The position numbers and the translations under genes are program-made. Below are positions 1 through 64,000 of a DNA stretch of 64,000 nucleotides, piece after piece. Position 1 is the first letter of the stretch; the number at the start of each line of letters is the position of its first letter. The DNA comes from Bdellovibrionota bacterium. GTDB lineage: Bacteria > Bdellovibrionota_C > UBA2361 > SZUA-149 > CAZDWZ01. The notes under the pieces are model-generated. The model had not been told where the DNA came from. It was given only the letters and a program-made list of their open reading frames with translations, and searched no databases. The stretch covers positions 3,175,541-3,239,540 of the forward strand of contig JAXLVP010000001.1 in the NCBI GenBank assembly GCA_046328905.1, given 5' to 3'.

Positions 1-64
1 GAATTGCGCGCTCGGAAAGAGGCGGAAGCGCTGATTCGCGGGTCGTTGCCGGGAAAGGCGAGGA

Positions 65-862
65 CTACATCTTCTCAGTAAAGCTGAACGTGACCACTGA
101 AACTTTCAGCTTTTCGCCGTCCGTCTCTCCGCTCGGATTGAGGTCCCGGTCATGCTGGGAGAGGTGTTGCCGTGCTTCGTCGTGGAACTCGCGTCCCTGT
201 TTGAGAATCCAGTGTCGCAGCTCCGCTTCCTTTGCAGGAGAGATATTGTCGTAGAAGGTGCGGATGTGCAGGTTTTTTACGTCCTGCTTCTCGAATACGT
301 TCTCGCTGACCGAGCTCATCAGGAGCAGCGCGTCTTCCGCCATGAGCTCCATGCCTTCTTTTGAATTCTTGGTCGGCTGGTAGGCTTGTCGGATCAATTT
401 TATCGAGCTTTCATTTCGCTCCACTGAGCTCGAGCGCTCCAGCTCGAAGAGCACCGTGTAAGGATTGAGATCAGTGCTGACGGAGCTGACGAGATCCACA
501 AAGGTACCCGTCTTCCCGTCGAGGGTGAGCTGCTTCGGTTTTCCCGACTTCGTGAGGAAGCGACGGTCGCTCTGCCAAGCTCCGATGACGCGTGAGATCA
601 GGTCGGTCGGCGTTTTTGGGCCTGAGGTTTCGCTGCGGAGGCGCTGGATGTCCTTTCGCTGAAGACCGGTTGCCGCACTGAGCTTGCTGAGGTTGGACTC
701 GACGCCGTCGCGTTCCAGATCCTCTTCGACAACTTCGATGAAAACCTCTTTCAGGAGCTCGATGATGGATTGGATACGAACCGCTCGACGCAGGGCGAAG
801 CGCACCGCCGGCTTGAGCAGTCCTTTTATTCCGAGCATGGTCAGGTTCTGAGAACCCTTCAT
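65..862 (-). CDS. hypothetical protein with putative N-terminal helix-turn-helix
   Basis: 265-aa ORF. The N-terminal segment LSKLSAATGLQRKDIQRLR resembles an HTH. No other family motif recognised. Confidence 0.5.
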   Translation of the reverse strand: MKGSQNLTMLGIKGLLKPAVRFALRRAVRIQSIIELLKEVFIEVVEEDLERDGVESNLSKLSAATGLQRKDIQRLRSETSGPKTPTDLISRVIGAWQSDRRFLTKSGKPKQLTLDGKTGTFVDLVSSVSTDLNPYTVLFELERSSSVERNESSIKLIRQAYQPTKNSKEGMELMAEDALLLMSSVSENVFEKQDVKNLHIRTFYDNISPAKEAELRHWILKQGREFHDEARQHLSQHDRDLNPSGETDGEKLKVSVVTFSFTEKM

Positions 863-1842
863 ATGCTTCCGTCCTCGGTGGATGACTGTCGCGCGACCGG
901 CTCGGGTGGCGGCTCCTGAGTGGGTTGAGGAGTTGGCTCGGCCAGCGGGTCTAAGGCCGGTGTTGCCGTAGGTTCGGGTGTGGGCTCTGAACCCGGAGTG
1001 TCCGCCGGGGACGGAGCGGGCGAAGCACCTCCGTTCTGTTTGAGAAGCGTCGAGATCACAAACGCGGTTTGTTCTGCGGTCGGCTCATCGACCGGCGCCA
1101 CGATGCGATAGACACAGTGATCGACATCTTCGATGAATGGGAAATCAACGAGGCCGGTAGCTGTCTGACCGTCTGAGACGGTCACGCCGGAGCCAATCTC
1201 AGTCCAGGGGGCAAATTCGTCGCACGCCCTTACTTCGAGGCGGAACTTCGCTGCTGATCTCGGCAGACCGTCTTCCTTGGCGCTGATGCTTGCGGTGCAA
1301 ATTGTTCCCGGTTCAATCGGCTGGGTTTGGATGATGTCCCGATTGTTCGTGAACGCAGTCGCGCAGGCGCCGACAATCTGTACCGAAAGATCGGTGCTCT
1401 GAATCGCTACCGGCGGCGCCGCCTGATCAACGACGACTTGAACAACAATTGCCGCTGGGTCAACGGGTGTCGCGTCGACTGGCACCGTCGCCGCTTGCTG
1501 ACTCGGTGCAGAGACCTCGAGCTGGATCGTCGAAGGCAGGTTTGTTGACGGGAGCGCGATGACGAAATGTCCGCGAGTATCAGTATTCGATCGCGATGAC
1601 GTTCCCGGAGGCGCAGCATCACCGACATCAACTGTCGCGCCTTCGATTGGGGTTCCTTCGGAGGAAAGAATCCTTCCTTCGATAGTTGTCAGATTCTCGC
1701 CGGTTCCTGTGCCGACTGAACCGCCGCCGCAGCTTGGAAGAAGCAGGAGCGTGAGCGCAAAAGACGCTCCCAAGATTACGCGGACGAGCTGAAGCAATCC
1801 GGCAAAGCGGAGAGCTCTCGGCGGTGGAAAACTGATGTGCAT
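859..1842 (-). CDS. lipoprotein with carboxypeptidase-regulatory-like domain and Pro/Thr/Glu-rich C-terminal tail
   Basis: Signal peptide with lipobox LLLLPSCGG. The motif EGRILSSEGTPIEGATVDV is typical of CarboxypepD_reg-like domains. Low-complexity PT(E)-rich C-terminus. Start moved to the internal ATG at 1842, which has an upstream GGAG. Confidence 0.6.
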   Translation of the reverse strand: MHISFPPPRALRFAGLLQLVRVILGASFALTLLLLPSCGGGSVGTGTGENLTTIEGRILSSEGTPIEGATVDVGDAAPPGTSSRSNTDTRGHFVIALPSTNLPSTIQLEVSAPSQQAATVPVDATPVDPAAIVVQVVVDQAAPPVAIQSTDLSVQIVGACATAFTNNRDIIQTQPIEPGTICTASISAKEDGLPRSAAKFRLEVRACDEFAPWTEIGSGVTVSDGQTATGLVDFPFIEDVDHCVYRIVAPVDEPTAEQTAFVISTLLKQNGGASPAPSPADTPGSEPTPEPTATPALDPLAEPTPQPTQEPPPEPVARQSSTEDGSI

Positions 1843-1952
1843 TGTCTGTAACTCCAGCAAAACAGCCCGCGAAACCGTGGTGGACAAATTACCCATCACA
1901 TGGTAGCTTGGGCGAAGTTGATTGGCAAGGATCCTTCGTCAGAGGTGTCAGT

Positions 1953-2810
1953 ATGGGGCCCCGAATCCGCGTTCAAGACCTTTCGCTTGCGGTGCGAACG
2001 CACCGTCGGGAACAGGACCTGGCTATCGCCGAGGAAGTGATCCATCACGACTGCTATCAGCTGCGTCCGTTGCGAATGGCGCGCAAGCGCATGTCTGTCA
2101 TCCTGGACGTGGGTGGACACATCGGAGCGTTCGGCGTGTTTGCAAAGACCCTGTGGCCGGAAGCATTTCTGGTCGCCGTGGAGCCCAATAAGGAGTCGGC
2201 TGCGCTGTATCGTGAGAATCTCGATCTGAACGGTATCGAGGGTGCGATCGTCCTGGAAGCGGCCCTGAGCTACAATCCCCGCAAGCAGGTCCTCGTCGGC
2301 GACAAACGCTCGACCGGCGGCTGCGTTCTCGTCGATGTCGAGGAGGCGAATCGCCTTCAGACGATTCCGGTCGACCATGAAGCGAACCGGTATCGCGTCA
2401 TCGAACGCGAAGTTCCTACCGTCACTCTCGAACAGATCTTTGATCATCTGAACCTTGACGAAATCTCGCTCATGAAGCTCGATTGTGAGGGGAGTGAATT
2501 TGACCTGTTTCAGGCGGTCTCGGAATCGTGCTCGACGAAAGTGAAGCTGATTCTCGGAGAGTATCATGCGCAGGGCGGTTTTGAGCGGTTCGCTCTCGAC
2601 GCACGCAGAGCGTTCCCACATCTTTATTTCTTCGGGGATTCGCCGCAACACATCGGACCGTTTTGGGCACTGCCTTCGATGTTCTTTGCTGCGCGCTACT
2701 CCTTTGCGCGGCAGTTGAATCGAGCGCGCCGCAAGCTCTTTGTTCGTCCCCGTGAGCCTCAGACTGAAGAGGCATCGACACCTCGGCACGCGCAGCCTGA
2801 GCTGTACTAG
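1953..2810 (+). CDS. FkbM family SAM-dependent methyltransferase
   Basis: Motif ILDVGGHIGAFG (methyltransferase motif I), with length and context matching FkbM-family methyltransferases. ATG at 1953 preceded by GAGGTG. The first ATG at 1842 would overlap the divergent lipoprotein start. Confidence 0.75.
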   Translation: MGPRIRVQDLSLAVRTHRREQDLAIAEEVIHHDCYQLRPLRMARKRMSVILDVGGHIGAFGVFAKTLWPEAFLVAVEPNKESAALYRENLDLNGIEGAIVLEAALSYNPRKQVLVGDKRSTGGCVLVDVEEANRLQTIPVDHEANRYRVIEREVPTVTLEQIFDHLNLDEISLMKLDCEGSEFDLFQAVSESCSTKVKLILGEYHAQGGFERFALDARRAFPHLYFFGDSPQHIGPFWALPSMFFAARYSFARQLNRARRKLFVRPREPQTEEASTPRHAQPELY

Positions 2811-2824
2811 TTCGAAGTACAAGC

Positions 2825-4825
2825 TCATGGCGAGAGCGGCGCTTTTGTTGCCGTCGAAGCGTCCTTTGTCTGCCGTGCTTCCGCCGGTTTGACGCGAAAC
2901 AGCTTGGTTCCACCACTTTCGCTCACGAGCTGAAGCCGGTTCGAGCTCATCCATCTGTCAAAATCCAATTTCATAGCTGGAAAGACAAGATCCGTCCGGA
3001 GCAAGACATACTCGGCCTCTTCGGGGAAAAGCACGACGACGCGTCGATCGCTCACATAGGGGAGCGCGAAATGGGCAGCCGACACGGACGCGTTCGGAGG
3101 AAGGAATGGGAGTACTTTCTGCAGCGGACGGTAATACTCGCTCAGCCTCTGTTCGCGTGAAGCTTCACCCAAGAAGTGCACAGCATTCCAGGTAGAAATG
3201 CGGAAGGCATCATTTGGAACGCATGCTCCGAACTTGGCACTGATGAGGACTGAGGCTGTGAAGCAGAGCGAGGCGGCCGCTCGCGGGAAAAGACCTGTCG
3301 GCAGATACCCACGCTTCACCAGGAGGTCCTGTAAGCGCCGAATACCGTAGGGCAGCAAACCGAACACCAGAGGCGTCAGTGTGACATTGTACTGTGTATA
3401 GAGGGAATACTGGGCGGGCGCGGATGCACAAAAGCACAGGACTGTGCCGTAGAGAAGGACCCAGAGCCGGAATCCGCTGAGAAGCGGTAAGAACAGTACT
3501 GGGCCCAGAAGGAGTGAGAAGAAGAGCAGCTTCTCCGGTTGAAATATCGTTCGCAGCACGAAGACCGGATTCGTTGCCAAGGTCAGGACGAGACCCCTCA
3601 GCCCACCTGGCGGATCGGCGATGAGGGCTCGAAAGCGTTCCGAATAATCAAGAGCCGTGCTGCTCGTTTTCATGAAAACGCCTGGATCGCTCGCCAACAG
3701 CAGCTTGATAGCAACAAAATAAAACATTGAAGCTCCGATCACTGCGCATCCCAAGCGGCGGCGATCCTTCAGATGAAGCAAGGAGAGGCCGAACCCCACG
3801 CAGATGAACGCGGCGTCCTCTCGTGTCGCGAGCGTGAGCAGAAGCATGGCCCAGAAGAAAAACGTTTTGCGGTCTTCGACCGCCCACATCAGCCACAAGA
3901 GCGACGGTGCGATCAGCGTCAATGAGTGGAACTCGTAGAGCAGTGCGCCGTGAATACCGGGATGCAAAAGATAACTTCCGGCGCAAAGAGCTGCTGCCCA
4001 GTCATCGCCGAGAATCCGCTTCGTAAGCTTGAAGAGTGGTATGACGCCGCTCGCGACCCAGACGACCTGAAAGACAACGAGCGCTTCAGGGCCCGGGAAT
4101 GCGAAATGAAATGGTACAAGCAGGGCAAGAATCGGATCAATATGTGCTGAAGCGTGACTGCCTCCGGCGACAAGCGTGCTTTGGAGGAACCGGCCGCGAG
4201 CAGTGTTCCAGATCAGGTTCTCGTACAGAGCGAGGTCGATGGAGGAGACTATTCCAGCTCTTAAGTCGTAGACGGCGATCGTCGCAAGCGCGAGCACCAA
4301 TGCCGTAACGAGAAGAACGAGAAACACCTTTGCCGACCGCGAGCGGCGCGAGATAGGCATCACGGGCTCGAAGGCCGAATTGCGAAAGCATCGCGCCCTG
4401 AGGTGGCATGCGATGACGGCGACGAACGCGGCAATGAGAAGCAATGTGATCCACGGAATCGCGGATTCCATCCGCTGCGTGCCGAGGGCGATACCGAGAG
4501 GAATGAGAAGCAAAAGAATTCCGCGCCGATTGAAGCTTCGTATCGCATCGCGAGCGACAGTTGTTTTCTCTTCGGCGACAGAGATCTTGTGGACCAGCAC
4601 GGTGGCAAACGCGCAAAGCGAAAGCTCCATGGCGAGCAAAATGTCTCGGGCAATCGGTGCCGGACCTGCGTTGGTGAGCATGAAGTAGCCCAGCCCGGGC
4701 TCAAGGAAACGGACCACGAGAAATCCCGGACAAACTGCGAGACACAGCCCCAGAAGCAGCTCGCGAAGACGCAGAATGGGGTCGGGTGGGGAATGCTCGT
4801 CAGAGTGCATAGCGGGGGTGTTCAC
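2825..4825 (-). CDS. polytopic membrane protein, GT-C-like glycosyltransferase candidate (DUF2079-like)
   Basis: 666 aa with about 14 predicted hydrophobic helices followed by a soluble C-terminal domain. Divergently paired with a GT2 polyprenol-phosphate glycosyltransferase. Confidence 0.6.
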   Translation of the reverse strand: MNTPAMHSDEHSPPDPILRLRELLLGLCLAVCPGFLVVRFLEPGLGYFMLTNAGPAPIARDILLAMELSLCAFATVLVHKISVAEEKTTVARDAIRSFNRRGILLLLIPLGIALGTQRMESAIPWITLLLIAAFVAVIACHLRARCFRNSAFEPVMPISRRSRSAKVFLVLLVTALVLALATIAVYDLRAGIVSSIDLALYENLIWNTARGRFLQSTLVAGGSHASAHIDPILALLVPFHFAFPGPEALVVFQVVWVASGVIPLFKLTKRILGDDWAAALCAGSYLLHPGIHGALLYEFHSLTLIAPSLLWLMWAVEDRKTFFFWAMLLLTLATREDAAFICVGFGLSLLHLKDRRRLGCAVIGASMFYFVAIKLLLASDPGVFMKTSSTALDYSERFRALIADPPGGLRGLVLTLATNPVFVLRTIFQPEKLLFFSLLLGPVLFLPLLSGFRLWVLLYGTVLCFCASAPAQYSLYTQYNVTLTPLVFGLLPYGIRRLQDLLVKRGYLPTGLFPRAAASLCFTASVLISAKFGACVPNDAFRISTWNAVHFLGEASREQRLSEYYRPLQKVLPFLPPNASVSAAHFALPYVSDRRVVVLFPEEAEYVLLRTDLVFPAMKLDFDRWMSSNRLQLVSESGGTKLFRVKPAEARQTKDASTATKAPLSP

Positions 4826-4902
4826 GAAGCATTGTCCGGTGCGTTTTTCCTTACATACATGCTAAGGTAGCTGCGCAAAAGGCTAATTCAACTCCCAGGA
4901 CG

Positions 4903-5847
4903 ATGGATTACAGCGTCGTAATTCCGGTATTCAACGAATGCGAATCGCTCCCGGAGCTCCTTCCGGAGCTGTGCTCCGTCCTCTCTGACGTCGGCGGCGA
5001 TTTTGAGATCCTCGTTGTCGATGACGGGTCGACGGATTTTACTCAAGACACTCTCAAGCGGTTGGGTGCATCGATCCCTCAGCTGCGACCGCTCGTGCTC
5101 CGCCGCAGATTCGGGAAGGGCGCAGCCTATGCGGTGGGATTCGCAAACGCGAAGGGAGCTACGTTGCTCACGCTCGATGGAGACCTGCAGGACGATCCGA
5201 AAGAGATCCCTCGGTTCATTGCGAAGCTTGCGGAAGGCTACGATCTCGTGGTCGGCCACAAGGTGAACCGCGCAGAACAAGAACCGATGCGGCGAAAGCT
5301 TTCCGTCGTATTCAACATGCTCGTGAGCCTTGTGTTCGGTGGACGCTACTCCGATTGCGATAGCGGCTTTCGAGCGATGCGTCGGGTCGTCACTGCCGAA
5401 TTACAGACCTATGCGGGGCGATATCGATTCATTCCCGTTTTGGCAGCGCAAGCCGGATATCATGTCTGCGAGATTCCAATCACTCAACGGCGACGAAGGT
5501 TCGGTGAAAGCCGGTACGGAATGAAGCGTCTCTGGACAGGGCTCCTTGACCTGTTCGCTGTTCGGTTTCTTACGGGATTCGATCAGAGCCCGATTCACTT
5601 CTTCGGCTCGATTGGCGGCGTTCTTGCGCTCTGCGGTATTTTCCTTGAAGCCTACGCGGTGTTTTGCAAGCTCGGCGGGGACGCGTTTCGCGTCCACATC
5701 ACTGCCATCGTGCTCGGAGGCTTTCTCGCTCTTGGGGGGCTTCAGTTTGTCTCTCTAGGGCTCATCGGCGAGATGTTCTCGCAACGGTTCCCGAAGCCCG
5801 CGAACCATCTCAAAGACGCAGCGGAAGAGCGAGTAAACGTCGGCTAG
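4903..5847 (+). CDS. GT2 polyprenol-phosphate glycosyltransferase (ArnC/GtrB/DPM1-like)
   Basis: N-terminal VVIPVFNE motif, the FEILVVDDGSTD motif, an LDGDLQD DxD motif, and two C-terminal TM helices. Confidence 0.85.
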   Translation: MDYSVVIPVFNECESLPELLPELCSVLSDVGGDFEILVVDDGSTDFTQDTLKRLGASIPQLRPLVLRRRFGKGAAYAVGFANAKGATLLTLDGDLQDDPKEIPRFIAKLAEGYDLVVGHKVNRAEQEPMRRKLSVVFNMLVSLVFGGRYSDCDSGFRAMRRVVTAELQTYAGRYRFIPVLAAQAGYHVCEIPITQRRRRFGESRYGMKRLWTGLLDLFAVRFLTGFDQSPIHFFGSIGGVLALCGIFLEAYAVFCKLGGDAFRVHITAIVLGGFLALGGLQFVSLGLIGEMFSQRFPKPANHLKDAAEERVNVG

Positions 5848-5893
5848 AAACCGTGGCTCGAGGTAGCCTGAGGCGTCTCACGGTTCGAGCCCG

Positions 5894-5921
5894 AAGCTTG
5901 ATGCAAGCTCTGCTCTTTTCG
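5894..5921 (+). terminator. possible intrinsic terminator downstream of GT2 gene
   Basis: Hairpin AAGCTTG-atg-CAAGCT followed by CTGCTCTTTTCG. The stem is short and GC-poor. Confidence 0.3.
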
Positions 5922-6525
5922 CCATCGCATATTGCTCGGCGCATCCGCTCCTCCGTCCTTGAGCGATACAACGTAGACTATCACGTATCCCGGCCGCCCA
6001 TTCGGGTAGCCGGTTTGGGTCATGAACTGATGGCTGGCGGTGCTCTCGTGGACTATGTAGTCCTGTGGATTCGTGGATGTCGAACGTAGGGAAGCGCGAG
6101 CGGATGAGCGACTCTGCCGCGGCGGGCGATAGGTAATGAGCGCCGAGGAGCTTCGCGACCCACCGCTCGAGCTCATTCTTCGGTAGTGGGGCGACGCGAA
6201 CGCATCATGTGCTTCAGTGAAATAAAACAGGATGAGAGGAACGGCGAGAAAGCGACTTTTCATAAAACCTGCTCGATCGAAAACAACCTGCTGATAAGGC
6301 GCGGGGATCGCCCCGGCGGTATTAGCTTATGCAGCTTTCCCAAAAAAACGAGTCAGATAAAGCGTCAAAAAGGGTTCCGATGACATTTTTCGGTTTCTGA
6401 TGTAATTTGTGCACCCCAATCCATGCTCTTTCCGAGTCATTCCTGAGCTCACGCACGTTTCGTCGCCGATTCTCATCGAGAGTCGACGACGGCACCCCCA
6501 AACGAGGTTTTGAAAGGAGGGAATC

Positions 6526-6969
6526 ATGGGTGCGATCCGATTCGACGTTCGACTGAACGAGTCGCATATCCCCAACGTCTACTGCGGTAACCGCAGCATC
6601 TGGGATCTGCGAGATGTCGAAAAGCTCGAGGAACGAGACCTGCTTGGCGACAAGTGCTTTTGCGGCACTGCGGTCCGCATTCGCCTGAGAGATGAGGAAC
6701 GGACTGGGCGCAACGCGAACGTCCATTGGTTTTTGCGGCTCTGGATCGAGTCGCTCCGCGGAGAGGACGATCTCTTCGACCCCGAAAGCATCACTTTTGC
6801 CGAATGGCACTACGTGGGCGTCCCTCGCAAAGGAACTTGGCAAGAGTCCGACCTCCTTCGCTGGAAGGGGCGAGGCGTTCTCGTCGGTCCGGAGAAGCCG
6901 AAATGCTACCATCTCGGCAGTGATAAGGACGCGATGTTTCCCACGGGTTCTCGAAAGCGGCGGTATTAG
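6526..6969 (+). CDS. hypothetical small protein
   Basis: 147-aa ORF with a very strong RBS (AAAGGAGGGAATC-ATG) at the end of an AT-richer 680-bp intergenic region. No family recognised. Confidence 0.55.
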   Translation: MGAIRFDVRLNESHIPNVYCGNRSIWDLRDVEKLEERDLLGDKCFCGTAVRIRLRDEERTGRNANVHWFLRLWIESLRGEDDLFDPESITFAEWHYVGVPRKGTWQESDLLRWKGRGVLVGPEKPKCYHLGSDKDAMFPTGSRKRRY

Positions 6970-7092
6970 AAAGGGGGGCCGCCGCCCCATTCGATGTCGG
7001 CCTCTATTTGAAGGTGGCGTCGGGTGCGCGTCACGACGTGGGGCGACAAAATTTGGGGGGATGCGTGCACTCATCCCCCGTTCGGCTACCTG

Positions 7093-7773
7093 TTACAGAA
7101 CCGCAGTCTCGCGCCGAGTGAGGTACGCGCGATACCGAGGAACAATCCGCTTGGCCGCGAGGGGAACGAATCCAGCCGCCGCACCGAGATAGAGTGCTTC
7201 GAAGATTCCATTACCCAGAGCAAACCACAACACCACGGGGATCCGATTCGCAACAGTCTCGCTGCCGAGCTTAACGACAGACGATGCTGCGCACGTAGCA
7301 CCGAAATCCGCGGCGTAGAGCAGAACCGATGCTCCGAGCGCGCAAAAGTGCAGATACCAGAGGTCCGCCGCAAAACGAATCGGGTGGAACCAGTATTGCT
7401 CCGAGTAATATCGGGGGCAAAGCAGGTACCATGCGACCCAAAAGGAGAAGACCGCTCCGAAATAATCGCCAGCGATTCCGGCGATTGCTCCGAAGAACCA
7501 ATTACCACCAGGTGAATACTGAGCCGCGAACGCCAGCCCCGGAGAGAGCATGTACGTGCCGCAGACCTCCGAAACACCGAGGGCGATTCCAAGTCGCCCC
7601 GCCAAACGAGCAACTAATACTTCGTCGGACACATCCGCCGCAGGATCTGCGATGGTGCGTTCCCGACTCAGCTCCTTCCAAACTTCAATTGCTTCGACAT
7701 ACGTTTGCTTCACATTGCACAGCCGAACGAGTGATTGCCATGCGACACTGAATGCTGACATCAGTTTGAACAA
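7093..7773 (-). CDS. hypothetical integral membrane protein
   Basis: 226 aa with 5-6 hydrophobic helices rich in G/A/F/W. Confidence 0.55.
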   Translation of the reverse strand: MFKLMSAFSVAWQSLVRLCNVKQTYVEAIEVWKELSRERTIADPAADVSDEVLVARLAGRLGIALGVSEVCGTYMLSPGLAFAAQYSPGGNWFFGAIAGIAGDYFGAVFSFWVAWYLLCPRYYSEQYWFHPIRFAADLWYLHFCALGASVLLYAADFGATCAASSVVKLGSETVANRIPVVLWFALGNGIFEALYLGAAAGFVPLAAKRIVPRYRAYLTRRETAVL

Positions 7774-8004
7774 AATGTCCCTTCCACAACCTAAGCATCA
7801 ACCAAACATACCGAACGAGAGGTGCACCTCCCCCAAGCGTGCGCTGGAAAAGCACATGCGTCGAGAAGGCGCCTCGGCCTCGAGCCGAAAAGAAAATTCT
7901 AGTCTGGTACCAGTAAAGAGAACGCAGAAGACTCAAGAAATTTATATGGTGGAGGGGCGGCTCCACCTAAGAGAAAACAAATGGGAAATCAAGAAGCAGT
8001 GATC

Positions 8005-8922
8005 CTACCGCTTCTCGAATCGTTCACGCAACGGACGGAAGACAAGCGTTTCCGGGCAGCGAGCGATCGCTTCTCGGATCTTCACGCATGTTTCGTCCGT
8101 GCTCGGATCGCACCCCGTGATCGTCCCGTGTGCTGCGTCCAAAAGCCGTTGGTAATGATCTCGGTCCAGGGTCGTCCCGGCGAGCTTCTTTCCAACAGCA
8201 ATAAACGCGAGAGTGAGGAACTCGACTGGTGGATCCTCCTCGCTCATCGCCGGCTGCGCGTATGGCGCAGGTTCCGGCGAGTCCGACTTGAGTCGGGGAG
8301 GCTTGACGATTTTGCCCCGCGAGGCCGAGCGAGATTCTGTGGGAACCACGAGCTCCATTGCGCGCATGTTCGCCCAGAACCAAAGCCGTTCCTCCGGCCC
8401 GAGACCTGCGGATTTGTCGATCTCCACTTCTTCCGGTGTCATCTTGACCGGATCGTTGAATTCTAAAAAGATGGCATCAACGTTACGTAACACCATCTCT
8501 TCTCGGATGATCGACATGACCGGCAGGAACGCTTCGGCCCGGAGCTCAGAGCTTGTGAGCCACCAGTGCTCGCACCAAGCGTATCTCACTCCGTCTACGT
8601 CAAGGATCTGAAAATGCAGGCCGCCAAGAACTCGATTCTTGTGATCTCGAAAGATCAGAAGCGTCCAATCCATTGGTAAGCTTCCGCTCATGTACATGAC
8701 GTACGTCAGCGCGCCTTCAATCTCTCCCGGCAAAGGGAATGCCTTCTTGAACTGCGGCCAGTATTCCGCTAGCGCCGCGAGAGCAGAAACTTGCTCTTCG
8801 TCACTGCCCATCAGCATTTTTTTGAGGTCTTGAACGTGGACCTTTGCCTCGGATCCCGTCCGAGGAGTATGGCCAAACACTTCCTTACAAAAACTACCCA
8901 ACAACGAACACCACTTCAGCAT
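8005..8922 (-). CDS. hypothetical protein
   Basis: 305-aa ORF with balanced composition. No recognised motif. Confidence 0.55.
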   Translation of the reverse strand: MLKWCSLLGSFCKEVFGHTPRTGSEAKVHVQDLKKMLMGSDEEQVSALAALAEYWPQFKKAFPLPGEIEGALTYVMYMSGSLPMDWTLLIFRDHKNRVLGGLHFQILDVDGVRYAWCEHWWLTSSELRAEAFLPVMSIIREEMVLRNVDAIFLEFNDPVKMTPEEVEIDKSAGLGPEERLWFWANMRAMELVVPTESRSASRGKIVKPPRLKSDSPEPAPYAQPAMSEEDPPVEFLTLAFIAVGKKLAGTTLDRDHYQRLLDAAHGTITGCDPSTDETCVKIREAIARCPETLVFRPLRERFEKR

Positions 8923-9248
8923 GATTTTCCTTTTCCACTACGGCTTACACCCGTCGTCGAGCAATGAACCTTTCATTGCCCCTCCAACCGGCTCACGGCG
9001 TGCGCGAGCCGGCGAGAGGAGTCTTCTGCACCCGAGATATCTTGAGAAAGAGGAGTGAACGGCCTTAGAAAGGCGGACGCGGCGCGCTTTGAAACGGTTA
9101 CCGCGCTGACTTTATGTTATGACGGCACCGCCTGCGGTGGGGACGTTTTACGCATGATCGCGCGGAATCTTTCGAGATTTTGATCTATGGGTTTCCCATT
9201 CGAAACTCACCTCGACCCTACACCCTGCATTAGTATATTTTTGAGCCC

Positions 9249-10403
9249 ATGAGTTACAGCGGGACGTTCATTGCAGCAGAGGAATGCATCGGAACCCTTC
9301 TTTCGGGTGCTGAAGTGCTGGACGTCCGCTCGCCATCCGAACACCATTTTGCTTCGATACCGGGAATGGTACTCGGTCCAATCATGGACGATGCCGAAAG
9401 GCATGAAGTTGGAATCTGCTTTCAACACGATGGACAGTCAGCGGCTATCGAGCTCGGTCACCGCTTGGTTGCCGGTGAAGTTCGTGAATCGCGAGTCCGC
9501 TTCTGGATCGACCAGATCAAGAATCGGCCGATTTCGCTAGTTTGCTGTGCCAGAGGCGGGCTTCGCTCGCAGATCGCGCAACAGTGGTTGGCAGAAAGCG
9601 GCGTTTCGTTACCGCGCGTAAGAGGCGGTTACAAGGCGCTGCGAAATGTGCTCATCGAATCTGCGGACGCCGCGCTCACCCAACTCCCTACAGTTGTTGT
9701 TGCCGGCAAAACGGGAAGTGGAAAAACCGAGCTGCTTCGAGCGTCATCACTTCGTCCGTCGGCTCTTGATCTCGAACAGCTGGCAGACCACTGCGGCTCG
9801 GCGTTCGGTGCTCTTTACGGGGCGCAGCCGAGCCAGTCTACATTCGAGAATCGCGTGTGTATGGAGCTTATTCGGATCGAGCGCAGCCGTGCTTGGATGC
9901 TGGTCGAGGACGAAAGCTCCCACGTCGGCAAGGTCCGACTGGTCCCGCAGCTCACGAAACGCATCGGGAGCTCGCCTATCGTTGTCGTCGAATGTCCTTT
10001 CGACGAGCGAGTCGAACGCATCCTTAACCTCTACGTTGCCGCTTATCCTATTGACGAAGCTGCAGCGAATCCGGTGTCGCAGCTCGAAACGTATCTTTTG
10101 GGCTCCCTCCAGAAGATCTCTGAACGTCTCGGAGGCGCCCGCGCGAAGGAGTGCGGGGCGTTGATTGAGGCAGCGCTCCAAGAACAGCGGAACGGTAGGG
10201 GAGCTGAGCTTCACCGAAATTGGATCGCTTACCTTCTGCGGGAGTATTACGACCCGATGTATGATCGCGCGCTCGAACGCCGGAGCGCGGCGGTGCTATT
10301 TTCCGGCCCAATGGAAGATGTGGTGGAGCGCCTGCATTATATGCTGCATCTCGATCCGCAGCCGCTTTCTTCTCTCGGCGCGTTCGAACGAGCGTTCGAA
10401 TAA
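9249..10403 (+). CDS. mnmH: tRNA 2-selenouridine(34) synthase (rhodanese + P-loop)
   Basis: Rhodanese active-site loop CCARGGLRS, followed by GGYKALR. Walker A motif AGKTGSGKT. The downstream motifs EDESSHVG and LLREYYDPMY match my memory of E. coli YbbB/SelU along the whole length. Confidence 0.88.
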   Translation: MSYSGTFIAAEECIGTLLSGAEVLDVRSPSEHHFASIPGMVLGPIMDDAERHEVGICFQHDGQSAAIELGHRLVAGEVRESRVRFWIDQIKNRPISLVCCARGGLRSQIAQQWLAESGVSLPRVRGGYKALRNVLIESADAALTQLPTVVVAGKTGSGKTELLRASSLRPSALDLEQLADHCGSAFGALYGAQPSQSTFENRVCMELIRIERSRAWMLVEDESSHVGKVRLVPQLTKRIGSSPIVVVECPFDERVERILNLYVAAYPIDEAAANPVSQLETYLLGSLQKISERLGGARAKECGALIEAALQEQRNGRGAELHRNWIAYLLREYYDPMYDRALERRSAAVLFSGPMEDVVERLHYMLHLDPQPLSSLGAFERAFE

Positions 10404-10497
10404 TCCCTGTCGGTTTATCAGTCACCGGCACACGCAAAACCAGCACACAGTTTAAGAAGTCAAGGTTTGTAAGCTTACGCAGCTAGGGGTTGAAGTT

Positions 10498-12990
10498 ATG
10501 TGCCGCCGTCTACAGAATCGAAGAGTAATGCGTCACTGCGAGCCTGTGGTGGCGTGCCAAACCCCTGTCTACGTTGCTTGTCCGCCTGCCGCTCAGCGCC
10601 CGGTGTGTCCCACCTATGTTCAGCCTGCGGCTTCCTCGAACGGCTTGCTTTTCGGTGGCCGCACATTCCAGCAGCTCATCCCGGATATGAGAGAAGCAAT
10701 GGGGAGAAGCCGCAGTCTGGATCCGTCGTCCATCGGTTTGAATGTGCAAGACGTTGCCGCCGCGAACAATGGTCAGTGGCAGAAAAAAATCACTTTCAGT
10801 GTGCCGGCGGACTCGAGAACTCCCGAATTCAAGATAGTGCATTACGACGCGACGAGTCGTGGCGTGTACACCTATCAAACCGGGGCGAACGATCTTGCGC
10901 GTGCACAATCGGCGGAGTTTTACATTGAGCGTACCCGATCGAACGGGCAGGACCATTATACGGTTCACACATCGAAGTCTTTCATCGGTGCGCTCCGTAT
11001 CGGAACGCGAGACGGGGCAGTTACGGTCTTAACCGACGGATCAATCGATGGCGCCGAGCGGGCCGCAGCGCGCCAAGCGCCATCGCCGAGCGACCGACCC
11101 TCAGCTCCGGTGACCCCGCCGGAACCGCCGACCGAATCGTACGAGCCACCCTCGCCGCCGCAAATGAACGCTCCACAGGGAGAGACTCCTCCGGCACGCG
11201 TTGGCTCCCAGTCCGCGCCGCAGTCGACCCCTGACAGCTCGGTCGACAAGTCGCCCGCGAGTGGAGATTTGACCCAGGCGCCAAGTGTCGGTTCGGGTGC
11301 GCCGGCGGTTAGCGAAGCTCCACCGGCAAGACTAGCGAATCCTAACCTGCCGTTATTCATGGAACAGGACCTGATCGAGGGCCCGGTCCCTGAAGTCCCG
11401 GAACCGGAGCCTACGGTGGTTGAACCGACGCGTCCAAGTGGAACCGCTTCATTGCCAACTGCTCCTCCGGCGCTTCCGGCTTCGACTTTCCACTCTGTGC
11501 CGCGTTTCGAACGAGCACGTCTCATCCGACCTCTTCCTCCGTCCGAAGGGGGAGAGTCTGGCGCTGTTTTTATCGAGAGACCGATTCGGCGGACAGACTT
11601 TTCGAGGGAGCCGATTGCGAGCTCGCCACCGTCCAGCGATGTCCATGTGCCGAGCTTGCCCGCGCTTGATTCAGTCCCTCCCGAGCTGAAACCAGTCGAA
11701 GACTCGCCGCTACGACGTCAATCTGCACCAGTGGAATTGACCATCCTTCCGGAGGTGGATTCGACGAGCGGACCAGCAGCTCCGCCGTCCAGCCGATTTC
11801 AACGCACGTTTCGAGTCCCGGATCTCGAATTGACTTCGACGCAGGAGCGCCCTCAGCGGATGCCCCTCAATCCGAGCACGCCGCTCAACGTTACCATTAC
11901 GGATATTCCGAGCATCCCCCTTCGCGCTGACGCTCCACCTGAGCTTCAACCCCGAGAGGATGGACCCGAACGGCGCAGCGCGGCGCCCGTACAGCTCTCT
12001 TTGCTGCCGCCGGTCGAGCCCGAGATACCCATGCCTCCAGTGCAAACGACAGCTCGCTTCGAGCGAACGAAACGCCACGAACCGGAGAGCGGTCCGGCCC
12101 CCAGTGCCCCCGTGGAGCTTGAACGTCCGGCGCAACGCCCGATTCAGCCCTCCACGATCACAAGCGTTGTCGATATCCCGCTTTCGACTTCTCCGTCTAT
12201 CGAGCCCATACCAGAGCTCAGTCAGCCGATCGAGCTGCCACTGTCGAGGCGGACGGCACCGGTGGAGCTGTCGGTAGTGCCGGACTTGCCCGTCGAGATC
12301 GCTTCGGCATCTCAACCCTCTCTCGGAACAGCTCCGCAAGGCGAAAAGCGATCCGAGACGCCGCCGCCCAGCGCTCAACCGCCGATAGAGCCCCGTTTGA
12401 CGCGGCAGGCGAGCTCCCGATTGCCAGAGCCGGTGACAAGCAAAGTCGATCTGCCTGCGAAGACGCCGGTAGAGGAGAAGCCCGATCCGCTCCGTCAAAT
12501 GGAACAGCACCTCGCGGAAATGCAGAAGGAGCTGAACCAGCTGCTCGAAGCCATTCGGCAGGCCGACGAAAAGTTAATCGAAGAACTAACGAGAGGTCAG
12601 GGGCCGCAGGCGACAGCCCAAGCTTGGGACGCGATCTATCGGCTTCACCAGCGACAGCTCGACTTTTCGAAAAGGACTATCGCGCCCGATCGACGTGAGC
12701 GCGAATACGAGATTCAGAGCCAGGCAGAACAGCTCATCGATGACTCCGGGCAAGACTCGATGCTCAATCGCGGTTGGCATTTGCTCGGCAGGGGAAAGGA
12801 GGAGGAAATCGAGCCGCAGCTGCAGGCTCGCCAAGCTCGAGCTGCAAAGCTTGCACAGCAAGCAAAAGCGATGGAGCAGTTCCGCGAGCGCTACATGAGG
12901 CTTCAAGCCGAGCGGGAACGCCAAGGGCAAGGTTTAGACGGCGTGCTTCGGATTAAGCCGCTCACTCGCAAGGCCGCCAACGCCAAATAA
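10498..12990 (+). CDS. large proline-rich repeat protein with Cys-rich N-terminus and C-terminal coiled coil
   Basis: 830 aa. N-terminus carries CxxPVYVAC-like Cys motifs, followed by a roughly 150-aa folded-looking domain. The central 480 aa are Pro/Ser/Glu-rich with degenerate roughly 40-aa repeats (P-EL-P-ED-P-RR-SAPV-L-LP). The C-terminal 120 aa has heptad-like EMQKELNQLLEAIRQ. Both antisense ORFs inside it are R-rich and likely spurious. Confidence 0.6.
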   Translation: MCRRLQNRRVMRHCEPVVACQTPVYVACPPAAQRPVCPTYVQPAASSNGLLFGGRTFQQLIPDMREAMGRSRSLDPSSIGLNVQDVAAANNGQWQKKITFSVPADSRTPEFKIVHYDATSRGVYTYQTGANDLARAQSAEFYIERTRSNGQDHYTVHTSKSFIGALRIGTRDGAVTVLTDGSIDGAERAAARQAPSPSDRPSAPVTPPEPPTESYEPPSPPQMNAPQGETPPARVGSQSAPQSTPDSSVDKSPASGDLTQAPSVGSGAPAVSEAPPARLANPNLPLFMEQDLIEGPVPEVPEPEPTVVEPTRPSGTASLPTAPPALPASTFHSVPRFERARLIRPLPPSEGGESGAVFIERPIRRTDFSREPIASSPPSSDVHVPSLPALDSVPPELKPVEDSPLRRQSAPVELTILPEVDSTSGPAAPPSSRFQRTFRVPDLELTSTQERPQRMPLNPSTPLNVTITDIPSIPLRADAPPELQPREDGPERRSAAPVQLSLLPPVEPEIPMPPVQTTARFERTKRHEPESGPAPSAPVELERPAQRPIQPSTITSVVDIPLSTSPSIEPIPELSQPIELPLSRRTAPVELSVVPDLPVEIASASQPSLGTAPQGEKRSETPPPSAQPPIEPRLTRQASSRLPEPVTSKVDLPAKTPVEEKPDPLRQMEQHLAEMQKELNQLLEAIRQADEKLIEELTRGQGPQATAQAWDAIYRLHQRQLDFSKRTIAPDRREREYEIQSQAEQLIDDSGQDSMLNRGWHLLGRGKEEEIEPQLQARQARAAKLAQQAKAMEQFRERYMRLQAERERQGQGLDGVLRIKPLTRKAANAK

Positions 12991-13256
12991 ACCCACCACC
13001 CGTAAGAAGCGCCCAGAAACATTGAGCGTTTTACCGCCCTGACCTCTCGCCCGCCGCGGCGATGGTCTCAAGCTATCTTTTGAGCAGGCGTGTTGATACT
13101 CTCCGCCCTCGTCATCACGTTCTTTGTTCCGATGTCCTGCGGTGAGCGTTTCTCTACCGCGGCCCAGTCCTGGTTGCTCCTGCAAGCAGACTGGCGCCGG
13201 TAGCGCCAACGGTTTTAGACCACCTTCGTTTCGTTTCCGGACAAGGAGACCAAGAA

Positions 13257-13808
13257 ATGCCCATTGAACGTGAGGAGACCTCCGACGTCGTTCGAATCGA
13301 GGCGATTTACCTCGTCCGCGGTAACGTCGACGGTCCGGCGACTTTTTTGTTGCGATTGCAGGGTGTGAACGCAGGCAGCGGGCTCGTGCTCAGCATCTCT
13401 GAGGCAGAGTCTGTTCGCTGTGTCACCGACCTCGTCGTGGCGATGAGTAACGCCGGCTGGCGATTCACCAACTCGTTCCAGATTCCTGACGATGACGATG
13501 TCGAGTCAAAGTGGGAGGAGATCTCCGGCACCGTCGTCCCGGTTACCGTTCTCGAGGTAAGAGCAGCGAAGCTTCGTCGCAGGAGTGAGAATGGGATCGC
13601 GATTACGCTCCGGCCGACGAAACACATCGAAGGGATGGATGGGCGATTCGAAGTGTTGTTTCGACCCGCCGAGCTGGCGCCGTCTCTTGCCCAGTGGATC
13701 GGTGCTCTGGTCGATCTCGACTATCCGCTCGATGAGCTGGTCGGCACGGTGGACCCGGCAGACATCAGCCAATGGGGACAGCACTGGACTCCCGACGATG
13801 CACCATAG
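13257..13808 (+). CDS. hypothetical protein
   Basis: 183 aa with RBS GGAGACCAAGAA-ATG. No motif recognised. Confidence 0.55.
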   Translation: MPIEREETSDVVRIEAIYLVRGNVDGPATFLLRLQGVNAGSGLVLSISEAESVRCVTDLVVAMSNAGWRFTNSFQIPDDDDVESKWEEISGTVVPVTVLEVRAAKLRRRSENGIAITLRPTKHIEGMDGRFEVLFRPAELAPSLAQWIGALVDLDYPLDELVGTVDPADISQWGQHWTPDDAP

Positions 13809-13887
13809 AATTTCCTTCGCGGTATCTGATTCTCAGTGCCGCCTTTTCGGCGCTGCTGGGTCAGATACCTCTTTCGCGCGCGGCGAG

Positions 13888-15507
13888 TCAGCGCGCGGCA
13901 AGCTTCAGGGAATCCGTGCGCGCTAGGACCATCTCAATTGGCGGCGTGGATTGATACCGACCGAGAACGCTGATTGGAACCCGAAAAGCGCTTCGGCAAT
14001 AGGCGTTCGAGTCCTGTCCCCCTTCTTGAATCGGTAACGTAGACACGTAAGTTGCCTTACTCCATGACGGGAACGCGTTGCCACTCTCATTGAGCGTCCG
14101 GCGGAAAAAGAGCACGTCGTACTGTGCAGCGTCTATTTCCCCTCGAAGACACCGATCCAACCGAATGAAACGTTTTGCCATATCAATTGTGAACGCCGTA
14201 GGGATCGTGCGCTCTGCATCTTCAAACCTCGCCTCGGGCGTGGCACGCTGCCACCGCAGCGAATAATTGAAATACGCGAGGTCGTTTCGGAGGAGCGAAA
14301 GTCGAGACCCATCGGGATCGAGGATGGGCAGCACGCGGGTCTCGTTCCCGTCAGCGCTGCGCTTCACGATCGTGAATTGATCGGTTCCCATGTCGAGGTC
14401 CGCCCGATTGAATACGTTGATCGGATGCTGACCGTAGAATCTACTCGGCTTCATCATGCTGTAGACCGAGCTCGAAAGCCAACCGGGTGTGCGCTCGGGA
14501 AAGAGCTGCACGAAAGAGAGGGCGACCATGAAATAGGCAGTAGACACTGTGCCGAGGCTCATGGCGGTTTCCGTTGCGATCCGAAGTGTCTTGCTTTGGC
14601 GCATCACGTTGTCGGCGTCATTTCCTTCGGCGACGACGCCCACGGTATCGTATTTCGAGCTGAGGAGTGGAAGCCCGAAAAATAGTGCCCACCAGAGAAG
14701 CTCGTAGTAGGGGAGATACCCCAAGTGAAAGCCGAGCGCGCAAAAAAGAAAGAAGAACAGCGACTGGAATGTCGCAAAGACCATTCCCCACCGAGTGAGG
14801 GCCAAAGGAAACAGGAGCAGCTCCCACACACTCTGCAGGATGAGCGAGAGTCGGCAGAAATAATCGAAGAGCGTCGGCGCGCTGCTGCGAAAGCTTTCGA
14901 ACGTCGAGCTGTACGCAGACATGTACGGAAGCGTAAAAAAGAGATGCAACGTGCGCAGCCGGATCCAGAGTTGATCCTGGAAATGATACGTCATCGCGGA
15001 AAATCCCAGCCCCCAAAAGAGGAAGATTTGGAACGCACGAACCTTCGCTACGTATTCTCTGGTCAGGGTGGGTCGAAGCTGTTCGGCGCATCGGTGGTAG
15101 AGCGGTACATACCTCGCTAGAAGCGAGTCGAGAGAAAGTCGTCTTCCCGCACCCAGCAGGATGAGTGCCCAGCTAAGAATGATGGCGGCCTGGTCGCCGA
15201 GAGTTCCCGCAAAGTTGGGCGCGCGGAGAAATCCGATCACATACAGGGCAAGCGCGACCGGTGTCACGAAGCCTGTCAGAATGCACGCGCCGAATGACGC
15301 TGCCATCACGGACGTTTGAAAGATCTGGTCCGGTGTGTCCGAAAGGATCGCGTACCCGGCGATCGAGACGAAACGCTCGATGATCATCAACCCAAAGCAG
15401 ATGCGGACGCAGTCGACGGCGGTCTCGATGATCCTCTCGGAAAACGAGAACGAAAATCGAGATACCAATCGGCCTTCGAGGGCCTTGATTCTTCGATATG
15501 CTGACAT
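13888..15507 (-). CDS. polytopic membrane protein, HTTM-like (vitamin K gamma-carboxylase-related) N-terminal domain candidate
   Basis: 539 aa. The N-terminal roughly 300 aa is membrane-embedded and rich in W/F/L helices. The C-terminal roughly 230 aa is a soluble domain. The architecture resembles bacterial HTTM proteins. Assignment by architecture only. Confidence 0.5.
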   Translation of the reverse strand: MSAYRRIKALEGRLVSRFSFSFSERIIETAVDCVRICFGLMIIERFVSIAGYAILSDTPDQIFQTSVMAASFGACILTGFVTPVALALYVIGFLRAPNFAGTLGDQAAIILSWALILLGAGRRLSLDSLLARYVPLYHRCAEQLRPTLTREYVAKVRAFQIFLFWGLGFSAMTYHFQDQLWIRLRTLHLFFTLPYMSAYSSTFESFRSSAPTLFDYFCRLSLILQSVWELLLFPLALTRWGMVFATFQSLFFFLFCALGFHLGYLPYYELLWWALFFGLPLLSSKYDTVGVVAEGNDADNVMRQSKTLRIATETAMSLGTVSTAYFMVALSFVQLFPERTPGWLSSSVYSMMKPSRFYGQHPINVFNRADLDMGTDQFTIVKRSADGNETRVLPILDPDGSRLSLLRNDLAYFNYSLRWQRATPEARFEDAERTIPTAFTIDMAKRFIRLDRCLRGEIDAAQYDVLFFRRTLNESGNAFPSWSKATYVSTLPIQEGGQDSNAYCRSAFRVPISVLGRYQSTPPIEMVLARTDSLKLAAR

Positions 15508-15689
15508 TGAGAACCTACGGAGCCGGGGCGATAAAAACCGCGTCTAATCACCGAAGCGTCATTTCCCGAAACTTTCCGTCTCAAAAGCGTGATAGAATAA
15601 GTTGGATGAAGCATCGGTCGTGTAACCGCTGCTAATTACGATGCCGTGATACGGCGCGCGGGATCGCGTAAGTCGCTCAGGGGAGTCCG

Positions 15690-16544
15690 ATGCGGTTTGA
15701 AAAAAACCGCAAATGGAATACTCTAGCGGTGAAGTTTGTGACTAAAATTAGGTGTATGCCGAACTCTCTCGTCTGTAACATCGAATACCTTCCCGCTCGG
15801 GAAGCGCTCTTAATCCAGCTGGATATGAGTGAGTATCTTATCGACTATTATATTCATCGGGGTGAGTTCGCGAGCGAAACGACGCCGGAGCAGGATCAGA
15901 AGCTGAAAGAGCTGATTGCTTGCTTTGCGGTGCACCTCGGAATGCACCGAGCTACTCAGTCGCATGCTTGGACGCTCCACATGATCTCGGATCCCCCGTT
16001 TTCGCTGTTTGTGACTGGAGCGATCGATGCGCTCGGCGAGGGGACCTCGGATGGAGGCTATCTGGTAGGCAACGTGCTCACCGACCACATCCGGCACACT
16101 GATGTAAATTCATTTCATGCTCAATTCACCGACAGCGTTGGTCAGTCTTTTAAGAGCTACGTCCAGAGCGAAAGCGGGGATGTTGCCCAAGTTGTTGAGC
16201 ACTTTTATCGCCAAAGCGAGCAACAACCTCTCCGGATTGCGCTCTCCGGCACGAACGATACAGCCGTTGCTTTGGCCGCTCTTCCCGGCTATGACCAGAG
16301 CTGGTTCGAGAGCGCAGAGCTCGATGCTCTGTCGAACGATCAGACCGAGCAGAAGAAGCCGATGCGGACCTTGCGGTTCAACTTCGCGTGCGATTGCTCT
16401 CCAGAGAAGCTTCTTCCATTCTTTAGGTCGATTCCATCAGCGAGCGTCGATGAGCTCTACGGAGTGGACGAGGAGCTTGTGATTATCTGTCCGCGCTGCG
16501 CAAAGTCATTCCGCATTCCTCGCGGGGATATCAAGGAGGAGTAG
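15690..16544 (+). CDS. hslO: Hsp33 family redox-regulated chaperone
   Basis: The C-terminal zinc centre FACDCS...x27...CPRCAKSF has the Cys-X-Cys ... Cys-X-X-Cys arrangement. The central segment FYRQSEQQPLRIAL resembles the conserved Hsp33 linker. The true start may be the internal ATG at 15756. Confidence 0.72.
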   Translation: MRFEKNRKWNTLAVKFVTKIRCMPNSLVCNIEYLPAREALLIQLDMSEYLIDYYIHRGEFASETTPEQDQKLKELIACFAVHLGMHRATQSHAWTLHMISDPPFSLFVTGAIDALGEGTSDGGYLVGNVLTDHIRHTDVNSFHAQFTDSVGQSFKSYVQSESGDVAQVVEHFYRQSEQQPLRIALSGTNDTAVALAALPGYDQSWFESAELDALSNDQTEQKKPMRTLRFNFACDCSPEKLLPFFRSIPSASVDELYGVDEELVIICPRCAKSFRIPRGDIKEE

Positions 16545-16643
16545 AGCACAGTTTTCCAGCTATCTTCCGAAGCCGGCTTGTGCCATCTAGCTGGGTGAGG
16601 AACGATTCTCTTGTGATAGGTTACTAGCCTAACGAACGCTCCC

Positions 16644-17603
16644 GTGAAACGAATTACAAGTTTATTCCTTCCGGCTTCTGTTGCCGTCGTACTCCTTCTC
16701 ACCATCGCGGGGTTCTGCGGGAAGCTGTCGTTCGAGCTTGATCTGCTCAGTCATTTTCGGTCGCAGTACGCTCTCGCCGGATTGATCTGCGCAGTCGCTG
16801 CGGGTTTATCTCGTCGCCCATACGTGCTGATTGCGGGTCTCGCCTGTCTTCTCGTCAACGGTGTGCAACTCGCGCCATTTCTGAGCATTCGCGGCGCAGC
16901 GGCGCGTGGCAATGCTGAGTCTAAGCGCATCATTTTCGCCAATGTCGATATTCGCAACCGGCAGTTCGATCGCCTCGTCACATTGTCGGGCGCTCTCGCG
17001 CCGGATGTTGCAGTGTTCACCGAAGTCGATGCCGAATGGGCGCAGCATCTCTCGGCGCTCACAGAGCGCCTGCCGCACGTATTGAGTGAGCCTCGCGCCG
17101 ACAAATTCGGCATGATGCTGCTCAGCCATGTGCCGATCCTGAAGCAGAACGTGATTGAGCTCCCCGGTGTGCTTATCCCCAGCGTGATTTTCGATGTGAC
17201 CGTGTCGGAGCCGGAAGGTCCGCTCCGGGTTATAGCCGCGCACAGCCCGGCTCCTGTAAATCAACCGGGGTATGACAATCGAAACAAGATGTTGAAACGC
17301 ATCTCCGATATGATTCCGGAGAGCGATCTGCCGACTGTGGTTGTCGGAGACCTCAACATTACGCCGTGGTCGCCCGTGTTCTCCGAGTTTCTCTCAACGA
17401 GCAGTCTTCAGAATGCTCGCGCGGGTCGCGGCATCCTCCCAACTTGGCCACGGAATGTGTTGCCCCTGATGATACCGATCGACCACTGTCTCACCACGCC
17501 GTCGATCCGTATCGAGGATATGACCACGACGCCCGAATTCGGTTCGGATCATCTGGGAGTGGTGTGCGATATCGAACAGACCGAAATTGCTCCTCATGAA
17601 TAA
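16644..17603 (+). CDS. endonuclease/exonuclease/phosphatase (EEP) family protein with N-terminal TM anchor
   Basis: Two N-terminal TM helices. C-terminal motifs VVGDLN and GSDHLGV are typical of the EEP fold. Confidence 0.72.
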   Translation: MKRITSLFLPASVAVVLLLTIAGFCGKLSFELDLLSHFRSQYALAGLICAVAAGLSRRPYVLIAGLACLLVNGVQLAPFLSIRGAAARGNAESKRIIFANVDIRNRQFDRLVTLSGALAPDVAVFTEVDAEWAQHLSALTERLPHVLSEPRADKFGMMLLSHVPILKQNVIELPGVLIPSVIFDVTVSEPEGPLRVIAAHSPAPVNQPGYDNRNKMLKRISDMIPESDLPTVVVGDLNITPWSPVFSEFLSTSSLQNARAGRGILPTWPRNVLPLMIPIDHCLTTPSIRIEDMTTTPEFGSDHLGVVCDIEQTEIAPHE

Positions 17604-18366
17604 CCGCGAAGAGCGGGCCCGCACCGACCGCGCGGTCGAGTTGCGTGAGCGTCCGACCGGTCGTTCGCCTGTCGGATATCAGAGCTGGCGCGACTTGTTG
17701 TTCCTGCACTGGGAATATCCTGCTGCGGTCATTCAAGCGACGTTGCCGCCTGGGTTGCAGGTTGATACTTTCGACGGCCGGGCGTTTCTCGGTTTGATTC
17801 CGTTTTTTATGCGCGGCGTGCGCCCGCGCGGATTACCGTCGGTGCCCGGAATATCAAACTTCCAGGAGACGAATCTTCGGACATACGTCGTTGATCGGTT
17901 CGGCCGGCCCGGAGTCTGGTTCTATTCGCTCGATGCCAATCAGCGTCTCGCGGTTCTTCTTGCCCGTACGTTTTTTGCGCTTCCATATTTTTCTGCGGAA
18001 ATGAACAGCCGGCGTGACGATGCGACCGGTGTCATCGACTACTGCACCAAACGGCGCAACACAGGAGCAGCAGGTTCGAGATTCGAATATCGTGCCGAAC
18101 AGCTCATCGGAACTTCGGAGCCGGGAACACTGGAGTTCTTTTTGATTGAGCGCTATCTGCTCTTCGCCTACCGAGAGCGATCGAAGCAGCTCTATTCCGG
18201 TCGGGTGCATCATGCGCCGTATCTTTTGCACTCTGTCGACGTTGGACAGTCGAGTGACGAGCTCATCGGGCTTGCAGGCTTTGCCGCCCCCGGAAGAGCG
18301 CCGGTTCATCAGGTGACCTCGAGAGGCGTTGACGTCGAGATTTTCGGAATCGAGAAGGTGAGCTAG
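17587..18366 (+). CDS. DUF2071 (YqjF-like) family protein
   Basis: The W-x-DLLFLHW motif near the N-terminus is characteristic of DUF2071. The start overlaps the EEP gene by 17 nt, suggesting an operon. Confidence 0.65.
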   Translation: MLLMNNREERARTDRAVELRERPTGRSPVGYQSWRDLLFLHWEYPAAVIQATLPPGLQVDTFDGRAFLGLIPFFMRGVRPRGLPSVPGISNFQETNLRTYVVDRFGRPGVWFYSLDANQRLAVLLARTFFALPYFSAEMNSRRDDATGVIDYCTKRRNTGAAGSRFEYRAEQLIGTSEPGTLEFFLIERYLLFAYRERSKQLYSGRVHHAPYLLHSVDVGQSSDELIGLAGFAAPGRAPVHQVTSRGVDVEIFGIEKVS

Positions 18367-18677
18367 GTCGCCGCCAACTCCTTCGCGTAATGGAGCGAGC
18401 CGACCTCTGCCTCGATTCCTTGACGACTGCACCAAATCCCCTGCAACAGCGCGCGAAATAACCCAGCACTGGCGCCCGCTTACTTTGTCCACTTCCGCTC
18501 ATGGAGCGCAACGTTGTCACTCCCCGGGGCTGCTGGTATGTTGGCGCGCCCGCTCTCTCAACTTCCAGAATAGTTCTTTTGCCGAGCTGCTTTGCGATGC
18601 GCCCGCCTCGCAAGGCTTCTCGGCTTCTGTTGCCGAAGGTTCCCCGTCCGGTTCCGGTCTTTCGTAGAAGGAGTATC

Positions 18678-19445
18678 ATGCAGCTCATCGCACAATTGTG
18701 TCGGGCCTCGGACCGACAGCTTATCGAGCACGCAGAAGCGCGTCTCGAAGCTTTCGACCGAGGAGATCTGTCCGACGAATCGCTCCTCGAAGCGGGTTTG
18801 ATTGCGGCGTGCGTCAATAACGATTTTTCGCCGTCGCTTCAGCCGATCATCGAGCGCTGGCAAGCGCAGCTCCAGGCACGGCTTCGGTCGGCCGACTTGT
18901 CCGACGAAACGCGCCACCAGCTTCGATGTCTACTCGCTATTTGGTGGTCGCTCTTCAAACAAAAGCACCAGCACAAGAGCGACGCTACTGATCCGATGTT
19001 GGTCGAGTTCTTCTCGCTGTCCGTGAAAAGCGCCCTGCATGAAACGCTGGTCGCTGTCGGTCAGATCATGGTGAGCACTACCAGCGCGGTCGAGCGCGCT
19101 TCGGCGCTTCTGCGGCTGTCGGCGATTTTCTACGAGCTGTCAGGTGAGACGGCATTCCGGGAATATATGATGCGTGTGTTTAGTGCCGCTATTGTCTACC
19201 CGTTTCCTCCGCATCTGATCCCTAACGTAATTGTAGCTGCGGTTCACACAGAGTTTGATGTAATGCCTTTTCAGACTGAGCTGGATCTCCTCCAGGTCGA
19301 GCGGCTTCCGATCTGGATGCGTTCTTGGCATCTGCATCAGATCTGCCCCGCTGCGCTCGCCCAGGTAGCTGAAAACGCTGCCCGGCTCGAGCTCGATCCG
19401 ACGACGAAGCAGGTGTTGGACGAGCTGTGTAAGACCCGTCTGTAA
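18678..19445 (+). CDS. hypothetical protein
   Basis: Start placed at the internal ATG, preceded by GAAGGAG. The first 59 codons of the ORF-track call lack an RBS. Confidence 0.55.
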   Translation: MQLIAQLCRASDRQLIEHAEARLEAFDRGDLSDESLLEAGLIAACVNNDFSPSLQPIIERWQAQLQARLRSADLSDETRHQLRCLLAIWWSLFKQKHQHKSDATDPMLVEFFSLSVKSALHETLVAVGQIMVSTTSAVERASALLRLSAIFYELSGETAFREYMMRVFSAAIVYPFPPHLIPNVIVAAVHTEFDVMPFQTELDLLQVERLPIWMRSWHLHQICPAALAQVAENAARLELDPTTKQVLDELCKTRL

Positions 19446-19473
19446 TCTCAGTCGACCGTAGGTGATGTCGATC

Positions 19474-19511
19474 GCCGGGTGACATGTTTTCACCCGGCGA
19501 TTCCGTTTTTG
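19474..19511 (+). terminator. intrinsic terminator between convergent genes
   Basis: Perfect 10-bp stem CGCCGGGTGA / TCACCCGGCG with a 7-nt loop, followed by ATTCCGTTTTT. Confidence 0.55.
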
Positions 19512-19618
19512 AGCAACAGAACCGAAGCTCAATTCTTACGTTGCGGCTGCGTCCGGGCCGTTGGAGCTCATGCGGGCACGAGCTCCTTGGAGGATGAGGG
19601 GAGGGAAACGAGCTGCCC

Positions 19619-19945
19619 TCAGTTCATTCCGAAGGTGGTGCTGACCAGGAACCGATGTTGTCGATGCCGGCGCTCTTCGTCGAGGATGTGCTCGGCAATG
19701 TGTTGGGACAGCGTCTCAATCCGGCTGGCATCCTCGGGAAGCCCGAGCTCTGACCAGCGCGTTTCGCACCAAGCATCCCAACCGACGTCGTCATCTTCCT
19801 CAGGCAGACCCCGGGTGGCCTCCTCAAAGTACTGGGTGAGCGTGGACAGGTCGAAAACGGGAATGTAACCGAGATCCCGCTCCGCGAAGATCTCCGCCAG
19901 GCGCTCCAAAACCTCGCCCAGCTCACGGACCAATCGGAACTCCAT
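19619..19945 (-). CDS. hypothetical small acidic protein
   Basis: Start at the internal ATG, which has a strong RBS (AAAGGAG). 108 aa. Confidence 0.5.
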   Translation of the reverse strand: MEFRLVRELGEVLERLAEIFAERDLGYIPVFDLSTLTQYFEEATRGLPEEDDDVGWDAWCETRWSELGLPEDASRIETLSQHIAEHILDEERRHRQHRFLVSTTFGMN

Positions 19946-20187
19946 GGCAGTACTCCTTTTTGCCACGAACGATTTGTGCAGAGCCGGGGCAACACAACGT
20001 TGTGTGCCCGCATGTAGCTCGCGACGGTGGTTCGTCGTGAGCTCACGCGCAGACAATTCTGCCCGCATCGATTCAGAAAAGATCAGCGGCACCAGCCGCT
20101 TAGAAGTAATTATGCGGAGACGGCGAGAAGAGTGCCAAAATTCTTGGCCGTTCGGCCGATGGCCGCAGGAGACGCCTCGGCATCGCG

Positions 20188-20868
20188 CTACAGCAACGCG
20201 ACCATTCGGACTGGGGCTTCGGTCCCGCCCTCGATTTTCATCGGCAGAATAAGCACCGTTGCACCAGTGGGCGGCAGGCTTTCTGCGTTGGCTACATTTT
20301 CGACCAGGTACTTGCCGGCGCCCAGGATCTCACGATGCACCGGAAACGAACGACCGCCGCAATCCGGTGACAGCGTATCTATCCCAAGCCCGGAGATGTT
20401 TCGTTCAAGGAGCAGCTTCGCGGTCTCGTGATGGACGCTCGGGAAGCGCAGGTCGTTTCTGTAGCGCTCGCGATGGCCCCAATGCTTGCTCCATCCGGAG
20501 AAAAAGAGCGCGAAGGAACTGGACGGAATGGTCCCGTGCTTGCTCTCGAAGTCCTCGATGTCCTTCGGCGTAAAGACGTACCCCTCGTCCGATTCGCAGC
20601 TCGCCTTGATGACGACACAGCTTGAAATGAGCGACTGCAGCTCAATTTCGTCGACGCATGGGGTATTCGGGAAGCAATGGGCCGGTGCATCAATGTGGGT
20701 TCCGATGCCCGCACGGGAGGTTATCCGCTGAACACGAAATCGGTCCGGTTCGAGCGAATAGTGATAGTCCGTTTCGAGCAGAAGCTCGAAGCCGCAGTCG
20801 GCCTCCCAGGTGGGAGTGTCGGCCGAGAGATCGTGGGTAAGATCAATGATTTTCCGGTCCGGGTGCAA
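20188..20868 (-). CDS. cyclase family protein (arylformamidase/kynurenine formamidase-like)
   Basis: The motif GIGTHIDAPAH (HxGTHxDxPxH) is diagnostic of the putative cyclase family. Confidence 0.8.
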   Translation of the reverse strand: MHPDRKIIDLTHDLSADTPTWEADCGFELLLETDYHYSLEPDRFRVQRITSRAGIGTHIDAPAHCFPNTPCVDEIELQSLISSCVVIKASCESDEGYVFTPKDIEDFESKHGTIPSSSFALFFSGWSKHWGHRERYRNDLRFPSVHHETAKLLLERNISGLGIDTLSPDCGGRSFPVHREILGAGKYLVENVANAESLPPTGATVLILPMKIEGGTEAPVRMVALL

Positions 20869-20871
20869 GGT

Positions 20872-21897
20872 TCATCTCCCGTTGATGGAGGGCTCAAAAA
20901 AAAGCACAGAGAGGTCGTGCTGCGGAGTAAAGTTGCTTCTCGAGAGAACAAGCTCAGTTTGACTTGTTCGTTTAAGTCCCGATTCACAAAGAGAGACGAT
21001 CTGGCGGGGGTTTTCCTTTTCGAGGGTGAGTTGGAACGACTGGATTGGGCCCGCCCAGTTTGCTCCGGTTTTGAGAATGTAATCGACCTGTTTCATTTCC
21101 ACAACTTTTGTCCAGCCCGCGGTCACAGGACGATTGGAGAGCATTTGAAGGATGGCTTTGCGGGTTGTCGCGTCGACACACCACCGAGAGAGATCGTCGT
21201 GAAGGCTGAAATCTCCAAAGAGTGATCGTCCCACAACGGGCGCATACTCGTGATGTATCTTGACGGTGCGCTGAGGAGGAAAGGTAACAGTGGAGAAAAA
21301 GGAATACTCCACAGCCCAAAGAGGCGCGTAGGTCTTCTCGCCTCGCTTCTCTCCAACTTCGAGCAGGCCGGCCTCGAGCAAGTTTGCCTTGGCGCTTTCC
21401 GGTAGGTCGTAGAGAACGTCCGAAAATGTGCGACCGAGTGGCGAAGCTAAAATTTGATTCGCAAGCAGGGTGTCCGTGACGTCTCGTCCAAGCTCGCCTG
21501 TCCGTGACACGGAGAATGCTTTGATCTGTTTTTCGGGTGATACCGACTGTCCATTGACGGAAGTTCTGAACGAGATGAAGTCCTCCGGATGATCGATGTC
21601 TGCGTCGAGGGGCAGGTCCATTACATCGTCTGCGTTGAGCAGCGGAAGGGGAAAGGCGAGAATCGTTGTAATCGGTTCTCGAGAGGTATTGTCCATCTCG
21701 TAATCCACGACGATTCGTTTGGGGCTCACACGTAGCTTTTCCGAAACGATCCTTATCGACTCACTTTTTTCTAAGCGGAGTCCCTCGGCAGCGAGGGTTG
21801 CAGTTGAATCATTCGCGCGCGCCTCCACCGAAACGAATGTGATAAGAACGATGACGAGAGCGAAAAAGTGTCGTAGCGGATGAACGAATCGGAACAT
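20872..21897 (-). CDS. secreted hypothetical protein (DUF4424-like)
   Basis: Signal peptide present. Roughly 340 aa. Overall resemblance to the DUF4424 secreted family. Only a 3-nt gap to the downstream cyclase gene. Confidence 0.5.
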   Translation of the reverse strand: MFRFVHPLRHFFALVIVLITFVSVEARANDSTATLAAEGLRLEKSESIRIVSEKLRVSPKRIVVDYEMDNTSREPITTILAFPLPLLNADDVMDLPLDADIDHPEDFISFRTSVNGQSVSPEKQIKAFSVSRTGELGRDVTDTLLANQILASPLGRTFSDVLYDLPESAKANLLEAGLLEVGEKRGEKTYAPLWAVEYSFFSTVTFPPQRTVKIHHEYAPVVGRSLFGDFSLHDDLSRWCVDATTRKAILQMLSNRPVTAGWTKVVEMKQVDYILKTGANWAGPIQSFQLTLEKENPRQIVSLCESGLKRTSQTELVLSRSNFTPQHDLSVLFFEPSINGR

Positions 21898-21906
21898 TGC
21901 GGTCCG

Positions 21907-22299
21907 CTATTCCTGTTTCCGGCGTTCAACTGCCTCAGCATACGGACGGTAGTCGTCGTCAATGACGTCGTACCATTCAATAGTTTTCTTTGTGCGGCTG
22001 ATGCGGAAACGATCAATCACCGGTGCGACATCGGGATCTCCGCCGCAGTGCGGATTGTGGTTCTCTCGTATGGCGACGGTGAAGCTCTTCGAAGACTCTT
22101 CCTCCACGAACACGTTCACGCATTCCATCTGTGGATAAAGGGTATCCTTCGTTACCTGATTTCGGAGTGTGGAAAGCGCGTCGTCTTTTGAGAGAGGGCC
22201 GGCTGATGCTGGCTGCCCTGAGACGAGCACCCAAACGATGAGCGTTGCGGTGCCGATGAACCGCGGAGTCAAGATATGAAAAGGGGATGCGATCATCAT
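21907..22299 (-). CDS. small secreted hypothetical protein
   Basis: Signal-peptide-like N-terminus after the internal Met. First gene of the three-gene minus-strand cluster. Confidence 0.45.
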   Translation of the reverse strand: MMIASPFHILTPRFIGTATLIVWVLVSGQPASAGPLSKDDALSTLRNQVTKDTLYPQMECVNVFVEEESSKSFTVAIRENHNPHCGGDPDVAPVIDRFRISRTKKTIEWYDVIDDDYRPYAEAVERRKQE

Positions 22300-22495
22300 C
22301 CGCCTGCTCCTGAAAATCGCGGCCGCTGCCATTGACCGCAAAGGCTTCGTAAACATCTATCGCCTTCGCCCCTGAAAAACAATGTTTGATAGAAGGTGGA
22401 GTTTTGCCGTTAGAACTTCGAAACGCATTGGGAGAGCTTGAGCCTCGGACGGCGCGAAGTGCACCGTCCGAGTCGAACCGCGATAAGACCGGCGT

Positions 22496-23599
22496 TCAGT
22501 CGAGATACGCGAAGTAGCTCGGCACCGAAGAGGGCTGTTGTAGGTGCCCAGTGCCTTGCATCGAGAAACCGAGGCTGGTTGACCACGAGCCCATGATGAG
22601 CTGTTCCATGGCGCTTCGGCGATTGGTTTGTCGACGTTCGAGGAAGTCCTCGATAAAGAGTCGGTGATAGCTGCTTCCGGAGCCACTCGCGTTGGCGGAC
22701 GCGTTCGGTGCGTCGCTGGCCAGATCAGAGTCGAAAGGGAGCCAGCCCGGCAGCGAACCCTGGGTGACATCGGTCTCGGCGCGTACGACGACGCCGTCCT
22801 CGCGAACCCGAATCCGACCGTTTTTTCCTATGAGCGAGACCGTCCACTTCGAGGAAACGTGTGTGCCCGAGGTGAGCGAATAGTTGATCGGAAAACCGTT
22901 CCAGAGAACCATGGTTCCCACCGCGGTTGTTTCCGTCTCGCATCGCGGATCGTCAGAGTGTGCTTTTGAATTGCTGACGCCATAGACGGTTCGGACCGGA
23001 TGCTCCCCACGAGGCAGCTCCGGCTGCGTGTGCCGAGCGATCTGGAGGGCCGCGTGAAGAGCATGAGGGGATTGGTTCAGTATGACACCATCGTTGTTCG
23101 CCATACGGTAGTGGTGATCGAGGTATTCACCGAAGCGTCCCCAATGAAGCGTAACGTTTGCTGCCAGAGGGGTTCCCAGGAGCCCCTCTTTGACGAATCT
23201 CTCAGCAGCGACAACCGCAGGGTTGAAGCTGTGCTGGAGCAACGCGCCGAAAAAACGGTCCGGCGAGCTATGTGCCGCTCGGAGCAGCCGCGTCAGCTCT
23301 GTGAGGTTGATGGCGAGCGGTTTGTCGATGAGCGTATCGATTCCTGCTTCTAGCGCTGCTTCGAATTGGGACACTCGAACACTGTTCGGGCTGCAGATGA
23401 CTGCGACGTCCGGCTTCGCGGCGAGCAGGCCAGCGAATGTGTCGAATGGTTGCCCACCGAATTCGTTGCACAACGGATCGCGGCGCGTTGCGCTGGGCGC
23501 GCAGATTCCCATTAGCTCCGCGTCGGTCATTGCCGCAACTGCAGCAGCGACGAACTTTGCGCCCGTTCCGGCGCCAACGAGACCAATTTTGACACTCAT
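22496..23599 (-). CDS. Gfo/Idh/MocA family oxidoreductase
   Basis: N-terminal Rossmann motif KIGLVGAGTGAKF and EAGIDTLIDKP are typical of the family. The C-terminal domain is longer than usual. Confidence 0.78.
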   Translation of the reverse strand: MSVKIGLVGAGTGAKFVAAAVAAMTDAELMGICAPSATRRDPLCNEFGGQPFDTFAGLLAAKPDVAVICSPNSVRVSQFEAALEAGIDTLIDKPLAINLTELTRLLRAAHSSPDRFFGALLQHSFNPAVVAAERFVKEGLLGTPLAANVTLHWGRFGEYLDHHYRMANNDGVILNQSPHALHAALQIARHTQPELPRGEHPVRTVYGVSNSKAHSDDPRCETETTAVGTMVLWNGFPINYSLTSGTHVSSKWTVSLIGKNGRIRVREDGVVVRAETDVTQGSLPGWLPFDSDLASDAPNASANASGSGSSYHRLFIEDFLERRQTNRRSAMEQLIMGSWSTSLGFSMQGTGHLQQPSSVPSYFAYLD

Positions 23600-23925
23600 C
23601 GTAGTTCTCCGTTTCGTTCAGGGCAGGCTGAAAAGCGCCCGCGGGTTGATCGGGCCGGTGGCCCGCCGGGGAGTAGAGTGGATGAAACCTTTGAGCTCTA
23701 GCTGCTCCCTAAGCAGTGTCTGTTCGTATTGGATCCAAACAGTGCAGAGGGAGGGAAGGCGACTACTCGAACTGAGCTGAGAGAGATTCGAAGAGGGCAA
23801 TTGCTAACACACATTGAGCTTCCGCTCAAAAGTGGCAGGGGCGAACGGATAAAGCGCATCAGACGATCTCCCAACGATGAGCGTTGAGCACAGTACGCAG
23901 TGCTAAGGAGCTGCTTCGAAACGTT

Positions 23926-24372
23926 TTATGAACGAGACGCGCCCGCGTCGGTGTGCTGACCCTGTTTTAGCGAGTGCAGATAGTTCGCGAGATCCCAGAT
24001 CGTCTTCTCCGGCAGCTTGTCCTTGAACGAAGGCATATCGGAGCCTTTGCCGATTGAAATCCTCGCCGCTATGCGCCAAGCGGCTTTGTCGTAAGACTTC
24101 GCAGTAAAGTCAGTGGGTGCTGCGTTAAGACCTTCGGCATCGGGACCCCGACCGTCCGCGTCGCGGCCATGACACCCCAAGCAGTTCCTCTCGAACGCTG
24201 TCCGCCCCCGCGCGATCGACTCCGGGTCATCCGCTGTCGGGTTGGTCGAGAAGGCGAAGGCGCCCATTTGAAGGTGACTGCAGGACACCAGGGAGATCAA
24301 AATCGCTGGCATAACAAAACGTGAGAGCTGTCGTCGATCAGGTTGTGGCTGAAGAAGCATTTGTACCTTCAA
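23926..24372 (-). CDS. c-type cytochrome (class I), lipoprotein-like signal
   Basis: Single CxxCH heme-binding motif (CLGCHG) with a distal Met region. Signal ending LISLVSC. Confidence 0.75.
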   Translation of the reverse strand: MKVQMLLQPQPDRRQLSRFVMPAILISLVSCSHLQMGAFAFSTNPTADDPESIARGRTAFERNCLGCHGRDADGRGPDAEGLNAAPTDFTAKSYDKAAWRIAARISIGKGSDMPSFKDKLPEKTIWDLANYLHSLKQGQHTDAGASRS

Positions 24373-24484
24373 GGAGTCGAAACTTTCCGTCAGTGTTCTA
24401 GCGCTATTCGGCTAAAAAGTTAAGGAGGAATCGGGGGGCGCCGACGCAAGTTCGAGGCTCATATCGCGCTCGTCCTATTCCTCC

Positions 24485-25282
24485 TTGCCGATCGAGCCGT
24501 GTTCCTTCATAAAGATCCACATGAAAGCAGGCGATTTTACAGACCTGGCGAAAGCGTATCATCACCGTTTGAGCTACTCGGCGACAGTCCTCAGCGTGAT
24601 TGCAAAGCGTGTTGGGGCCTTCGAAAAAGAGAAGTTTCTGGTTGCAGATGTCGGCGCGGGTACAGGGAAGCTTACTGAAAACCTGTGCTCGCTCGGTGTT
24701 TCAGTGGTTGCGGTTGAGCCCAATGATGCGATGCGCACGGAAGGTGCGGCCGCGCTTCGGGGCAAAGTTGAATTTCGCGCTGGATCCGGCGAGCAAACAG
24801 GCCTAGACACAGGTTCCGCAGACTGGCTGCTGATGGCGTCTTCATTCCATTGGGTCGACACCGCAAAGGGTCTGGCCGAATTCCATCGAGTGCTCAAACC
24901 GGGTGGATATTTCACCGCGCTCTGGAACCCAAGAGACCTCGAGCGTAGCCAGCTCCACAAACAAATTGAAGATCGGATCAAAGAGATCGTGCCGACTCTT
25001 GATCGTCGCTCTTCCGGCTCCAGCAAGTTTACGGAAGACCTCGATCTGAAGCTTGTTTCGACAGGCCATTTCGAGGACTGCTTCTATCTTGAATCCCGAT
25101 ACGAAATCACGATGCCTGTCGAGCGCTACATCGGTGCATGGACGTCGGTTAACGACATCCAAGTGCAGGCAGGCCCTGATCGATGGAAGCTGATTTTGTC
25201 CGCGATTGAGGACGCCTGTCGCGGAATGCAAACGATTGTGGTTCCGTACCGAACTCGAGCGTGGACCGTTCGCCGTAAATAA
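24485..25282 (+). CDS. class I SAM-dependent methyltransferase
   Basis: Motif I VADVGAGTGKLT. The ORF-track start is a TTG. The ATG at 24521 is an alternative start. Confidence 0.75.
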   Translation: MPIEPCSFIKIHMKAGDFTDLAKAYHHRLSYSATVLSVIAKRVGAFEKEKFLVADVGAGTGKLTENLCSLGVSVVAVEPNDAMRTEGAAALRGKVEFRAGSGEQTGLDTGSADWLLMASSFHWVDTAKGLAEFHRVLKPGGYFTALWNPRDLERSQLHKQIEDRIKEIVPTLDRRSSGSSKFTEDLDLKLVSTGHFEDCFYLESRYEITMPVERYIGAWTSVNDIQVQAGPDRWKLILSAIEDACRGMQTIVVPYRTRAWTVRRK

Positions 25283-25508
25283 CGCTGGCCTTGCGTAGCA
25301 AGCGGATATGCTACTCGTCAACGTTCGGAGCATGGCGCTCGCCCATGTTTGATTCGTTTGAATCAGTGGGGCTTCTGGGGGCAACTGCCGGCGTAGAGCG
25401 TCAAAACCTTGACGTCGGGTAGGGAGGAGGAGGGCGGTGTCGAGAGTGCCGCCCCGGATTCGCGTGATTGACGTAGTTCGGTCAGGCGGTTAGGAACTCG
25501 TAGACAAA

Positions 25509-26591
25509 TTGCTTTTCCCCGGAGCCTTGATGAGACGCATGTTACGAGCTCTGCCCCTGACACTATCCCTTTTCTGTGTGGCATCCTGCAGCCTGGCTCA
25601 AGAGCCTCCGCCAGACGGATTCAACGACTCACACTTTCACCTTACCAACTACGTCCAAGAGGGGATTACGCCGAAACAGTTCCTCAGCATCATGGGCGAC
25701 CGCGTTCAGCGTTCCACGCTCTTCGGCATTCCGCTGCAGCAACACTGGTCTTACCGCGTCAATGGAGACGTTGCCCCGACGTATTACTTGGATACTGATG
25801 CGGACCTCTATTATTACTCGTTCACCGACGCCGCAATCGCCATGGCGTTTCGGTCTTTGTCGCCGGCGGAGCAAAAGCGATTCGATCCCATGATCACCGG
25901 CTTCAATCCGGCGGACATGTACGCAGCCGATCACATCAAACGAGTGCTCAAGACGTTTCCGGGCGTGTTCGTTGGAATTGGTGAGTTCACCATTCATAAA
26001 GAGTTCGTGTCATCGAAGATCGCAGGGGATGTGGCGAGCTTGACCGATCCGGCGCTCGATCGAATTCTCGACTTCGCAGCAGAGGCAGGGCTTGTGGCCA
26101 TTATTCACAACGACATGGCGATGCCTTTTCCAAAACCGGAGATGGAGCATACATACTCGGACCAGATGATCGCCCTGCTGCGGAGGCATCCGAACAGTGC
26201 GATTATCTGGGCGCACACAGGGCTCGGCCGAGTCGTTCGGCCAATCCACGATCATATGCGCGTGCTCGAGTCCATTCTTAGCGACCCGCAGCTCTCAAAC
26301 GTAAGCTTCGACATCTCTTGGGACGAGGTCGCAAAGTACTTCGTCGAGAGCCCCGAATCCACAAAGGCCGCAGCCGATCTGATCAATCGATTTCCCACGC
26401 GATTCCTTTTCGGTACAGACACGGTTGCACCGGCGACCGCAGAGAAATATTTTTCGATTTACGAGAAGTATAAGCCGCTGTTTGCTCTTCTCACTCCCGA
26501 CGCAAGCCGACGGGTCCGTTTTGAAAACTATGTTCAGATATTCGACCGTGCACGCGCGCGGGTCAGAGAGTGGGAGCACAAGAATCTGTAG
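25509..26591 (+). CDS. secreted amidohydrolase-2 family metal-dependent hydrolase
   Basis: Signal peptide. N-terminal DSHFHL metal-binding motif, a later HNDMA, and AHTGLG. TIM-barrel amidohydrolase-like. Confidence 0.68.
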   Translation: MLFPGALMRRMLRALPLTLSLFCVASCSLAQEPPPDGFNDSHFHLTNYVQEGITPKQFLSIMGDRVQRSTLFGIPLQQHWSYRVNGDVAPTYYLDTDADLYYYSFTDAAIAMAFRSLSPAEQKRFDPMITGFNPADMYAADHIKRVLKTFPGVFVGIGEFTIHKEFVSSKIAGDVASLTDPALDRILDFAAEAGLVAIIHNDMAMPFPKPEMEHTYSDQMIALLRRHPNSAIIWAHTGLGRVVRPIHDHMRVLESILSDPQLSNVSFDISWDEVAKYFVESPESTKAAADLINRFPTRFLFGTDTVAPATAEKYFSIYEKYKPLFALLTPDASRRVRFENYVQIFDRARARVREWEHKNL

Positions 26592-26595
26592 CGTA

Positions 26596-28821
26596 TCAGC
26601 GAAGGTACATGCCCGGATCTCCGAGGCGGACTAAGAACGCATCGCTGCCACCCGCGAGCGTGGCTTGGAAGGGGTTCTTGACCGGGAAGTTCTCGGATTC
26701 GGTCCACCCAGCGATGAAAACCTTCTTCTTGCTGACGGCAATTCCGGAGGCTACGTCATCGCCGGATCCGCCGAGCAAGCTTGAATACAGTAGCTTGTCA
26801 CCCAGCGGTGATAACTTTGCGATGAAGCCATCGCGTCCGCCGGCTGCGTCCTGGAATGCTCGAACGTGTGGAAAGTCCGCCGAGTCGGAATATCCGACCA
26901 CATAGACCGCGCCGTCACTGTCCAGGGCGACATCGTAGGCGACGTCAGTTCGGCTTCCACCGAGGAATGTGGAGTATACGATTCCCGTGCCGTCGGCTTT
27001 GAGCTTCGTTACAAACCCGTCGCCGTTCCCGCGAGCAACGGTTTGAAAAGCGCCGGCAGTAACCGGGAAGTCAGGCGAATTGGTTGTGCCGGTGACATAT
27101 GCTTGCCCGTCCGAATCGACGGCGATGCCGTGTCCCCACTCGCTCGACTTCCCGCCAAGGTCCATATTAAAGATTCGTGACGAGCCGGTCGAGTCGACCT
27201 TGGTAACGAATACGTGACCGCTCAAAGAGCCGAGAACATACGCGTTGCCCGCTTTGTCCGCTTCCACTCCGTCGATAGTCGAAACTTGGGATCCGATGAA
27301 CGTCCCGTAGACCAGCTTACCCGTCGGGTCTAGCTTCACTAAATATGCTGTAAAACACCCCGTGCATGCGTTCTTCGCCGAGATCGGGTTGGGCGAGCTC
27401 AAGTGAGGCATCGTGTTCGCCCTCGTCGGGAATGCCGCGTACATGTTCCCTGCAAAATCGACCGCGAGACCGTTCACTGAATCGTGCGAAATGTATCCGG
27501 GGCCCGGTGCCGGATCGTCACCGCCAAGAAAGGTGGAGTACTCGAGCACGTCGCCCTTCGGGCTCAGCTTCGCGAGGAACCCGTCTACCTCGCCGAGCAT
27601 TTTGTCCTGCACTGCGCTTTTCGTGGTCGGAAAGCCTTTTGAGTGAGTCGTTCCCGAAACCAAGACAGATCCGAGCGGCCCTGCGGCGATCCGGATTCCC
27701 TCATCGAGCTCCTTGCCACCGAGGTAGGAGGTAAAGAGCAGCTTCGTGCCCGAATCGATGACTTTGACAACGAAGACATCGAGATTGCCTGCGTTCTTCT
27801 TTTGAAACGCCTTACTCCTGGCGGGGAAGTCTGTCGAATAGGTGCTTCCGGTAAGATATGCGTTTCCTGCATCATCCACAGCGATGTCGATCGGGGTCAG
27901 GTTGTCTAAGCTGCTCCCGCCGATGAAGCTGGAGGTGGCAATAACCGGATCGATCACAAGCGGTAGTGACGGATCGTATGCGCCCAACTCAATTCGCACT
28001 TCGTTTCGAGCTACGATAGAGTAGCTGCTGCGTATCTGACGTCGTTCGCCGCGAATCATCTGATAGGCTTTCGGCGGATGCTGCTCGATGCTTCCGCAGT
28101 CTGAATCGATGAGGAGTGAGCCACGGTCGCTGACACGCACCTGTTGGGCTCCATCATATTTCAATCGTATCAATGATGGATCGGAGCCTGGATCGACATT
28201 CAGGTCGAACTCAAATTGCGAAAGGCGGGGTCCGTAAAATACGGCATCGATTCCCGGATACAGAGAGGGATAGGTGACCTTTGCAAACTGGCGAACGTTG
28301 GTTTTCCACTGCGATCGGTCGGTGCCGGTGAAGAAGTTAACATGTGAGGTGAGCTCGGACTCCCCTCGAGCTTCCCCAGCCAGATGGCGCGAGCCTGGAA
28401 AAGAGAGTGTAATAGGATGCGGATGACTCTCGTCGTTCTGATTGCACGAAAGTAGGGTAATCGCATCGTCGTGCAGCTCGAAGATGAACCCATTGCCGCG
28501 TGCGGTGAACCTCACGCTCGCATCCCTCTGTCCGACATTTTCCTCGAATGGCAACACTTGACCGGCAAACGTGCGGGCCGCGTTGGCTTGAATAGTGGCG
28601 ACGGAAACGGGCGCCGGGACGGCAGGGTGGGTGGTTACCCTCATCTGCGACGTTGTTCCGAAAGGCGGATGCGAAAATGACGAAGCCGCTGTGGAGCAGA
28701 GCAAAATGAAAAGTGCGAGCACGACCATCAAGGCGTAGGATTTTTTCCTCGCAGTGGCAGTTCGTTTGAGGATCGTACCGGGTCTTGTTGCGTTCAAATG
28801 AAACCCACTATAAACGGACAC
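26596..28821 (-). CDS. SBBP (beta-propeller) repeat-containing secreted protein
   Basis: The motif G-x-Y-V/L-T-G-x-T-x-S-x-D-F-P recurs multiple times (DAGNAYLTGSTYSTDFP, AYVTGTTNSPDFPVT, AVYVVGYSDSADFP). Signal/anchor at the N-terminus. Confidence 0.8.
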   Translation of the reverse strand: MSVYSGFHLNATRPGTILKRTATARKKSYALMVVLALFILLCSTAASSFSHPPFGTTSQMRVTTHPAVPAPVSVATIQANAARTFAGQVLPFEENVGQRDASVRFTARGNGFIFELHDDAITLLSCNQNDESHPHPITLSFPGSRHLAGEARGESELTSHVNFFTGTDRSQWKTNVRQFAKVTYPSLYPGIDAVFYGPRLSQFEFDLNVDPGSDPSLIRLKYDGAQQVRVSDRGSLLIDSDCGSIEQHPPKAYQMIRGERRQIRSSYSIVARNEVRIELGAYDPSLPLVIDPVIATSSFIGGSSLDNLTPIDIAVDDAGNAYLTGSTYSTDFPARSKAFQKKNAGNLDVFVVKVIDSGTKLLFTSYLGGKELDEGIRIAAGPLGSVLVSGTTHSKGFPTTKSAVQDKMLGEVDGFLAKLSPKGDVLEYSTFLGGDDPAPGPGYISHDSVNGLAVDFAGNMYAAFPTRANTMPHLSSPNPISAKNACTGCFTAYLVKLDPTGKLVYGTFIGSQVSTIDGVEADKAGNAYVLGSLSGHVFVTKVDSTGSSRIFNMDLGGKSSEWGHGIAVDSDGQAYVTGTTNSPDFPVTAGAFQTVARGNGDGFVTKLKADGTGIVYSTFLGGSRTDVAYDVALDSDGAVYVVGYSDSADFPHVRAFQDAAGGRDGFIAKLSPLGDKLLYSSLLGGSGDDVASGIAVSKKKVFIAGWTESENFPVKNPFQATLAGGSDAFLVRLGDPGMYLR

Positions 28822-29050
28822 CTCCGTTTATAGTGCCGGATCTTTTTCCGTTATGCGCGACTTATTTAGCGAGCATCCTGATTCGATCAGATTTCGACGG
28901 GCTCTTCGTGGTCCATATGATCGACATCATTCGATTGCAGTGTTGACGCTGTGAGAGTTTCGCGGAGCGCTGGCACAAGCTGCCCAGAAAAATCAAGGCA
29001 CTGCGGTAGCGCGGTGCCTTGGGTCCGGAACCTCGGACGAGTTATTCGCG

Positions 29051-29518
29051 TTATGCTTGCATTTCGGGTGACCTCGGATCGCCGATAGCGAGCCTCGGCG
29101 TCGAGTCGGCGTCCTTGTCATTCCCGTACAGCCGGATGGCCAGACGTTCGTCCCCGTACTTGATCTCCAGCTCGATGCAGTTCGTGGAACCATCGATATC
29201 ATCTACGGTGGGTGGTAACAGCCTGAGGTCCTGAAACCCGACGCTCACGCCGCCGCGGAGATCAAACATCTGCGATTCGAAGGAGAAGAGCAGTGCTTCC
29301 GTTGTTGCCGGGAACGGCATGCCAGCTCCTTTGAGCCGGTCGCGCGCGGTGATCTCCATCGATCGCGTAAGGCTGAAGAACCGAGGTTGCTCGCGGTCCG
29401 GCAGGCTCAGTAAAAGTCCGCACAGTTTGCGACCGTAAAGAACGTGGATGATGATTTCGTATTCGCCGACTCGCACCTCCACCTGAGAAGAAGTGCCGGA
29501 CGTAGTGGAATGACGCAT
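29051..29518 (-). CDS. hypothetical protein
   Basis: Start at the internal ATG, which has the RBS GAGAGAGGAAAAC-ATG. 155 aa. Confidence 0.5.
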   Translation of the reverse strand: MRHSTTSGTSSQVEVRVGEYEIIIHVLYGRKLCGLLLSLPDREQPRFFSLTRSMEITARDRLKGAGMPFPATTEALLFSFESQMFDLRGGVSVGFQDLRLLPPTVDDIDGSTNCIELEIKYGDERLAIRLYGNDKDADSTPRLAIGDPRSPEMQA

Positions 29519-30027
29519 GTTTTCCTCTCTCGTTTGCGTAATAGGACGGGACACGTCTCAAGTGAGCGAGGGCTCTCCTGAGATGCGCCCCGCCTATTCG
29601 AAAGAGAGGAATCGAAAAACGAAAAACCTTGATGCGCTACCGCTGCCTTGATTGGCATTCGAATGAGTCGGTTGCCAGGAAAAGCAGCGTGACTAACTGC
29701 AAACGTCGAGTGAAAGAACGGCGCCGAATACCTACCATACAACTCGTTAATGTTCAATTTGCCCTCAATGGGACGACTTTTGGCGCTGAGTTGAGCGCTT
29801 GGCGTTGCCCGCGAACGGTGTTTGTCCGATGGAAGCTCGCTCTGAGCGAATGTCCGTCATAAATTTGCGATTCAGAATGTGCTTCTCTGCCAAGGCGTCC
29901 GAGCTCTCAGAAACCAATCCATGCGTGAGAGCGCTACGGATGCTATTGGCAAAGAGCTTGGGAAGGCTCTCGAGCGATCTAGTGGTTTTGTAAAAAGGGT
30001 GAGGGGGGTTCAAGCGCGGTCGGTCTG

Positions 30028-30846
30028 ATGATTCCATATATCTTGCTTTCAGTTCTGGGATTCGTTGTCGGAGCGTTCGGGACGCTTGTCGGAGCAGGTG
30101 GCGGTTTCCTGCTTATGCCCGTGCTCGTCATCCTCTACCCGGATGATCCGCCCGAGCTTCTGACTGCGATCTCACTCGCCGTGGTCTTCCTCAACGCTCT
30201 TTCCGGTTCCGTGGCGTACGCTAAGCTCCGCCGGATTGATTACAGGGCCGGCTTGATCTTCGCGCTCGCTGCTATACCGGGTGCTATCATTGGAGCGTCG
30301 GCAACTTCGTATCTCCCGCGTCGCCTCTTCGACATGATTTTGGGCGCGCTGCTCGTAATTGGAGCACTTTTTCTCTTTTTCAAGAAGCCGACTACGCAGA
30401 ACAAGCAGTTGAGTTCTGCAAAGCACACGTCGCATTTAGTTGACAGCGAAGGACATGAATACCAATTTTCTTACAACCTCGGTGTTGGGATCGCCATCAG
30501 TTTAGCCGTCGGCTTTGTCTCGAGCCTTCTTGGAATCGGGGGTGGGATCATCCACGTGCCGAGCCTCGTCTACCTCGTTAACTTTCCTGTCGCGATTGCC
30601 ACCGCCACATCGCACTTCATTCTTGCGATTGTTTCGTTCGCGGGGACTTGTGTTCATATCCACGACGGTATCTTTGAGCATGGTGGAATTCGGCGTACCG
30701 TTGCGCTGTCGCTCGGTGTTGTCATCGGCGCGCAGATCGGTGCCCAGCTCTCCCATCGCATTTCCGGGCACGGGATTATTCGTGCGCTTTCATTGGCCCT
30801 GTTGTTCGTCGGATTCCGAGTTCTTTGGCAAGGAGCAATGCAATAA
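30028..30846 (+). CDS. sulfite exporter TauE/SafE family membrane protein
   Basis: Eight-TM-helix protein with the duplicated GxGGG motifs (GAGGGFLLMP and GIGGGIIHVP). Confidence 0.85.
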   Translation: MIPYILLSVLGFVVGAFGTLVGAGGGFLLMPVLVILYPDDPPELLTAISLAVVFLNALSGSVAYAKLRRIDYRAGLIFALAAIPGAIIGASATSYLPRRLFDMILGALLVIGALFLFFKKPTTQNKQLSSAKHTSHLVDSEGHEYQFSYNLGVGIAISLAVGFVSSLLGIGGGIIHVPSLVYLVNFPVAIATATSHFILAIVSFAGTCVHIHDGIFEHGGIRRTVALSLGVVIGAQIGAQLSHRISGHGIIRALSLALLFVGFRVLWQGAMQ

Positions 30847-31083
30847 CGGACGGACGTCGACGGCCCGCTATTCCCGTAATAAGGCCTTTCTGATCACTCT
30901 TTCATCTTCCCAAGGTCCCGCTACGGTCGCGAATCGACGTGACCGCGAGAGCATCCTAACTCCGACGCATTTTAGCGGGAGTTCGCTTGCAGACCAGGTT
31001 CACAAATCCTGGCTGGCCCGGTGCGCTTGAGAATCAGCCTCCGGGTGTCTGTGGGATACTTGCGAGTGTGTCACCAACGGTAA

Positions 31084-31120
31084 GCCGCGACGCAAGTCGC
31101 GGTCTAGGTTCGAACCCTAA
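31084..31120 (+). other. paired stable hairpins (8-bp stem with GCAA tetraloop, then GGTTCGAACC T-loop-like palindrome) in a long leader
   Basis: GCCGCGAC-GCAA-GTCGCGGT directly abutting CTAGG-TTCGAAC-CCTAA. The second hairpin mimics a tRNA T-arm, but no cloverleaf can be completed. Confidence 0.3.
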
Positions 31121-31380
31121 GTTCGGGCCGCGTTCGGCAACGGGCGTGGCCCATTGACTCGAAAGAGTCCTTGTCCCCCTCGAAGGGTTCTTCGGCGGAT
31201 TGCGAGCGCCGTTTCGACGGTACTCGTGAGATGCAACGGTGAGGGGACCAGTGTGCTGCCTCTGGAGAGTGACCGGAGCCCGAGCAATGACTCTTTTGCC
31301 GATGCTTCGAGACGCGAGTCTGAAGCTTCGTTCAACTCAGTTACTCTCGAGCTTCTGACACCCGACATGCTGTCACCCGT

Positions 31381-31410
31381 TTCCTTACCGTGAGGAACCC
31401 TTTTTTTCTC
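31381..31410 (+). terminator. intrinsic terminator / attenuator immediately upstream of the SPFH gene RBS
   Basis: TTCCTTA-ccg-TGAGGAA stem followed by CCC-TTTTTTT. It ends 14 nt before the ATG at 31424, and the T-run overlaps the RBS. Confidence 0.4.
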
Positions 31411-31423
31411 AGGAGAGATTTCG

Positions 31424-32578
31424 ATGGCACTTTTCGAAACGGTTCAGGTCGGTGATGGTGAGCTTGCGCTCCTTTTCAAAGAGAAGCGATTTCAGCGTAT
31501 TCTGACTCCGGGACGCTACACTCTGTTCAATCCGGCTGGCCGATATCAGGTGCGTTCGATCTCTCTGCAACAACCGGAGTTCACGGATCCTCTCGGCGAG
31601 ATTCTGCTCGAGCAATATCCAGCCCAGCTGAGTGAGCATCTCACGCTCATTGCGATGGGTGCTTCCGAAGTCGGCCTCGTTTATTTTGACGATGCGCTCG
31701 TCGACATTCTTCCTCCGGGGAAGCGCATTCTCTATTGGAAGCAGGCAAAGAAGATCAGAGTTGAGAGAGTCGACCTCGAAACCAGCATCGAGATCAGCAA
31801 ACCGTTGCAAACGGTGCTTCGACGTTCCGGCCCGATGAGAACGGGCCAATCTTGGCTTGCCGCGAACATTCTCCTCGTCGATGTGCTCAACCAGCATGTC
31901 GGTCTCCTCTCCGTAAACGGCGCGATCGAGAGACAGCTCGGCCCGGGCAGCTACGCGTTTTGGAAAGCAGGGAAGAACGTTTCTGTTCAGATCATCGACC
32001 AACGGTTGCAGGTGCTCGACGTTCAGGGTCAGGAGATTCTCTCGAAGGATAAAGTGAGCCTTCGACTCAACGTCACGGCCAGCTATCATGTTGAGGATGC
32101 CTTTGTTGCCGTTAGCAAGTCGAGTGACTTCAAAACATTTCTCTACAACAGCTTGCAGTTCGCCATTCGAGAAACCGTAGGCACTCGGACGCTCGACGAT
32201 CTGCTGACGAACAAAGAAGCGGTCTCAGCAAATATCTTGAGCTATGCGAAGGACGCAGTAAAATCGATCGGCGTTGACGTCGATCAGCTCGGCGTGAAAG
32301 ACATTATTCTTCCGGGCGACATGCGAACGATCTTCAATCAGGTCGTCGAAGCAGAGAAAATCGCGGAGGCGAACCTGATTCGTCGGCGAGAAGAGACTGC
32401 TGCGACCCGTTCCTTGCACAACACCGCAAAGATGATGGAGAACAATCCCACGCTGCTGCGATTGAAAGAGCTGGAAGTGCTCGAGACAGTGACTCAGAAG
32501 ATCGAACGTTTCACTGTGTTTGGTGGATTGGATACGATCCTGAAAGACTTAGTGCAGCTCAAGGCGCGTACGGAGTAA
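31424..32578 (+). CDS. SPFH/band-7 domain protein (slipin/flotillin-like)
   Basis: The central and C-terminal region has SPFH-like segments and a coiled-coil EAEKIAEANLIRRREE. No N-terminal TM helix. Confidence 0.75.
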   Translation: MALFETVQVGDGELALLFKEKRFQRILTPGRYTLFNPAGRYQVRSISLQQPEFTDPLGEILLEQYPAQLSEHLTLIAMGASEVGLVYFDDALVDILPPGKRILYWKQAKKIRVERVDLETSIEISKPLQTVLRRSGPMRTGQSWLAANILLVDVLNQHVGLLSVNGAIERQLGPGSYAFWKAGKNVSVQIIDQRLQVLDVQGQEILSKDKVSLRLNVTASYHVEDAFVAVSKSSDFKTFLYNSLQFAIRETVGTRTLDDLLTNKEAVSANILSYAKDAVKSIGVDVDQLGVKDIILPGDMRTIFNQVVEAEKIAEANLIRRREETAATRSLHNTAKMMENNPTLLRLKELEVLETVTQKIERFTVFGGLDTILKDLVQLKARTE

Positions 32579-32889
32579 GCTCGCGCGCGGAAGAGCGCCA
32601 GTGCTGCTGTCACCCTCCGTTCAGAGTTAATTCATGGTAATCTTCCTGGCGGCTGGACACTAACGCCGTATGTGGCCGAACCTGATCCGTTCTCATCGGA
32701 TCGGCGCGGGTCTGTCTCCGACCTCGCGCGCGTAATCCAGCGCAACGATTTTTTTTCAGTAAAAATGCCCAAAGAAGCGGAATTTCCGGAGCACGCCTGT
32801 AACCGACACCGAATAACTACGTAACACATGTGCGGTGGATGTGCGGGAGGGTGCGGTGTTTATTCACGAACCTCGTAAAGGAACCGGGC

Positions 32890-33774
32890 ATGCGAGTAGG
32901 TCATTTCTTTGTTCTCCTAGCGTCACTTTTTGTAATAACGCCGGCGGTCGCTTCCGCTCAGCTTGCTTGTCCGGGAGTGACTCCTCCGGCCGGCGGCTTC
33001 CCTGTTGTATTCGTGCTCAACGGAAATGCATTTGGTCCCGTGAGGGCGGATGGTCTTGCAGCTCAATTTGCAAGCGCCGCGCGATCGACGAATAAAGTTT
33101 GCACCTATGTGCTGTCGCACAGCTCAATGACAGGACAAGCTGTGTTTGAATCTCAAATCATCGGACCGATGAACGCCCTTGCAACTGGAGCGCAAGCGAC
33201 ATCGCATATCATTAACCCGCGCAGATTTGGAATCGCCGGTTTCTCCGCAGGAGGAATCCTCTCGCTCACAGCTCTTTTCCGTTACAGCCAAACGACCAAC
33301 TTCACTTTGAAAGGCGGGATTACCTATTATGGAGCCGATATCAACATGCTCTACGATTTTCACACGCTTCGGGGAAGTGGTGCGCCTATCTTCGGCAACC
33401 AACTGTTTGCGGCAGAAAAGGGCTCAGGGGCTATCTGTAATACAGCAAGCGGGCCGACGAACTGCGGTTACTTCAGTCGTCAGATTCTCAGCGTTCTCAA
33501 CACCAACATGGGTGGAGTTACTCCGGCGAAGTTGCGCTACTTTTCTCCGCTCGGAGCGCTGGCTGATGTTCCAATCAGCGCGGGAGTCCCGTCGATCTAT
33601 GGTTGCTTCGGTACTGCAGATGACAACGTTGTCGGCGGTCTGAGCGCTCACTACACCCAGCTCGAGTCCGACCTCTATGGGGCTCAGTCGAGGATTTCGA
33701 TGTATAATGGCGGGCACGGCGCTGCTTGGACTGCGTGCCCAGATTCGATCTCGTGGTTAACAACTGTTTTGTAA
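32890..33774 (+). CDS. secreted alpha/beta hydrolase (esterase/lipase-like)
   Basis: Signal peptide after the internal ATG (MRVGHFFVLLASLFVITPAVASA). Nucleophile elbow GFSAGG (GxSxG). C-terminal NGGHG. Confidence 0.68.
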   Translation: MRVGHFFVLLASLFVITPAVASAQLACPGVTPPAGGFPVVFVLNGNAFGPVRADGLAAQFASAARSTNKVCTYVLSHSSMTGQAVFESQIIGPMNALATGAQATSHIINPRRFGIAGFSAGGILSLTALFRYSQTTNFTLKGGITYYGADINMLYDFHTLRGSGAPIFGNQLFAAEKGSGAICNTASGPTNCGYFSRQILSVLNTNMGGVTPAKLRYFSPLGALADVPISAGVPSIYGCFGTADDNVVGGLSAHYTQLESDLYGAQSRISMYNGGHGAAWTACPDSISWLTTVL

Positions 33775-34167
33775 GCGTTCTCTGATTATCCGCTCGCACG
33801 CTTCCCAACAGAAGCGGCGGGCGGAAGCGCGAAGAGCGCACAGGATGGCACGGAGGTGCAACCGAAGGGGGCGCAAGGACGCGAGATGGTCGTTTTCAAC
33901 GGACTGATTGCCGGCATCACTACCTCGCATCTACGGAAAAGGAATTGTTCGCTTTTTCCTTTGCGTTCTTCGCGCTTTCGCCCGTAGCGCGTGGCTTTGC
34001 GCGCGATCTCGCGCTTGCATATTTGGCGGAGGTGTTTTGATTGCCCCGGATACCGGTGAAACTAACGGCTGAGCCCGTGCGATTGTGACAAGCTTTACTC
34101 AGAAACGACACTCGCCTGCAGTCGATAATACGGTTGAACGAAGATACTTACCCAGGAGGGAAACCGT

Positions 34168-34656
34168 ATGACCAGCCCAGACACCCAGACCACACCGAAG
34201 CAACGAGAACGCTCGGCTCTACGCCATCTTGAATCTCTCGACGGGCTCTTGAGGATGGGAGAAGAGCCGGACGAAATCTGGTATGAAGTAAACCAAACCA
34301 GTGACAAATGCGCCGAAGAGTATTGCGCATGGCTCGCTTTACGAGGAATCCAGTTTCCGCTCGAAGGCATAAAAATCATGCTGCGCGGACTCTTCGAATT
34401 TACCTATCTCCATCACTGGTCGGGTCGAGCGGCAATTCGGAACCTGACAAAAGCGAAAATTGCTGAGTTCTATCAACCGTTCAGCGGCACCGAGCTGGAA
34501 ACTGCTTCAGGGTTATTGAGTCCAGGCGAGCTATTGGTTTTGTTTTTTCAGTTTCTGTCGGACGCGGGATACGACATCAACGCGAAGCGGCTTGCGGACG
34601 AAATCACCAGACTACGACCCAAAGCTCAACGCCCGAGAAGGCAGGCGGCTCAGTAG
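34168..34656 (+). CDS. hypothetical protein
   Basis: 162 aa with RBS CCAGGAGGGAAACCGT-ATG. Confidence 0.5.
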   Translation: MTSPDTQTTPKQRERSALRHLESLDGLLRMGEEPDEIWYEVNQTSDKCAEEYCAWLALRGIQFPLEGIKIMLRGLFEFTYLHHWSGRAAIRNLTKAKIAEFYQPFSGTELETASGLLSPGELLVLFFQFLSDAGYDINAKRLADEITRLRPKAQRPRRQAAQ

Positions 34657-34893
34657 CGCCTGAACATAGCTTTGTATCACGGTCGCAGTTCCGCTTAATA
34701 CGCCGTCACCTGGCAGCAGCTCTGCACGTCAAGCGCACCTCGTAGGCGGAGTCGGGCGAGCGAATATCTCTCTTGATATGGTTGCTGAAATGCGGACGGG
34801 CTAGGCAGATCTCCGGACGTCTATTTCCAGTAGTTTTGTTAAGCTGCGCATGGCTTGGAGAGCGCGGCACCTCCTGGATCTGACCACTGTTTG

Positions 34894-35304
34894 CTAGGTC
34901 AGCGATGACAGATTCTTCGTCCTCGGTAATACCAGCTCCTCGGGGCCATAGATGTGAAGCGCTCGGTAGTTAAGTTCGTCGCTCTTTCTCCCGGCGATGC
35001 TCGTTTGGTACGCGCTGTAGTCGGCTGGTGCGGCATCTTCCGTATAATCGACGATGGTGACATCGCTTAATGCACTGAGCTCCCGCCGCAGCGTCCGCAT
35101 TTTGCTTTGTCCCGCCTTCCGTACGTAATGGCCGATGTTGGTGAGACGTCGGTGTGTGTTTCCGTCGCCATCCACCACATCCGGGCCAAATGTTTCATCC
35201 GGTAATGAACGGCCGGCGGTTAGACCAAGGACAAACCCTGCATTTACAAGAATGCCCTTGTTCTCCTGTGCTTGATCGACCACGAGCACACTTATGTATC
35301 TCAT
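34894..35304 (-). CDS. DUF2000 family protein
   Basis: MRYISVLVV...LVNAGFVLGLTAG...GPDVVDGDG matches my recollection of DUF2000 proteins along the full length. Strong RBS AGAGGGAGG. ATGA overlap with the upstream gene. Confidence 0.72.
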   Translation of the reverse strand: MRYISVLVVDQAQENKGILVNAGFVLGLTAGRSLPDETFGPDVVDGDGNTHRRLTNIGHYVRKAGQSKMRTLRRELSALSDVTIVDYTEDAAPADYSAYQTSIAGRKSDELNYRALHIYGPEELVLPRTKNLSSLT

Positions 35305-35879
35305 ACTGCCTCCCTCTTTGTTATCGGTATCCAACAGATGTTCATCTTTTTGAGCTCTGCGATCGTGCGTAGTTCGTAGGACTTCAAACCAGCGAGGTTC
35401 GTGACACAAGAGTCAGCCCAGTCTTCAACGACGAGTTTTGCTGCGGCTTGAGTATTGGGGGCATCTACAAATGTCATCGCTCCCTGTGGGGCTATCGGAG
35501 CGAGGAGCGGCCGCAGATCCGGAATGCACGCACATCGATTTCCGTTCGGAGTGCCGCTGCGACTCGCAAAATAGAGCGGTGGATTGAAAAGCCAAAACGC
35601 ATATTCGGAACGTACCTCGAATGTCAGGTCGAGTGTCGCTTTCGCCGCCAAATGATGAACGTGCGGGAGAAACATGAGTCGCCGAGCTCGGGAGGGATGT
35701 TTCAAAATCTCCAGACCCTCGTCGAAGGTCGGTGCGTGGATGAGGCGTGAGGTGAGCGATCGATCCCGCAGAAAATGTTGCGCCGCCCGGTCACAACAGG
35801 TCCCAGGAGGAAGGGAGATAACTTCGAGCTCCTCTTCAGACCCTGAGGTCGCTCTGGTTGAACTGCCACGACACATCAT
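35301..35879 (-). CDS. hypothetical protein (middle gene of MarR-GNAT operon)
   Basis: Translationally coupled on both sides. No family recognised. Start is uncertain (35879 or 35915). Confidence 0.5.
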   Translation of the reverse strand: MMCRGSSTRATSGSEEELEVISLPPGTCCDRAAQHFLRDRSLTSRLIHAPTFDEGLEILKHPSRARRLMFLPHVHHLAAKATLDLTFEVRSEYAFWLFNPPLYFASRSGTPNGNRCACIPDLRPLLAPIAPQGAMTFVDAPNTQAAAKLVVEDWADSCVTNLAGLKSYELRTIAELKKMNICWIPITKREAV

Positions 35880-36814
35880 AAATCGGTGATGTACCACTCG
35901 TCGCAAGCTTTCCACAGAGCGGGGCCGAATCGTTGCCGGCTCCGTTTAAACCCGCACTTCTCGTAAAGGCCTTTGCCAAGAGCCATCCGGCTCGTTGTCT
36001 CAACGTAGCATCGCTGGAAACCGAGCTCTCGCGCCTTCTCGAGACATGTCTCGAGAAGGCGTTTCCCTAGTCCAGCTTGTCTCGCCTCCGGCAAAACAAA
36101 CAGCTTTCGCAGCTCGCAGATATGTTTCGGCGCTTCAGCGAGCTCAGCGATTCCAGCCGACCCGACGATTTTCTCATTCCGAACAGCCACGAGATACAGC
36201 GCGCGCGGCTTCTGAAATGCCTCGTAGGGCGAGCTGAACTCCTCAGGATAGGCGAAATATTCCGGCCCATCGAATCCGAATTCATTCATCACTTTCCGAA
36301 TGAGCTGTGTCACTTGCGCGTTGTCGCCACGTCGAATCGGACGGATGTCGTAGTTCTGTTGAAGGCGTACCTTCTTCAACGTTTTGGCGAAGAGTGAAAC
36401 ACCTTCTTCGAGTATTCCACGTTCGGAACGAGAGAGCAGAGCGAGCACTTGCTCGGCGGTAGCGGAGCGCTGTCTGTTGGTGCTTTCGATCAGCTCATGA
36501 CCCTTCTTGGTCGGGAGAATCGGCTTCTGACGCTTGTCACGTGCATCGACAGCGGTCTGCACCAGACCGGAGCTCACCAGAGAGCTGATGAGGCGGCTCG
36601 CGGCCGACTTATCGATTTCGAGAGCGACAGCAAGCTCGGCTGTGGTCCGGACACCCTGCGTCGTCACCTCGAAGAGTGCTCGCAACCCCGAGACGCCGAC
36701 CTCATCAGCTATCTCTGCTTTTTCGAGGAGCCGTAGTTCCGTCAGCAGCGAGTTGAGCGCCTCGCAGAGGCTGCGAGTCTGGTCCAATGGGATAGCTTTC
36801 GACGGTAGGTGCAT
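35876..36814 (-). CDS. MarR-family HTH fused to GNAT N-acetyltransferase
   Basis: N-terminal winged-helix MarR-like segment (TTAELAVALEIDKSAASRLISSLVSSGLV). C-terminal GNAT motifs (RRGD..Q and LFVLPEARQAGLGKRLL). Confidence 0.8.
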   Translation of the reverse strand: MHLPSKAIPLDQTRSLCEALNSLLTELRLLEKAEIADEVGVSGLRALFEVTTQGVRTTAELAVALEIDKSAASRLISSLVSSGLVQTAVDARDKRQKPILPTKKGHELIESTNRQRSATAEQVLALLSRSERGILEEGVSLFAKTLKKVRLQQNYDIRPIRRGDNAQVTQLIRKVMNEFGFDGPEYFAYPEEFSSPYEAFQKPRALYLVAVRNEKIVGSAGIAELAEAPKHICELRKLFVLPEARQAGLGKRLLETCLEKARELGFQRCYVETTSRMALGKGLYEKCGFKRSRQRFGPALWKACDEWYITDL

Positions 36815-36890
36815 AAGTCAACCAATCAGGTGTCACACGCAAGCATAGCATCCCGCCCGCCGAAAGACAAACGCGCTGACGGACTCACAA

Positions 36891-36928
36891 ATCGTATCCT
36901 CAGGGCGTCCGATATTTTCGGGGACAAT
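36891..36928 (+). repeat. palindromic repeat element (same family as 58.9-63.4 kb copies) with GGGGACAATG tail
   Basis: ATCGTATCCTC-AGGGCGTC-CGATAT-TTTC-GGGGACAATG lies in the MarR-GNAT / Cys-rich-gene intergenic region, about 77 nt upstream of the MarR-GNAT start. Confidence 0.5.
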
Positions 36929-37323
36929 GCATAGTGAAACTGTCACTTCGGTAAGCGCGATAACGTTCAACTGGGACGAATGGCGTGAACGCTGAAGACC
37001 GAGGTAAGCGACGAGGGCGGGGATCAGGAGAAACGATAGGAGTTGCGAGGAATGGTCAGAATCGGGAGGAATAGTACGAAGAGCGACGAACGCAAGAATC
37101 GGGCATGATTGTGAGGGAGCTTCGTGGAGACCACAAACGGGTCATGACTCGTTGGAACGTCAATTGAGACCCTTCGTTCGCCGAAGCCTCAGTGCAAACC
37201 TTCAACTTACCATGGGACGATGCTCGCTCTCGGATGCTTGAATAGGAGATTCGTGATAAATCTTCGTCGACGCTGCACGGAGAGTAGCGTCCTCAGAAAA
37301 ACGAACGACTCTAGAGCTCCGCG

Positions 37324-39018
37324 ATGGATTTATTCTGCGCCGTTTCTAACTCGAAATTCAACTTCTCAACGGAAGATCAAGCTCTCCTCGAGCGGCTTTC
37401 TCCCCGGATCAATGGAGTGACCTATCCACTCCCTCCTCCGAAATTATCTCCTGACGAGCGCAAGCGTCGGCGCTGGGCATTTCGAAATGAACGCCACCTC
37501 TATCACCGAAAATGTGATTTCAGCGGGAAGGCGATCGTTACAAATTACTCCCCAGACAAAAAGCTTACTGTGTATTCGAAAGAGGATTGGTGGTCAGACA
37601 ATTGGGACTTCCGGTCGTATGGCCGCGACTTCGATTTCAACAGGCCGTTTTTTGAGCAGTTCGCGGATCTGTTCGCGGTAGTGCCGAAGGTAGCTCTTAC
37701 TACCTCACCGGACGCCGATGAGAATAACTGCCGCTACATCAACTTCGCAGGCAGTAGTAAGAACTGCCACATGGTTTTCGATTCCGATTTCGACGAGGAC
37801 TGTTACTTTTCCAACGTTCTGAAACATTCGAAGAACTGTGCGGACTGTTCCTATGTCCACAGCTCAGAGCTTTGCTACGAATGTGTCGACTGCACGAACT
37901 GTTATGCGCTTCTCTACAGCCAAAATTGTGCGAGCTGCAGCGAAAGCTACTTTCTCGACCAATGTGTCGGATGCTCCAACTGCTGCCTCAGCGCAAACTT
38001 GGTGCAGAAGCAATACTACTTCCGAAATAAGCCCTATTCGCGGGAGGGGTATTTTCGACTGGTCGAATCGCTCGAGCTCGAGAAGCGCACCAGCGTCGAG
38101 TCGCTCCGCGAATCATTCCGTGTCTCGCTGCTCGATTTTCCAAAAAAATATTGTCAAATCCTTCGATCCGAAAACTGCACCGGCGACTATATCGTTAACT
38201 CGCGAAACATCCATTCGAGCTTCAACGTCGCCTCCGCCGAAGACCTTCGTTATTGCGACTCGCTCTATGCGGCGCGGAACTGCATGGACGTGTCTTCTTT
38301 CGGGGAGCAAATTGACCATGTGTACCAGAGCGGCACCATTGGCATCAACGTAACGAATACATTCTTCTCCCTCTGCGCCGTGGCAAACTGCGCGGACCTC
38401 TTCTACTCCGTTGATGCGCGCATGAGTCGACATTGTTTTGGGAGTGCGGGCGTCAAGCGCGCCCAGTTCTGTATTCTCAACAAGCAATACACCGAGGAAG
38501 AGTATTTCCGCTTGCTACCGCGAATCATCGCGCACATGCAAGCGACGGGAGAGTGGGGCGAGTTCTTCCCGATCTCGCTTTCGCCTTTCGGCTATAATGA
38601 AACTATCGCTCAGGACTTTTTTCCACTTACCGAGACGGAGGCGGGGACGCTCGGGGCCAAATGGAGCAATTACCTATCTCCCGCTCCCGATGTCCCGGCA
38701 CTTTCGGCAGAGGCTGTACCTGACACCATCGATGCGGTGACTGCAGACGTGTTGAAAAAGGCGATTCAGTGCCCGATCAGCAACAAGGTTTTCCGCATCG
38801 CCGACCCGGAGCTTGCATTATACCGGAAGTTGCGGATTCCGTTGCCGACAAAACACCCAGACGTACGGCATCAGCGCCGGATGGCGCTTCGTAACCCGCA
38901 ACACCTTTGGGCGAGGCAGTGTGCGAAAACCGGCGAGCGGATACTGAGCACTTACTCTCCGGAATCGCAGGCAATCGTCTATGGAGAGTCAGCTTTCCTA
39001 GAGAGCGTTCACGCATAA
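37324..39018 (+). CDS. cysteine-rich tandem-repeat protein of unknown function
   Basis: 564 aa with about 40 Cys. Residues roughly 150-260 form a ladder of C-x2-C pairs spaced 9-12 residues apart (NCRY..KNCHMV..EDCYFS..KNCADCSYV..LCYECVDCTNCYAL..NCASCSESYF..QCVGCSNCC). Further C-x2-C and CP-x-S zinc-ribbon-like motifs occur toward the C-terminus. Confidence 0.6.
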   Translation: MDLFCAVSNSKFNFSTEDQALLERLSPRINGVTYPLPPPKLSPDERKRRRWAFRNERHLYHRKCDFSGKAIVTNYSPDKKLTVYSKEDWWSDNWDFRSYGRDFDFNRPFFEQFADLFAVVPKVALTTSPDADENNCRYINFAGSSKNCHMVFDSDFDEDCYFSNVLKHSKNCADCSYVHSSELCYECVDCTNCYALLYSQNCASCSESYFLDQCVGCSNCCLSANLVQKQYYFRNKPYSREGYFRLVESLELEKRTSVESLRESFRVSLLDFPKKYCQILRSENCTGDYIVNSRNIHSSFNVASAEDLRYCDSLYAARNCMDVSSFGEQIDHVYQSGTIGINVTNTFFSLCAVANCADLFYSVDARMSRHCFGSAGVKRAQFCILNKQYTEEEYFRLLPRIIAHMQATGEWGEFFPISLSPFGYNETIAQDFFPLTETEAGTLGAKWSNYLSPAPDVPALSAEAVPDTIDAVTADVLKKAIQCPISNKVFRIADPELALYRKLRIPLPTKHPDVRHQRRMALRNPQHLWARQCAKTGERILSTYSPESQAIVYGESAFLESVHA

Positions 39019-39071
39019 AGTATGAGGGGAAGTTCCAGCGAGGCTTCCGACTCTCCGAATCCAGCAAAGCC

Positions 39072-39575
39072 ATGGCCATGTTTGTACATCTCGCGGTTGC
39101 ATCAAGTGCGAGTCGAATTGAACGCAACGGAATCAACCGCTTGCGGAAATCGGTTGGTTCCTCTTCAGGCGGAGTGTTCGCAGTTCCTGTCGTTCGGAAT
39201 TTCTACGTTTCGCATCAATGGCTGAGAGAGCTCAAAAGACGAAATCGAGGCGCTATCATAGGCGTTTATTTTCGGATCGCGGACGACCAACCCGTCTGGA
39301 TCGGACACTACGGTCGCGCACACCAGCAGGTCACTGCCGCGGAAGCCGTTGCGGAGTTCGATCGGGCCGAAGATCGCCAAGGTTGGGAGGTGATTATCCC
39401 GCGCCGCATCACGGCAAAAGAGATTCATCGCATTCGCTTTCTGCCTCAGGTCATTGGTTGGCGTTTCTCGCCTACCGCCAAAGGAAAGAAGCCATTTTGT
39501 GCCTGTAAATTCTGCACTCTCGGCGAGTATGGGGCTCGCAAGCTTCGGAAGCGTTTGGGACGAGATATGGACTAA
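39072..39575 (+). CDS. hypothetical basic protein with C-terminal CxCxxC
   Basis: Start placed at the internal ATG after the upstream stop at 39018. C-terminus is KPFCACKFC plus a K/R-rich tail. Confidence 0.45.
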   Translation: MAMFVHLAVASSASRIERNGINRLRKSVGSSSGGVFAVPVVRNFYVSHQWLRELKRRNRGAIIGVYFRIADDQPVWIGHYGRAHQQVTAAEAVAEFDRAEDRQGWEVIIPRRITAKEIHRIRFLPQVIGWRFSPTAKGKKPFCACKFCTLGEYGARKLRKRLGRDMD

Positions 39576-39727
39576 GCGGTGCATCCGATCTGAACGAGGT
39601 CGGTAAAGCGTCCATTGAAGAAAACCGCCTCACCGACCACTTCGCGGTGGGATTCGAATAAAGACCGAAGCGAATTCGGCCGAAGCTCATAATCAGGATT
39701 GAAAGCTTCTGAGCTCCCAAGGTCGGG

Positions 39728-40549
39728 ATGGAAATAGGTAGTATCAACAGCTCTTCAGCGCTCGTTCCGAGCCCTGCGCGTCGGACCGAAGGTGCAGCAC
39801 CTCAAGCAGCCTCGAACGCACCTGCAGATTCAGCCCCCTCGCTGCCCGAAGAAAGATTGCGCGCTCGTGCCGGCGGAGCGTCTTTCTCCTACCTCACTTC
39901 AGAGGGGGATCGAGTAACACTGACCGCCTACAGTCAAAATGGCGTGAGCCTCGAGCGGAGAGCGACCGCAACGAATGAGGTGTATTCGTTCGAGGAGCTG
40001 AAGTCCGCCTATGCGTCCGAGGGATTCTCTCTTCAAGTGGAGGGAGATCTGAACGAAGCCGAAATCAAGGATCTGGAGACGGCAGTGAACGTGACTCGCG
40101 GCGTCGTTGATGATCTCGCTCACGGCTCGACATCAAGCATTTTATCAGTCTACGGCTTAGCCGGTCTCGATACCATTGACCACATAGAGCAAGGCTCCGT
40201 ATTTCGAGCGTCTATGGCAACCGCGTTCGAGCCTATCGTTCTACAAGACAACTCGAGGCCGCTGACGCTCGATATGGGGTCGCGGCCGCCAACAAGAGAG
40301 AGAAACAACTACGTTCCGCTCGAAGAACGGGACCCCGGCCTAGTGGTAAAGAACGAGCAGCTACAAGCTCAGACGAAAGATGAGATGGGGGACGCCCTTG
40401 CCGGGCTCTTTGATCTCTTGCATGCGGGACAGAAAGTGACGAGTTTTCAAGCTCTCGCGGCGGTCACTTACAGCCAACAGATAGCGGCTTGGCTGTCCGA
40501 TCCGCAACACGCTTCGAACGGCGGCGGCTTGGGTCGAATTGCGGCTTAA
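39728..40549 (+). CDS. hypothetical protein
   Basis: 273 aa with an Ala/Pro/Ser-rich N-terminus. No motif recognised. Confidence 0.5.
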   Translation: MEIGSINSSSALVPSPARRTEGAAPQAASNAPADSAPSLPEERLRARAGGASFSYLTSEGDRVTLTAYSQNGVSLERRATATNEVYSFEELKSAYASEGFSLQVEGDLNEAEIKDLETAVNVTRGVVDDLAHGSTSSILSVYGLAGLDTIDHIEQGSVFRASMATAFEPIVLQDNSRPLTLDMGSRPPTRERNNYVPLEERDPGLVVKNEQLQAQTKDEMGDALAGLFDLLHAGQKVTSFQALAAVTYSQQIAAWLSDPQHASNGGGLGRIAA

Positions 40550-41415
40550 AGAACAGCATCACGCTTGCCAGGTGTTGAGGTCGGGAGCGAACTATCGTAC
40601 CGCCCGGAAAGGATGCCCCAGATGTCGGAAATCCGAAACAGACTTGCTCGCCGTTCCCAGAGTCGTTGATAGGCTGCCGAATCCGGCCATCGATAATAGC
40701 TCCCCGAATCGGTGGCCTGAGATGAAGCTGTGAGCTCGCCGCGGCTGAACTTGTCGAGGACTTCCGGAAGAAGCTGCGCTGCGCCGAGAGCCGTGAGGTA
40801 ATAACTGAGCTGAACCGAGCGCACGTTCGAAAGACTGAACCTGTGTTGAGCTAATACTCCGCCGGTGTCGATCGACTCGTCCTCTATCAGGTGCAGCGTG
40901 CACCCGTGTTCGGCGGCTCCCTCGCTGAGTGACCAAAAATAAGGCTGTATGCCACGGAAGTCCGGGAGCAGCCCAGGATGGATGTTTATCACTCCCAGCC
41001 GGGGCACCGCGAGAAGGGGTTTTCTGACGATCTGATGCATCAACGTGATGATTACGTCGGGTGAGAAAGCTTGAAGCGCTGCGATTGTGTCTTGCGAATT
41101 GATGTCCGTCGACTCAATGTATTTCGCACCCACGTTCCGGGAGATCCAAGACAGGCGACGGAATACTGCTCCGCGTCGCATGACCTTCGGGCAGTAGGTG
41201 AGCGTAAGGAGGCCAAGGTGCTCGACGAGCTTCGCAACAATGAAACGTCGCGAAAGCTTCGGGAGCACGCTCGAGGCGCTCTCCATGCGGCTCTTCGCTC
41301 GCAGGGTGAGAGGAACCTTGATAACCAGAAGCTCATTCTCGGGACGCAGCGAGTGATATCGCTCGATAATGTGGTTATGGAGGACGTATTCAGAGAAAAG
41401 GAATGCGATCCGCAT
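40546..41415 (-). CDS. formyltransferase family protein (Fmt/ArnA N-domain-like)
   Basis: GVINIHPGLLPDFRGIQPYFWSLSEG matches the formyl_trans_N catalytic region (N-I-H-P-S/G-L-L-P-x-x-R-G). Confidence 0.75.
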   Translation of the reverse strand: MRIAFLFSEYVLHNHIIERYHSLRPENELLVIKVPLTLRAKSRMESASSVLPKLSRRFIVAKLVEHLGLLTLTYCPKVMRRGAVFRRLSWISRNVGAKYIESTDINSQDTIAALQAFSPDVIITLMHQIVRKPLLAVPRLGVINIHPGLLPDFRGIQPYFWSLSEGAAEHGCTLHLIEDESIDTGGVLAQHRFSLSNVRSVQLSYYLTALGAAQLLPEVLDKFSRGELTASSQATDSGSYYRWPDSAAYQRLWERRASLFRISDIWGILSGRYDSSLPTSTPGKRDAVL

Positions 41416-41574
41416 AGCTCTTCGTAGCTGAAAGGCTGCCGAAACGGCAATACCAAGTCAGTTGTAGGTCGAACGTGTTTGCATCCGCGCGGCGCCGACG
41501 ACTGAGGCCGAAATCACATGAGTCAGGAGCACGACTGCGCATCAGATATGCGAGGGCTCTCTCCTCGAGGCCGC

Positions 41575-41892
41575 TCAAACCCGCTTATCCCGCGTGCGAG
41601 TGAAACGGAGAGCCTGCGTGAACAAGCCGATTACGGTTAAGGGTAAAAGCACATAGAGGATTAAGACAGCCGCCACTAAAAGCTCGCCGAAGCCGAGCAT
41701 TTCGTCGAAGCGCCCTCCTTCAAAGAAGTGGTTCCGAGCTTCTGCGAGCACTGAAGCGGTCAGTGTCAGCGAAACGCTTCCAAGGAGAAACGCAAACAGA
41801 AAGTTGAGCGCTAGACGGACCAAACCGCCCACGAAGGAGCTCGAGGGGGGAGGAAGCTGGAATCGACGAACTAAAAAACGAAAAAGCCGCAT
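41575..41892 (-). CDS. small hypothetical membrane protein
   Basis: 105 aa with two hydrophobic helices. Confidence 0.4.
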   Translation of the reverse strand: MRLFRFLVRRFQLPPPSSSFVGGLVRLALNFLFAFLLGSVSLTLTASVLAEARNHFFEGGRFDEMLGFGELLVAAVLILYVLLPLTVIGLFTQALRFTRTRDKRV

Positions 41893-42167
41893 GAGCTGTC
41901 GGGGACCAAGCCGTTGTTGGACATCGCACAGAGTGGAACTCTCGACCTGTTCGGCGACAGCGGACCTCGAGCAACGTGGTGGTCGCTGTCCTGGACAAGA
42001 GCCGATCGAATCTCTCTTTTGTTATGATTGCTCGGACTCCGGCGTACGCGTTTCTGACCCCGTTTTTGACGCCCAGTTACCGTGCGCGGCTCGACGCCAG
42101 CGCCCATACTCATACTGCACCATCGGATACTCGTTCCGGCGCGACCGGGAGCTCTCGAGGCTTTTCC

Positions 42168-42824
42168 TTATGAGAGCTTTGCCCGGCGTTTGAGCTCCTT
42201 ATCGCTGGGCGCTGTAGTAACCATTGTGCCCGGCTCAACCTCGCCGACGGGCTCGTATCTACTCATGACAACGCCCGTACTCGAAGTCTGCGTTTTCACG
42301 AGACGTAGCGTGCTGGGCTTTGAGTTGGTTTCAAACAGCCGTTTTCCGCGACCGAGCACCAACGGATATGTCCACACATTGAGCTCGTCGATTAACGAAG
42401 CCGCCTGGAGGGATTGGAGCAAGTTCGCGCTGCCGATAGTTTGAAGATCGCGCCCCGGCTGCGCTTTGAGCTTTCTCAGGGCTGCGACAGCGTCATCGCC
42501 AAGCAGCTCCGCATTGTTCCAGCCTACCTCTTTCAAAGTCCGCGAAGCGACATACTTCTTCGCTGAGTTGAGAGATATTGCGATTGGATTATCGGGGGCT
42601 TGATAGGGCCAGTAGGCTTCGAAGATCTCATAAGTAAATCTTCCGAGGACGATGTCGCGCCCAGTTCCGTCGAAGCCGCTTTCGGAAATATCGGATGTCG
42701 GGTCCATGAATTTGGCAATCCAACCCCCGAAGCCAAATCCCCCCGTAGGGTCCTCGTCAGGTCCGCCAGGCGCTTGCATGACTCCGTCCAGGGACACAAA
42801 CGCAGACGCGATAAGTTTTCTCAT
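42168..42824 (-). CDS. dihydrofolate reductase-like (RibD C-terminal domain) family protein
   Basis: N-terminal MRKLIASAFVSLDGVMQAPGGPDED is the signature of PF01872-type proteins. Confidence 0.8.
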   Translation of the reverse strand: MRKLIASAFVSLDGVMQAPGGPDEDPTGGFGFGGWIAKFMDPTSDISESGFDGTGRDIVLGRFTYEIFEAYWPYQAPDNPIAISLNSAKKYVASRTLKEVGWNNAELLGDDAVAALRKLKAQPGRDLQTIGSANLLQSLQAASLIDELNVWTYPLVLGRGKRLFETNSKPSTLRLVKTQTSSTGVVMSRYEPVGEVEPGTMVTTAPSDKELKRRAKLS

Positions 42825-42948
42825 TGAGTAGTTCTCCTTCAGACTGTCGTGCTGATGAACTCGCTACGATGCGCGAACGATCGTCATCGAATTACTCATA
42901 TTGTCGCAGTACGTCATCCGCATACGCGTGAACGAGAGAGAATCTTTA

Positions 42949-43479
42949 TCATGCTTTTCTGCGACCGGCGTGAGTTTTTAGCGCCGTCTTCCGTCGGGAG
43001 CGGGGCCATCCGCTTTCCATCTCCTTGTAGGCCTTCTTCGAAATCGTAGTGCGGCTCTTGGGCCTGCTTTTTCCGGCATGCTTGCGCTTATTGATATTGC
43101 CGACGAGCGAATTCTTTGTCGTCTTTCGCGGGGAGGGTTTGGCGTGCGGTTTTTTCGCTCCCCTCGCATATTTTGCGAGCAGTGCTTCACCCTTTTTCGC
43201 GAGTCGTTTTGCCGCAGCCATCGTCCGCGGCACCGGCTCTCCCCATGCGTGAGCGGAAAGAGCCAACCGGGTGGGCTTCCCATTTTTCATCATTGGTCCA
43301 CGCGGATGTGTGAACATACGGCGCAGAAACGAGCCTTTGCGGCGTTGCTTTTCCGGTGTATCTGCCGGTCCTCGGACTCCGGGTTTTAATTGGGAGCCCT
43401 CCTTTTCACGAAAGTATTTTCGGCCTGAGGCAGTTAGTCCGCCACGTGAATCCTTTCGGCGCTGAGCTTTGGATTGCAT
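42949..43479 (-). CDS. conserved basic (Lys/Arg-rich) hypothetical protein
   Basis: 176 aa, very basic. The GGLT..GRKYF...LKPGVRG...GSFLRR...PRGPM..NGKPTRLALSAHAWGE segment looks like a conserved family I cannot name. Confidence 0.5.
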   Translation of the reverse strand: MQSKAQRRKDSRGGLTASGRKYFREKEGSQLKPGVRGPADTPEKQRRKGSFLRRMFTHPRGPMMKNGKPTRLALSAHAWGEPVPRTMAAAKRLAKKGEALLAKYARGAKKPHAKPSPRKTTKNSLVGNINKRKHAGKSRPKSRTTISKKAYKEMESGWPRSRRKTALKTHAGRRKA

Positions 43480-43702
43480 GCTCCTCCTATGGCTCTGTAG
43501 TTCGCCAATCTTCGTTCCATCGCCTCGGCTGAGTATATGACAGGGATCGGTTTGGACGGCCGAATGACGGGCATCGCTTTTCAGGGGACCCGCGTCGGTT
43601 GGAAGAATCCGACGTCAGAGTCTTCGCATAAGAACCTATGCAAAGAACCCTGCGCTCGGTGCCGACTAATCGCGTAGCCGGTTCAAAAGCGCTGTGAATG
43701 AG

Positions 43703-44485
43703 CTACTCGTCCACAGACCCGCCTGCGTCGCAGAGCCATAGCGTTTGTGTGGCGGTGAGAATATCAAGACACACGAGATAGCCGTAAGCGATCGTAGCCA
43801 AAAGGCAGAGGAACGCGGGTCCAGGCGATGCGGCATTATCCGTGAGAAGCAAGGCGTATACCACTACCACTGCCATGGACACCATGAATTTGCGAAACGT
43901 CCGATGGTAGAGCAGGTAAAGAGCTCGCCGTGCCCGACGGAGTGTCTCCTGCGGACCGAAATTGTATGCAGTCGTGCCCGAAGGACGCAACACAATGTAT
44001 GCCGACGCGCAAACCCCGAAAAGGAGTGGAGCGCTGATGAACAGCAGGTGGTTCCAACCTGGAACCGAGTTGTAAGTGCATACAATCGCTATTCCCAATG
44101 TTACCGTAGCGGCTACTGCGAGCTCGAGCAGCGCTCCCTTGCGGGCGGTCACTACGTTTCCGCGAATAGCATCTAGCTCGTCATTCAGCATTGTCATGAA
44201 GACCTCGATCGCCGAAAGGCAAAAAAAAAGTGTGCGAAACTCTGACATCGAGAGAGTGCGATGTCGGAGGGATAGGTGAGAAGAGGTGTCGAAGAGAAGG
44301 AGCGGAAACGCAGCGAGATAGTAATATAAGTGGAAAGTCCCCGCAATCGCCTGAACGCTGAGGTGGCGGCTCGGAATGATGAAGCTGTTGTGATCGCTCC
44401 GTCGAAGAATCAAGCATCGCTCTTTCCATCGCAACTGGGCCCGCTGAGGAACAAAGCTCGGCATCGCGCTTGGCCATGCCGTCAC
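43703..44485 (-). CDS. hypothetical integral membrane protein
   Basis: 260 aa with 6-7 hydrophobic helices. Confidence 0.5.
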   Translation of the reverse strand: MTAWPSAMPSFVPQRAQLRWKERCLILRRSDHNSFIIPSRHLSVQAIAGTFHLYYYLAAFPLLLFDTSSHLSLRHRTLSMSEFRTLFFCLSAIEVFMTMLNDELDAIRGNVVTARKGALLELAVAATVTLGIAIVCTYNSVPGWNHLLFISAPLLFGVCASAYIVLRPSGTTAYNFGPQETLRRARRALYLLYHRTFRKFMVSMAVVVVYALLLTDNAASPGPAFLCLLATIAYGYLVCLDILTATQTLWLCDAGGSVDE

Positions 44486-44567
44486 GCATCACGGGCCCTG
44501 GAGCAGCTCCAATGTCATTAGAATGCACAGCCTTACGCGGCACGCATCGACGGAGTGGATCAGCTCG

Positions 44568-45095
44568 ATGAACCTGTTTATACTATCTGGGTCCGTTCAA
44601 AGGTTCAAACCCTCGGAAGGAGAGTGGATCGTGAACGTGCTTGTCTTCGGCATCAAGGGGCGTTTCCAGCCGTCGGTTCCGTTCGTGTCTCCCTCGACGA
44701 TACACTACGTGAGCGAGCATACGCTCGGCACCGGTGCGATGGAGCATCATGTCGGAATCATGCTCGGCATGGATACCGTGGCAAAGTGGCAGATTGAGCT
44801 GGTGTACTTCCAGCTTTCGCTATTCGACGGTTCGCATCCGGAGCACTTCTTCTGCGGTACGGATGATAATCCCTATCTGGTGCTGCAGCAGATTGTCGAA
44901 AACATGAGCCGTGACACGCCGCACGGCCCGGCACTTCCGACCTCGGTTCCGATCGTGGTCATCGACGACTCTGCAGATGGCCCGTCAGACCGTTGGGCTT
45001 ACCCCGCCGTGGTCGCGCCGTTGCGGAATCGCGGTTACTCCGTGTCGATTGTTCGACAGCGGAAGGTTCTGGACCAGGGTCAGGCCCACCCGTAA
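44568..45095 (+). CDS. hypothetical protein
   Basis: Start at the internal ATG, with GGAGTGG upstream. Divergent from the membrane gene. Confidence 0.45.
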   Translation: MNLFILSGSVQRFKPSEGEWIVNVLVFGIKGRFQPSVPFVSPSTIHYVSEHTLGTGAMEHHVGIMLGMDTVAKWQIELVYFQLSLFDGSHPEHFFCGTDDNPYLVLQQIVENMSRDTPHGPALPTSVPIVVIDDSADGPSDRWAYPAVVAPLRNRGYSVSIVRQRKVLDQGQAHP

Positions 45096-45157
45096 CGGGC
45101 CGTATCTTCCGACTATACGTGACGTCGTGTTCTCTCGGCTCCGGCAAACACGCCCGG

Positions 45158-46204
45158 TTATTTACTTCTCAGATATGACCTCAGGTATTCGATCTTCGGT
45201 CCGGTTGCAGGAGCGCCGCTCGCGTTCAATGAAAAATCAAATGGCCCGTGGTCTCCATAACCGAGCACGGCGTCGCTCCATCCGTACTGCTGAACGATGC
45301 TTGTGACGTCCTCCAGGTATCGGGATGCGCTCGCTTCATCAGCGAACCGAGATACTCCAAACTCGCCGAGAAAAATATTTTGCTGGCCGACGGTCTTCCC
45401 AACTTTGACGAGCGATTTGACTATGCTCATCAACTTCTTTCGATTCGCGTTCTTGGTGGGATACTGCACCCCTGTGGCGTAGCCGTAGATACCCTGGTGA
45501 GTAAACGACGCGGGCGCGTACAAGTGGGCGCTGATCACGATTCCAGGAATGCCGCTCTTCAACACCTTTTTGAGCTTGGTAGCAAGAACCGGGTTGCCGT
45601 ATTCGGTGTCTACGATGATTGGGTGCACCGAATCGATCTGGCGAATCAGAACGGCCGTGTTGTATGCCAGATCATTTGCGGGAAGCATGCCGATCTTCTT
45701 GAGCGACTTGGCGGACGCATTGCCCATCTGCCATTCGTTGAAAATTTCATAGGCTGCAATTGCATCCTCGCCGACGTAGTGAGCCGCAAGCTTCTGCCAC
45801 GCGTTCAAGAACTCTGATTGCGCCCATGGGTAGGCGAAGAGAGCCTGCTGGGGCTTCTTACCGCCGTTATTCGAGTTGACCGTGTGACCGCCCGGCCCCG
45901 AGTAAAGCTCGAGAACCATTCGCATTCCGTTTCGCTTGAGTGCGGGAATCAATCGATCGACGTAACGGATCTGAGTATCGAGCCAGGCGTCGTACTGTTC
46001 TGCGTTGTCCGTGTCTTCTTCGGGATTGAAGAGCGGATAGCGAATACAGTTTACACCCCAGCCGCCGAGAGCGTCGATCTGTTGCGAGGTGACGATGTGG
46101 GAGACGTTGACGCCCCGACAATCAAGCGCGTATGCGGCCTGAGTTGTGTAAAGCGCCGCGGCAATAGCCAAAAATGTTAACCGAAGAAGTTTCACAAGCC
46201 TCAT
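45158..46204 (-). CDS. secreted glycoside hydrolase family 5-like protein
   Basis: Signal peptide. The EIFNEW segment corresponds to the GH5 NE(P) acid/base motif. The (beta/alpha)8-like order of conserved His/Tyr matches. Confidence 0.65.
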   Translation of the reverse strand: MRLVKLLRLTFLAIAAALYTTQAAYALDCRGVNVSHIVTSQQIDALGGWGVNCIRYPLFNPEEDTDNAEQYDAWLDTQIRYVDRLIPALKRNGMRMVLELYSGPGGHTVNSNNGGKKPQQALFAYPWAQSEFLNAWQKLAAHYVGEDAIAAYEIFNEWQMGNASAKSLKKIGMLPANDLAYNTAVLIRQIDSVHPIIVDTEYGNPVLATKLKKVLKSGIPGIVISAHLYAPASFTHQGIYGYATGVQYPTKNANRKKLMSIVKSLVKVGKTVGQQNIFLGEFGVSRFADEASASRYLEDVTSIVQQYGWSDAVLGYGDHGPFDFSLNASGAPATGPKIEYLRSYLRSK

Positions 46205-46514
46205 AAAGCGACAGGGTCCAGCGGACGGATACAGCTATTATCGGGCTTCGTAGGGGTTTCCTTGATGGAAACGTAGCGTGTCTTTTGACACTGCGGCAGA
46301 GCGCCGAGCGAAAGGGCGTTCGGTCGGAGATGAACTAGCGACGCCTTTGGGCGCAGTATGCTGGTCGCAAGAACAGCGGCGCGGGTGCATCAACCGGGGA
46401 ATGATCTCGATGCTTTACGAAAATGCTCCTCGTGCTCCACGCGATGGGCTCGAAATGGAATCACTCAGATTGTGAAGTAACCACGAAAAGTAATGGCGCT
46501 GACCAGCGAACATC

Positions 46515-47018
46515 TCACGGCCTATTCCAGTTCATCAGATCCGGCAGATTGAGCTCGAGTCTCATTTTTACGGTCGATGGATCGACCTCGCGCTCTGACC
46601 GATCGTTGAGCCACACTCGGGATGGAACTGCTTTGTAGATTCGTTTCACTGAGTCGCCGTGGAAGGTGTGAATCGGAACTGCTTCTCCGGGATACAAGAG
46701 GCTCAGTGCAAAAGAAAGCTCGGCATCGCCTAATACCTCGGACGCGGTGGCCAAGAGATATAAGCAGCGCAGGTTATTAGTGCCTCTCGCTCGAGTAGAG
46801 TCGTAGAGCGTCATGAACACTGGAGGATTACTCCGAATGTTGTTCGAATGCACAGCTCCGACCCAAGAGCTCCAATAAAAGTTTAAAGCCTCATCCCTGG
46901 GGGCATAGAGCGGAGTGTTCCACGGTTCCGCCAAATTGTTCGCCGTTGCGATATTTGCGTAAGCAACCGTCGCAAGAAGCTCTTTCGCACGTTCGATAGC
47001 ATGAAATGTATCGCTCAT
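46515..47018 (-). CDS. pyridoxamine 5'-phosphate oxidase-like (PNPOx/general stress protein 26-like) family protein
   Basis: YANIATANNLAEPWNTPLYAPRDEALNFYWSS is typical of PNPOx-like split-barrel proteins. Confidence 0.68.
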   Translation of the reverse strand: MSDTFHAIERAKELLATVAYANIATANNLAEPWNTPLYAPRDEALNFYWSSWVGAVHSNNIRSNPPVFMTLYDSTRARGTNNLRCLYLLATASEVLGDAELSFALSLLYPGEAVPIHTFHGDSVKRIYKAVPSRVWLNDRSEREVDPSTVKMRLELNLPDLMNWNRP

Positions 47019-47152
47019 AGCTCGTACCGATCACCTTGTTGCCATTTGCTGTGTATCTCGGAATCAATCATGAAAGTTTATCTGCGGGCAACAGTTGTGA
47101 AAACCGTGACCCGCAGCATGACCTTTTCGGCGGTCATGTGTTGCGCGCGGCC

Positions 47153-47719
47153 TCAGGCCGGTAGATTGCGGGCGACGAAGAACATCGAAGGAGCGAGTCG
47201 TTGATCGTAGCTTTCCGGGGACTCTTGAAGCCAACGGCCGATCTCTTCGCAAACCCGCCGCTTCGCGGCTTGGCCTGCTCGGTTGATCTGCCATCCGGTT
47301 GCCTGGATCTGTTCGTTCACGTGGCGCAGCAGCACGACCGCTTCCTGATCGTGCTCCGTCGTGCGGATGGAAGCTTGGCGCTGGAGGCGAACGTGCGCAG
47401 AAAGAACGACGACAAGCGACAGCAGCCGAAGAATCATGGGCGGTAGATTGGGAGCCCGAGCCCCGAGGACTTCGGACGCCCCGCAAAGAGCATCTGCAAT
47501 GTCGGTGCGGAATCGGAAGTCGTCGTCTCCGAGCGCTTCCGTCATCATCCGAGTTTCGGCTGCATCACGAAGGGTGGCAGCCCAAGCGGTCATCTGACCT
47601 CGGACTGTTGCGCGCCGCTCTGAAGGAGCGAAACGCTCGAGAGGGAGCGGAACATTCTTGCATGCTCCGCAAGCGGAGACGATTGCATCTGCAATCAAGC
47701 CGCGAATCACGGCATCCAT
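47153..47719 (-). CDS. hypothetical protein
   Basis: 188-aa ORF. Several overlapping alternative frames exist. This one has the most protein-like composition. Confidence 0.4.
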   Translation of the reverse strand: MDAVIRGLIADAIVSACGACKNVPLPLERFAPSERRATVRGQMTAWAATLRDAAETRMMTEALGDDDFRFRTDIADALCGASEVLGARAPNLPPMILRLLSLVVVLSAHVRLQRQASIRTTEHDQEAVVLLRHVNEQIQATGWQINRAGQAAKRRVCEEIGRWLQESPESYDQRLAPSMFFVARNLPA

Positions 47720-48093
47720 TGAATCTCTCCAAAACGAAGAAAAACGCTAAACTGTTGTCCACAATGCTGGGTTCATCCCAGGGCTGTGGACGTGAAGGTA
47801 TCGCATGGCTGAGTTAGGGAGAGAACAACGGTTGAGACGCAATATAGCAGAGATCATCTACCATTTCATCTTGGGGCGATTTGAACAAAGTGGGTACACG
47901 AACGGTGGAGGACGCGCGCGCCCATCCGCGCATGAGGAAGTGAAGGCGCGCAGTCGGCATAAGTATCTTGCGGTCACCCGCTCCTACACTGAGCGCGACG
48001 TCCCCGCGTAGAGAAAGAAGAGCACGGGCTTTTACTCCGATCGCGTGGGCGATCGGATCGAAAACCCGTGCAACGCTGACGTGAACGCGCCTT

Positions 48094-48573
48094 CTACTGA
48101 GCGTAGTCGTACACGTGACTGTCGAAGCTCAGATCGACCTTCAGAGCGAATTGGCGGAGGGCCCATTGCGCCTCTGCAGCTCGGCTCACATTCGCTGACT
48201 CCATGTTGCCGACAACGTTCTGGATCAGATCGCCGAGCGCTGGTCCCAGGCCCCCCGAAGCAAACTGTGGCGAGGTAGCAAATAGCTGAGGCGATGGAAA
48301 TGGATACAGTTGGGGACGCTGCCGAACTGTCTTTGGTGTCGCCGCTCCGAGCTCACCGGTCGGTACTGTAAAGTCGGGCCAGAGCGTCTTGAGCGATATG
48401 AGCAGCTGGTCTACCGTCGCTGCGTCCATTGGCCGTCGCATTCCTCGGGCTGACTCCACGAGGTACTGGACGACCTGCTCGAATACGTCCTTAGTGTTGG
48501 CGAACGCGGCTTCGGCGTCAGCTACGAAGTCGTCTGCGCCGGGAGGCACAAAAGTAATCGGTGCGTCTGTCAT
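48094..48573 (-). CDS. hypothetical protein
   Basis: Internal ATG with RBS GAAAGGCAAAGA-ATG. Confidence 0.5.
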   Translation of the reverse strand: MTDAPITFVPPGADDFVADAEAAFANTKDVFEQVVQYLVESARGMRRPMDAATVDQLLISLKTLWPDFTVPTGELGAATPKTVRQRPQLYPFPSPQLFATSPQFASGGLGPALGDLIQNVVGNMESANVSRAAEAQWALRQFALKVDLSFDSHVYDYAQ

Positions 48574-48900
48574 TCTTTGCCTTTCAAACCAAACGAGATC
48601 CAGATGGAACATTGGAAAAACCCGTGACTCATATGGAAGAGGGAAGGAGCAGAAGCGCGAAGCCGCGCGATTTTACTACGAGCCGGTAGGGAAATGCAAA
48701 GTTGTGGCGAGCGCTGCAATGGTATTCGCAGTGTAGACCATCGATAACGTGACCATCGGACGCGTAACTTCCGGTTCCGCCTGCTGAACAGGCTCACGGA
48801 CGGAGATGTGGGAGAGTGTACTAGGGACCTGCGGCAGCATAGTCCCTTATTCAAGAGCGGCGCAGTTCTGCGGCGAACACGATAGTACGGAACGATCGAA

Positions 48901-49461
48901 TTATACCCGCGCTTCGAATGCCGCACGAGGTGTTGAGCTCACCGGTAGGAAGTAGGCATTCATGCCTCGAGCGGACACCGGTCCGGATTGCACCGTCCAG
49001 AGACTCAAATCTCCCATGAACGCGTACCCCGGATAGTTCGGCTCAAAAAACTTTTCCGTGGCGACGAGCGCCGCCCGTACGTGTTTCTCGTTTACGCCGA
49101 GCTCTACGGTGAACGGAACGACACCGAGATCCGAAACGTATTCCGCTCGTTCAAAGATGAGCGTGTCCCAGCCGCCCGTCTGTGAGACGACGAACGAAAA
49201 CGACCAACTCGTCAGCTGACTGCGGATGAGCTGCGCACGGCTTCTGCGGTAGGCAGTGAACAAAGTGAGCGCGTTCAGGTTATCATTCATCACCAGCGTT
49301 CGCACGGCGTTACGCAGTCTACTCTCGAGGCGAAAAGCCGGTTCTTCGCGCTCCATGTAATACTTGAGCGCTCGTGCCATCACCGCCCAGATGTGCTCTT
49401 GGCTCACCGATCCAGCACGACCGCCTAAAACTGTCTCAACTCTCATAAGCTTCACCACCAT
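48901..49461 (-). CDS. hypothetical protein
   Basis: Internal ATG with strong RBS AAAGGAGAGA-ATG. Confidence 0.5.
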   Translation of the reverse strand: MVVKLMRVETVLGGRAGSVSQEHIWAVMARALKYYMEREEPAFRLESRLRNAVRTLVMNDNLNALTLFTAYRRSRAQLIRSQLTSWSFSFVVSQTGGWDTLIFERAEYVSDLGVVPFTVELGVNEKHVRAALVATEKFFEPNYPGYAFMGDLSLWTVQSGPVSARGMNAYFLPVSSTPRAAFEARV

Positions 49462-49766
49462 TCTCTCCTTTGCTCTATCCGAAGCAGCGAGGTCCAAAAC
49501 ACCCGTTTAACCTTTTCGCTGCCGCGGTCCACGTTTCGTAACGCCGAGACGTGAACCGCGATATGTTTTTCATGCGTGCGAGTAGAGAGAGCTTCTCGAG
49601 GTGGCGGAAAGTCCGCCGTCTGAATTGGTTAACGCAATTGCGTTTGAAGTGTGCGAAGCTTAGCAGGGATTCCCATACGCTCATAAATCAGAACAGCTTC
49701 AGCGCTGAGCAGTGGGGCGCTCAACTCAGGTCGAATCGGTCGACCGCGGTGATCGTCTCCGATTTA

Positions 49767-50057
49767 TTGAACGTATTCGCGAGAGCTTTCGGGGAGCCAG
49801 CGCTTGGCGTATGGATAGCCGGTGGATTTGGGAAAGGCGAAGATGGGCAACGTGCGGATGATGGTGGTAGGACCGAGGAATTCGCGAATTCTTTGCACAA
49901 GCGCAGTCACTGCGCTCCGGTCTGCGACCTCGATCTCAAATTCATAATCCCAGCTTCCGATGCATTGAAAGAGACACAGTATCTCCGGCTTACTCAGAGC
50001 TCTCAGTCGTTCGCATCTCGGCAGATAATCGAAGCAAAGCGCCCGTGGGCGCTCTGC
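49767..50057 (-). pseudogene. possible remnant of a small alpha/beta-barrel protein lacking a start codon
   Basis: 97-codon stop-to-stop frame (..CIGSWDYEFEIEVADRSAVTALVQRIREFLGPTTIIRTLPIFAFPKSTGYPYAKRWLPESSREYVQ) with protein-like composition but no ATG/GTG/TTG until codon 49. Lies in a 570-bp gap with no convincing gene. Confidence 0.2.
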
Positions 50058-50067
50058 TTAATGTCGC

Positions 50068-50574
50068 TTATCGCTCGTCAGCAGTCGGCCCATATGCGCT
50101 GGGCACACTCAGGCCGAGCAATCGCAGGTAAACGCTCAACTGACCGCGGTGGTGATACCAGTGGTTGAGCATGATTGTCCGTAGAACTGCGACGCGAGGC
50201 GCCTCCCAGACTGAAACGCCGTCCTTCGTGAATTTGAACGTCTGATGCATCCGTTCATCAGACACGGTCGGAAGCACATCTCGAACTTTTTGCACGGTAT
50301 CTTCCAGGGTCGCGACAATATACGTAGCTGATTGTGGCTGCTCGAAGCGAGATAGGTCTGGGACCTCAGATGAATCTTTTGTCGTCATGAGGAGCACACC
50401 GGCGGGGACCTGAGCGACGTGCAACGCGACCTGTCCCGCGGTCATCGATTTTTCGGCCGGTTTCCAGCTGAGATGCTGATCTGAGAGCCGCTCAAGAAAC
50501 TTCTGCGTGGCAGGTATCTCGCCGTTGAATTCTGAAAGAAAGGCTGCGGCGAGCGTGTTTTGCGTGGTTGACAT
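50068..50574 (-). CDS. DinB/DUF664 family (four-helix bundle metal-binding) protein
   Basis: Size and conserved His pattern (LHVAQVPAG ... HWYHHRGQLSVYLRL) fit the DinB_2 family. Confidence 0.72.
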   Translation of the reverse strand: MSTTQNTLAAAFLSEFNGEIPATQKFLERLSDQHLSWKPAEKSMTAGQVALHVAQVPAGVLLMTTKDSSEVPDLSRFEQPQSATYIVATLEDTVQKVRDVLPTVSDERMHQTFKFTKDGVSVWEAPRVAVLRTIMLNHWYHHRGQLSVYLRLLGLSVPSAYGPTADER

Positions 50575-50586
50575 CGTTTTCTCCGG

Positions 50587-51021
50587 TTACTTCGCTTTTT
50601 TCTCTGCGGCGATCTGTATTTGCTCGAGCATTTGACCCCACCCGCCGGTTACGTCCTTTTCAAGGCCTTCGGCAATGAAGCCGAAAGCTTGATGTGAGAA
50701 CTTCAGCAGCGTGCCGCCGTCCTGCTCAGTGAGCCGATAGATGATATGCGAGGCTACCGGATAGGACATCATCGTCGGCCCGATGAGCTCGAGGAGCTTC
50801 GGCGGCTTGATTGATTGAACGATTCCCCAAAGATGGCCCGTGTTGTTTCCGAGATCACGAAACCACCGCCCGCCCGGCCACGGTTCGAGCTTCATGCTCA
50901 TCTCTTTCATCGGTCCGTGCGGTTCGAGAAGCGTCTCGAAAACAATTTCCGTCGGTGCGGCGATTGTCAGCTCTTTGAAGACCTTCAGGGTCTTGATTTC
51001 CGATAGCGCGTTGTCTGCCAT
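50587..51021 (-). CDS. SRPBCC (AHSA1/polyketide-cyclase-like) domain protein
   Basis: 144 aa with START/Bet v1-like organisation. It is the canonical partner of the adjacent ArsR regulator. Confidence 0.78.
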   Translation of the reverse strand: MADNALSEIKTLKVFKELTIAAPTEIVFETLLEPHGPMKEMSMKLEPWPGGRWFRDLGNNTGHLWGIVQSIKPPKLLELIGPTMMSYPVASHIIYRLTEQDGGTLLKFSHQAFGFIAEGLEKDVTGGWGQMLEQIQIAAEKKAK

Positions 51022-51025
51022 GGCA

Positions 51026-51379
51026 TTATTTTCCTTTTTCTCTATCTCTTACCTTTTTCTCTGCGGCGCTCTTGATTGCCGTGAGGTGATCCGTCCAGAA
51101 GACCTCAAACGTCTTCGCCCAATCGAACAGCGGCTTGAGGCCGGTGGCATCGACTGAGTAGAGCTGTTGCCTACCGTCCCTCTTCACATTCACGAGGCCG
51201 ACCTCTTTCAACACCGCGAGATGTTTCGATACCTGCGGTTGTGTCCAATCGAGCTTCTCGACAAGCGTATTCACGCTGAGCTGGCCACCGGCCAGCACGT
51301 TCAGAATGGCGCGGCGCTTCGGCTCGGCGACTGCGTTGAAGACGTCGAAGGTGGTAGCTGCACGAGCCATGACCTTCAT
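51026..51379 (-). CDS. ArsR/SmtB family transcriptional regulator
   Basis: HTH segment KRRAILNVLAGGQLSVNTLVEKLDWTQPQVSKHLAVLKEVGLV. Start at the internal ATG. Confidence 0.8.
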   Translation of the reverse strand: MKVMARAATTFDVFNAVAEPKRRAILNVLAGGQLSVNTLVEKLDWTQPQVSKHLAVLKEVGLVNVKRDGRQQLYSVDATGLKPLFDWAKTFEVFWTDHLTAIKSAAEKKVRDREKGK

Positions 51380-51796
51380 TATATGCCGATATAGGCATAT
51401 GTCAAGCGGCGCGCTATTTTGGAGGCTAAAACGTGAAAGGGTTGCGTGATGAAGCAACGATGGGCCGGCTCGAGGCTCACAGCCTTGAACCGCCCACGGC
51501 GTACCTCGAAGCTACGCAGCGATAGTTTGGAGAATTGAACGAGAGCTTGGGCGTTTCGGCGTCGGCTGGTTCTGCGAACAAATCCTTCGGACAGCGTGAG
51601 ATCGAACGCGCCTCGACCTGGAAACGGATCGGTTCTGGCGAAATGGGATTGAGCTTGCTTTTCTATGTCTGAGAAACCGGTGTCAAAGAGCACGTGAATG
51701 CGCCGAAACAGGTTCCGTCTATGTAGTTGTGCGGCGCAGATTGTTAGGCAGCCGCGTTTACTAACGACTGTTTACTCGAGGTTTTGATACATTTCT

Positions 51797-52078
51797 ATGA
51801 AAAAACTTATCTCGCTGTGCGCGCTGGCTGCGCTGTATGCGGGTCCCGTCCTTGCCGAATCCCCGGCCGTAAAAACAGACGCTGCAACGACACCTCCCAA
51901 AGCATCTGTTGAAAAAGCAAAAGAAGAAAACGCTGCAGATAAAAAGGTCGAAAAGAAAGAAGTCGATAAGAAGGAAGTTGCAGCAACCAGCGAAGAGTCG
52001 GCAGCGAAAGGTGCTGAACCGACGAAAGCGGCAGGCGAAAAGCCGGTCGAACACACTGAGCACAAAGAGACGAAATAA
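51797..52078 (+). CDS. small secreted Lys/Glu/Ala-rich protein
   Basis: Signal peptide MKKLISLCALAALYAGPVLA followed by a 70-aa low-complexity K/E/A/T-rich region. Followed by a strong terminator. Confidence 0.55.
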   Translation: MKKLISLCALAALYAGPVLAESPAVKTDAATTPPKASVEKAKEENAADKKVEKKEVDKKEVAATSEESAAKGAEPTKAAGEKPVEHTEHKETK

Positions 52079-52090
52079 TTTTTGATGCTC

Positions 52091-52125
52091 CGGCCCGGCA
52101 CGACTGATGCCGGGCCGTTTCGTTT
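52091..52125 (+). terminator. intrinsic terminator
   Basis: Perfect 10-bp GC-rich stem CGGCCCGGCA / TGCCGGGCCG with a 7-nt loop, followed by TTTCGTTT. Confidence 0.6.
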
Positions 52126-52438
52126 ACAATCCATTTCAGTTTCATGGGTTCCGGACGGCGATCTGCCGTTTATCGACACCCCATTCGCACTGTGAGACCG
52201 CGCCCGAAAAGCGCCACTCAGATGTCACATCCCTTCGTGGTCTCAAAGATTGCGAACATGAATGGTTTATTCAAGTAAGGGCCGAGAACGTCGAGAGGGC
52301 ATGCCGAGAGGCTAAACCAGCGCTTTGCAGAATGTCCGCTTCGCCCAAGATCCGAAAATCGCGAGTTCTTCGAGCGCAGAGCGGCATCTAAAATAGATAT
52401 GCCTCACCCAATCGATCGAAGGAGGTCATCTACGTTCT

Positions 52439-53662
52439 ATGGCAGCGCACATTGATCTTAACGAAGAGCGAAAGTTCTCACCAATCTCCGACGTTCAGAG
52501 TCGTTACAAGCTTCTCAACAACCTCGATCGAGTGCTTGGGTGGATTCAGACCGGTGACACTGTGCCGATTCTGATTAATCTCACCTTGACGAATCGCTGC
52601 ACGCACAAGTGCCCGATGTGCACGTCGAAAGACCTTCTCGACGACCGGACCGCCCCGCTCGAGAGAGTGAAGGAGATTATCACAGAGCTCAAATCCCTTG
52701 GTGTGAAAGCGTTTGGACTGGGTGGCGGCGGAGACCCGACGTGTCATCCTCATTTTGAGGAAGTGATCAGATTCATCGGCGAGCAGGGCATGGAAGTTGG
52801 CATCACGACCAACGGACAGCTTCTTACGCCGGGAATCATCGCTGCGGCGGTCGAGCACTGCACCTGGATGCGTGTCAGCCTCGATGCCGACTGTCCCGAG
52901 ACCTATCGAAAGGTTCACGGATTGGGACAGGCAGAGTTTGAGCAGGTGAAGCAAAACGTACGCGCTCTTGTCGCGGAAAAGAAGCGTCAGGGAAGCTCGG
53001 TAGCGCTGGGCGCGACCTATCTCCTCGGTCAGCACACATTAGACGGCGCTTATGGAGCAACTGCGCTCGCTCGGGAGCTCGGCGTAGACTATATGCGCCT
53101 GCGGCCGTTTTTTATCTGGCAAACAGGGAAGGGAAAAAAGGACGCTGAAACTCAGCTTGTTGAGCTGGAACGAAAGCGAACAGGGGGCCGCTCATTCGAT
53201 GAGAAACGTGCCGGCGGAGATGAATTCTTTGCCGGAGCGGCTGCGGAGCTCGAGCGCTGCAAGACTCTGGAGACAGATTCATTCTCCGTGTCGTTTCCTG
53301 AGGCGCGAGTGAATCGCAAGGAAGAGTTGAAAAAGCGGGTTCACCGCTGCTGCTCCGTTCATCACTTTACAGTAGTTATCGCCGCCGATCTGAATGTCTA
53401 TCCGTGCTGTATGTTGGAAGACACGCCGAAGTACGTGTTGGGCAATCTAAAGAACCAAAGCTTTCGAGAGATGTGGGAGTCTTCACAACGCCGCGACGCG
53501 TGCTCACGTATCGATTTTTCCGACTGTCCGAACCCGTGCATGCTCGAAAACCACAATGAGTTATTGTGGGAGCTTCGGGAAGGGCAGCTTCGCAGCGACA
53601 CGAAGCTTTCAGATATCCTCGATGCTACTCGGACCAAGATTCCGCACGCGAACTTTTTATAA
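52439..53662 (+). CDS. radical SAM protein with C-terminal SPASM domain (peptide/protein maturase-like)
   Basis: The CTHKCPMC motif (CxxxCxxC) follows an LINLTLTNRC beta-strand. A GGGGDP glycine-rich SAM motif is present. C-terminal Cys cluster CCSVHH..VYPCCMLED..GNL..SFREMWES..DACSRIDFSDCPNPC is typical of SPASM/twitch auxiliary Fe-S domains. RBS AAGGAGG. Confidence 0.85.
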   Translation: MAAHIDLNEERKFSPISDVQSRYKLLNNLDRVLGWIQTGDTVPILINLTLTNRCTHKCPMCTSKDLLDDRTAPLERVKEIITELKSLGVKAFGLGGGGDPTCHPHFEEVIRFIGEQGMEVGITTNGQLLTPGIIAAAVEHCTWMRVSLDADCPETYRKVHGLGQAEFEQVKQNVRALVAEKKRQGSSVALGATYLLGQHTLDGAYGATALARELGVDYMRLRPFFIWQTGKGKKDAETQLVELERKRTGGRSFDEKRAGGDEFFAGAAAELERCKTLETDSFSVSFPEARVNRKEELKKRVHRCCSVHHFTVVIAADLNVYPCCMLEDTPKYVLGNLKNQSFREMWESSQRRDACSRIDFSDCPNPCMLENHNELLWELREGQLRSDTKLSDILDATRTKIPHANFL

Positions 53663-53859
53663 GACGTCGAGCCGGGTCAATCCGACACGCGGCGCTCTGG
53701 CCGATGTGGCGATGATTACTCCGGCGCTTCCGTAAAACTCGGGGTTTCGTGAAACCTTCTTGTCAGGGAGCGACCTGAGGACATGGAGCGCAATCCCCGC
53801 GAATCAATACGCATGAGCAGTGCGGCGTTTACTTGATTAGGACCGCGTGTTATCGGCTT

Positions 53860-53897
53860 AAAAATGCGAGCGCGGTGCGACTCGCAAGCCGCACCGC
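53860..53897 (-). terminator. intrinsic terminator for AhpD-like gene
   Basis: GC-rich hairpin (GCGGTGCG...CGCACCGC / TGCGAG...CTCGCA) followed on the minus strand by a TTTTT run. Confidence 0.4.
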
Positions 53898-53911
53898 CTC
53901 TACCGAGGGCG

Positions 53912-54238
53912 TTAAGCCTTGTCGTAAGCGCGCATCGCCATCGTTCCGTGGACTGCGGCAGCGCTTGAGCGCAACGCGGCGGCAAGGAAGATTGCCTCTG
54001 TTACTTCTTGCTTGGTTGCACCGACCTCCTTCGCTGCGGCGGCGTGAACGTCAATGCAGTAAGGACACTGCGTCGTATGTGCTACTGCAATTGCTATCAA
54101 CTCGCGGTACTTTCGCGGAATTGCACCGTCTTCTCGGCCCACCAATTGGTCGAGGTTCCACCACGCGGAAAAGCCCTCGGGCGCCAGTTCTTTCATCTCC
54201 GCAAGTTGCTTGAGATCATTCTTGTCGTTGTAATACAT
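53912..54238 (-). CDS. carboxymuconolactone decarboxylase/AhpD-like family protein
   Basis: The HTTQCPYCIDVH motif (CxxC..H of AhpD-like core). Start at the internal ATG, with strong RBS AGGAGGAAGAGT-ATG. Confidence 0.8.
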   Translation of the reverse strand: MYYNDKNDLKQLAEMKELAPEGFSAWWNLDQLVGREDGAIPRKYRELIAIAVAHTTQCPYCIDVHAAAAKEVGATKQEVTEAIFLAAALRSSAAAVHGTMAMRAYDKA

Positions 54239-54368
54239 ACTCTTCCTCCTCATTCGGGACAGTTTTCGTCTCCCTCTCACTCTAGTCTCGGGTAGCTTGA
54301 ACTGCGAGAGCGTTGTATAGAGCCTACGTTCGGACTTATTGACGATTCGTTCAGGATGCGTGTGAGTT

Positions 54369-55328
54369 ATGGGCAAGCCTCAAAGCAATCCCGCCGAAGA
54401 TGCGCTCAGCGCATTCGTGTCCCAGCTCGGATTGCGTAGCAGCGTGCTCGGCCGAGTCGGTTTGGTCGCCCCGTGGGGTCTCCATATGTCGGCGTCCAAG
54501 GAGATGATGTTCCACGTCATCCTTCGCGGGGAGTGCTACTACCGCATATCGGGTCGGAGACAGCAGATGGCGAAGCTCGGAGCTGGAGACCTCGTCCTGT
54601 TTCCGCACGGGTCCGCACACGCTCTTGCGAGTGGACCTCGATGCAAGCTCGTTCCCTCCGCGCGTGTTTGTTACACGACAACCACGATTCACGGTGACCG
54701 ATTCCAGACGGGAGCGGGAAAGAAGACCGAGATGATCTGCGGAAGCTTTGCTATTCGCGGTCCGCACGCGGCGCTCCTCTCCGGCACACTTCCGCATGTA
54801 ATCAAATTCGACGGCGACGCGGCTGAGCGCGATCGATGGATTTGCTCAACTCTCGATTTGATCGCGCATGAGGTTTCGCGGCGTGCGGACGGTTCGGACC
54901 GACTTATCCAACAGCTTCTCGATGCGCTGTTCATACAGATTCTGCGGTCGTGTTCCAATTCGCTTGCAACGCGAAACCGGGGCGTCTTCGCGGCGCTGAA
55001 GGACCCTGCGATAATGAAGGTGTTGAGCCGAATAAGCGGCGATTACGCAAGACCTTGGACGATTGAGGATCTTGCGCGAGATGCAGGATTGTCGCGCACC
55101 GCGCTTGCTGTACGATTTCAGTCGCTCTTTGGAGAAGGCGTCGCTTCGTTCCTGAGGCATCAACGGATTTCAACGGCTCGTCGTCTGCTCGTTGGAAGCA
55201 AACTGTCGATCAAGGAGATCGCGCACAAGGTTGGCTTCACCAGTCCGGAGGTATTTATCCGCAACTTTGAGCGAGCAGAAGGAGTGTCGCCCAGACGTTT
55301 CCGCCTGAGCGCAGAGGATGGAAGTTGA
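54369..55328 (+). CDS. AraC family transcriptional regulator (cupin N-domain + HTH)
   Basis: C-terminal dual HTH (WTIEDLARDAGLSRTALAVRF ... IKEIAHKVGFTSPEVFIRNF). Divergent from the AhpD-like gene. Confidence 0.8.
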   Translation: MGKPQSNPAEDALSAFVSQLGLRSSVLGRVGLVAPWGLHMSASKEMMFHVILRGECYYRISGRRQQMAKLGAGDLVLFPHGSAHALASGPRCKLVPSARVCYTTTTIHGDRFQTGAGKKTEMICGSFAIRGPHAALLSGTLPHVIKFDGDAAERDRWICSTLDLIAHEVSRRADGSDRLIQQLLDALFIQILRSCSNSLATRNRGVFAALKDPAIMKVLSRISGDYARPWTIEDLARDAGLSRTALAVRFQSLFGEGVASFLRHQRISTARRLLVGSKLSIKEIAHKVGFTSPEVFIRNFERAEGVSPRRFRLSAEDGS

Positions 55329-55437
55329 TTCCAGACGATCTCTGGAAGAGACCCGAGTAGAGGGAGTCCTCACGCACGACGAACCGCGTTACGCTCGAAG
55401 TCCCGTCATGGCTCTCTGTCTGCCGCAGCTCTGTCCG

Positions 55438-55806
55438 CTACAGCTCCACAATCGTCTTGAATCCGGCGTAAGACATCCGTTTGACATCAAAGGGCATCTT
55501 CATCGTGAGCATTTTGCTCATCCACTTGTCATTCATCACGGCCGCGTTGACTTTGTCGCGGTGGGCTTTCGAACGATAGACGATCCATGAGAATATTACG
55601 GTATCTGTCTTCTTGAGCTTCGTGAGCTTGGGAAAGGGAACGCCCATCGGTGTTCCCATATCGTCGCCGACACATTCGTAATATTGAATCGCACCGTGGT
55701 CCATCCAGACTTTGCCGGCCGCTTTTGCGATGCGCCGGTATGAGGCCACTTGCTTCTTTGCGATGGGAATAACGAAGCCGTCAACGTATGCCATGACATT
55801 CTCCAA
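55438..55806 (-). CDS. DUF1428 (YbaA-like) family protein
   Basis: MAYVDGFVIPI... is the hallmark N-terminus of DUF1428. Roughly 120 aa. Confidence 0.68.
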   Translation of the reverse strand: MENVMAYVDGFVIPIAKKQVASYRRIAKAAGKVWMDHGAIQYYECVGDDMGTPMGVPFPKLTKLKKTDTVIFSWIVYRSKAHRDKVNAAVMNDKWMSKMLTMKMPFDVKRMSYAGFKTIVEL

Positions 55807-56153
55807 GAATGGTTGCCTGTATCAAGATAAATTTGTTTACACAGGTCGATGACGTTTCGAAAAGAGCAAAAGAGTACTGGTATTCCGCTGATGTGTTCCC
55901 AATTTGCTTCAGCGCGGGATTCTCGATATCCTCCATGCTCCCTCGCGTGCTCTTTGTCCCATCTCGCAATCTCTTCCAGTATCAACTTTTGTCCTCAATC
56001 ATCCGGCGACGTACGCGATGTTTGAGGAAGAACGGAATCAGGTTTTTGGGAAGCTTTGTTGCTTCAATCGCTCCTCGGAGAGCGATTGAAGCAGCCAAGC
56101 TTCGTAGGTTTGGCGAATGTCGATTCACTCTTTCACAGTGGGGTTCGACGACG

Positions 56154-56720
56154 ATGAGTGGGCTTTTGCAACGCGGTCTCTCCCTGGATGCGCCGGACGG
56201 CTACGTCAGATTCGCCCCGGGTCACGACCCGAGCTGGATCGGAGAAGTGTCGGCCACAGCGCCTGTCCACGGCCGGATTCGCCTTGACCCTCGATTCCAC
56301 GTCGGCGCGAGTGGCATCTCGCTTCGCGTCAACGCGCCCATCGGCACCGAACGCGACGACCCGGATCGCGATGCGATCGTGTTCCGGTCCAACCGCACGG
56401 GCGCCGTTGCCGGCAGTCTGGCGGTCGAGCTCAATCAGCCGGCTTCTGGGTTCACGTACGACGATCGAACCCAATCCGGCGTCGGCGACAAGGTCGTGAT
56501 CCTCGAACACGACCTCGGCGACCGGTGGCTCCGGGTCGAAGTGCGCGGTCGTGCGAACTTCAACGGGTGGACGCTCGTCATCCGTGGCGTCGAGCCCGGC
56601 CAGATCGAGCTTACCCGCGTTCAATGCGGAGTCCACGTGGTCGCCTCCGTGCAGCACGGGATGACGCCGCCGCCGTCGGTGCGCGAGCTCGTGGTTGTGA
56701 TCGAGGAGCGCCCTGACTGA
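56154..56720 (+). CDS. hypothetical protein in locally GC-elevated segment
   Basis: 188 aa from the first ATG. High-GC third positions on this strand. The competing antisense ORF is R/D-rich and looks less coding. Confidence 0.45.
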   Translation: MSGLLQRGLSLDAPDGYVRFAPGHDPSWIGEVSATAPVHGRIRLDPRFHVGASGISLRVNAPIGTERDDPDRDAIVFRSNRTGAVAGSLAVELNQPASGFTYDDRTQSGVGDKVVILEHDLGDRWLRVEVRGRANFNGWTLVIRGVEPGQIELTRVQCGVHVVASVQHGMTPPPSVRELVVVIEERPD

Positions 56721-56835
56721 TTCGCTCGGGCGGTTTCACGTGCCCGGGTGAGGGGAGACAAGTGCTCCCCTCACCGGCACGCAATGGAAAAGCCGTTCTT
56801 CCTCAATCTCGATTGGACGTCGCGCGGAGAGAAGC

Positions 56836-57312
56836 TCAGTGATTCTTCTTCATCTGTGCGAAGAATTCTTCGGCACCTTTCTTCATCTCGTCTTTCGACA
56901 GATCTTTCTGATGGGTGGATACCATCCAGGTGTATCCGAAGGGATCCACGAGGCTGCCGGCGCGATCGCCCCAGAACATGTCACCCATCGGCATCATGAC
57001 CTTTGCTCCCGCTTCGATAGCCTGATTGAACAGCGAGTCGGCATCTTCAACGTAAATGCAGAGAGTGATTGGAGTTGCGCCCAATGTTTCGGCGCTCTTG
57101 CAACTCTGCTCGGGCGGTTCGTCGCCCATCATAATCATCGAGTTGCCGATCTGCATTACCGCGTGCATGACGCCTTTGCCGTGAGGTGCATCAAATACAT
57201 TTAGTACCTTCGCTCCAAGTGCTTTACTGTAGAACTCGAGAGCACGTCGGGAGTCTTTGAATGTGAGGCTGGGAGTGACGGAATGGTAGCCGTCGGGAAT
57301 AGGTTTTGTCAT
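56836..57312 (-). CDS. VOC family (glyoxalase/bleomycin resistance/PhnB-like) protein
   Basis: Size and beta-alpha-beta-beta-beta pattern of VOC proteins. Internal ATG with RBS AAAGGAGA. Confidence 0.78.
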   Translation of the reverse strand: MTKPIPDGYHSVTPSLTFKDSRRALEFYSKALGAKVLNVFDAPHGKGVMHAVMQIGNSMIMMGDEPPEQSCKSAETLGATPITLCIYVEDADSLFNQAIEAGAKVMMPMGDMFWGDRAGSLVDPFGYTWMVSTHQKDLSKDEMKKGAEEFFAQMKKNH

Positions 57313-57619
57313 CTTCGGTCTCCTTTCATGTGAGCTTCGGAGATAGTATGTGCGTACGACTGGAGGCATGACTAAGCGCATACTCTGCAGTCGATGGGCG
57401 GCGATGAACAGGTTGGTTAAACGTCGGAGGTCACGTAGAACTGGTGCGCATGCTGCTCAGCCTTGGTCAGCCGAGACGAATGTACGCGAAATAACACGGA
57501 GCGGCGGTTCCCAAACCTTGGCCGGCTCCGTGGCTGTGCGTGTCCAAATGTGGCTACACACGCGCATTTCGAGCAGTGGCTGAACCTCCTTTCTCACTCA
57601 TCGTGCGGTGTTTCGCGCA

Positions 57620-58570
57620 TCATTGTTTTGATGCCTTCTCCGCAATCTCGAGCATGGCCAAATACAGCTCCTCCAGCACGGAGGTCGTTTGGCCATGGGC
57701 TTCGAGCATCGGCCACGGAAGGTTGATCGGCGGACGCCGGCCGGACTTCCCGCGCACTTCGATAGCGCGGTCCATCTCGCGATCCGCGGTGTCGAGCACC
57801 GATTGTTTGAGCCGAACCGCCTGGGTGCCGTCGAGCTCGACGACCTCGAAGCAATCCGGATCGCGGAAACCCCACGGACTGTGCCGCGCACCGAGGATGG
57901 CTTCGATCACGCCTTCGTTGCGAGCCGGGGAGGAGATGGTTGCACCGCCGCCGGTCGTCATGAAAACGAGGACCTCCGCGTGCTCGCCCAGAAGGCCGAG
58001 CAGCTTGATGAGCGGGATCGACTGGCGTGCGATCTCGAACGGAGACCCACTGGGGGCTGCGTTCTCCGCGACGGACACGACGAGCACAACCAGCTCAGCG
58101 AGGAGCGCGAACCGAAGCCGAAGCTCGTGGGCAATGAAGTCGCCGAGGTATGCGTCCCCCAGCAGCCAGCTGATGGCTTGGTTGATCCCCTTGTAGCGCT
58201 CCGGACTCTGCTGCGTTGCCACGCGAATGCCCGCGCGCATGGTTTGGAACCACGCATCGCCGAGTGCGTTTTTGAAGGCTTGTGTGTTGCGTGGCCCCGC
58301 GAGGGCGGTCATCGTCCGCGTCGTGGGGAAGCCGATGCGCTTGGGATCGTCCACAGTGCGGAGCCCGAACAGCTCGGGGCGATCACGTCGCCATGGTCCG
58401 ACCGACGACCACGCCTCCTCGTACAACTGCACGAGGTAGCGGTGGACGTCGGCGGCGTAATAGTCCACGGTGCGCTCCGGAATCCGAGAGAGATCTGGAG
58501 CGTTCTTCCCATCGCGTGGGCAGTGGCCGAACTTGCCGACCAGCCGCTGAAACAAGTCTTCATGGAACAT
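57620..58570 (-). CDS. hypothetical protein (possible EreA/ChaN/TraB-superfamily-like, unconfirmed)
   Basis: 316 aa from the internal ATG. Protein-like composition, whereas the antisense 370-aa ORF is R-rich. GC-elevated segment. Confidence 0.5.
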   Translation of the reverse strand: MFHEDLFQRLVGKFGHCPRDGKNAPDLSRIPERTVDYYAADVHRYLVQLYEEAWSSVGPWRRDRPELFGLRTVDDPKRIGFPTTRTMTALAGPRNTQAFKNALGDAWFQTMRAGIRVATQQSPERYKGINQAISWLLGDAYLGDFIAHELRLRFALLAELVVLVVSVAENAAPSGSPFEIARQSIPLIKLLGLLGEHAEVLVFMTTGGGATISSPARNEGVIEAILGARHSPWGFRDPDCFEVVELDGTQAVRLKQSVLDTADREMDRAIEVRGKSGRRPPINLPWPMLEAHGQTTSVLEELYLAMLEIAEKASKQ

Positions 58571-58941
58571 TGGTGTGTCCCTAACCTGGGGAACCGACAC
58601 ATTCCGCGAAGAGAGCGCGAGGCACGTAACGCAGCTTGTGCAGGATTGCGGGAGAACTTCGAAGGGGAGAGAGCGCCAAACAGGGTGAGCGCGCATTTTA
58701 GCGTAAAATTGGAGGGAAATCCAAATCGAGCCTCGGGCTGTCTGGCTACTCAGCTGATACGATTGGAACCCCAGTCCGGCGGGTTAGAGGTAGTGGGGTA
58801 GGAGGGGCTGCATGTAAGCGCTAACCTGCTGTTAGATTCGACTCCGCTTCCACAGACCGCCATGTCAGACCGATATCGGGACGAAGTGCTTGACCTTTTT
58901 AGCTAAAGTTCTGCGCCAAAGTCTAATGAGTGCGCGTGCTC

Positions 58942-59092
58942 AATATCGTGTCCGCTCGATATCGTGTGCTCTGAGGACTCGATATGGGGACAGTGTAAGT
59001 TGAATATCGTGTGCTCTGAGGACTCGATATCGGGGACAGTGCGTTGAATATCGTGTCCTCTGAGGACTCGATATATTGAGGACGAGTTACGA
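58942..59092 (+). repeat. tandem array (about 3.5 copies, 44-bp period) of a palindromic repeat element
   Basis: Units GAATATCGTGTGCTCTGAGGACTCGATAT + CGGGGACAGTG(yr) repeat with 1-2 mismatches. The core forms a 13-bp stem hairpin (ATATCGTGTCCTC / GAGGACTCGATAT). Confidence 0.7.
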
Positions 59093-59424
59093 TGTCGCCG
59101 GGGTGAGGCCAGCCAAGCCCTTGAGGCTACTCTGTCGATCACAGGCAAATTGACCATCCCGGGCTTCACAGCTATAAAAGCGCAGCTTTCAGTGTTCTTT
59201 TATAGATCCCCTCGATTGAGAAGAGCAGTTTCCTGTACTCGGCTGGCTCGTTCCGCTAGCCGGGTGCATGAGTTGTCCTACTGTTTTTTTGAAGGAGAGA
59301 TGGGCGACCACTAAGACTCGCCATCTGTACGCTTCTTTGTTGGGCGAGCCGGAATTGTCTTCGGCTCCCATACCCTGTCTCCGATCGCTTCGCTGAAGAG
59401 ATCATCACTCCTAGGAACTAAACC

Positions 59425-60936
59425 ATGGTGTCCTCTACTCTTGACGCTCCGGAACTCGCTGTACCGGACGCGGCTCTGACTGTCGCTCAACGTTTTCTTA
59501 AGCAATCTGTAATTCCGGCTCTGGTCGGTGGAAAGCCCGAGCTCGGTTCGTACAGCGGAACTTTTAAAGTCTTCGATCCGGGAAATACCTCGGAACCGAT
59601 CGCCACCGTCGCGCTGATGGATGGTGCCGACGTTAATCGTGCCGCGGAACAGGCGCTTAAAGCATTTCAGAAGACTGATTGGGCGCGCATGACGCCGTCG
59701 AAACGGTCGGAGCTGCTGCATCGATATGCCGACAAGATTCACGAGCTGCGTGAAGTCGTCGCAGCGCTCGAGACGCTGGAGGCAGGCAAGATCTACGAGC
59801 AGTCGCTGGGTTGCGTCGACAACTGCGTCACAACGCTCCGCTACTATGCGGATCTCGCCGCCAATTTCGGTTGGACCTCACCGGTGGAAGGCTGTGAAGT
59901 TGCGCATTACGCGCACTACCAGCCATCGGGCGTGTGCGGTCTGATCATTCCGTGGAACTTCCCGGTTATACTTTACGGATGGGGAGTCGCGCCGGCGCTT
60001 GCCGCTGGTAACACGGTGGTCATTAAGCCCGCAGAAAACACTCCGATTGCGACGCTCTACCTCGCGAGCCTCGCCAGCCAAGCCGGAATTCCGGACGGGG
60101 TGATCAACGTGGTTCCTGGCTTCGGCCGGGATGCAGGCGCGGCGTTGGCGGCCAATCCGAATCTCGGTCACATGCGATTCACGGGCAGCCCGGGAGTTGC
60201 AGCGGCCGTCGGAATGGCATGTGCGCAGAACCATGTCCCATTCGCGAGCGAAGCAGGCGGGAAAGGTGCGGCCTATGTCGCGGAAGATGCGGATGTGGAA
60301 GCTGCTGCCAAGAACTTGGCCGCCGCGATCACATTCCACGCCGGACAGGTCTGTTGTACGGCAACACGCATCGTGCTGCATCGCAGCGTGGCGGACGCGT
60401 TCCTCGACAAATATCTTACGGCGGTGAAAACCGTGAAAATCGGTCATCCGATGCACAAAGGCACCGAGATGGGACCGCTGGTGAGTGAGGTGCAACGCCA
60501 ACGCGTGTTGGGCTATGTCAACCGAATCCGTCCGCGCGGCAACTTCCTGCTCGAAGGCGCCGCCGTCGAATCTGCCGAAGGGATGCCCGGCTGCTATGTC
60601 TCGCCGTGTATCTTCGAAGCGCCGGTCGACCACGCCGCCAACCAAGAAGAGATCTTCGGACCCATGGCCGGCGTCCTCCGTGTCGGCAGCGACGAGGAAG
60701 CGACACGTGTCGTGAACTCGTCCAAGTATGGTCTGTCGAATTCGATCTTCACCGCAGATCCCGAACGCTACCTGGCCCTCGCGAAAGCGCAACGTGTCGG
60801 AAACGTCTGGCACAACGCACACAACGTCTTCGCACCGGGCCTGCACTACGGGGGCGTAGGCATCTCCGGTAACGCCGGCGTGAATTCGATCGACACGATG
60901 CTGCAGACCTGCCTGCGTTCGTCGATCATGGCGTAG
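59425..60936 (+). CDS. aldehyde dehydrogenase family protein
   Basis: GQVCCTATRIVLH catalytic Cys region, the EAGGKG variant of ELGGKS, PWNFPV, and VIKPAENTP. Confidence 0.85.
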   Translation: MVSSTLDAPELAVPDAALTVAQRFLKQSVIPALVGGKPELGSYSGTFKVFDPGNTSEPIATVALMDGADVNRAAEQALKAFQKTDWARMTPSKRSELLHRYADKIHELREVVAALETLEAGKIYEQSLGCVDNCVTTLRYYADLAANFGWTSPVEGCEVAHYAHYQPSGVCGLIIPWNFPVILYGWGVAPALAAGNTVVIKPAENTPIATLYLASLASQAGIPDGVINVVPGFGRDAGAALAANPNLGHMRFTGSPGVAAAVGMACAQNHVPFASEAGGKGAAYVAEDADVEAAAKNLAAAITFHAGQVCCTATRIVLHRSVADAFLDKYLTAVKTVKIGHPMHKGTEMGPLVSEVQRQRVLGYVNRIRPRGNFLLEGAAVESAEGMPGCYVSPCIFEAPVDHAANQEEIFGPMAGVLRVGSDEEATRVVNSSKYGLSNSIFTADPERYLALAKAQRVGNVWHNAHNVFAPGLHYGGVGISGNAGVNSIDTMLQTCLRSSIMA

Positions 60937-61304
60937 AGGTTTTGTCAGAAGACGTCGATTCGTCTGTGTTAACGAAGAGAGGAGGTGACTTGCTCTTTTT
61001 CCGGCGCAGCGAGTCCGAACAGGTTTTTGTTCAACTCACTGCGCCGATACTTTTCATGCCATGCGAGCGTCGGGCCTCCTGCGGTGTGTCGTCAGCGACC
61101 GCCGAGTGACCTCAGATGCAGAACCGGAAATCGCGCCTCGTCGCTCGGTATCCACTCCTCCGTTCGTCCTTGAGCGACAGATCTCTCGCTTGAACCGGTA
61201 TCTCAACGACTCCGTCTCGAATTCTCCCAAATTTCACCGAACCCGCAAACCCAGTTCATCTCGAAACGCTACGCTGAAACCTCAATTGATGGGGGTGCAG
61301 AACA

Positions 61305-62690
61305 ATGGCTATTTCTTTGAATTCCTTAGCGGTGAGACTTGTCGCCGTAGCGATGCTTGGTAAGGCGGGCGGCGTCGCACTCAATTATTACGATGCCATG
61401 CGGAGCTCCGACCGATGCTTCTCGGTAGAGAGTCCGGATGCGCGCTTTGTAATTGAGACTTTTCCGGATTTCAGGGTGTTCGCGATGCCGGGTGATGGCG
61501 GCTGTCACGACAGTTCATCAACACTCCGACTCCGGACGGCTAGCGGAAAACTGATCCACGAACAGCACGCTGAAACATTTGACCTTCGAGTGCAGTGGGA
61601 GACGGAATATGACGCAGTTCGTGTGCCCTATTCCGATGGGGTGGACAAGTTTGAATGGTGGCTGTGGAACCGGCCAGAGGATTCGGCGAAACCGGCTGAC
61701 TACGTCCAGCGCCGTCTCAATATGATGGTTGAGAACGCCGACCTTTCGTCCATCAAGCGCATGCTACGCGACGGAGCCAAGCTCGACGCGGTCGATCAAG
61801 AAGGCAAGCTCCCGCTCGTTCTTGCTGCCGGCAGCGGGGACGAGAACCTCGTGAAACGTCTGCTGGACGCCGGTGCGAACGTGAATCAAGCGGATGGTTT
61901 TGGGAGCACCGCACTCCACTGGTCTCGCTCCGATAATGGGAATTTCGGTGTGTCAAGGATTACGAAGCTTCTCGTTGAGGCCGGCGCTGCTGTCAACGCA
62001 CGTGATCATTTCGGACAAACACCGCTCGCGAGCGGATTCCGCAACCTTGAAGAGGTTACTTACTTGGTGGACCATGGTGCTGATGTGACGGCTGTGAGCA
62101 AAGACGGCACTCCGGTCATCGCATCTTACTGTTCCGATCCAAAAGTCTTTTCTTTCCTGCTTCAGAAGGGAGCGAAAGTCGACTTCCACGCGCCTTGGGT
62201 GACCCCGACGGTTTATCAGCTAGCGCTCGGAGGCAAAACCGATAGGCTCCGTTATTTCGAAAGTCAGGGTGCAGATATACAGACGGCGCTCTCGATGCGG
62301 AATGAGCTCGTGCCGCTCGCCGAAGCAATTCGAGCGGCAAATTTCGGAATGGTCGTTTTCCTAATCGAGCACCACGCAGACCTGAACGAGCTGGACCCGA
62401 CCAGCGGTAAGCGAATTTGGGAGCTGCTCGATGACGTTCGGAAGGAGAATCGAGAGACACCGGAAGAGTGCAGGGCCTCGAAGACTCAAGTTGCTTTCGA
62501 TTGCGATTTCGAGACTAGGCTCGAACGGATTGCAAAGTTTGTAAGCGAACACGGCCAGCGGAGACGCGGGCAAAGTGTGACGCGAAAGGCGGAGCGGGGA
62601 ACCAAAGGGCAAGTCTCGGGTGAAAAAGGTGCGAACGCAGCTTCAGGCGGGCATGGGTCTTCAGCGCCGATGGTGACGCTGCTTAGCTAA
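61305..62690 (+). CDS. ankyrin-repeat protein with unique N-domain and basic C-terminal tail
   Basis: At least 5 ankyrin repeats from about residue 140 (G-x-LPLVLAAGSGDENLVKRLLDAGANVNQADGFGSTALHW, then GQTPLASG...). N-terminal 130 aa has no match. C-terminus is K/R/G-rich. Confidence 0.72.
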   Translation: MAISLNSLAVRLVAVAMLGKAGGVALNYYDAMRSSDRCFSVESPDARFVIETFPDFRVFAMPGDGGCHDSSSTLRLRTASGKLIHEQHAETFDLRVQWETEYDAVRVPYSDGVDKFEWWLWNRPEDSAKPADYVQRRLNMMVENADLSSIKRMLRDGAKLDAVDQEGKLPLVLAAGSGDENLVKRLLDAGANVNQADGFGSTALHWSRSDNGNFGVSRITKLLVEAGAAVNARDHFGQTPLASGFRNLEEVTYLVDHGADVTAVSKDGTPVIASYCSDPKVFSFLLQKGAKVDFHAPWVTPTVYQLALGGKTDRLRYFESQGADIQTALSMRNELVPLAEAIRAANFGMVVFLIEHHADLNELDPTSGKRIWELLDDVRKENRETPEECRASKTQVAFDCDFETRLERIAKFVSEHGQRRRGQSVTRKAERGTKGQVSGEKGANAASGGHGSSAPMVTLLS

Positions 62691-62867
62691 CGACCGCGGA
62701 AGCGATGCGGCATATCGTGACTTCTAGGACGGATGTCGCCGGGAGATATCTCGGCGAGCGATGGTAACTACGGTCGGCCATCAAGGCATGAATGTGTCTT
62801 CTCTTCGAACGAGGCACGTCGAGCAAGGCGTAAATCCTGCCCGCCAACGGAGGTGGCTGCAGCGAAG

Positions 62868-62990
62868 TATATCGCGTATATCAAGTCACGTGTATCCCGC
62901 GTCCTCGGAAGATGCGATATCGGCGACGGTGACCCCGAGCGGCTAACAGACTGCCGAGGCCTATCGTATCCTCTGAGGAGCCGATATGGT
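62868..62990 (+). repeat. two degenerate copies of the palindromic repeat element family
   Basis: TATATCGCGTATATC...GCGATATCGGCGACGGTG and CCTATCGTATCCTCTGAGGAGCCGATATGG lie between the ankyrin gene and the Phd-like gene. Confidence 0.5.
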
Positions 62991-63137
62991 CGCGGCTGTT
63001 TAGCTGTGCGTTAGAGTCAAATAAGAAACTGAATCAATGCGGAAGCTTCCACGGGGATAGGTAAAAACGGAAGCCGAGCTCGCGACGATAACCATGTGTG
63101 TAGAACAGCAACTTCTCGCGAGAAGAGGACCTACACC

Positions 63138-63353
63138 ATGTTTCGAACAGATCAAATCGTCACATCGACGCAACTGATCCGCCACTTTCGCGCACTAGCA
63201 AGACGGATCGAGAAAACGCACGAGCCGCTTCTAATTTCGCAAAGGAATAGCCAATTTCTTGTGATACTAGAGGCGGGAATCTTCGAGAACCTGTTGGTCG
63301 CGCAGTACCAACCAGACTTCGACTACACTATCCCAGGAGCGAAAGTAGACTGA
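63138..63353 (+). CDS. Phd/YefM-like type II antitoxin (orphan)
   Basis: MFRTDQIVTSTQLIRHFRALARRIEKTHEPLLISQRNSQFLVILEAGIFENLL follows the Phd/YefM N-terminal pattern. No toxin gene follows. Confidence 0.5.
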   Translation: MFRTDQIVTSTQLIRHFRALARRIEKTHEPLLISQRNSQFLVILEAGIFENLLVAQYQPDFDYTIPGAKVD

Positions 63354-63396
63354 TTAGTGTATGCTTTCGAAGCGTATGTTTTTGGAAAGTCCTTCA

Positions 63397-63424
63397 TCGG
63401 GTCCTCTGAGGATACGATATCCGG
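63397..63424 (+). repeat. inverted-orientation copy of the palindromic repeat element
   Basis: TCGGGTCCTCTGAGGATACGATATCCGG is the near reverse complement of the 62960-62990 copy. Confidence 0.5.
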
Positions 63425-63464
63425 ACGCGCTTGGCGCTCAACTTAACCGTTCTTCGGTGAATGA

Positions 63465-63884
63465 ATGCGGCCTTTGATTCTCGGTACAATAATAATTGCC
63501 CTTACCGCGGTCTGCGCTTTTCTCCTTACGTACGCACGGCCGGATCTATTCCCTCTCGAATGGGCAGTTCCCACAGCATTTACGTACGTCGCGCAGTTTG
63601 CATTGCTGCTGGTAATGCTTCATCGGCGCGGCAAACACGCAGACGTCGCGCAAAAACGGAAATTTGTGGAAGCTTTCTTGTCCAAAAAAAGAGCTGCGCC
63701 CGGTTGGCTGGATGAGTTTCTGGTGTTTGGCGTTTTCTTAGTGCTGGGTGTGCTTGCTGGGACGATCTCCGGGACCGTCTGGTGGGCAGTCGGTGGTCAC
63801 ACAATCCGAAGTTTCAGGGACGCCCTGGTGATTGGAGCGATTTCTGGTGGCGGCGCAATGATACTCTTATTTGGCGGTGCATAG
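63465..63884 (+). CDS. hypothetical membrane protein
   Basis: 139 aa with 4 hydrophobic helices. Confidence 0.5.
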   Translation: MRPLILGTIIIALTAVCAFLLTYARPDLFPLEWAVPTAFTYVAQFALLLVMLHRRGKHADVAQKRKFVEAFLSKKRAAPGWLDEFLVFGVFLVLGVLAGTISGTVWWAVGGHTIRSFRDALVIGAISGGGAMILLFGGA

Positions 63885-64000
63885 AAAGCACCGTAAAGCG
63901 GGTGCTAGAACGTGACGCGATGACAGCCCCGAGGTTAGTAGATCGCCCCGGGCGCGTTCATGAAACCAAGATTATCCCGCTTGAACATTGCACTCCCTCA

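What the first reader, a model, noticed from the sequence alone, without database searches (positions are those of the whole stretch)
37324..40549. 564-aa protein made of tandem Cys-x2-Cys ladder repeats, followed by two unknown genes
The ORF at 37324-39018 has about 40 cysteines arranged as C-x2-C pairs, recurring every 9-12 residues for more than 100 residues (NCRY, KNCHMV, EDCYFS, KNCADCSYV, LCYECVDCTNCYAL, NCASCSESYF, QCVGCSNCC). It carries more zinc-ribbon-like CP-x-S / C-x2-TG motifs near the C-terminus. I cannot place it in any family I know (not DnaJ CR, not LIM, not ferredoxin, not metallothionein, not a radical SAM). It is followed on the same strand by a basic protein ending in CACKFC (39072-39575) and a 273-aa unknown (39728-40549). 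A copy of the palindromic repeat element sits in its promoter region. This could be an undescribed metal- or redox-handling or polyvalent zinc-ribbon module.
Basis: seen in the sequence. Interest (0 to 1): 0.7.

Follow-up and report, generated by a model that had tools for sequence, protein, structure and literature searches.

The report
Cysteine-ladder beta-helix protein, uncharacterised family
The gene encodes a soluble protein from a large, unnamed family in which two tight beta-helix rods with a cysteine/serine core are capped by two zinc-finger-like end modules; the cysteines look like packing, not a metal array, this copy has lost its zinc sites, and the two genes after it are unrelated.

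Summary
The ORF (37324-39018, 564 aa) is real, but it has 27 cysteines, not about 40; 38 is the family median. It belongs to a large family with no Pfam, NCBIfam or PDB match over its central 350 residues: 2,459 clusters at 50% identity, nearly all about 560 aa. Members occur mainly in Gracilibacteria-class Patescibacteria, with some in Bdellovibrionota.

The architecture is an internal double duplication, Z-R-R'-Z'. The ends are basic treble-clef zinc-finger modules (zf_Tbcl / CxxC-x17-CxxC type). The middle is two repeat blocks.

The window copy is one of 3% of members with no complete terminal zinc site. In Patescibacteria the family forms same-strand tandem arrays of up to 9 copies, flanked by a TrmB-like regulator and a soluble VirD4-like ATPase. 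The window copy is single, with neither partner.

The downstream genes are an unrelated conserved family and an orphan ORF, so there is no three-gene module. Function is unknown; a scaffold or adaptor role is my best inference.

The parts
37324..39018 (+). [not shown]
   Evidence: The ORF is. An identical protein is annotated 'hypothetical protein U0136_13975 [Bdellovibrionota bacterium]', with more than 3,256 homologues. There are 2,459 clusters at 50% identity at E<=1e-30. GC1/2/3 of 0.52/0.42/0.64 is typical coding. There is no second copy in the window. No transmembrane segment is predicted (max KD19 1.27).
37324..37698 (+). [not shown]
37699..38031 (+). R1, residues 126-236. This is the Cys/Ser-ladder repeat block, modelled as a tight beta-helix of 12-residue coils. 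The inward positions fall at every third residue (136, 139, ... 232).
38032..38139 (+). L1, residues 237-272. This is the helical hairpin that follows the 'N-K-x-Y-S-K-E-E-Y' cap of R1.
   Evidence: AF2 helices span 240-249 and 255-269. The segment is homologous to the start of the H region (hhalign probability 94%). Sequence entropy is high (3.0-3.3 bits).
38140..38487 (+). R2, residues 273-388. This second repeat block is a diverged duplicate of R1, with longer and more regular beta-strands.
   Evidence: hhalign of R1+L1 against R2+H gives probability 99.9%, E 1e-36, and R1 against R2 gives E 4e-29. 3-residue Cys periodicity is present in sub-blocks. AF2 strands at 357-360, 369-372 and 381-384 are 12 residues apart, and pLDDT is 82-95.
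38488..38757 (+). H, residues 389-478. This acidic helical/aromatic region (pI 4.1) holds most of the most conserved stretch of the family (residues 380-440, which begins at the end of R2): YCILNKQYSKEEY...GEWGEFFP...SPFGYNET.
   Evidence: It has the lowest entropy in the protein (0.8-1.7 bits). Invariant or near-invariant residues are N386, Y389, Y394, H404, E410, W411, G412, S420, Y424, N425, E426 and W447. pLDDT is 96-99. It has no match in any library.
38758..39015 (+). [not shown]
   Evidence: hhalign result. Homologues hit zf_Tbcl_2 / TIGR04272 at residues ~514-558. Family-wide the four Cys are 100/94/97/95% conserved. The window keeps only C533. Only 9 of 269 members lack every complete terminal site.
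36891..36913 (.). Weak copy of a palindromic element that recurs in the window (core ATCGnnTCCTCTGAGGAnnCGAT). It lies in the 509-bp divergent intergenic region.
   Evidence: There are six sites in the window against 0.06 expected, and this one has 3 mismatches. It appears as inverted pair I12. It is 77 bp from the MarR-GNAT start (36814, - strand) and 411 bp from the ATG at 37324.
35876..36814 (-). Divergently transcribed MarR-type winged-helix plus GNAT acetyltransferase gene. It is a neighbour, and no link to the Cys-rich gene has been shown.
   Evidence: Pfam hits are MarR_2, MarR and Acetyltransf_1. Similarity to the TrmB-like array neighbours of Patescibacteria is only marginal (E 0.036). 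It is not conserved next to close homologues.
39072..39575 (+). Gene for a 167-aa basic protein. It belongs to an unrelated, very strongly conserved family and is not part of a module with the Cys-rich gene.
   Evidence: It has 1,048 homologues at 67-74% identity in Planctomycetota, Acidobacteriota and others. The gene stands alone, with no Cys-rich neighbour, in L086-L090. There is no Pfam, NCBIfam or PDB match.
39728..40549 (+). 273-aa orphan ORF. It is not part of a conserved module.
   Evidence: Its only hit among 5.8 billion proteins is itself. It has no family hits. GC1/2/3 of 0.64/0.49/0.58 is compatible with coding but is not proof.

Best explanation
What it is (shown):
- The gene encodes a soluble cytoplasmic member of a large protein family that has no name.
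- This window copy is single and has lost the zinc ligands of all four terminal knuckles.
- The two genes after it are unrelated to it.

How the ladder works (well supported, about 0.7):
- Each repeat block is a very tight beta-helix of 12-residue coils, in which every third residue points inward.
- The cysteines, interchangeable with Ser, Val or Leu, are the small residues that fill this narrow core.
- This is the geometry of the beetle antifreeze protein beta-helix, but without its disulfides.
- The ladder is therefore a packing device that makes a rigid rod. It is not a row of zinc sites or a redox array.

What it does (inferred, about 0.3):
- The protein is a non-enzymatic rigid scaffold or adaptor.
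- Its two arginine-rich end modules, and the highly conserved acidic/aromatic region at residues 380-447, hold a ligand or partner at fixed geometry. The ligand is most plausibly a nucleic acid or a partner protein.
- In Patescibacteria, ancient paralogues of differing specificity are encoded in tandem. They sit under a TrmB-like regulator, directly upstream of a soluble VirD4/FtsK-type ATPase.
- They probably serve that ATPase as adaptors or cargo.
- The Bdellovibrionota copy works without that partner and without zinc.
For: Architecture:
- Homologues hit zf_Tbcl at the N-terminus and zf_Tbcl_2 / TIGR04272 at the C-terminus.
- The CxxC-x17-CxxC domain binds zinc experimentally in M. mazei small proteins (PMC12704099).

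Ladder as beta-helix core:
- Across 269 sequences all R1 cysteines lie on one 3-residue phase (0.42/0.01/0.00), and period-12 pairs give P<5e-5.
- Ladder positions are 55-97% Cys with Ser, Val or Leu substitutes.
- Cys presence/absence is uncoupled in the ladder (phi <= 0.41, best at i,i+12). The terminal knuckles are all-or-none (phi 0.92-1.00) and serve as an internal positive control.
- i,i+6 pairs are anti-correlated (mean phi -0.16), and the Cys count shows no parity bias (125 even, 144 odd).
- AF2 with 104 sequences gives pLDDT 90.7 and pTM 0.90, with strands every 12 residues.
- The TmAFP coil is a 12-residue unit with C2, S5, C8 and A11 pointing inward (PMC8038014).

Soluble, with basic ends:

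Context in Patescibacteria:
- 82 loci hold 259 full copies. 57 loci have 2 or more copies, the maximum is 9, and 55 of those 57 are all on one strand.
- A TrmB-like gene is present in 34 loci at a median 87 bp, mostly divergent upstream.
- A VirD4/TraG-like ATPase without a transmembrane segment is present in 24 loci at a median 127 bp, downstream on the same strand.
- Paralogues are ancient. Within-locus identity has a median of 42% and a maximum of 60%, and 86% of copies have a closer relative in another genome.
- VirD4-type genes of Patescibacteria are known to lie mostly away from virB4 and are of unknown role (PMC12102498).

Window copy:
- It is single, with no TrmB-like or VirD4-like relative in 64 kb.
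- It is one of 9 of 269 members with no complete terminal zinc site.
Against: - No function has been tested, and no library gives a functional name.
- A cytoplasmic rod lined with reduced thiols could still bind soft metals such as Cu(I) in a way that tolerates variable Cys number. The covariation test cannot exclude that.
- The many conserved polar residues in 380-447 could be an active site rather than an interface.
- The link to the VirD4-like ATPase is by adjacency only, in 24 of 82 loci, and does not apply to the window genome.
- Covariation statistics were not corrected for phylogeny.
Confidence: 0.5

Rival explanations
1. Metal- or redox-handling protein. The CxxC ladder binds a row of zinc ions or Fe-S clusters, or stores soft metals such as Cu(I) along a thiol-lined core. 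Alternatively, it acts as a redox sensor through reversible disulfides.
For: The protein has 15 Cys in 86 residues, seven of them in CxxC spacing. The family median is 38 Cys. Several ladder Cys are highly conserved: C217 94%, C220 97%, C383 97%. The protein is cytoplasmic, so its thiols would be reduced and available. From my own knowledge, Csp copper-storage proteins line a bundle core with Cys.
Against: - Cys occupancy in the ladder is nearly independent between positions, while the family's real zinc knuckles are all-or-none.
- Ser, Val and Leu replace Cys freely.
- i,i+6 pairs are anti-correlated and the Cys count shows no even-number preference, which argues against obligate disulfides.
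- No ferredoxin, DnaJ-CR, metallothionein or other metal-domain model matches any of 36 members.
- The strict period-3, single-phase pattern over 100 residues fits a solenoid core, not discrete knuckles.
- A 12-residue coil leaves little room for a metal (PMC8038014).
Confidence: 0.12
2. Translocated effector. Family members are substrates of a type IV-like export route and are recognised by the adjacent VirD4-like coupling ATPase through their basic C-terminal module. They are delivered into host or prey cells by episymbiotic Patescibacteria and predatory Bdellovibrionota. From my own knowledge, tandem paralogue arrays next to a coupling-protein gene resemble the Bartonella bep effector loci.
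For: Arrays end in a VirD4/TraG-like ATPase on the same strand. The C-terminal module is strongly basic, pI 10.0. The family is concentrated in lineages that live on or prey on other bacteria. Patescibacterial VirD4 homologues lack a known role.
Against: - The ATPase has no membrane anchor in 19 of 22 copies.
- The proteins end in a folded zinc finger, not a disordered tail.
- Paralogues are ancient and evolve slowly: the median best match in another genome is 58% identical, and none are recent duplicates. That is unlike typical effector repertoires.
- The window genome region has no such ATPase.
- There is no signal peptide.
Confidence: 0.15
3. Subunits of a hetero-oligomeric structure. The six to nine ancient paralogues assemble together, for example end-to-end or side-by-side through their beta-helices. 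They would form a cytoskeletal or architectural assembly specific to these small cells.
Against: - Copy number varies widely between loci, from 1 to 9.
- Bdellovibrionota and many Patescibacteria contigs carry a single copy.
- Both solenoid ends are capped by other domains, which from general knowledge of beta-solenoids normally blocks end-to-end polymerisation.
- This does not explain the adjacent ATPase.
Confidence: 0.1
4. Enzyme of unknown activity. The beta-helices and end modules position a substrate for an active site formed by the nearly invariant polar and aromatic residues of 380-447. Paralogues would differ in substrate specificity.
Against: - No catalytic-domain model matches any member.
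- The 'I-x-N-K-x-Y-S-K-E-E-Y' part of the conserved stretch is duplicated after R1 (N235), so it is more likely a structural cap than a catalytic motif.
- The coil length is 12 residues, not the 18 of hexapeptide transferases.
- There is no fold match outside the solenoids.
Confidence: 0.1
5. Three-gene functional module. The Cys-rich gene, the 167-aa gene and the 273-aa gene form one operon with a joint function.
For: They are on the same strand with short gaps of 53 and 152 bp.
Against: - Their phyletic distributions are completely different.
- The 167-aa gene is never next to a Cys-rich family gene in L086-L090.
- Close homologues of the Cys-rich gene have other neighbours.
- The third ORF has no relatives.
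Confidence: 0.03

Closest known systems
Beetle hyperactive antifreeze protein (Tenebrio molitor TmAFP, PDB 1ezg): right-handed beta-helix of 12-residue coils TCTxSxNCxxAx
   Different: - There is no detectable sequence homology.
- There is no signal peptide, so the protein is cytoplasmic.
- There is no i,i+6 disulfide signature: the pairs are anti-correlated and Cys-count parity is random.
- R1 has no TxT ice-binding face.
- The helix is embedded in a 564-aa multi-domain protein. The resemblance is best read as convergence.
zf_Tbcl (PF13451), zf_Tbcl_2 (PF23477) and the CxxC-x17-CxxC domain (TIGR04272): small probable treble-clef zinc fingers, shown to bind zinc in Methanosarcina mazei small proteins
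   Same: The end modules of most family members match these models (18, 8 and 11 of 36 members). They keep the exact CxxC-x17-CxxC spacing. Their cysteines are gained and lost as units, as expected of a zinc site.
   Different: - In this family the fingers cap a large protein instead of standing alone.
- Most matches fall below the curated cutoffs.
- The window protein has no match at all and keeps one ligand out of four in each knuckle.
- The function of these domains is itself unknown.
Other beta-solenoid proteins: curli CsgA, phi29 gp12 appendage, ryegrass and spruce-budworm ice-binding proteins, left-handed beta-helix acyltransferases and gamma-carbonic anhydrases, bactofilin
   Different: There is no sequence relationship. 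Coil lengths differ (15-22 residues against 12). Those proteins have a hydrophobic or Asn/Gln core rather than a Cys/Ser core. They lack the flanking zinc-finger modules.
Effector gene arrays next to a type IV coupling-protein gene (for example Bartonella bep genes beside virB/virD4; from my own knowledge, not tested here)
   Same: In Patescibacteria, tandem paralogues with a conserved modular plan lie directly next to a VirD4-type ATPase gene.
   Different: The ATPase here lacks a membrane anchor and is not near virB4-type genes. The paralogues are ancient and slowly evolving. Nothing shows export. The window copy has no such neighbour.

Membership tests
zf_Tbcl (Pfam PF13451) | Match to the family HMM at or above the gathering score (24 bits) | tested here: not met
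   The window protein has no hit even at E<=1. Among homologues, 8 of 36 hit at E<=0.01, and P0080 and P0109 pass the cutoff at residues ~2-50.
zf_Tbcl (Pfam PF13451) | Two CxxC pairs forming the zinc site | tested here: not met
   The window reads C5, S8, S42, E45. Family-wide these positions are Cys in 100/81/91/80% of members.
zf_Tbcl_2 (PF23477) / CxxC-x17-CxxC domain (TIGR04272) | Match to the HMM at or above the curated cutoff (27 and 36 bits) | tested here: not met
   The window protein has no hit. Homologues hit in 18 of 36 (Pfam) and 11 of 36 (TIGR04272) cases, mostly below the cutoff. P0116 passes the Pfam cutoff with 30.5 bits.
zf_Tbcl_2 (PF23477) / CxxC-x17-CxxC domain (TIGR04272) | CxxC, 17 residues, CxxC | tested here: not met
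   The spacing is kept but the ligands are lost. The window reads C533, T536, G554, A557, while the family has Cys at 100/94/97/95%.
zf_Tbcl_2 (PF23477) / CxxC-x17-CxxC domain (TIGR04272) | Binds one zinc ion | not testable with these tools
   Zinc binding was shown by ICP-MS only for M. mazei small proteins (PMC12704099). It is predicted to be absent in the window protein.
Beetle AFP-type 12-residue beta-helix (TmAFP) | Tandem 12-residue coils | tested here: met
   [not shown]
Beetle AFP-type 12-residue beta-helix (TmAFP) | [quoted passage not shown] | tested here: met
   All Cys lie on a single phase over residues 133-234 in 269 sequences, and the other residues at these positions are Ser, Ala, Val, Leu or Ile. 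The TmAFP pattern is described in PMC8038014. Side-chain direction itself was not inspected in the model.
Beetle AFP-type 12-residue beta-helix (TmAFP) | Intra-coil i,i+6 disulfides that hold the coil | tested here: not met
   i,i+6 Cys pairs are anti-correlated (mean phi -0.16). The R1 Cys count is even in 125 and odd in 144 members. The protein is predicted to be cytoplasmic.
Beetle AFP-type 12-residue beta-helix (TmAFP) | Secreted, with a TxT ice-binding face, and sequence homology to TCTxSxNCxxAx | tested here: not met
   There is no N-terminal hydrophobic segment and no T-x-T in R1. No PDB sequence match is found by phmmer or by profile.
4Fe-4S ferredoxin-type, DnaJ cysteine-rich, LIM and metallothionein metal domains | Match to the corresponding models or signature (CxxCxxCxxxCP; CxxCxGxG; very high Cys fraction) | tested here: not met
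   No such Pfam or NCBIfam hit appears over the centre in any of 36 members. LIM matches only the C-terminal finger, weakly (2 of 36 members; PDB profile E 0.01). Residues 184-193 read CxxCxxCxxC without CP. The Cys fraction is 4.8%.
Left-handed beta-helix (hexapeptide-repeat) transferases / gamma-carbonic anhydrases | Hexapeptide-repeat model match and 18-residue triangular coils | tested here: not met
   [not shown]
Substrate or partner of a VirD4-type coupling ATPase | Gene linked to a VirD4/TraG-type ATPase gene | tested here: not met
   The window has no relative of the ATPase in 64 kb. For the family in Patescibacteria, the ATPase is present in 24 of 82 loci and lies downstream on the same strand in 15 of the 17 cases within 600 bp.
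Substrate or partner of a VirD4-type coupling ATPase | Physical interaction with, or translocation by, the ATPase | not testable with these tools
   This needs pull-down, two-hybrid or complex prediction, and none was available here.
Known anti-phage defence systems (PADLOC) and phage protein families (PHROGs) | Match to a defence or phage family model; presence on viral contigs | tested here: not met
   PADLOC gives no hit. PHROGs gives none for the window protein; one homologue hits phrog_15341 (unknown function) at E 7e-7. IMG/VR contains no relative.

The most novel reading that the evidence does not exclude
The family could be the missing working partner of the 'orphan' VirD4-type ATPases of Patescibacteria. 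In this reading, arrays of ancient paralogues are rigid Cys-core beta-helix rods with zinc-finger ends. They act as specificity adaptors or cargo for a soluble hexameric translocase under a TrmB-like regulator. Together these would form a previously undescribed cytoplasmic nucleic-acid- or protein-handling system tied to the episymbiotic or predatory lifestyle. The zinc-free single copy in Bdellovibrionota would be a horizontally shared, stand-alone derivative. A second exotic possibility, not excluded, is that the thiol-lined helix core carries a chain of soft-metal ions.
Probability: 0.25. Interest if true: 0.8.

Novelty: new variant of a known kind. Interest (0 to 1): 0.62.

Why it matters
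The family is large (at least 2,459 clusters at 50% identity) and is conserved at housekeeping-like rates. It occupies about a third of the DNA in the 82 loci I fetched around family genes in species-representative and other assemblies of Gracilibacteria-class Patescibacteria. Yet it has no name, no domain model over its central 350 residues, and no mention in the literature I could search.

Three points would interest specialists:
- **A new structural solution:** the protein appears to use a cytoplasmic 12-residue beta-helix whose core is filled by reduced Cys and Ser. That geometry is otherwise known from secreted, disulfide-locked beetle antifreeze proteins.
- **A lead on an open question:** its tight linkage to a soluble VirD4-type ATPase gives a concrete lead on what the thousands of VirD4 homologues of Patescibacteria that lie away from any type IV secretion genes actually do.
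- **A reusable test:** comparing Cys presence/absence covariation in the ladder with that in the zinc knuckles of the same protein separates structural cysteines from metal ligands. The same test can be applied to other Cys-rich unknowns.

For the window itself the result is more modest: a single, zinc-site-depleted family member with no conserved neighbours.

Tried and rejected
- **Family and sequence searches.** Pfam, NCBIfam, PADLOC and PHROGs on the window protein gave nothing. PDB sequence search with the protein found nothing. With the family profile it found only weak LIM/CRP similarity to the last 30 residues.
- **Fold searches.** Foldseek against the PDB gave nothing below E 3.8. The AlphaFold database library was unavailable.
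- **First model.** The first AF2 model, built from 36 sequences, had pLDDT of only 58-70 in the repeats. I replaced it with a 104-sequence model.
- **Viral contigs.** No relative was found.
- **Rfam.** Scanning 35.5-41.5 kb found nothing. The sigma-70 promoter scan found no site in 36.7-40.7 kb.
- **Literature.**
  - The cysteine-rich proteins of Peribacteria in PMC4736985 are large secreted proteins, a different thing.
  - The Gracilibacteria metaproteome paper has nothing relevant.
  - Two further searches found no description of the arrays.
- **Palindromic element as a regulon clue.** Its strong copies lie near an aldehyde dehydrogenase gene, an ankyrin-repeat gene and an unknown ORF, which is uninformative.
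- **MarR-GNAT as the counterpart of the TrmB-like array neighbour.** The similarity is marginal (E 0.036), so I rejected this.
- **Disulfide-locked TmAFP-like helix.** Rejected on i,i+6 anti-correlation and Cys-count parity.
- **Discrete Zn(Cys)4 knuckles in the ladder.** Rejected on covariation and substitution pattern.
- **Three-gene operon.** Rejected on comparative context.

Full report
**1. The observation**

Several details need correcting.
- The protein has 27 cysteines, not about 40, and seven overlapping CxxC pairs.
- Fifteen of the 27 lie between residues 136 and 221.
- Nine pairs are exactly 12 residues apart (P<5e-5 against random placement). Seven pairs are 3 apart (P=5.5e-4).

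The ladder is real and far from chance, but its period is 3 within a super-period of 12, not 9-12. The gene has a normal coding signature, with GC3 of 0.64. An identical protein is annotated as hypothetical in a 3.26-Mb Bdellovibrionota MAG contig.

**2. No named family, but a very large one**

None of the libraries names the protein.
- Pfam, NCBIfam, PADLOC and PHROGs give nothing for the window protein.
- PDB sequence search finds nothing.
- Foldseek against the PDB finds nothing below E 3.8.

Yet the protein has more than 3,256 homologues at 40-62% identity over its full length. An exhaustive profile search finds 2,459 clusters at 50% identity at E<=1e-30. The best 150 are almost all 540-600 aa and match in one stretch.

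Named sources are Peribacteria, Peregrinibacteria, Gracilibacteria, Abawacabacteria and SR1, which form the Gracilibacteria-class Patescibacteria. A minority come from Bdellovibrionota and Oligoflexia. IMG/VR viral contigs contain no relative.

**3. Architecture**

Profile-profile alignment within the family shows two internal duplications.
- Residues 4-89 match residues 482-558 (E 7e-30).
- Residues 131-263 match residues 280-407 (E 1e-36).

The Z modules of many homologues match known zinc-finger models.
- Pfam zf_Tbcl matches the N-terminus.
- zf_Tbcl_2 and NCBIfam TIGR04272 (CxxC-x17-CxxC) match the C-terminus.
- The counts are 8, 18 and 11 of 36 members, mostly below the curated cutoffs.

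That domain binds zinc in Methanosarcina mazei small proteins, where its function is unknown (PMC12704099). No member has any match over residues 126-478.

The protein has no hydrophobic segment. The Z modules are basic (pI 9.2 and 10.0), and R1 and H are acidic.

**4. The window copy has lost its zinc sites**

I aligned 269 family members. In most of them two of the four terminal knuckles are complete zinc sites.

The window protein reads CSSE, CSSD, CSHV and CTGA at the four sites. Only 9 of 269 members, 3%, lack every complete site, and it is one of them.

**5. What the ladder is**

Four independent lines point the same way.
- **Phase.** Over residues 133-234 and 269 sequences, mean Cys frequency by 3-residue phase is 0.42/0.01/0.00. 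Fourier power is concentrated at period 3. The residue before each rung is often Asn or Asp.
- **Substitution.** Ladder positions are 55-97% Cys. The replacements are Ser, Val and Leu, for example Leu at 15% of position 214 and 37% of position 371. That is what buried positions look like.
- **Covariation, with an internal control.**
  - In the terminal knuckles, Cys are gained and lost together: phi is 0.99-1.00 for 67/85/88, 1.00 for 486/514 and 0.92 for 8/45.
  - In the ladder no pair exceeds 0.41, and the best pairs are 12 apart, which would be stacked rungs.
  - Pairs 6 apart would be the disulfide partners in beetle antifreeze protein. They are anti-correlated (mean phi -0.16), and the Cys count shows no even-number bias, with 125 even and 144 odd.
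- **Structure prediction.**
  - With 104 sequences AlphaFold gives pLDDT 90.7 and pTM 0.90. Short strands recur every 12 residues (165/177, 209/221, 357/369/381). pLDDT is 71-82 in R1 and 82-95 in R2.

I had predicted the TmAFP geometry from the sequence periodicity before this search. TmAFP is a right-handed helix of 12-residue coils in which C2, S5, C8 and A11 point inward (PMC8038014).

My conclusion is that the ladder is the small-residue core of two tight beta-helices. It is neither a stack of zinc knuckles nor a disulfide-locked helix. Four caveats apply.
- R1 confidence is only moderate.
- I could not inspect the model coordinates.
- The covariation statistics are not corrected for phylogeny.

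**6. Genomic context**

In the window the gene is single. Its neighbours are as follows.
- **Upstream:** a divergent MarR-GNAT gene.
- **Downstream, first:** a 167-aa gene from an unrelated family.
  - It has 1,048 homologues at 67-74% identity, mainly in Planctomycetota and Acidobacteriota.
  - It stands alone in other genomes.
- **Downstream, second:** a 273-aa ORF whose only database match is itself.

Close single-copy homologues of the Cys-rich gene sit in entirely different neighbourhoods. The three-gene module is therefore not supported.

The palindromic element is real, with six sites against 0.06 expected. The upstream copy is the weakest and lies nearer the MarR-GNAT start.

**7. Context in Patescibacteria**

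The picture there is very different. I examined 82 loci holding 259 full-length copies.
- 57 loci have 2 or more copies, 31 have 4 or more, and 8 have 7 or more. The maximum is 9.
- In 55 of the 57 multi-copy loci all copies are on one strand.

Two neighbours recur.
- **TrmB-like winged-helix protein, about 250 aa.** It is present in 34 loci at a median 87 bp, usually divergent upstream.
- **VirD4/TraG-type ATPase, about 750 aa.** It is present in 24 loci at a median 127 bp, downstream on the same strand. It lacks a transmembrane segment in 19 of 22 copies.

The canonical order is T< F>xN V>, seen for example in L009, L063, L065 and L043.

The paralogues are old. Within-locus identity has a median of 42% and a maximum of 60%. 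In 86% of cases a copy has a closer relative in another genome than in its own locus. These are conserved subfamilies, not recent expansions.

A recent survey counted 5,713 VirD4-type genes in Patescibacteria with only 148 near virB4, and left their role open (PMC12102498). It does not mention these arrays. The window has neither partner.

**8. Most likely function**

The following is shown:
- a soluble multi-domain protein;
- a duplicated architecture;
- loss of the zinc sites in this copy;
- a family-level association with a regulator and a soluble translocase-type ATPase.

The following is inferred:
- The protein is a rigid, probably non-enzymatic scaffold.
- Its basic end modules, and the nearly invariant acidic/aromatic stretch at residues 380-447, hold a nucleic acid or a partner protein.
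- In Patescibacteria the paralogues act as adaptors or cargo for the ATPase.

I put about 0.85 on the architecture, 0.7 on the ladder being a packing core, and 0.3 on the adaptor/cargo role. The rivals, each with its evidence and refutation test in the structured fields, are metal or redox handling, an exported effector, a hetero-oligomeric structure, and an unknown enzyme.

**9. Comparison and novelty**

The parts belong to known kinds: treble-clef zinc fingers and a 12-residue beta-helix. But the window protein fails the membership tests of both.
- It matches neither zinc-finger HMM and lacks the zinc ligands.
- It has no disulfide signature, no secretion signal, no ice-binding face and no sequence homology to TmAFP.

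Three things appear undescribed in the libraries and literature I could search:
- the combination of these parts;
- the cytoplasmic Cys/Ser-core helix;
- the array-plus-ATPase locus.

I rate it a new variant of known kinds. There is a 0.25 chance that it marks a new cytoplasmic system built around the orphan VirD4-type ATPases.

Noticed in passing
window 39072-39575 (+): The 167-aa basic protein belongs to an unusually conserved family with no name. It has 1,048 homologues at 67-74% identity across Planctomycetota, Acidobacteriota and Bdellovibrionota. Invariant residues are C143, C145, C148 and five histidines. There is no Pfam, NCBIfam or PDB match. Homologues align over the full 167 aa, so the NCBI start (144 aa) looks too short.
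   Followed up: partly
window 39728-40549 (+): This is a 273-aa orphan ORF rich in Ala, Ser and Leu. Its only match among 5.8 billion proteins is itself. It overlaps the convergent formyltransferase-like gene (40546-41415, -) by 4 bp. Whether it is a real gene is open.
   Followed up: partly
window 58961-59072, 62963-62985, 63396-63418 (and weak copy 36891-36913): A 23-bp palindromic element, ATCGnnTCCTCTGAGGAnnCGAT, has six sites against 0.06 expected. Three tandem copies 44-45 bp apart lie upstream of an aldehyde dehydrogenase gene (59425-60936). One copy lies 47 bp upstream of an unknown 139-aa ORF (63465). It looks like an operator of an unidentified regulator.
   Followed up: partly
L009, L063, L065, L043, L024, L061, L058 and other loci: Patescibacteria have a conserved locus plan: a divergent TrmB-like gene, 1-9 tandem Cys-ladder genes, then a soluble VirD4/TraG-like ATPase with an N-terminal DUF8128 region and no membrane anchor. 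This may explain part of the 'orphan' VirD4 homologues reported in PMC12102498.
   Followed up: partly
L053 (Nitrospirota MAG), L047 (Micrarchaeota MAG), L012 (Gammaproteobacteria MAG): Family genes occur on contigs binned to unrelated phyla. L053 carries the full Patescibacteria-type arrangement (two copies, the ATPase, and a TrmB-like gene). These contigs are probably misbinned.
   Followed up: no
L021, L036, L054, L056, L062, L077, L082: In these loci the family genes are intact only when UGA is read as a sense codon (code 25). That fits Gracilibacteria/SR1-type recoding and shows the family spans both genetic codes.
   Followed up: partly
homologue P0024, residues 171-225: The ladder region of one homologue matches phage family phrog_15341 (unknown function) at E 7e-7, although no full family relative is found on IMG/VR contigs. 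A similar Cys-ladder repeat may exist in some phage proteins.
   Followed up: no
window 36815-37323: The intergenic region upstream of the Cys-rich gene is 509 bp long. It has no sigma-70-like promoter match and no Rfam match. It holds one small imperfect palindrome at 37136-37153.
   Followed up: partly

Follow-up and report, generated by a model that had tools for sequence, protein, structure and literature searches.

A stand-alone radical SAM gene in a Bdellovibrionota genome is probably an orphaned member of a carbohydrate-tailoring family

The gene at 52439-53662 of the window, as the whole 64-kb stretch of DNA analyzed here is called, probably encodes an orphaned carbohydrate-tailoring radical SAM enzyme from an uncharacterised family found in nucleotide-sugar and glycosylation clusters, a reading to which we assign a probability of about 0.6. 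As the relatives lie almost always inside sugar-building clusters, the substrate is most likely an activated sugar rather than a peptide. The protein is uncharacterised yet a fairly ordinary member of the huge radical SAM superfamily. An earlier note on this DNA had proposed a RiPP or protein maturase whose substrate might be encoded in trans, a proposal that finds no support in the sugar context of the homologues or in the low scores of all maturase models.

The radical SAM gene and its immediate surroundings

The features around the gene are as follows.

51797..52078, plus strand: Lys/Glu-rich ORF of 93 aa, NCBI hypothetical protein U0136_14060
52091..52117, plus strand: intrinsic-terminator-like hairpin with a 10-bp stem (9 G-C pairs) and a 7-nt loop, then TTTCGTTTAC
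52107-52391, plus strand: mini-ORF frame of 94 aa, from the ORF listing
52118..52438, plus strand: leader of ~320 nt, carrying the Shine-Dalgarno sequence at 52421-52426 and non-conserved mini-ORFs
52144-52278, plus strand: mini-ORF frame of 44 aa containing MSHPFVVSKIANMNGLFK, from the ORF listing
52439..53662, plus strand: radical SAM CDS of 407 aa, NCBI MFN8391411.1, 'radical SAM protein' of a Bdellovibrionota MAG
53912..54376, minus strand: convergent carboxymuconolactone-decarboxylase-family (CMD) gene, Pfam CMD E=1.1e-20, forming the downstream boundary

The radical SAM gene is intact. It is preceded by the Shine-Dalgarno sequence AGGAGG, the start of the 407-aa ORF agrees with the 'MAxHIDL' N-terminus of homologues, and all invariant family residues are retained (alignment A1). 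Compared with the homologue of 87% identity, the CDS has a dN/dS of 0.044, which points to strong purifying selection on the window copy. The GC content is like that of the surroundings, and no signature of horizontal transfer was found in it.

The gene is also monocistronic, lying between a strong upstream terminator and a convergent downstream gene, just as the earlier note had described. The hairpin at 52091-52117, directly followed on its 3' side by TTTCGTTT, is terminator-like and would close the upstream transcription unit, separating the Lys/Glu-rich ORF from the radical SAM gene. Downstream, the CMD-family gene has its own minus-strand terminator-like hairpin at 53886-53865 and is unrelated to the radical SAM gene. 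The immediate neighbors are unrelated stress and regulatory genes (ArsR, AHSA1, DinB, CMD, AraC, DUF1428, and glyoxalase). In alignments to homologue loci at 87% and 73% identity, no more than the CDS can be matched, and none of the flanking sequence is common to the window and the 87%-identical homologue.

No sigma-70-like promoter was found in the leader at 52118-52438, and at the DNA level the leader does not resemble the sequences upstream of the 87%-identical homologue. A riboswitch or structured leader was rejected for lack of an Rfam match at E<=1 together with a fold z-score of -0.16, and blastn searches with the leader and the downstream spacer returned only chance words of 14-16 nt. 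The 93-aa ORF and the leader mini-ORFs are present as previously described; their suggested role as substrates found no support, as nothing corresponding to them was seen in 103 related loci. When the Lys/Glu-rich, 18/44-aa, and 94-aa ORFs were searched against these loci with tblastn, no match was better than E=0.06 for the whole set or than E=1.2 for the Lys/Glu-rich ORF itself, and all were rejected as conserved precursors. The Lys/Glu-rich ORF is a singleton in 90% clustering and matches no Pfam family. Its N-terminus, judged by eye, appears signal-peptide-like (MKK, a hydrophobic stretch, and VLA|E). It is a mere neighbor with no link to the radical SAM gene, beside which there is no credible substrate gene.

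Conserved features of the protein

Five regions of the protein are of interest.

52598..52621, plus strand: CxxxCxxC (C54, C58, C61), read from the sequence, ligands of the SAM-cleaving [4Fe-4S] cluster
52721..52738, plus strand: GGGGDP, a 'GGE'-type SAM-binding motif by analogy, with G96, G97, G98, D99, and P100 invariant in alignment A1
53123..53263, plus strand: low-confidence insert, residues about 229-275, from the gap pattern in alignment A1
53351..53539, plus strand: half-SPASM ('twitch'-like) domain with C305, C323, C324, C363, and C367
53645..53659, plus strand: C-terminal tail H-A-N-F-L, with H403, N405, and F406 invariant in closer relatives

The radical SAM core is recognized by Pfam Radical_SAM (PF04055; 70.8 bits against a cutoff of 29.5, residues 49-183) and has a partial TIM-barrel fold. 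The CxxxCxxC motif that had been noted in the product is indeed there, being invariant in alignment A1 and conserved across the wider family (195 of 198 sequences). A SAM-binding role of GGGGDP may be proposed from the known radical SAM GGE motif, which has been described in DesII (PMC11434129). At position 99, Glu is the commoner residue in the family (126 of the 198 sequences), the others (72) having Asp like the window protein. The AF2 model has a pLDDT of 82.4 and a pTM of 0.84, with values below 50 for residues 229-250. These residues belong to the insert at 229-275, which is found in the bacterial long form and is missing from the ~350-aa forms of archaea, Elusimicrobia, and Omnitrophota.

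A C-terminal SPASM-type Cys cluster had also been proposed. The Cys-bearing domain is confirmed, but it is a half domain and not a full SPASM. Pfam SPASM (PF13186) passes with 37.1 bits against a cutoff of 21.5, matching profile positions 1-51 of 67, whereas TIGR04085 fails with 23.4 bits against 27, matching positions 1-47 of 93. Among the 198 family sequences, C305 (195), C323 (195), C363 (184), and C367 (189) are near-universal, and the fifth, C324, occurs in most members (170). The Cys residues following 'EMWES' are C349, C363, and C367, of which C349 is not conserved. C363 and C367 form a CX3C, there is no canonical SPASM CX2CX5CX3C block, and the seven-Cys motif is incomplete across the 198 sequences. 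A beta-hairpin follows the core at residues 311-321 of the AF2 model. Together with the four near-universal Cys and C324, it gives the domain the makeup of a twitch, a shortened SPASM with about 3-4 Cys and such a hairpin. Because of its four to five conserved Cys, the missing CX2CX5CX3C, and a TIGR04085 score just under the cutoff, the domain is considered twitch-like, and C305, C323, C324, C363, and C367 are probably the ligands of one auxiliary Fe-S cluster. The protein lies outside the twitch subfamily NF033640 (N_Twi_rSAM), scoring 15.9 bits against 170. Three conserved features mark the family: the half-SPASM domain with its five Cys, an SxYKLLxxLDR helix at the N-terminus, and an HxNF tail at the C-terminus. 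In the alignment of the wider family, about one third of the sequences have the H-A-N-F-L tail.

Gene neighborhoods of the relatives

The family comprises about 2,000 clusters at 50% identity, found only in uncultured bacteria and DPANN-type archaea, and the best match among the GTDB species representatives scanned is 51% identical to the window protein. There is no curated NCBIfam model for the window protein itself, and literature searches combining radical SAM with heptose, nucleotide sugars, or the glycosylation of flagellin turned up no characterized relative. One homologue carries the JGI label 'cyclic pyranopterin phosphate synthase'.

Among homologues at 50% identity or above, all 12 contexts that could be read contain nucleotide-sugar genes, and so do 15 of 17 distinct loci from GTDB and look-ups that belong to closer relatives (28-87% identity). 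The neighbors include GmhA-, HldE-, and GmhB-like heptose genes, and all four activities for nucleotide-activated glycero-manno-heptose often stand beside the relatives. Sugar tailoring is represented by NAD epimerases/dehydratases, sugar C-methyltransferases, and DegT, and glycosyl transfer by GT4, GT9, and TIGR04372 glycosyltransferases. Further neighbors are flagellins with GT41 and the TIGR04324 'sporadic carbohydrate cluster' oxygenase. Homologues of 52-54% identity directly adjoin this oxygenase (above cutoff), a TIGR04323-like protein of 143 aa (23.8 against a cutoff of 55), and an RmlD-like epimerase, with TIGR04372 glycosyltransferases nearby; TIGR04323, TIGR04324, and TIGR04372 are families of this context and not of the radical SAM protein. 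No peptide-precursor family or small-peptide gene recurs beside the homologues. The earlier note had named this comparison beforehand as one that could overturn its own reading, and the consistent sugar clusters essentially do so.

No partner sugar gene for the enzyme was found within the 64-kb window. When about 950 homologue-neighbor proteins (grouped by single linkage, with GT2 and radical SAM proteins told apart by family HMM) were searched against the window with tblastn, matches were limited to the radical SAM gene itself and three others, namely a GT2 gene (at 4.9 kb), a gene resembling formyltransferases (at 40.9 kb), and an unrelated gene (at 17.7 kb). Among the best 25 of 49 Pfam families listed for 61 window ORFs, there is no epimerase, DegT, SIS, PfkB, or NTP-transferase family and no sulfatase, and genes of the TIGR04323, TIGR04324, or TIGR04372 type are missing from the window.

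Comparison with known radical SAM enzymes

The AF2 model matches the folds of BlsE and DesII best, closely followed by those of SkfB and SuiB. Since the sugar enzymes BlsE and DesII and the peptide enzymes SkfB and SuiB are all near, the fold leaves the substrate class unsettled. BlsE (cytosylglucuronate decarboxylase of the blasticidin S pathway; PDB 7vob) is 19% identical, with a sequence match confined to the radical SAM core. Its pathway makes a nucleoside antibiotic, whereas the homologue clusters show no evident uronate or decarboxylation logic. DesII (TDP-4-amino-4,6-dideoxy-D-glucose deaminase; PDB 8hzv/8hzy) displays real fold similarity at 15-17% identity, yet scores only 28.9 bits against a cutoff of 450 with its model TIGR04426. 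DesII is reported to have a single [4Fe-4S] cluster, with no auxiliary cluster mentioned, and a six-helix N-terminal domain (PMC11434129), while in the window family the N-terminus has just a short helix and four to five Cys are conserved in the C-terminal region. Furthermore, the amino sugar at one homologue locus (L003) appears to be formylated and not eliminated.

The dehydrogenases BtrN and SpeY (PDB 4m7s and 7wzv) resemble the window protein in combining a radical SAM core with a shortened SPASM. They bind a single auxiliary [4Fe-4S] cluster through four Cys, like the cluster predicted here, act on sugar-like small molecules, and have no peptide-recognition domain. By analogy, a BtrN/SpeY-type mechanism would be the most likely one for the window enzyme. 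Unlike PqqE, SkfB, SuiB, CteB, and anSME, the window protein lacks an RRE, the CX2CX5CX3C block and hence presumably a second auxiliary cluster, and a precursor gene, and the genomic context of its family is carbohydrate, in contrast to the peptide context of SPASM RiPP and protein maturases.

Alternative explanations

A maturase of the anSME, PqqE, MftC, or AlbA-like kind, acting on a substrate in trans, on the Lys/Glu-rich protein, or on a leader mini-ORF, is improbable. None of the NCBIfam RiPP-maturase models comes near its cutoff (WgkB 63 vs 650, ScmE 51 vs 400, MftC 49 vs 265, and PqqE 39 vs 381 bits). For anSME (TIGR03942), the C-terminal domain reaches 15.1 bits against 349, and the Cys complement is too small. 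The absence of an RRE, which had been pointed out before, was borne out by Pfam and NCBIfam searches without an RRE or PqqD match, only ~45 residues preceding the core. Besides the incomplete seven-Cys motif, the sugar context, and the lack of homologues of the small ORFs in the 103 loci, the position of the Lys/Glu-rich ORF upstream of the terminator also speaks against this reading. A free-nucleotide enzyme, either like the ddhNTP synthase viperin, which is antiviral, or like the GTP cyclase MoaA, is less probable still. It draws on a PADLOC pVip match (E 2e-15), on viperin and MoaA among the PDB sequence and fold matches, and on the JGI label given above. However, these matches cover the radical SAM core only, the pVip match spanning profile positions 2-116 of 257, so that a role in anti-phage defense was rejected. 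The NCBIfam scores are likewise low for viperin (NF038283; 45 bits vs 180) and MoaA (TIGR02666, 46 vs 325; TIGR02668, 39 vs 284), and no defense or molybdopterin genes adjoin the homologues. To our knowledge, viperins have no auxiliary-cluster domain, whereas a half-SPASM domain is present here. Least probable of all is a cofactor or tetrapyrrole maturase, either for a tungsten enzyme or AhbD/NirJ-like. The best NCBIfam match is the tungsten-cofactor oxidoreductase maturase model TIGR04317, and the AhbD model aligns over residues 46-351, but with 80 bits against a cutoff of 380 and 47 against 500, respectively, and no AOR or heme-d1/Ahb genes occur among the window's Pfam matches listed (best 25 of 49 families) or the homologues' top neighbor families.

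A more serious, though still unlikely, alternative is that the window copy is a displaced member with a different small-molecule substrate, or one that is being lost, in which case the inference from the homologues' sugar clusters would not transfer. This would fit the missing partner gene within 64 kb, the unrelated stress and regulatory genes next to it, and the lack of flank similarity to the 87%-identical homologue. Yet the low dN/dS with all invariant residues kept, the good Shine-Dalgarno sequence, and a terminator-bounded unit of its own with GC matching its surroundings argue against it. Bacterial sugar pathways are, moreover, often spread over several loci.

Proposed function and implications

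If the gene encodes a carbohydrate-tailoring enzyme, the enzyme would cleave SAM reductively, and the resulting 5'-deoxyadenosyl radical would remove a hydrogen from one of the carbons of a nucleotide-activated sugar. This sugar would most likely be a heptose or one of its deoxy or amino derivatives. The electron could then go to the single auxiliary cluster, which would yield a keto-sugar as it does with BtrN and SpeY, or the cluster could aid epimerization or dehydration. Methyltransferases, aminotransferases, reductases, and glycosyltransferases of the pathway would act next on the product, and the end point would be a surface glycan (an LPS-like, S-layer, or flagellin glycan). In the Bdellovibrionota genome, the gene would have become parted from its sugar cluster and be transcribed alone, and its partners would have to lie elsewhere in the genome. 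It could be speculated, as a tentative extension that we consider possible but doubtful, that the family performs a new radical transformation of a nucleotide-activated heptose or related higher sugar (C-H functionalization or a skeletal change), feeding the flagellin, S-layer, or LPS glycans of uncultured phyla (Elusimicrobiota, Omnitrophota, DPANN archaea, and Bdellovibrionota), the lone copy perhaps having been recruited to a non-glycan substrate.

The locus in the window offers a poor start for studying this chemistry, as it lacks the partner genes. For genome mining, the case illustrates that a radical SAM protein with a SPASM hit and no neighbor does not equal an orphan RiPP maturase before the contexts of its homologues have been checked. 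If the sugar-tailoring reading is true, the family would be one more uncharacterised radical SAM/twitch branch tailoring activated sugars, present in uncultured lineages only, and knowing what it catalyzes could extend heptose and deoxysugar chemistry by one step and make the surface-glycan clusters of candidate phyla easier to read.

The radical SAM gene in the window

The gene encodes a 407-aa protein, NCBI MFN8391411.1 ("MAG: radical SAM protein [Bdellovibrionota bacterium]", from a contig of 3.26 Mb), and a Shine-Dalgarno-type AGGAGG lies 12 nt 5' of its ATG. The start call is right, as the N-terminus aligns with the N-termini of all close homologues. With a hairpin upstream and a minus-strand gene carrying its own hairpin downstream, the gene is a monocistronic unit.

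Features around the radical SAM gene (family names from Pfam)
50068-50574, minus: DinB
50587-51021, minus: AHSA1
51026-51457, minus: ArsR
51797-52078, plus: 93-aa Lys/Glu-rich ORF, the preceding NCBI locus tag (hypothetical protein)
52091-52117: terminator-like hairpin directly after the 93-aa ORF, 10-pair stem with 9 G-C pairs, T-run
52439-53662, plus: radical SAM gene
53912-54376, minus: CMD (carboxymuconolactone decarboxylase family), with its own minus-strand hairpin
54369-55328, plus: AraC/Cupin_6
55438-55806, minus: DUF1428
56836-57381, minus: glyoxalase
59425-60936, plus: aldehyde dehydrogenase

The ORF, its CxxxCxxC motif, the upstream terminator, the convergent downstream gene, the monocistronic state, the 93-aa ORF and two frames in the leader are thus all present as the earlier note described them. 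The same note had proposed an orphan RiPP or protein-modifying maturase, with the Lys/Glu-rich ORF and leader mini-ORFs as the only small products nearby; none of these has a counterpart in 103 related loci, and there is no evidence of a local substrate at this locus. The leader itself has no Rfam match, no excess structure (fold z = -0.16) and no sigma-70-like promoter.

The gene is not decaying and is under purifying selection, with a dN/dS of 0.044 against an 87%-identical homologue (dS saturated, ~2.5), and it retains all family-invariant residues in the alignment. Its GC content matches that of its surroundings. Elsewhere, GC rises to 0.60-0.665 at 56200-56800 and 57400-58600 (background ~0.55), and this zone holds long ORFs on both strands (55809-56720 plus/56133-56657 minus; 57689-58801 plus/57620-58696 minus), the 57620-58696 product having no Pfam match.

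An uncharacterised subfamily with a half SPASM domain

Pfam Radical_SAM matches residues 49-183 (70.8 bits, cutoff 29.5), with C54, C58 and C61 forming CxxxCxxC. No RRE was found with Pfam or NCBIfam, in agreement with the earlier note, and ~45 residues precede the core. The SPASM-type C-terminal cysteine cluster proposed there stands in part: Pfam SPASM matches residues 305-356 (37.1 bits, cutoff 21.5), yet only over profile positions 1-51 of 67, the first half, while TIGR04085 stays below its cutoff (23.4 bits against 27; positions 1-47 of 93). In a profile alignment of 198 family sequences, the C-terminal cysteines that are conserved are C305 (195/198), C323 (195/198), C324 (170/198), C363 (184/198) and C367 (189/198); C349, which had also been counted, is not conserved, and the CX2CX5CX3C block, which gives genuine SPASM enzymes their second auxiliary cluster, is absent from the protein in this alignment. 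Judged by profile and cysteines, the domain is a half SPASM domain.

The AlphaFold2 model, based on 23 aligned sequences, has high confidence (pLDDT 82.4, pTM 0.84) outside the termini and a bacterial-specific insert (residues 229-250), and it places a beta-hairpin at residues 311-321, followed by helices, in the C-terminal domain. Four to five cysteines on a beta-hairpin-plus-helices domain are the pattern of twitch enzymes, which carry one auxiliary cluster, and the domain is twitch-patterned and would bind a single such cluster. Foldseek matches the model to DesII (E 4e-15).

All NCBIfam scores fall far below the model cutoffs, the highest being that of TIGR04317 (80 bits against 380). Lower scores were obtained for the peptide maturases WgkB (63 against 650), ScmE (51 against 400) and MftC (49 against 265), for viperin (45 against 180) and for DesII (29 against 450). 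The window protein likewise reaches only 46 of 325 bits for MoaA and 39 of 381 for PqqE, so the source names of two homologues, "cyclic pyranopterin phosphate synthase" (P0005) and "Coenzyme PQQ synthesis protein E" (P0025), are probably over-annotations. The NCBI annotation "radical SAM protein" is correct: this is an uncharacterised subfamily of a very well known superfamily, and the searchable literature yielded no characterised relative.

Only 73 matches came from a word-indexed search across 5.8 billion proteins, and 18 of them are a ~400-aa long form with 50-87% identity. When a profile was run exhaustively against 1.84 billion representatives (50% identity), 2,073 clusters reached E<=1e-30, most of them 330-370 aa long; the long form is one 50% cluster among the family's clusters. 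Family loci among GTDB species representatives all lie in MAGs (70/70), from Elusimicrobiota, Omnitrophota, Planctomycetota, Kiritimatiellota and DPANN archaea (e.g., Woesearchaeota, Nanoarchaeota). The radical SAM domain is also embedded in giant proteins, such as the 6428-aa P0147 (residues 5359-5648), P0143 (2955 aa), P0134 (1927 aa), P0097 (1631 aa), P0154 (1444 aa) and P0177 (1431 aa). Two members stand in tandem in a Nanoarchaeia MAG (L065, 6959-9050), and many Elusimicrobiota and Omnitrophota loci (e.g., L040, L045, L048, L053) hold up to five extra, more distant radical SAM paralogues within four genes.

Homologues reside among nucleotide-sugar genes

The contexts of the homologues are the decisive evidence on function. 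Nucleotide-sugar genes lie within a few genes of the homologue in 12 of 12 distinct contexts at >=50% identity, a result that goes against the peptide- or protein-maturase reading.

Contexts of homologues (P, homologous protein; L, locus with a family member)
P0002 (closest relative, 87% identity): Methyltransf_24 and SIS proteins directly downstream
P0003 (73% identity): DegT and SDR, divergent orientation
P0006: TPR protein, GT4, HldE-like kinase/nucleotidyltransferase, SIS
P0008, P0012, P0017: C-methyltransferases, SDRs, further radical SAM and B12-radical SAM proteins, HldE-like protein, NTP-transferase; GmhB-like phosphatase directly downstream (154 bits, cutoff 178)
P0010: epimerase, TIGR04324 oxygenase, 144-aa protein, CDP-OH_P_transf, phosphonate-like gene set
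P0011: before, SDR, second radical SAM/SPASM, sugar C-methyltransferase (Methyltransf_13/14), DegT, formyltransferase, TIGR04372 glycosyltransferase; after, TPR protein, two flagellins, TPR+GT41 protein
P0013, P0016: PfkB+SIS and nucleotidyltransferase+HAD-IIIA fusions, RmlD-like epimerases, Zn-ADH, methyltransferases, C-methyltransferase
L014 (51% identity, archaeal MAG): RmlD-like epimerase, TIGR04324-type oxygenase cluster, 142-aa partner, CDP-OH_P_transf
L087 (52% identity): TIGR04372-type glycosyltransferase, transketolase C-terminal subunit, methyltransferase, Zn-ADH

The fusions beside P0013 and P0016 have as best NCBIfam matches RfaE domains I and II, GmhA and GmhB, all under equivalog cutoffs; these are the four activities that make nucleotide-activated glycero-manno-heptose. 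A four-gene module of RmlD-like epimerase, TIGR04324 "sporadic carbohydrate cluster 2OG-Fe(II) oxygenase" (200 bits, cutoff 150), TIGR04323-like 143-aa protein (23.8 bits, under the cutoff of 55) and radical SAM gene recurs in either orientation beside relatives of 36-54% identity (L004, 4845-8230; L012, 5788-9230; L014, 5777-9293; L061; P0017 contig).

Among 134 pooled neighbours (within four genes, 21 non-redundant loci, Pfam) are 14 NAD epimerases/dehydratases, 13 RmlD_sub_bind, 10 GDP_Man_Dehyd, 8 sugar C-methyltransferases, 23 methyltransferases, 9 further radical SAM proteins, 4 GT2 and 3 DegT; the top 25 families include no peptide-related one. By crude cluster labels, a core sugar gene lies within four genes in 31 of 52 family loci and, for the closer relatives (28-87% identity), in 15 of 17 distinct loci from GTDB and look-ups; with GT2 and unannotated clusters left out, the labels undercount. 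Beside more distant members (~30-35% identity; Omnitrophota, Elusimicrobiota) lie genes for GT9 heptosyltransferase (PF01075, E 4e-31) and GT4.

Several loci have further features. The flagellin adjacency of P0011 is shared by L084 and L088; in this clade (L003, 6001-13206; L084; L088, 28-9089; 55-56% identity), the gene lies just upstream of flagellin genes, with several TPR+GT41 (OGT-like) proteins of 700-780 aa, and the region looks like a flagellin glycosylation island. Upstream of the L012 homologue (338-5731), a TPP-dependent decarboxylase, Fe-ADH, 517-aa radical SAM/SPASM protein, cytidylate-kinase-like protein and CDP-alcohol phosphatidyltransferase resemble a set for phosphonate or polyol-phosphate head-group biosynthesis. 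Near archaeal and bacterial members alike (L015-L021, L061, L087, L090, L092), a split transketolase (N- and C-terminal subunits), Zn-ADH, 220-aa methyltransferase and small cytidylyl/adenylyltransferase recur together, which could be a supply route for a heptose precursor or CDP-alditol.

The window copy and its likely function

This sugar context is absent around the window copy, whose flanks are small stress/regulatory genes: the ArsR-AHSA1-DinB run (minus, 50068-51457) and the divergent CMD/AraC(Cupin_6) pair (53912-55328). Tblastn of neighbour proteins found no counterpart of these near any homologue. Conversely, ~950 homologue-neighbour proteins run by tblastn against the window matched, besides the radical SAM gene, only three genes: a GT2 (4.9 kb), a formyltransferase-like gene (40.9 kb) and an unrelated one. 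Epimerases number 0 in the window's 61 ORFs (best 25 of 49 families) against the pooled neighbours (Fisher p=0.004), and the only glycan-type families among those best 25 are GT2 and a GH5 cellulase. The GT2 gene (4903-5847, plus; E 3e-27) adjoins a DUF2079 membrane protein (2825-4825, minus; E 3e-46), 47 kb from the radical SAM gene.

We put the probability that the family tailors a carbohydrate, rather than a peptide or protein, at roughly 0.6 for the window copy and higher for the homologues embedded in clusters. At the DNA level, the window locus resembles that of the 87%-identical homologue only as far as the CDS ends. That the copy was displaced and took on a new substrate, or is a relic, is an unlikely reading of a gene under such selection. 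A maturase acting on a substrate in trans is less probable still, given the sugar neighbourhoods of its relatives. The name given to P0005 would suit a viperin- or MoaA-like nucleotide enzyme, which the scores for both make very improbable, and a cofactor or tetrapyrrole maturase is hardly credible.

In carbohydrate tailoring, the enzyme would cleave SAM reductively, and the 5'-deoxyadenosyl radical would remove a carbon-bound hydrogen from a sugar in nucleotide-activated form, for which a heptose or one of its derivatives is the most plausible candidate. An electron could then pass to the auxiliary cluster and leave a keto-sugar, as in the dehydrogenation by BtrN and SpeY; such a product would be a fitting substrate for the C-methyltransferases, aminotransferases and reductases encoded near homologues. 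Alternatively, the cluster could support epimerisation or dehydration. These chemistries are close in weight, each less likely than not: oxidation has a slight edge, epimerisation and, equally, some other chemistry come next, and dehydration or deamination is just behind. Once the homologue contexts are read, the puzzle of an orphan maturase largely dissolves.

What the first reader, a model, noticed from the sequence alone, without database searches (positions are those of the whole stretch)
58942..59092. Tandem 44-bp array of a hairpin-forming palindromic element upstream of the aldehyde dehydrogenase gene
About 3.5 near-identical direct repeats. Each contains the 27-bp palindrome ATATCG-TGT(G/C)CTC-T-GAGGACT-CGATAT (13-bp stem) plus a conserved tail CGGGGACAGTG. 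It is not CRISPR-like: the spacers are identical and only 15-16 nt long. An array of strong hairpins 330 bp upstream of aldH could be stacked operator sites, a REP/BIME-type element, iterons of a replication or partition locus, or a target of a structure-specific nuclease.
Basis: seen in the sequence. Interest (0 to 1): 0.6.

Follow-up and report, generated by a model that had tools for sequence, protein, structure and literature searches.

The report
Interspersed palindromic repeat, locally amplified in tandem
The hairpin array upstream of the aldehyde dehydrogenase gene is real, but decayed copies of the same ~40-bp element sit in at least four other gene-free gaps nearby, so it is most likely an ordinary REP-like interspersed repeat amplified in tandem here, not a control site specific to this gene.

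Summary
The array is real. Three 27-bp imperfect palindromes (ATATCGTGTSCTCTGAGGACTCGATAT) start at 58959, 59004 and 59048, 45 and 44 bp apart, with decayed units on both sides (about 58871-59103). A second assembly of the same sample reproduces it exactly. It lies in an 854-bp gap between a divergent orphan gene and aldH.

It is not specific to this locus. A model built only from the three array units finds diverged copies at 36889, 62894, 62961 and 63394, all stronger than nearly every simulated window. More fragments lie just past the window end. Every copy is intergenic. Several keep the non-palindromic tail (CGGGGACAGTG), which points to spread by duplication.

Pairing shows no covariation, and most dispersed copies no longer fold better than shuffled sequence.

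No rep, par, cas, integrase or transposase gene is in the window. The motif is absent from the genome, metagenome, viral, plasmid and phage collections searched. The only homologue of the orphan gene has no array upstream.

Best reading: a lineage-restricted REP-like interspersed extragenic palindrome family, amplified here by tandem duplication. Strict REP/RAYT membership is unproven: there is no GTAG, no RAYT gene was seen, and the units are head-to-tail. The genome-wide copy number could not be measured. Interest is low to moderate.

The parts
58871..58893 (+). Decayed unit: right arm, tail and junction (CGATAT-CGGGACGAAGTGC-TTGA), left edge of the array
   Evidence: Read from the sequence; repeat family D3; aligned with the other copies
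58942..58962 (+). Truncated unit, ATATCGTGTCC-GC-TCGATAT; the central 9 nt are lost. Its right arm overlaps the left arm of palindrome 1 through the shared CGATATCG.
   Evidence: (D2)
58959..58985 (+). Palindrome 1 (ATATCGTGTGCTCTGAGGACTCGATAT); 11 of 13 positions pair
   Evidence: Exact match; ssDNA fold -6.1 kcal/mol, z -3.7
58986..59003 (+). Linker 1 (18 nt): tail GGGGACAGTG, then junction TAAGTTGA
   Evidence: D5
59004..59030 (+). Palindrome 2, identical to palindrome 1
59031..59047 (+). Linker 2 (17 nt): tail CGGGGACAGTG, then junction CGTTGA
59048..59074 (+). Palindrome 3 (ATATCGTGTCCTCTGAGGACTCGATAT); best stem, 12 of 13 positions pair
   Evidence: ssDNA fold -8.6 kcal/mol, z -5.9
59078..59103 (+). 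Decayed right-arm variant (GAGGAC-GAGTTA-CGATGT-CGCCGGGG), right edge of the array. It shares the 12-mer GATGTCGCCGGG with 62732-62743.
36889..36929 (+). Dispersed copy with tail (AAATCGTATCCTCAGGGCGTCCGATAT-TTTCGGGGACAATG), 75 bp upstream of the MarR-GNAT gene start, in a divergent gap
   Evidence: nhmmer 10.4 bits with the model built from array units only; 3 of 200 simulated windows reach that score; sequence
62894..62931 (+). Dispersed copy with tail (ATCCCGCGTCCTCGGAAGATGCGATAT-CGGCGACGGTG)
   Evidence: nhmmer 14.3 bits, E 2.5e-3; 0 of 200 simulated windows; sequence
62961..62998 (+). Dispersed copy (CTATCGTATCCTCTGAGGAGCCGATAT-GGTCGCGGCTG), upstream of the Phd-like ORF
   Evidence: nhmmer 19.3 bits, E 6.8e-5; 0 of 200 simulated windows
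63394..63430 (.). Dispersed copy (TCATCGGGTCCTCTGAGGATACGATAT-CCGGACGCGC), 41 nt after the Phd-like stop codon. Its orientation is ambiguous.
   Evidence: nhmmer 18.5 bits on both strands; 92% complementary to the 62962 copy (I8)
62712..62745 (+). Tentative, strongly decayed copy (ATATCGTGACTTCTAGGAC-GGATGTCGCCGGGAG), 22 nt after the ankyrin gene stop codon
   Evidence: By eye plus a shared 12-mer. Not significant in nhmmer or the covariance-model search.
59150..59178 (+). Putative sigma-70 promoter of aldH (TTGACC, 17 nt, TATAAA). If it is real, the array lies 58-210 bp upstream of the -35 box and is not part of the aldH transcript.
   Evidence: Read from the sequence. The consensus scan missed it because the last base of the -10 box is A. 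Inference only.
57620..58570 (-). Flanking orphan gene (316 aa, 64% GC), divergent from aldH. No family assignment.
59425..60936 (+). Flanking aldehyde dehydrogenase gene
   Evidence: Pfam Aldedh, E 7e-131

Best explanation
The array is a local tandem amplification of a short interspersed extragenic palindromic element. The element is about 38-41 bp: a 27-bp imperfect palindrome followed by an 11-14-nt tail. It belongs to a repeat family private to this uncultured Bdellovibrionota lineage and behaves like the REP/BIME-type repeats of proteobacteria.

Shown:
- The family spread by duplication into several intergenic gaps.
- The isolated copies are decaying.
- At the aldH locus, a unit that includes the GTTGA junction was duplicated head-to-tail, and the three central copies are still nearly identical.

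Inferred:
- The tandem copies arose by slipped-strand or unequal recombination, not by repeated insertion.
- Dispersal needs a protein acting in trans, encoded elsewhere in the genome. This could be a RAYT-like HUH/Y1 enzyme acting on the hairpin in single-stranded DNA, or another protein that recognises ATCG..TCCTC / GAGGA..CGATAT.
- At this locus the array sits upstream of the likely aldH promoter. It is probably not transcribed with aldH and has no dedicated regulatory role. Any effect would be at the DNA level, through protein binding or cruciform formation.
For: 1. Array reality: TRF score 193; three exact 27-mers against none in shuffles; identical array in an independent Logan assembly.
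2. Dispersed family: a model built from the three array units alone hits 62962 (19.3 bits), 63396 (18.5), 62893 (14.3) and 36889 (10.4). In 200 simulated 64-kb windows the maximum was 12.0 bits, and only 3 reached 10.4. Further fragments lie about 110-170 bp past the window end (L004 2152-2215).
3. All five loci are intergenic. Intergenic DNA is at most about 23% of the window, so four independent loci all falling there has P of about 0.003 or less.
4. The non-palindromic tail is shared between loci: CGGGGACAGTG in the array, CGGGGACAATG at 36889, CGGCGACGGTG at 62894. That indicates common descent rather than convergent binding sites.
5. The GTTGA junction is repeated between units, so the duplicated unit included it.
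6. Clustered copies are conserved and single copies are decayed. There is no covariation (79.8% of cells paired against 80.2% in shuffles), and three of the four dispersed copies do not fold better than shuffles. The REP literature describes the same pattern: singlets are decaying remnants, and REPINs occur tandemly repeated up to five times (PMC3337134).
7. Size, imperfect palindrome and extragenic position match the published description of REPs as 35-40-nt stem-loops (PMC3479197).
8. The element is restricted to this lineage. There were no hits in genome, metagenome or viral contigs, apart from one coding locus of Candidatus Saccharibacteria found once each in the genome and metagenome collections, at the rate expected by chance. 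Plasmid and phage collections gave nothing.
Against: - Genome-wide copy number, the defining property of REPs, could not be measured. Only 64.3 kb of a 3.26-Mb genome is visible.
- Four of the five loci fall within 5.3 kb (58.9-64.2 kb), so the family may be a local phenomenon rather than genome-wide.
- No RAYT or other transposase gene is in the window.
- No GTAG-like tetranucleotide flanks the copies.
- The units are head-to-tail, not alternating as in BIMEs and REPINs.
- Two of the five loci lie between divergently transcribed genes. From my own recollection of the E. coli literature, not checked here, that position is unusual for classical REPs.
- Every copy also lies 45-470 bp upstream of some gene start, which fits a binding-site family equally well.
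Confidence: 0.55

Rival explanations
1. The palindromes are operator sites of one DNA-binding regulator, forming a small regulon. Candidates are the orphan Phd/YefM-like protein encoded between copies, or the MarR-GNAT protein that has a copy 75 bp upstream of its start. Under this reading the triple array is a high-occupancy site controlling aldH and/or the divergent orphan gene.
For: Every copy lies 45-470 bp upstream of a gene start. The motif has two-fold symmetry, with an outer box ATCG/CGAT and an inner box TCCTC/GAGGA separated by two variable bases. Copies sit next to two putative DNA-binding proteins.
Against: The conserved non-palindromic tail and the repeated junction point to duplication, not convergence. 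In the dispersed copies, conservation is asymmetric: the inner-left TCCTC and outer-right CGATAT are invariant while their partner boxes drift, which a symmetric dimer does not predict. The 44-45-bp spacing equals 4.2-4.3 helical turns, so the sites do not face the same side. The Phd match is below Pfam's threshold (E 9.5e-4, 19.3 bits against a cut-off of 29.8). The homologue locus of the orphan gene lacks the sites.
Confidence: 0.2
2. The element acts in RNA, as a transcribed hairpin that stabilises or punctuates mRNAs (3'-UTR or intercistronic protection, as reported for REPs), or as part of a small RNA.
For: Copies at 62712 and 63394 lie 22 and 41 nt after stop codons of plus-strand genes. 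The plus-strand RNA folds more stably than the minus strand (-68.5 against -53.4 kcal/mol). Array hairpins are -9 to -13 kcal/mol as RNA.
Against: No U-tract follows any copy and no terminator-like site was found. The array lies between divergent genes, upstream of the likely aldH promoter. There is no Rfam match. There is no covariation, and three of four dispersed copies fold no better than shuffles.
Confidence: 0.1
3. The copies are recombination sites bounding small gene modules, analogous to attC or pdif sites. The run ankyrin gene | Phd-like | 139-aa membrane protein | next gene would then be a cassette-like array.
For: Successive co-oriented small genes at 62.7-64.3 kb are each separated by copies. 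The cargo includes an antitoxin-like gene and orphan genes. The copies at 62962 and 63396 flank the Phd-like ORF and are 92% complementary.
Against: No integrase or recombinase gene is in the window. The attC core sites RYYYAAC/GTTRRRY are not conserved across the family: GTTGAAT occurs only at array junctions. At 27 bp the palindrome is far shorter than attC sites. It does not resemble the dif consensus (my own knowledge). A tandem triple site has no cassette between its units.
Confidence: 0.06
4. The array is a set of iterons or a centromere of an integrated plasmid or phage replicon or partition locus.
For: It consists of tandem direct repeats of about 44 bp in a long non-coding gap, next to high-GC orphan genes.
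Against: No rep, par, relaxase, integrase or phage genes appear among about 65 ORFs. No adjacent AT-rich unwinding region was seen: GC is 0.52-0.55 around the array. There are no matches in the plasmid or phage collections. Dispersed single copies are not expected for iterons.
Confidence: 0.03

Closest known systems
REP / BIME / REPIN elements of Enterobacteria and Pseudomonas (mobilised by RAYT, the Y1 HUH transposase TnpA-REP)
   Same: Both are short (about 27-40 nt) imperfect palindromes with a conserved stem mismatch. Both are exclusively extragenic in the sample, dispersed and also clustered. Clustered copies are well conserved while single copies decay. Tandem clusters of up to five are known in P. 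fluorescens SBW25 (PMC3337134). Both are specific to one lineage.
   Different: There is no 5' GTAG or GTGG guide tetranucleotide. Units are head-to-tail rather than in alternating (inverted) orientation. No RAYT gene was seen in 64 kb. Copy number is unknown. Two loci are in divergent promoter regions. The phylum (Bdellovibrionota) is not named in the two REP papers read here (PMC3479197, PMC3337134), and a literature search found no report of REPs in it.
MIRU-type interspersed tandem repeats of mycobacteria (40-100-bp VNTR units at many intergenic loci); comparison from my own knowledge, not checked in papers here
   Same: Both have units of about 44 bp, occur as short tandem arrays at some loci and as single units at others, and are confined to intergenic gaps.
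   Different: MIRUs are not palindromic and often overlap the stop and start codons of flanking genes in an operon. Here the unit is built around a hairpin, and the array sits in a divergent gap.
Integron attC sites / CALIN clusters
   Same: Both are imperfect palindromes with an outer and an inner paired box. Both recur between co-oriented small genes that include an antitoxin-like gene.
   Different: The R''/R' core sequences are absent from the family. The palindrome is half the minimum attC length. There is no intI gene. Tandem copies have no cassette between them.

Membership tests
REP (repetitive extragenic palindrome) | Short (about 20-40 nt) imperfect palindrome able to form a stem-loop | tested here: met
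   27-bp palindrome with 11-12 of 13 positions paired, about 38-41 nt with the tail. ssDNA folds of -6.1 to -8.6 kcal/mol, z -3.7 to -5.9, for the array copies.
REP (repetitive extragenic palindrome) | Predominantly extragenic location | tested here: met
   All five loci are intergenic. Intergenic DNA is at most about 23% of the window, giving P of about 0.003 or less for four independent loci.
REP (repetitive extragenic palindrome) | High copy number, dispersed around the chromosome (tens to hundreds of copies) | tested here: inconclusive
   About 10 copies or fragments at five loci in 64.3 kb, but four loci cluster within 5.3 kb. The rest of the 3.26-Mb genome is not in any searchable collection.
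REP/RAYT system | Conserved 5' GTAG (GT[AG]G) tetranucleotide at the foot of the hairpin (PMC3479197) | tested here: not met
   The 5' flanks differ between loci (GTTGA, GCTCG, GAGGC, GTCCT, CTCAC). There is no GTAG on either strand.
REP/RAYT system | A RAYT (Y1_Tnp, PF01797) gene in the genome, typically flanked by REPs | tested here: inconclusive
   None found among about 65 ORFs of the window scanned against Pfam.
BIME / REPIN | Two REPs in inverted orientation separated by a linker, forming a long hairpin | tested here: not met
   Units are head-to-tail, judged by the asymmetric positions 7/21 and 10/18 and by the tails. Because each unit is itself nearly palindromic, neighbouring units can still pair: 29-nt arms, 83% complementary, 18-nt loop (I1).
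CRISPR array | Repeats separated by unique spacers of about 26-72 nt, usually with cas genes | tested here: not met
   The linkers are 17-18 nt and near-identical. No cas genes are present. PADLOC gave only weak wHTH matches to the MarR-GNAT protein.
Integron attC | R'' RYYYAAC and R' GTTRRRY core sites, length of at least about 57 bp, integron-type integrase nearby (features from my own knowledge) | tested here: not met
   The core sites are not conserved across copies. The palindrome is 27 bp. No integrase gene is in the window.
Plasmid/phage iterons or partition centromere | Adjacent rep or par gene | tested here: not met
   No such genes in the window. No plasmid or phage matches.
Enhancer-binding-protein UAS of a sigma-54 promoter | A -24/-12 promoter (TGGCAC-N5-TTGC) 100-200 bp downstream and a bEBP gene | tested here: not met
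   No match with up to 3 mismatches between 58571 and 59424. The window-wide count is below the chance expectation. No Sigma54_activat domain was found.

The most novel reading that the evidence does not exclude
The palindrome family is the recognition site of a dedicated protein of this deep-branching lineage. One candidate is the orphan Phd/YefM-like protein encoded between copies, acting as a free-standing regulator. Another is an unrecognised recombinase that uses the sites to shuffle small gene modules. The triple array upstream of aldH would then be a functional high-affinity cluster rather than junk.
Probability: 0.1. Interest if true: 0.55.

Novelty: new member of a known kind. Interest (0 to 1): 0.25.

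Why it matters
If the reading is right, this is a previously undescribed REP-like repeat family in an uncultured Bdellovibrionota lineage with no close sequenced relatives: the nearest AldH is 47-48% identical. That would add to the known phylogenetic range of such repeats and give a strain-typing or VNTR marker. It would also warn annotators not to read the array as a regulatory or CRISPR-like feature. It does not open a new mechanism. Its main value is to remove a false lead (aldH-specific operators or iterons) and to define an element model that can be run on the full genome.

Tried and rejected
1. Collection scans. The strict pattern ATATCGNGTNCTCNGAGNACNCGATAT gave 0 hits in genome, metagenome and viral contigs. 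The looser pattern ATCGNNTCCTCNGAGGANNCGATAT gave one hit in the genome collection and one in the metagenome collection. Both are the same Saccharibacteria coding locus, at the chance rate and with no further copies. Viral contigs gave none, nor did right arm plus tail. blastn of the gap against plasmids and phages gave nothing.

2. Comparative genomics. The window's proteins are on record only for this MAG and one Logan assembly. AldH has no relative above 48% identity, so orthologous gaps cannot be compared. An exhaustive phmmer search found one homologue of the orphan gene (43% identity). Its contig has no array.

3. Coding potential. The 88-aa ORF across the array shares no words with any of 5.8 billion proteins and has no Pfam match. 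It is rejected as a gene.

4. Structure of the orphan protein. The single-sequence AlphaFold model has pLDDT 40.7. It is unusable, so no fold search was run.

5. RNA families. No Rfam hit reached gathering score. Below it there were only chance miRNA-model hits, E 0.26-0.39. No tRNA or tmRNA gene was found.

6. Covariation. There is none above shuffles, so the data neither require nor prove a selected hairpin.

7. Covariance-model search with filters off. It found no new confident copies. The match at 44239-44280 (15.6 bits) lacks the inner box and lies in an ORF. The large hairpin at 56050-56103 is not a member (9.3 bits).

8. Other readings. Sigma-54/UAS, attC, dif/pdif, parS and iteron readings were considered and rejected on sequence grounds and for lack of partner genes.

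Full report
**1. Observation**

The sequence at 58942-59092 is as described in outline. Tandem Repeats Finder reports a single array at 58959-59074: period 44, 2.6 copies, 93% matches, score 193. The next best tandem repeat in the window scores 50. The 27-mer ATATCGTGTSCTCTGAGGACTCGATAT occurs exactly at 58959, 59004 and 59048. No match appeared in 100 dinucleotide-preserving shuffles, even with three mismatches allowed. A truncated unit (ATATCGTGTCC-GC-TCGATAT) precedes the array at 58942-58962.

Reading outward shows further decayed units. On the left, 58871-58893 carries a right arm, tail and junction (CGATAT-CGGGACGAAGTGC-TTGA). On the right, 59078-59103 carries a right-arm variant (GAGGAC..CGATGT-CGCCGGGG). 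The array is therefore about 235 bp long, with three well-preserved central units.

A Logan assembly of run SRR26348422 (L001, 3.9 kb) reproduces the whole gap base for base. The copy number is thus not an artefact of one assembler.

Details to correct:
- The stem always has a T/T mismatch at positions 7/21. In two units it also has G/G at 10/18.
- Hairpin energies are moderate: ssDNA -6.1, -6.1 and -8.6 kcal/mol; RNA -13.2, -9.0 and -13.0 kcal/mol.
- The linkers are 18 and 17 nt and are similar, not identical.

**2. Setting**

By third-position GC, the real gene to the left is the minus-strand ORF. Its only database match is the same protein starting at M43: 316 aa, 57620-58570, annotated [quoted passage not shown], on a 3,256,849-bp contig. 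The array therefore lies in an 854-bp gap between this orphan gene (minus strand) and aldH (59425-60936, plus strand; Pfam Aldedh E 7e-131).

A reasonable sigma-70 promoter (TTGACC, 17 nt, TATAAA) at 59150-59178 would place the array upstream of the aldH transcription start. This is my reading. The consensus scan found nothing. No sigma-54 promoter is present in the gap.

The window has no tRNA genes and no Rfam match. About 65 ORFs were scanned against Pfam, and selected ones against PADLOC and NCBIfam. None encodes a transposase, integrase, Rep, Par or Cas protein.

**3. The element is not unique to this locus**

Weak matches to the half-site and tail near 62.9-63.4 kb led me to read that region. 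I then built an HMM from the three array units alone. It finds further copies at 62962-62987 (19.3 bits, E 6.8e-5), 63396-63424 (18.5 bits), 62893-62931 (14.3 bits) and 36889-36929 (10.4 bits).

In 200 simulated 64-kb sequences with the window's dinucleotide content, the best score was 12.0 bits and only three reached 10.4. A refined HMM and a covariance model with filters off recover the same set and add nothing confident.

A Logan contig that runs 347 bp past the window end (L004) contains two more fragments, at about window positions 64107-64170. The element is also the top repeat family in an unbiased repeat search of the whole window (D1 and D3).

All loci are intergenic. With at most about 23% of the window non-coding, four independent loci all falling there has a probability of about 0.003. 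That 23% is itself an overestimate, because small genes in 50.6-52.1 kb were not counted.

**4. What the copies share**

The alignment shows four parts:
- an outer box, ATCG / CGATAT;
- two variable positions on each side;
- an inner box, TCCTC / GAGGA;
- a non-palindromic tail after the right arm: CGGGGACAGTG in the array, CGGGGACAATG at 36889, CGGCGACGGTG at 62894.

The 5' flank is not conserved between loci, so the element is about 38-41 nt. A shared asymmetric tail is what descent from a common sequence predicts. Independently evolved binding sites do not predict it.

Inside the array, the extra junction GTTGA is repeated between units. The duplicated unit was therefore element plus junction, as in slippage or unequal exchange. 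Repeated insertion would not give this.

**5. Is the hairpin selected?**

Across eight copies, 79.8% of cells pair, against 80.2% in column shuffles. Double-sided changes do not exceed shuffles. Substitutions in the dispersed copies break pairing. Three of the four fold no better than shuffled sequence, as DNA or as RNA.

In the four dispersed copies, conservation is asymmetric. Inner-left TCCTC and outer-right CGATAT are invariant, while their partner boxes have 4 of 20 and 6 of 24 changes (counted).

The picture is a palindromic master sequence whose isolated copies are decaying, while the clustered copies remain nearly identical. Bertels and Rainey report the same contrast for REP singlets and doublets, and they note tandem REPIN arrays of up to five units (PMC3337134).

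**6. Distribution outside this genome**

The strict and relaxed motifs are absent from 185,579 species-representative genomes, from the JGI metagenome contigs and from IMG/VR. The only hits were a single Saccharibacteria coding locus found in two collections, at the chance rate. The plasmid and phage collections gave nothing.

The lineage has no close sequenced relative: the nearest AldH is 47-48% identical and comes from Planctomycetes. An exhaustive phmmer search found one true homologue of the orphan gene (P0122, 43% identity). On its contig (L005) the gene also has a long upstream gap. That gap has no array and no family copy. Only about 85 bp next to the gene is conserved, at 68%. The array is therefore not an ancestral part of that gene's control region.

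**7. Interpretation**

The best-supported account is a lineage-restricted interspersed extragenic palindromic repeat of the REP type, amplified in tandem at this locus.

- Shown: the array is real; a dispersed family exists; all copies are intergenic; shared tail and junction give a duplicative history; singletons are decaying; no partner genes are in the window.
- Inferred: how the family disperses. One candidate is a trans-acting HUH/Y1 enzyme acting on the hairpin in single-stranded DNA, by analogy with RAYT/TnpA-REP (PMC3479197). Also inferred is the absence of a dedicated function at aldH.

Strict membership of the REP/RAYT class is not established. There is no GTAG foot, no RAYT gene was seen, the units are head-to-tail, and copy number is untestable here. 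Four of the five loci lie within 5.3 kb, so a local phenomenon cannot be excluded.

The main rival is a family of binding sites for one regulator. The orphan Phd/YefM-like protein at 63138-63353 and the MarR-GNAT protein at 35876-36814 both have copies next to them. This rival stays viable because every copy is also upstream of some gene. The tail, the junction, the asymmetric decay and the off-phase 44-45-bp spacing argue against it.

RNA-level, cassette-boundary and iteron readings are less likely, for the reasons given under rival explanations.

**8. Verdict**

The locus-specific operator, iteron and CRISPR-like readings are not supported.

It is a new member of a known kind of repeat, of low to moderate interest. 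The decisive test is a scan of the full 3.26-Mb contig for copy number, intergenic bias and an associated RAYT-like gene. That test could not be run with the collections available.

Noticed in passing
window 57620-58570 (-) and 56154-56720 (+): Two orphan genes lie in GC-rich islands (64-67% GC, against 56% for the window). They flank a normal-GC glyoxalase/VOC gene. The 316-aa protein has exactly one homologue (43% identity) among 1.84 billion representative proteins and no family, defence-system or structure assignment.
   Followed up: partly
window 58590-58675 vs L005 750-830: About 85 bp just upstream of the orphan gene is 68% identical to the same position upstream of its only homologue. 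It contains TTCGAAG(A)GGGGAGAGA. This may be a conserved leader or promoter element.
   Followed up: partly
window 56050-56103: A large near-perfect hairpin: 24-nt arms, 92% complementary, 6-nt loop. It lies in the gap between the DUF1428 gene and the GC-rich ORF. It superficially resembles the family (ATCG..CTCCTC..GAG..CGAT) but scores only 9.3 bits with the covariance model.
   Followed up: partly
window 33818-33984: An inverted repeat with 28-nt arms (89% complementary) separated by 111 nt, in the gap 33775-34167. It has a MITE-like or long-hairpin architecture and is unrelated to the family studied.
   Followed up: no
window 63138-63353 (+): A Phd/YefM-like 71-aa ORF (Pfam E 9.5e-4, below the family threshold) with no recognisable toxin partner. 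The next gene encodes a 139-aa protein with no family match. The ORF is flanked on both sides by copies of the palindromic element.
   Followed up: partly
window 59185-59424 (+): If the TTGACC/TATAAA promoter is real, aldH has a leader of about 240 nt containing a 14-bp stem (about 59232-59272) and a second hairpin at about 59298-59330. The overall fold z-score is only -2.1 and there is no Rfam match.
   Followed up: partly
window 61305-62690 (+): An ankyrin-repeat protein (461 aa) matches the PADLOC candidate defence model PDC-M72A (E 9e-26). It also matches Legionella-type Ank effector models far below their cut-offs. All matches fall in the ankyrin-repeat region (residues about 132-273), so they probably reflect the repeats only.
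   Followed up: no
window 50587-52078 and 52439-53662: What looked like a 1.9-kb non-coding gap holds an ArsR-like HTH gene, a 144-aa gene and a lysine-rich 93-aa secreted protein. These functional labels are my reading of the ORF translations and were not checked against any family library. The gap lies upstream of a radical SAM/SPASM enzyme gene. Short repeats at 50597 and 51054 mark the ends of the two minus-strand genes.
   Followed up: no
window 59425-60936 (+): The nearest relatives of the aldehyde dehydrogenase are only 47-48% identical and mostly from Planctomycetes, although the MAG is labelled Bdellovibrionota. The lineage has no close sequenced relatives.
   Followed up: no
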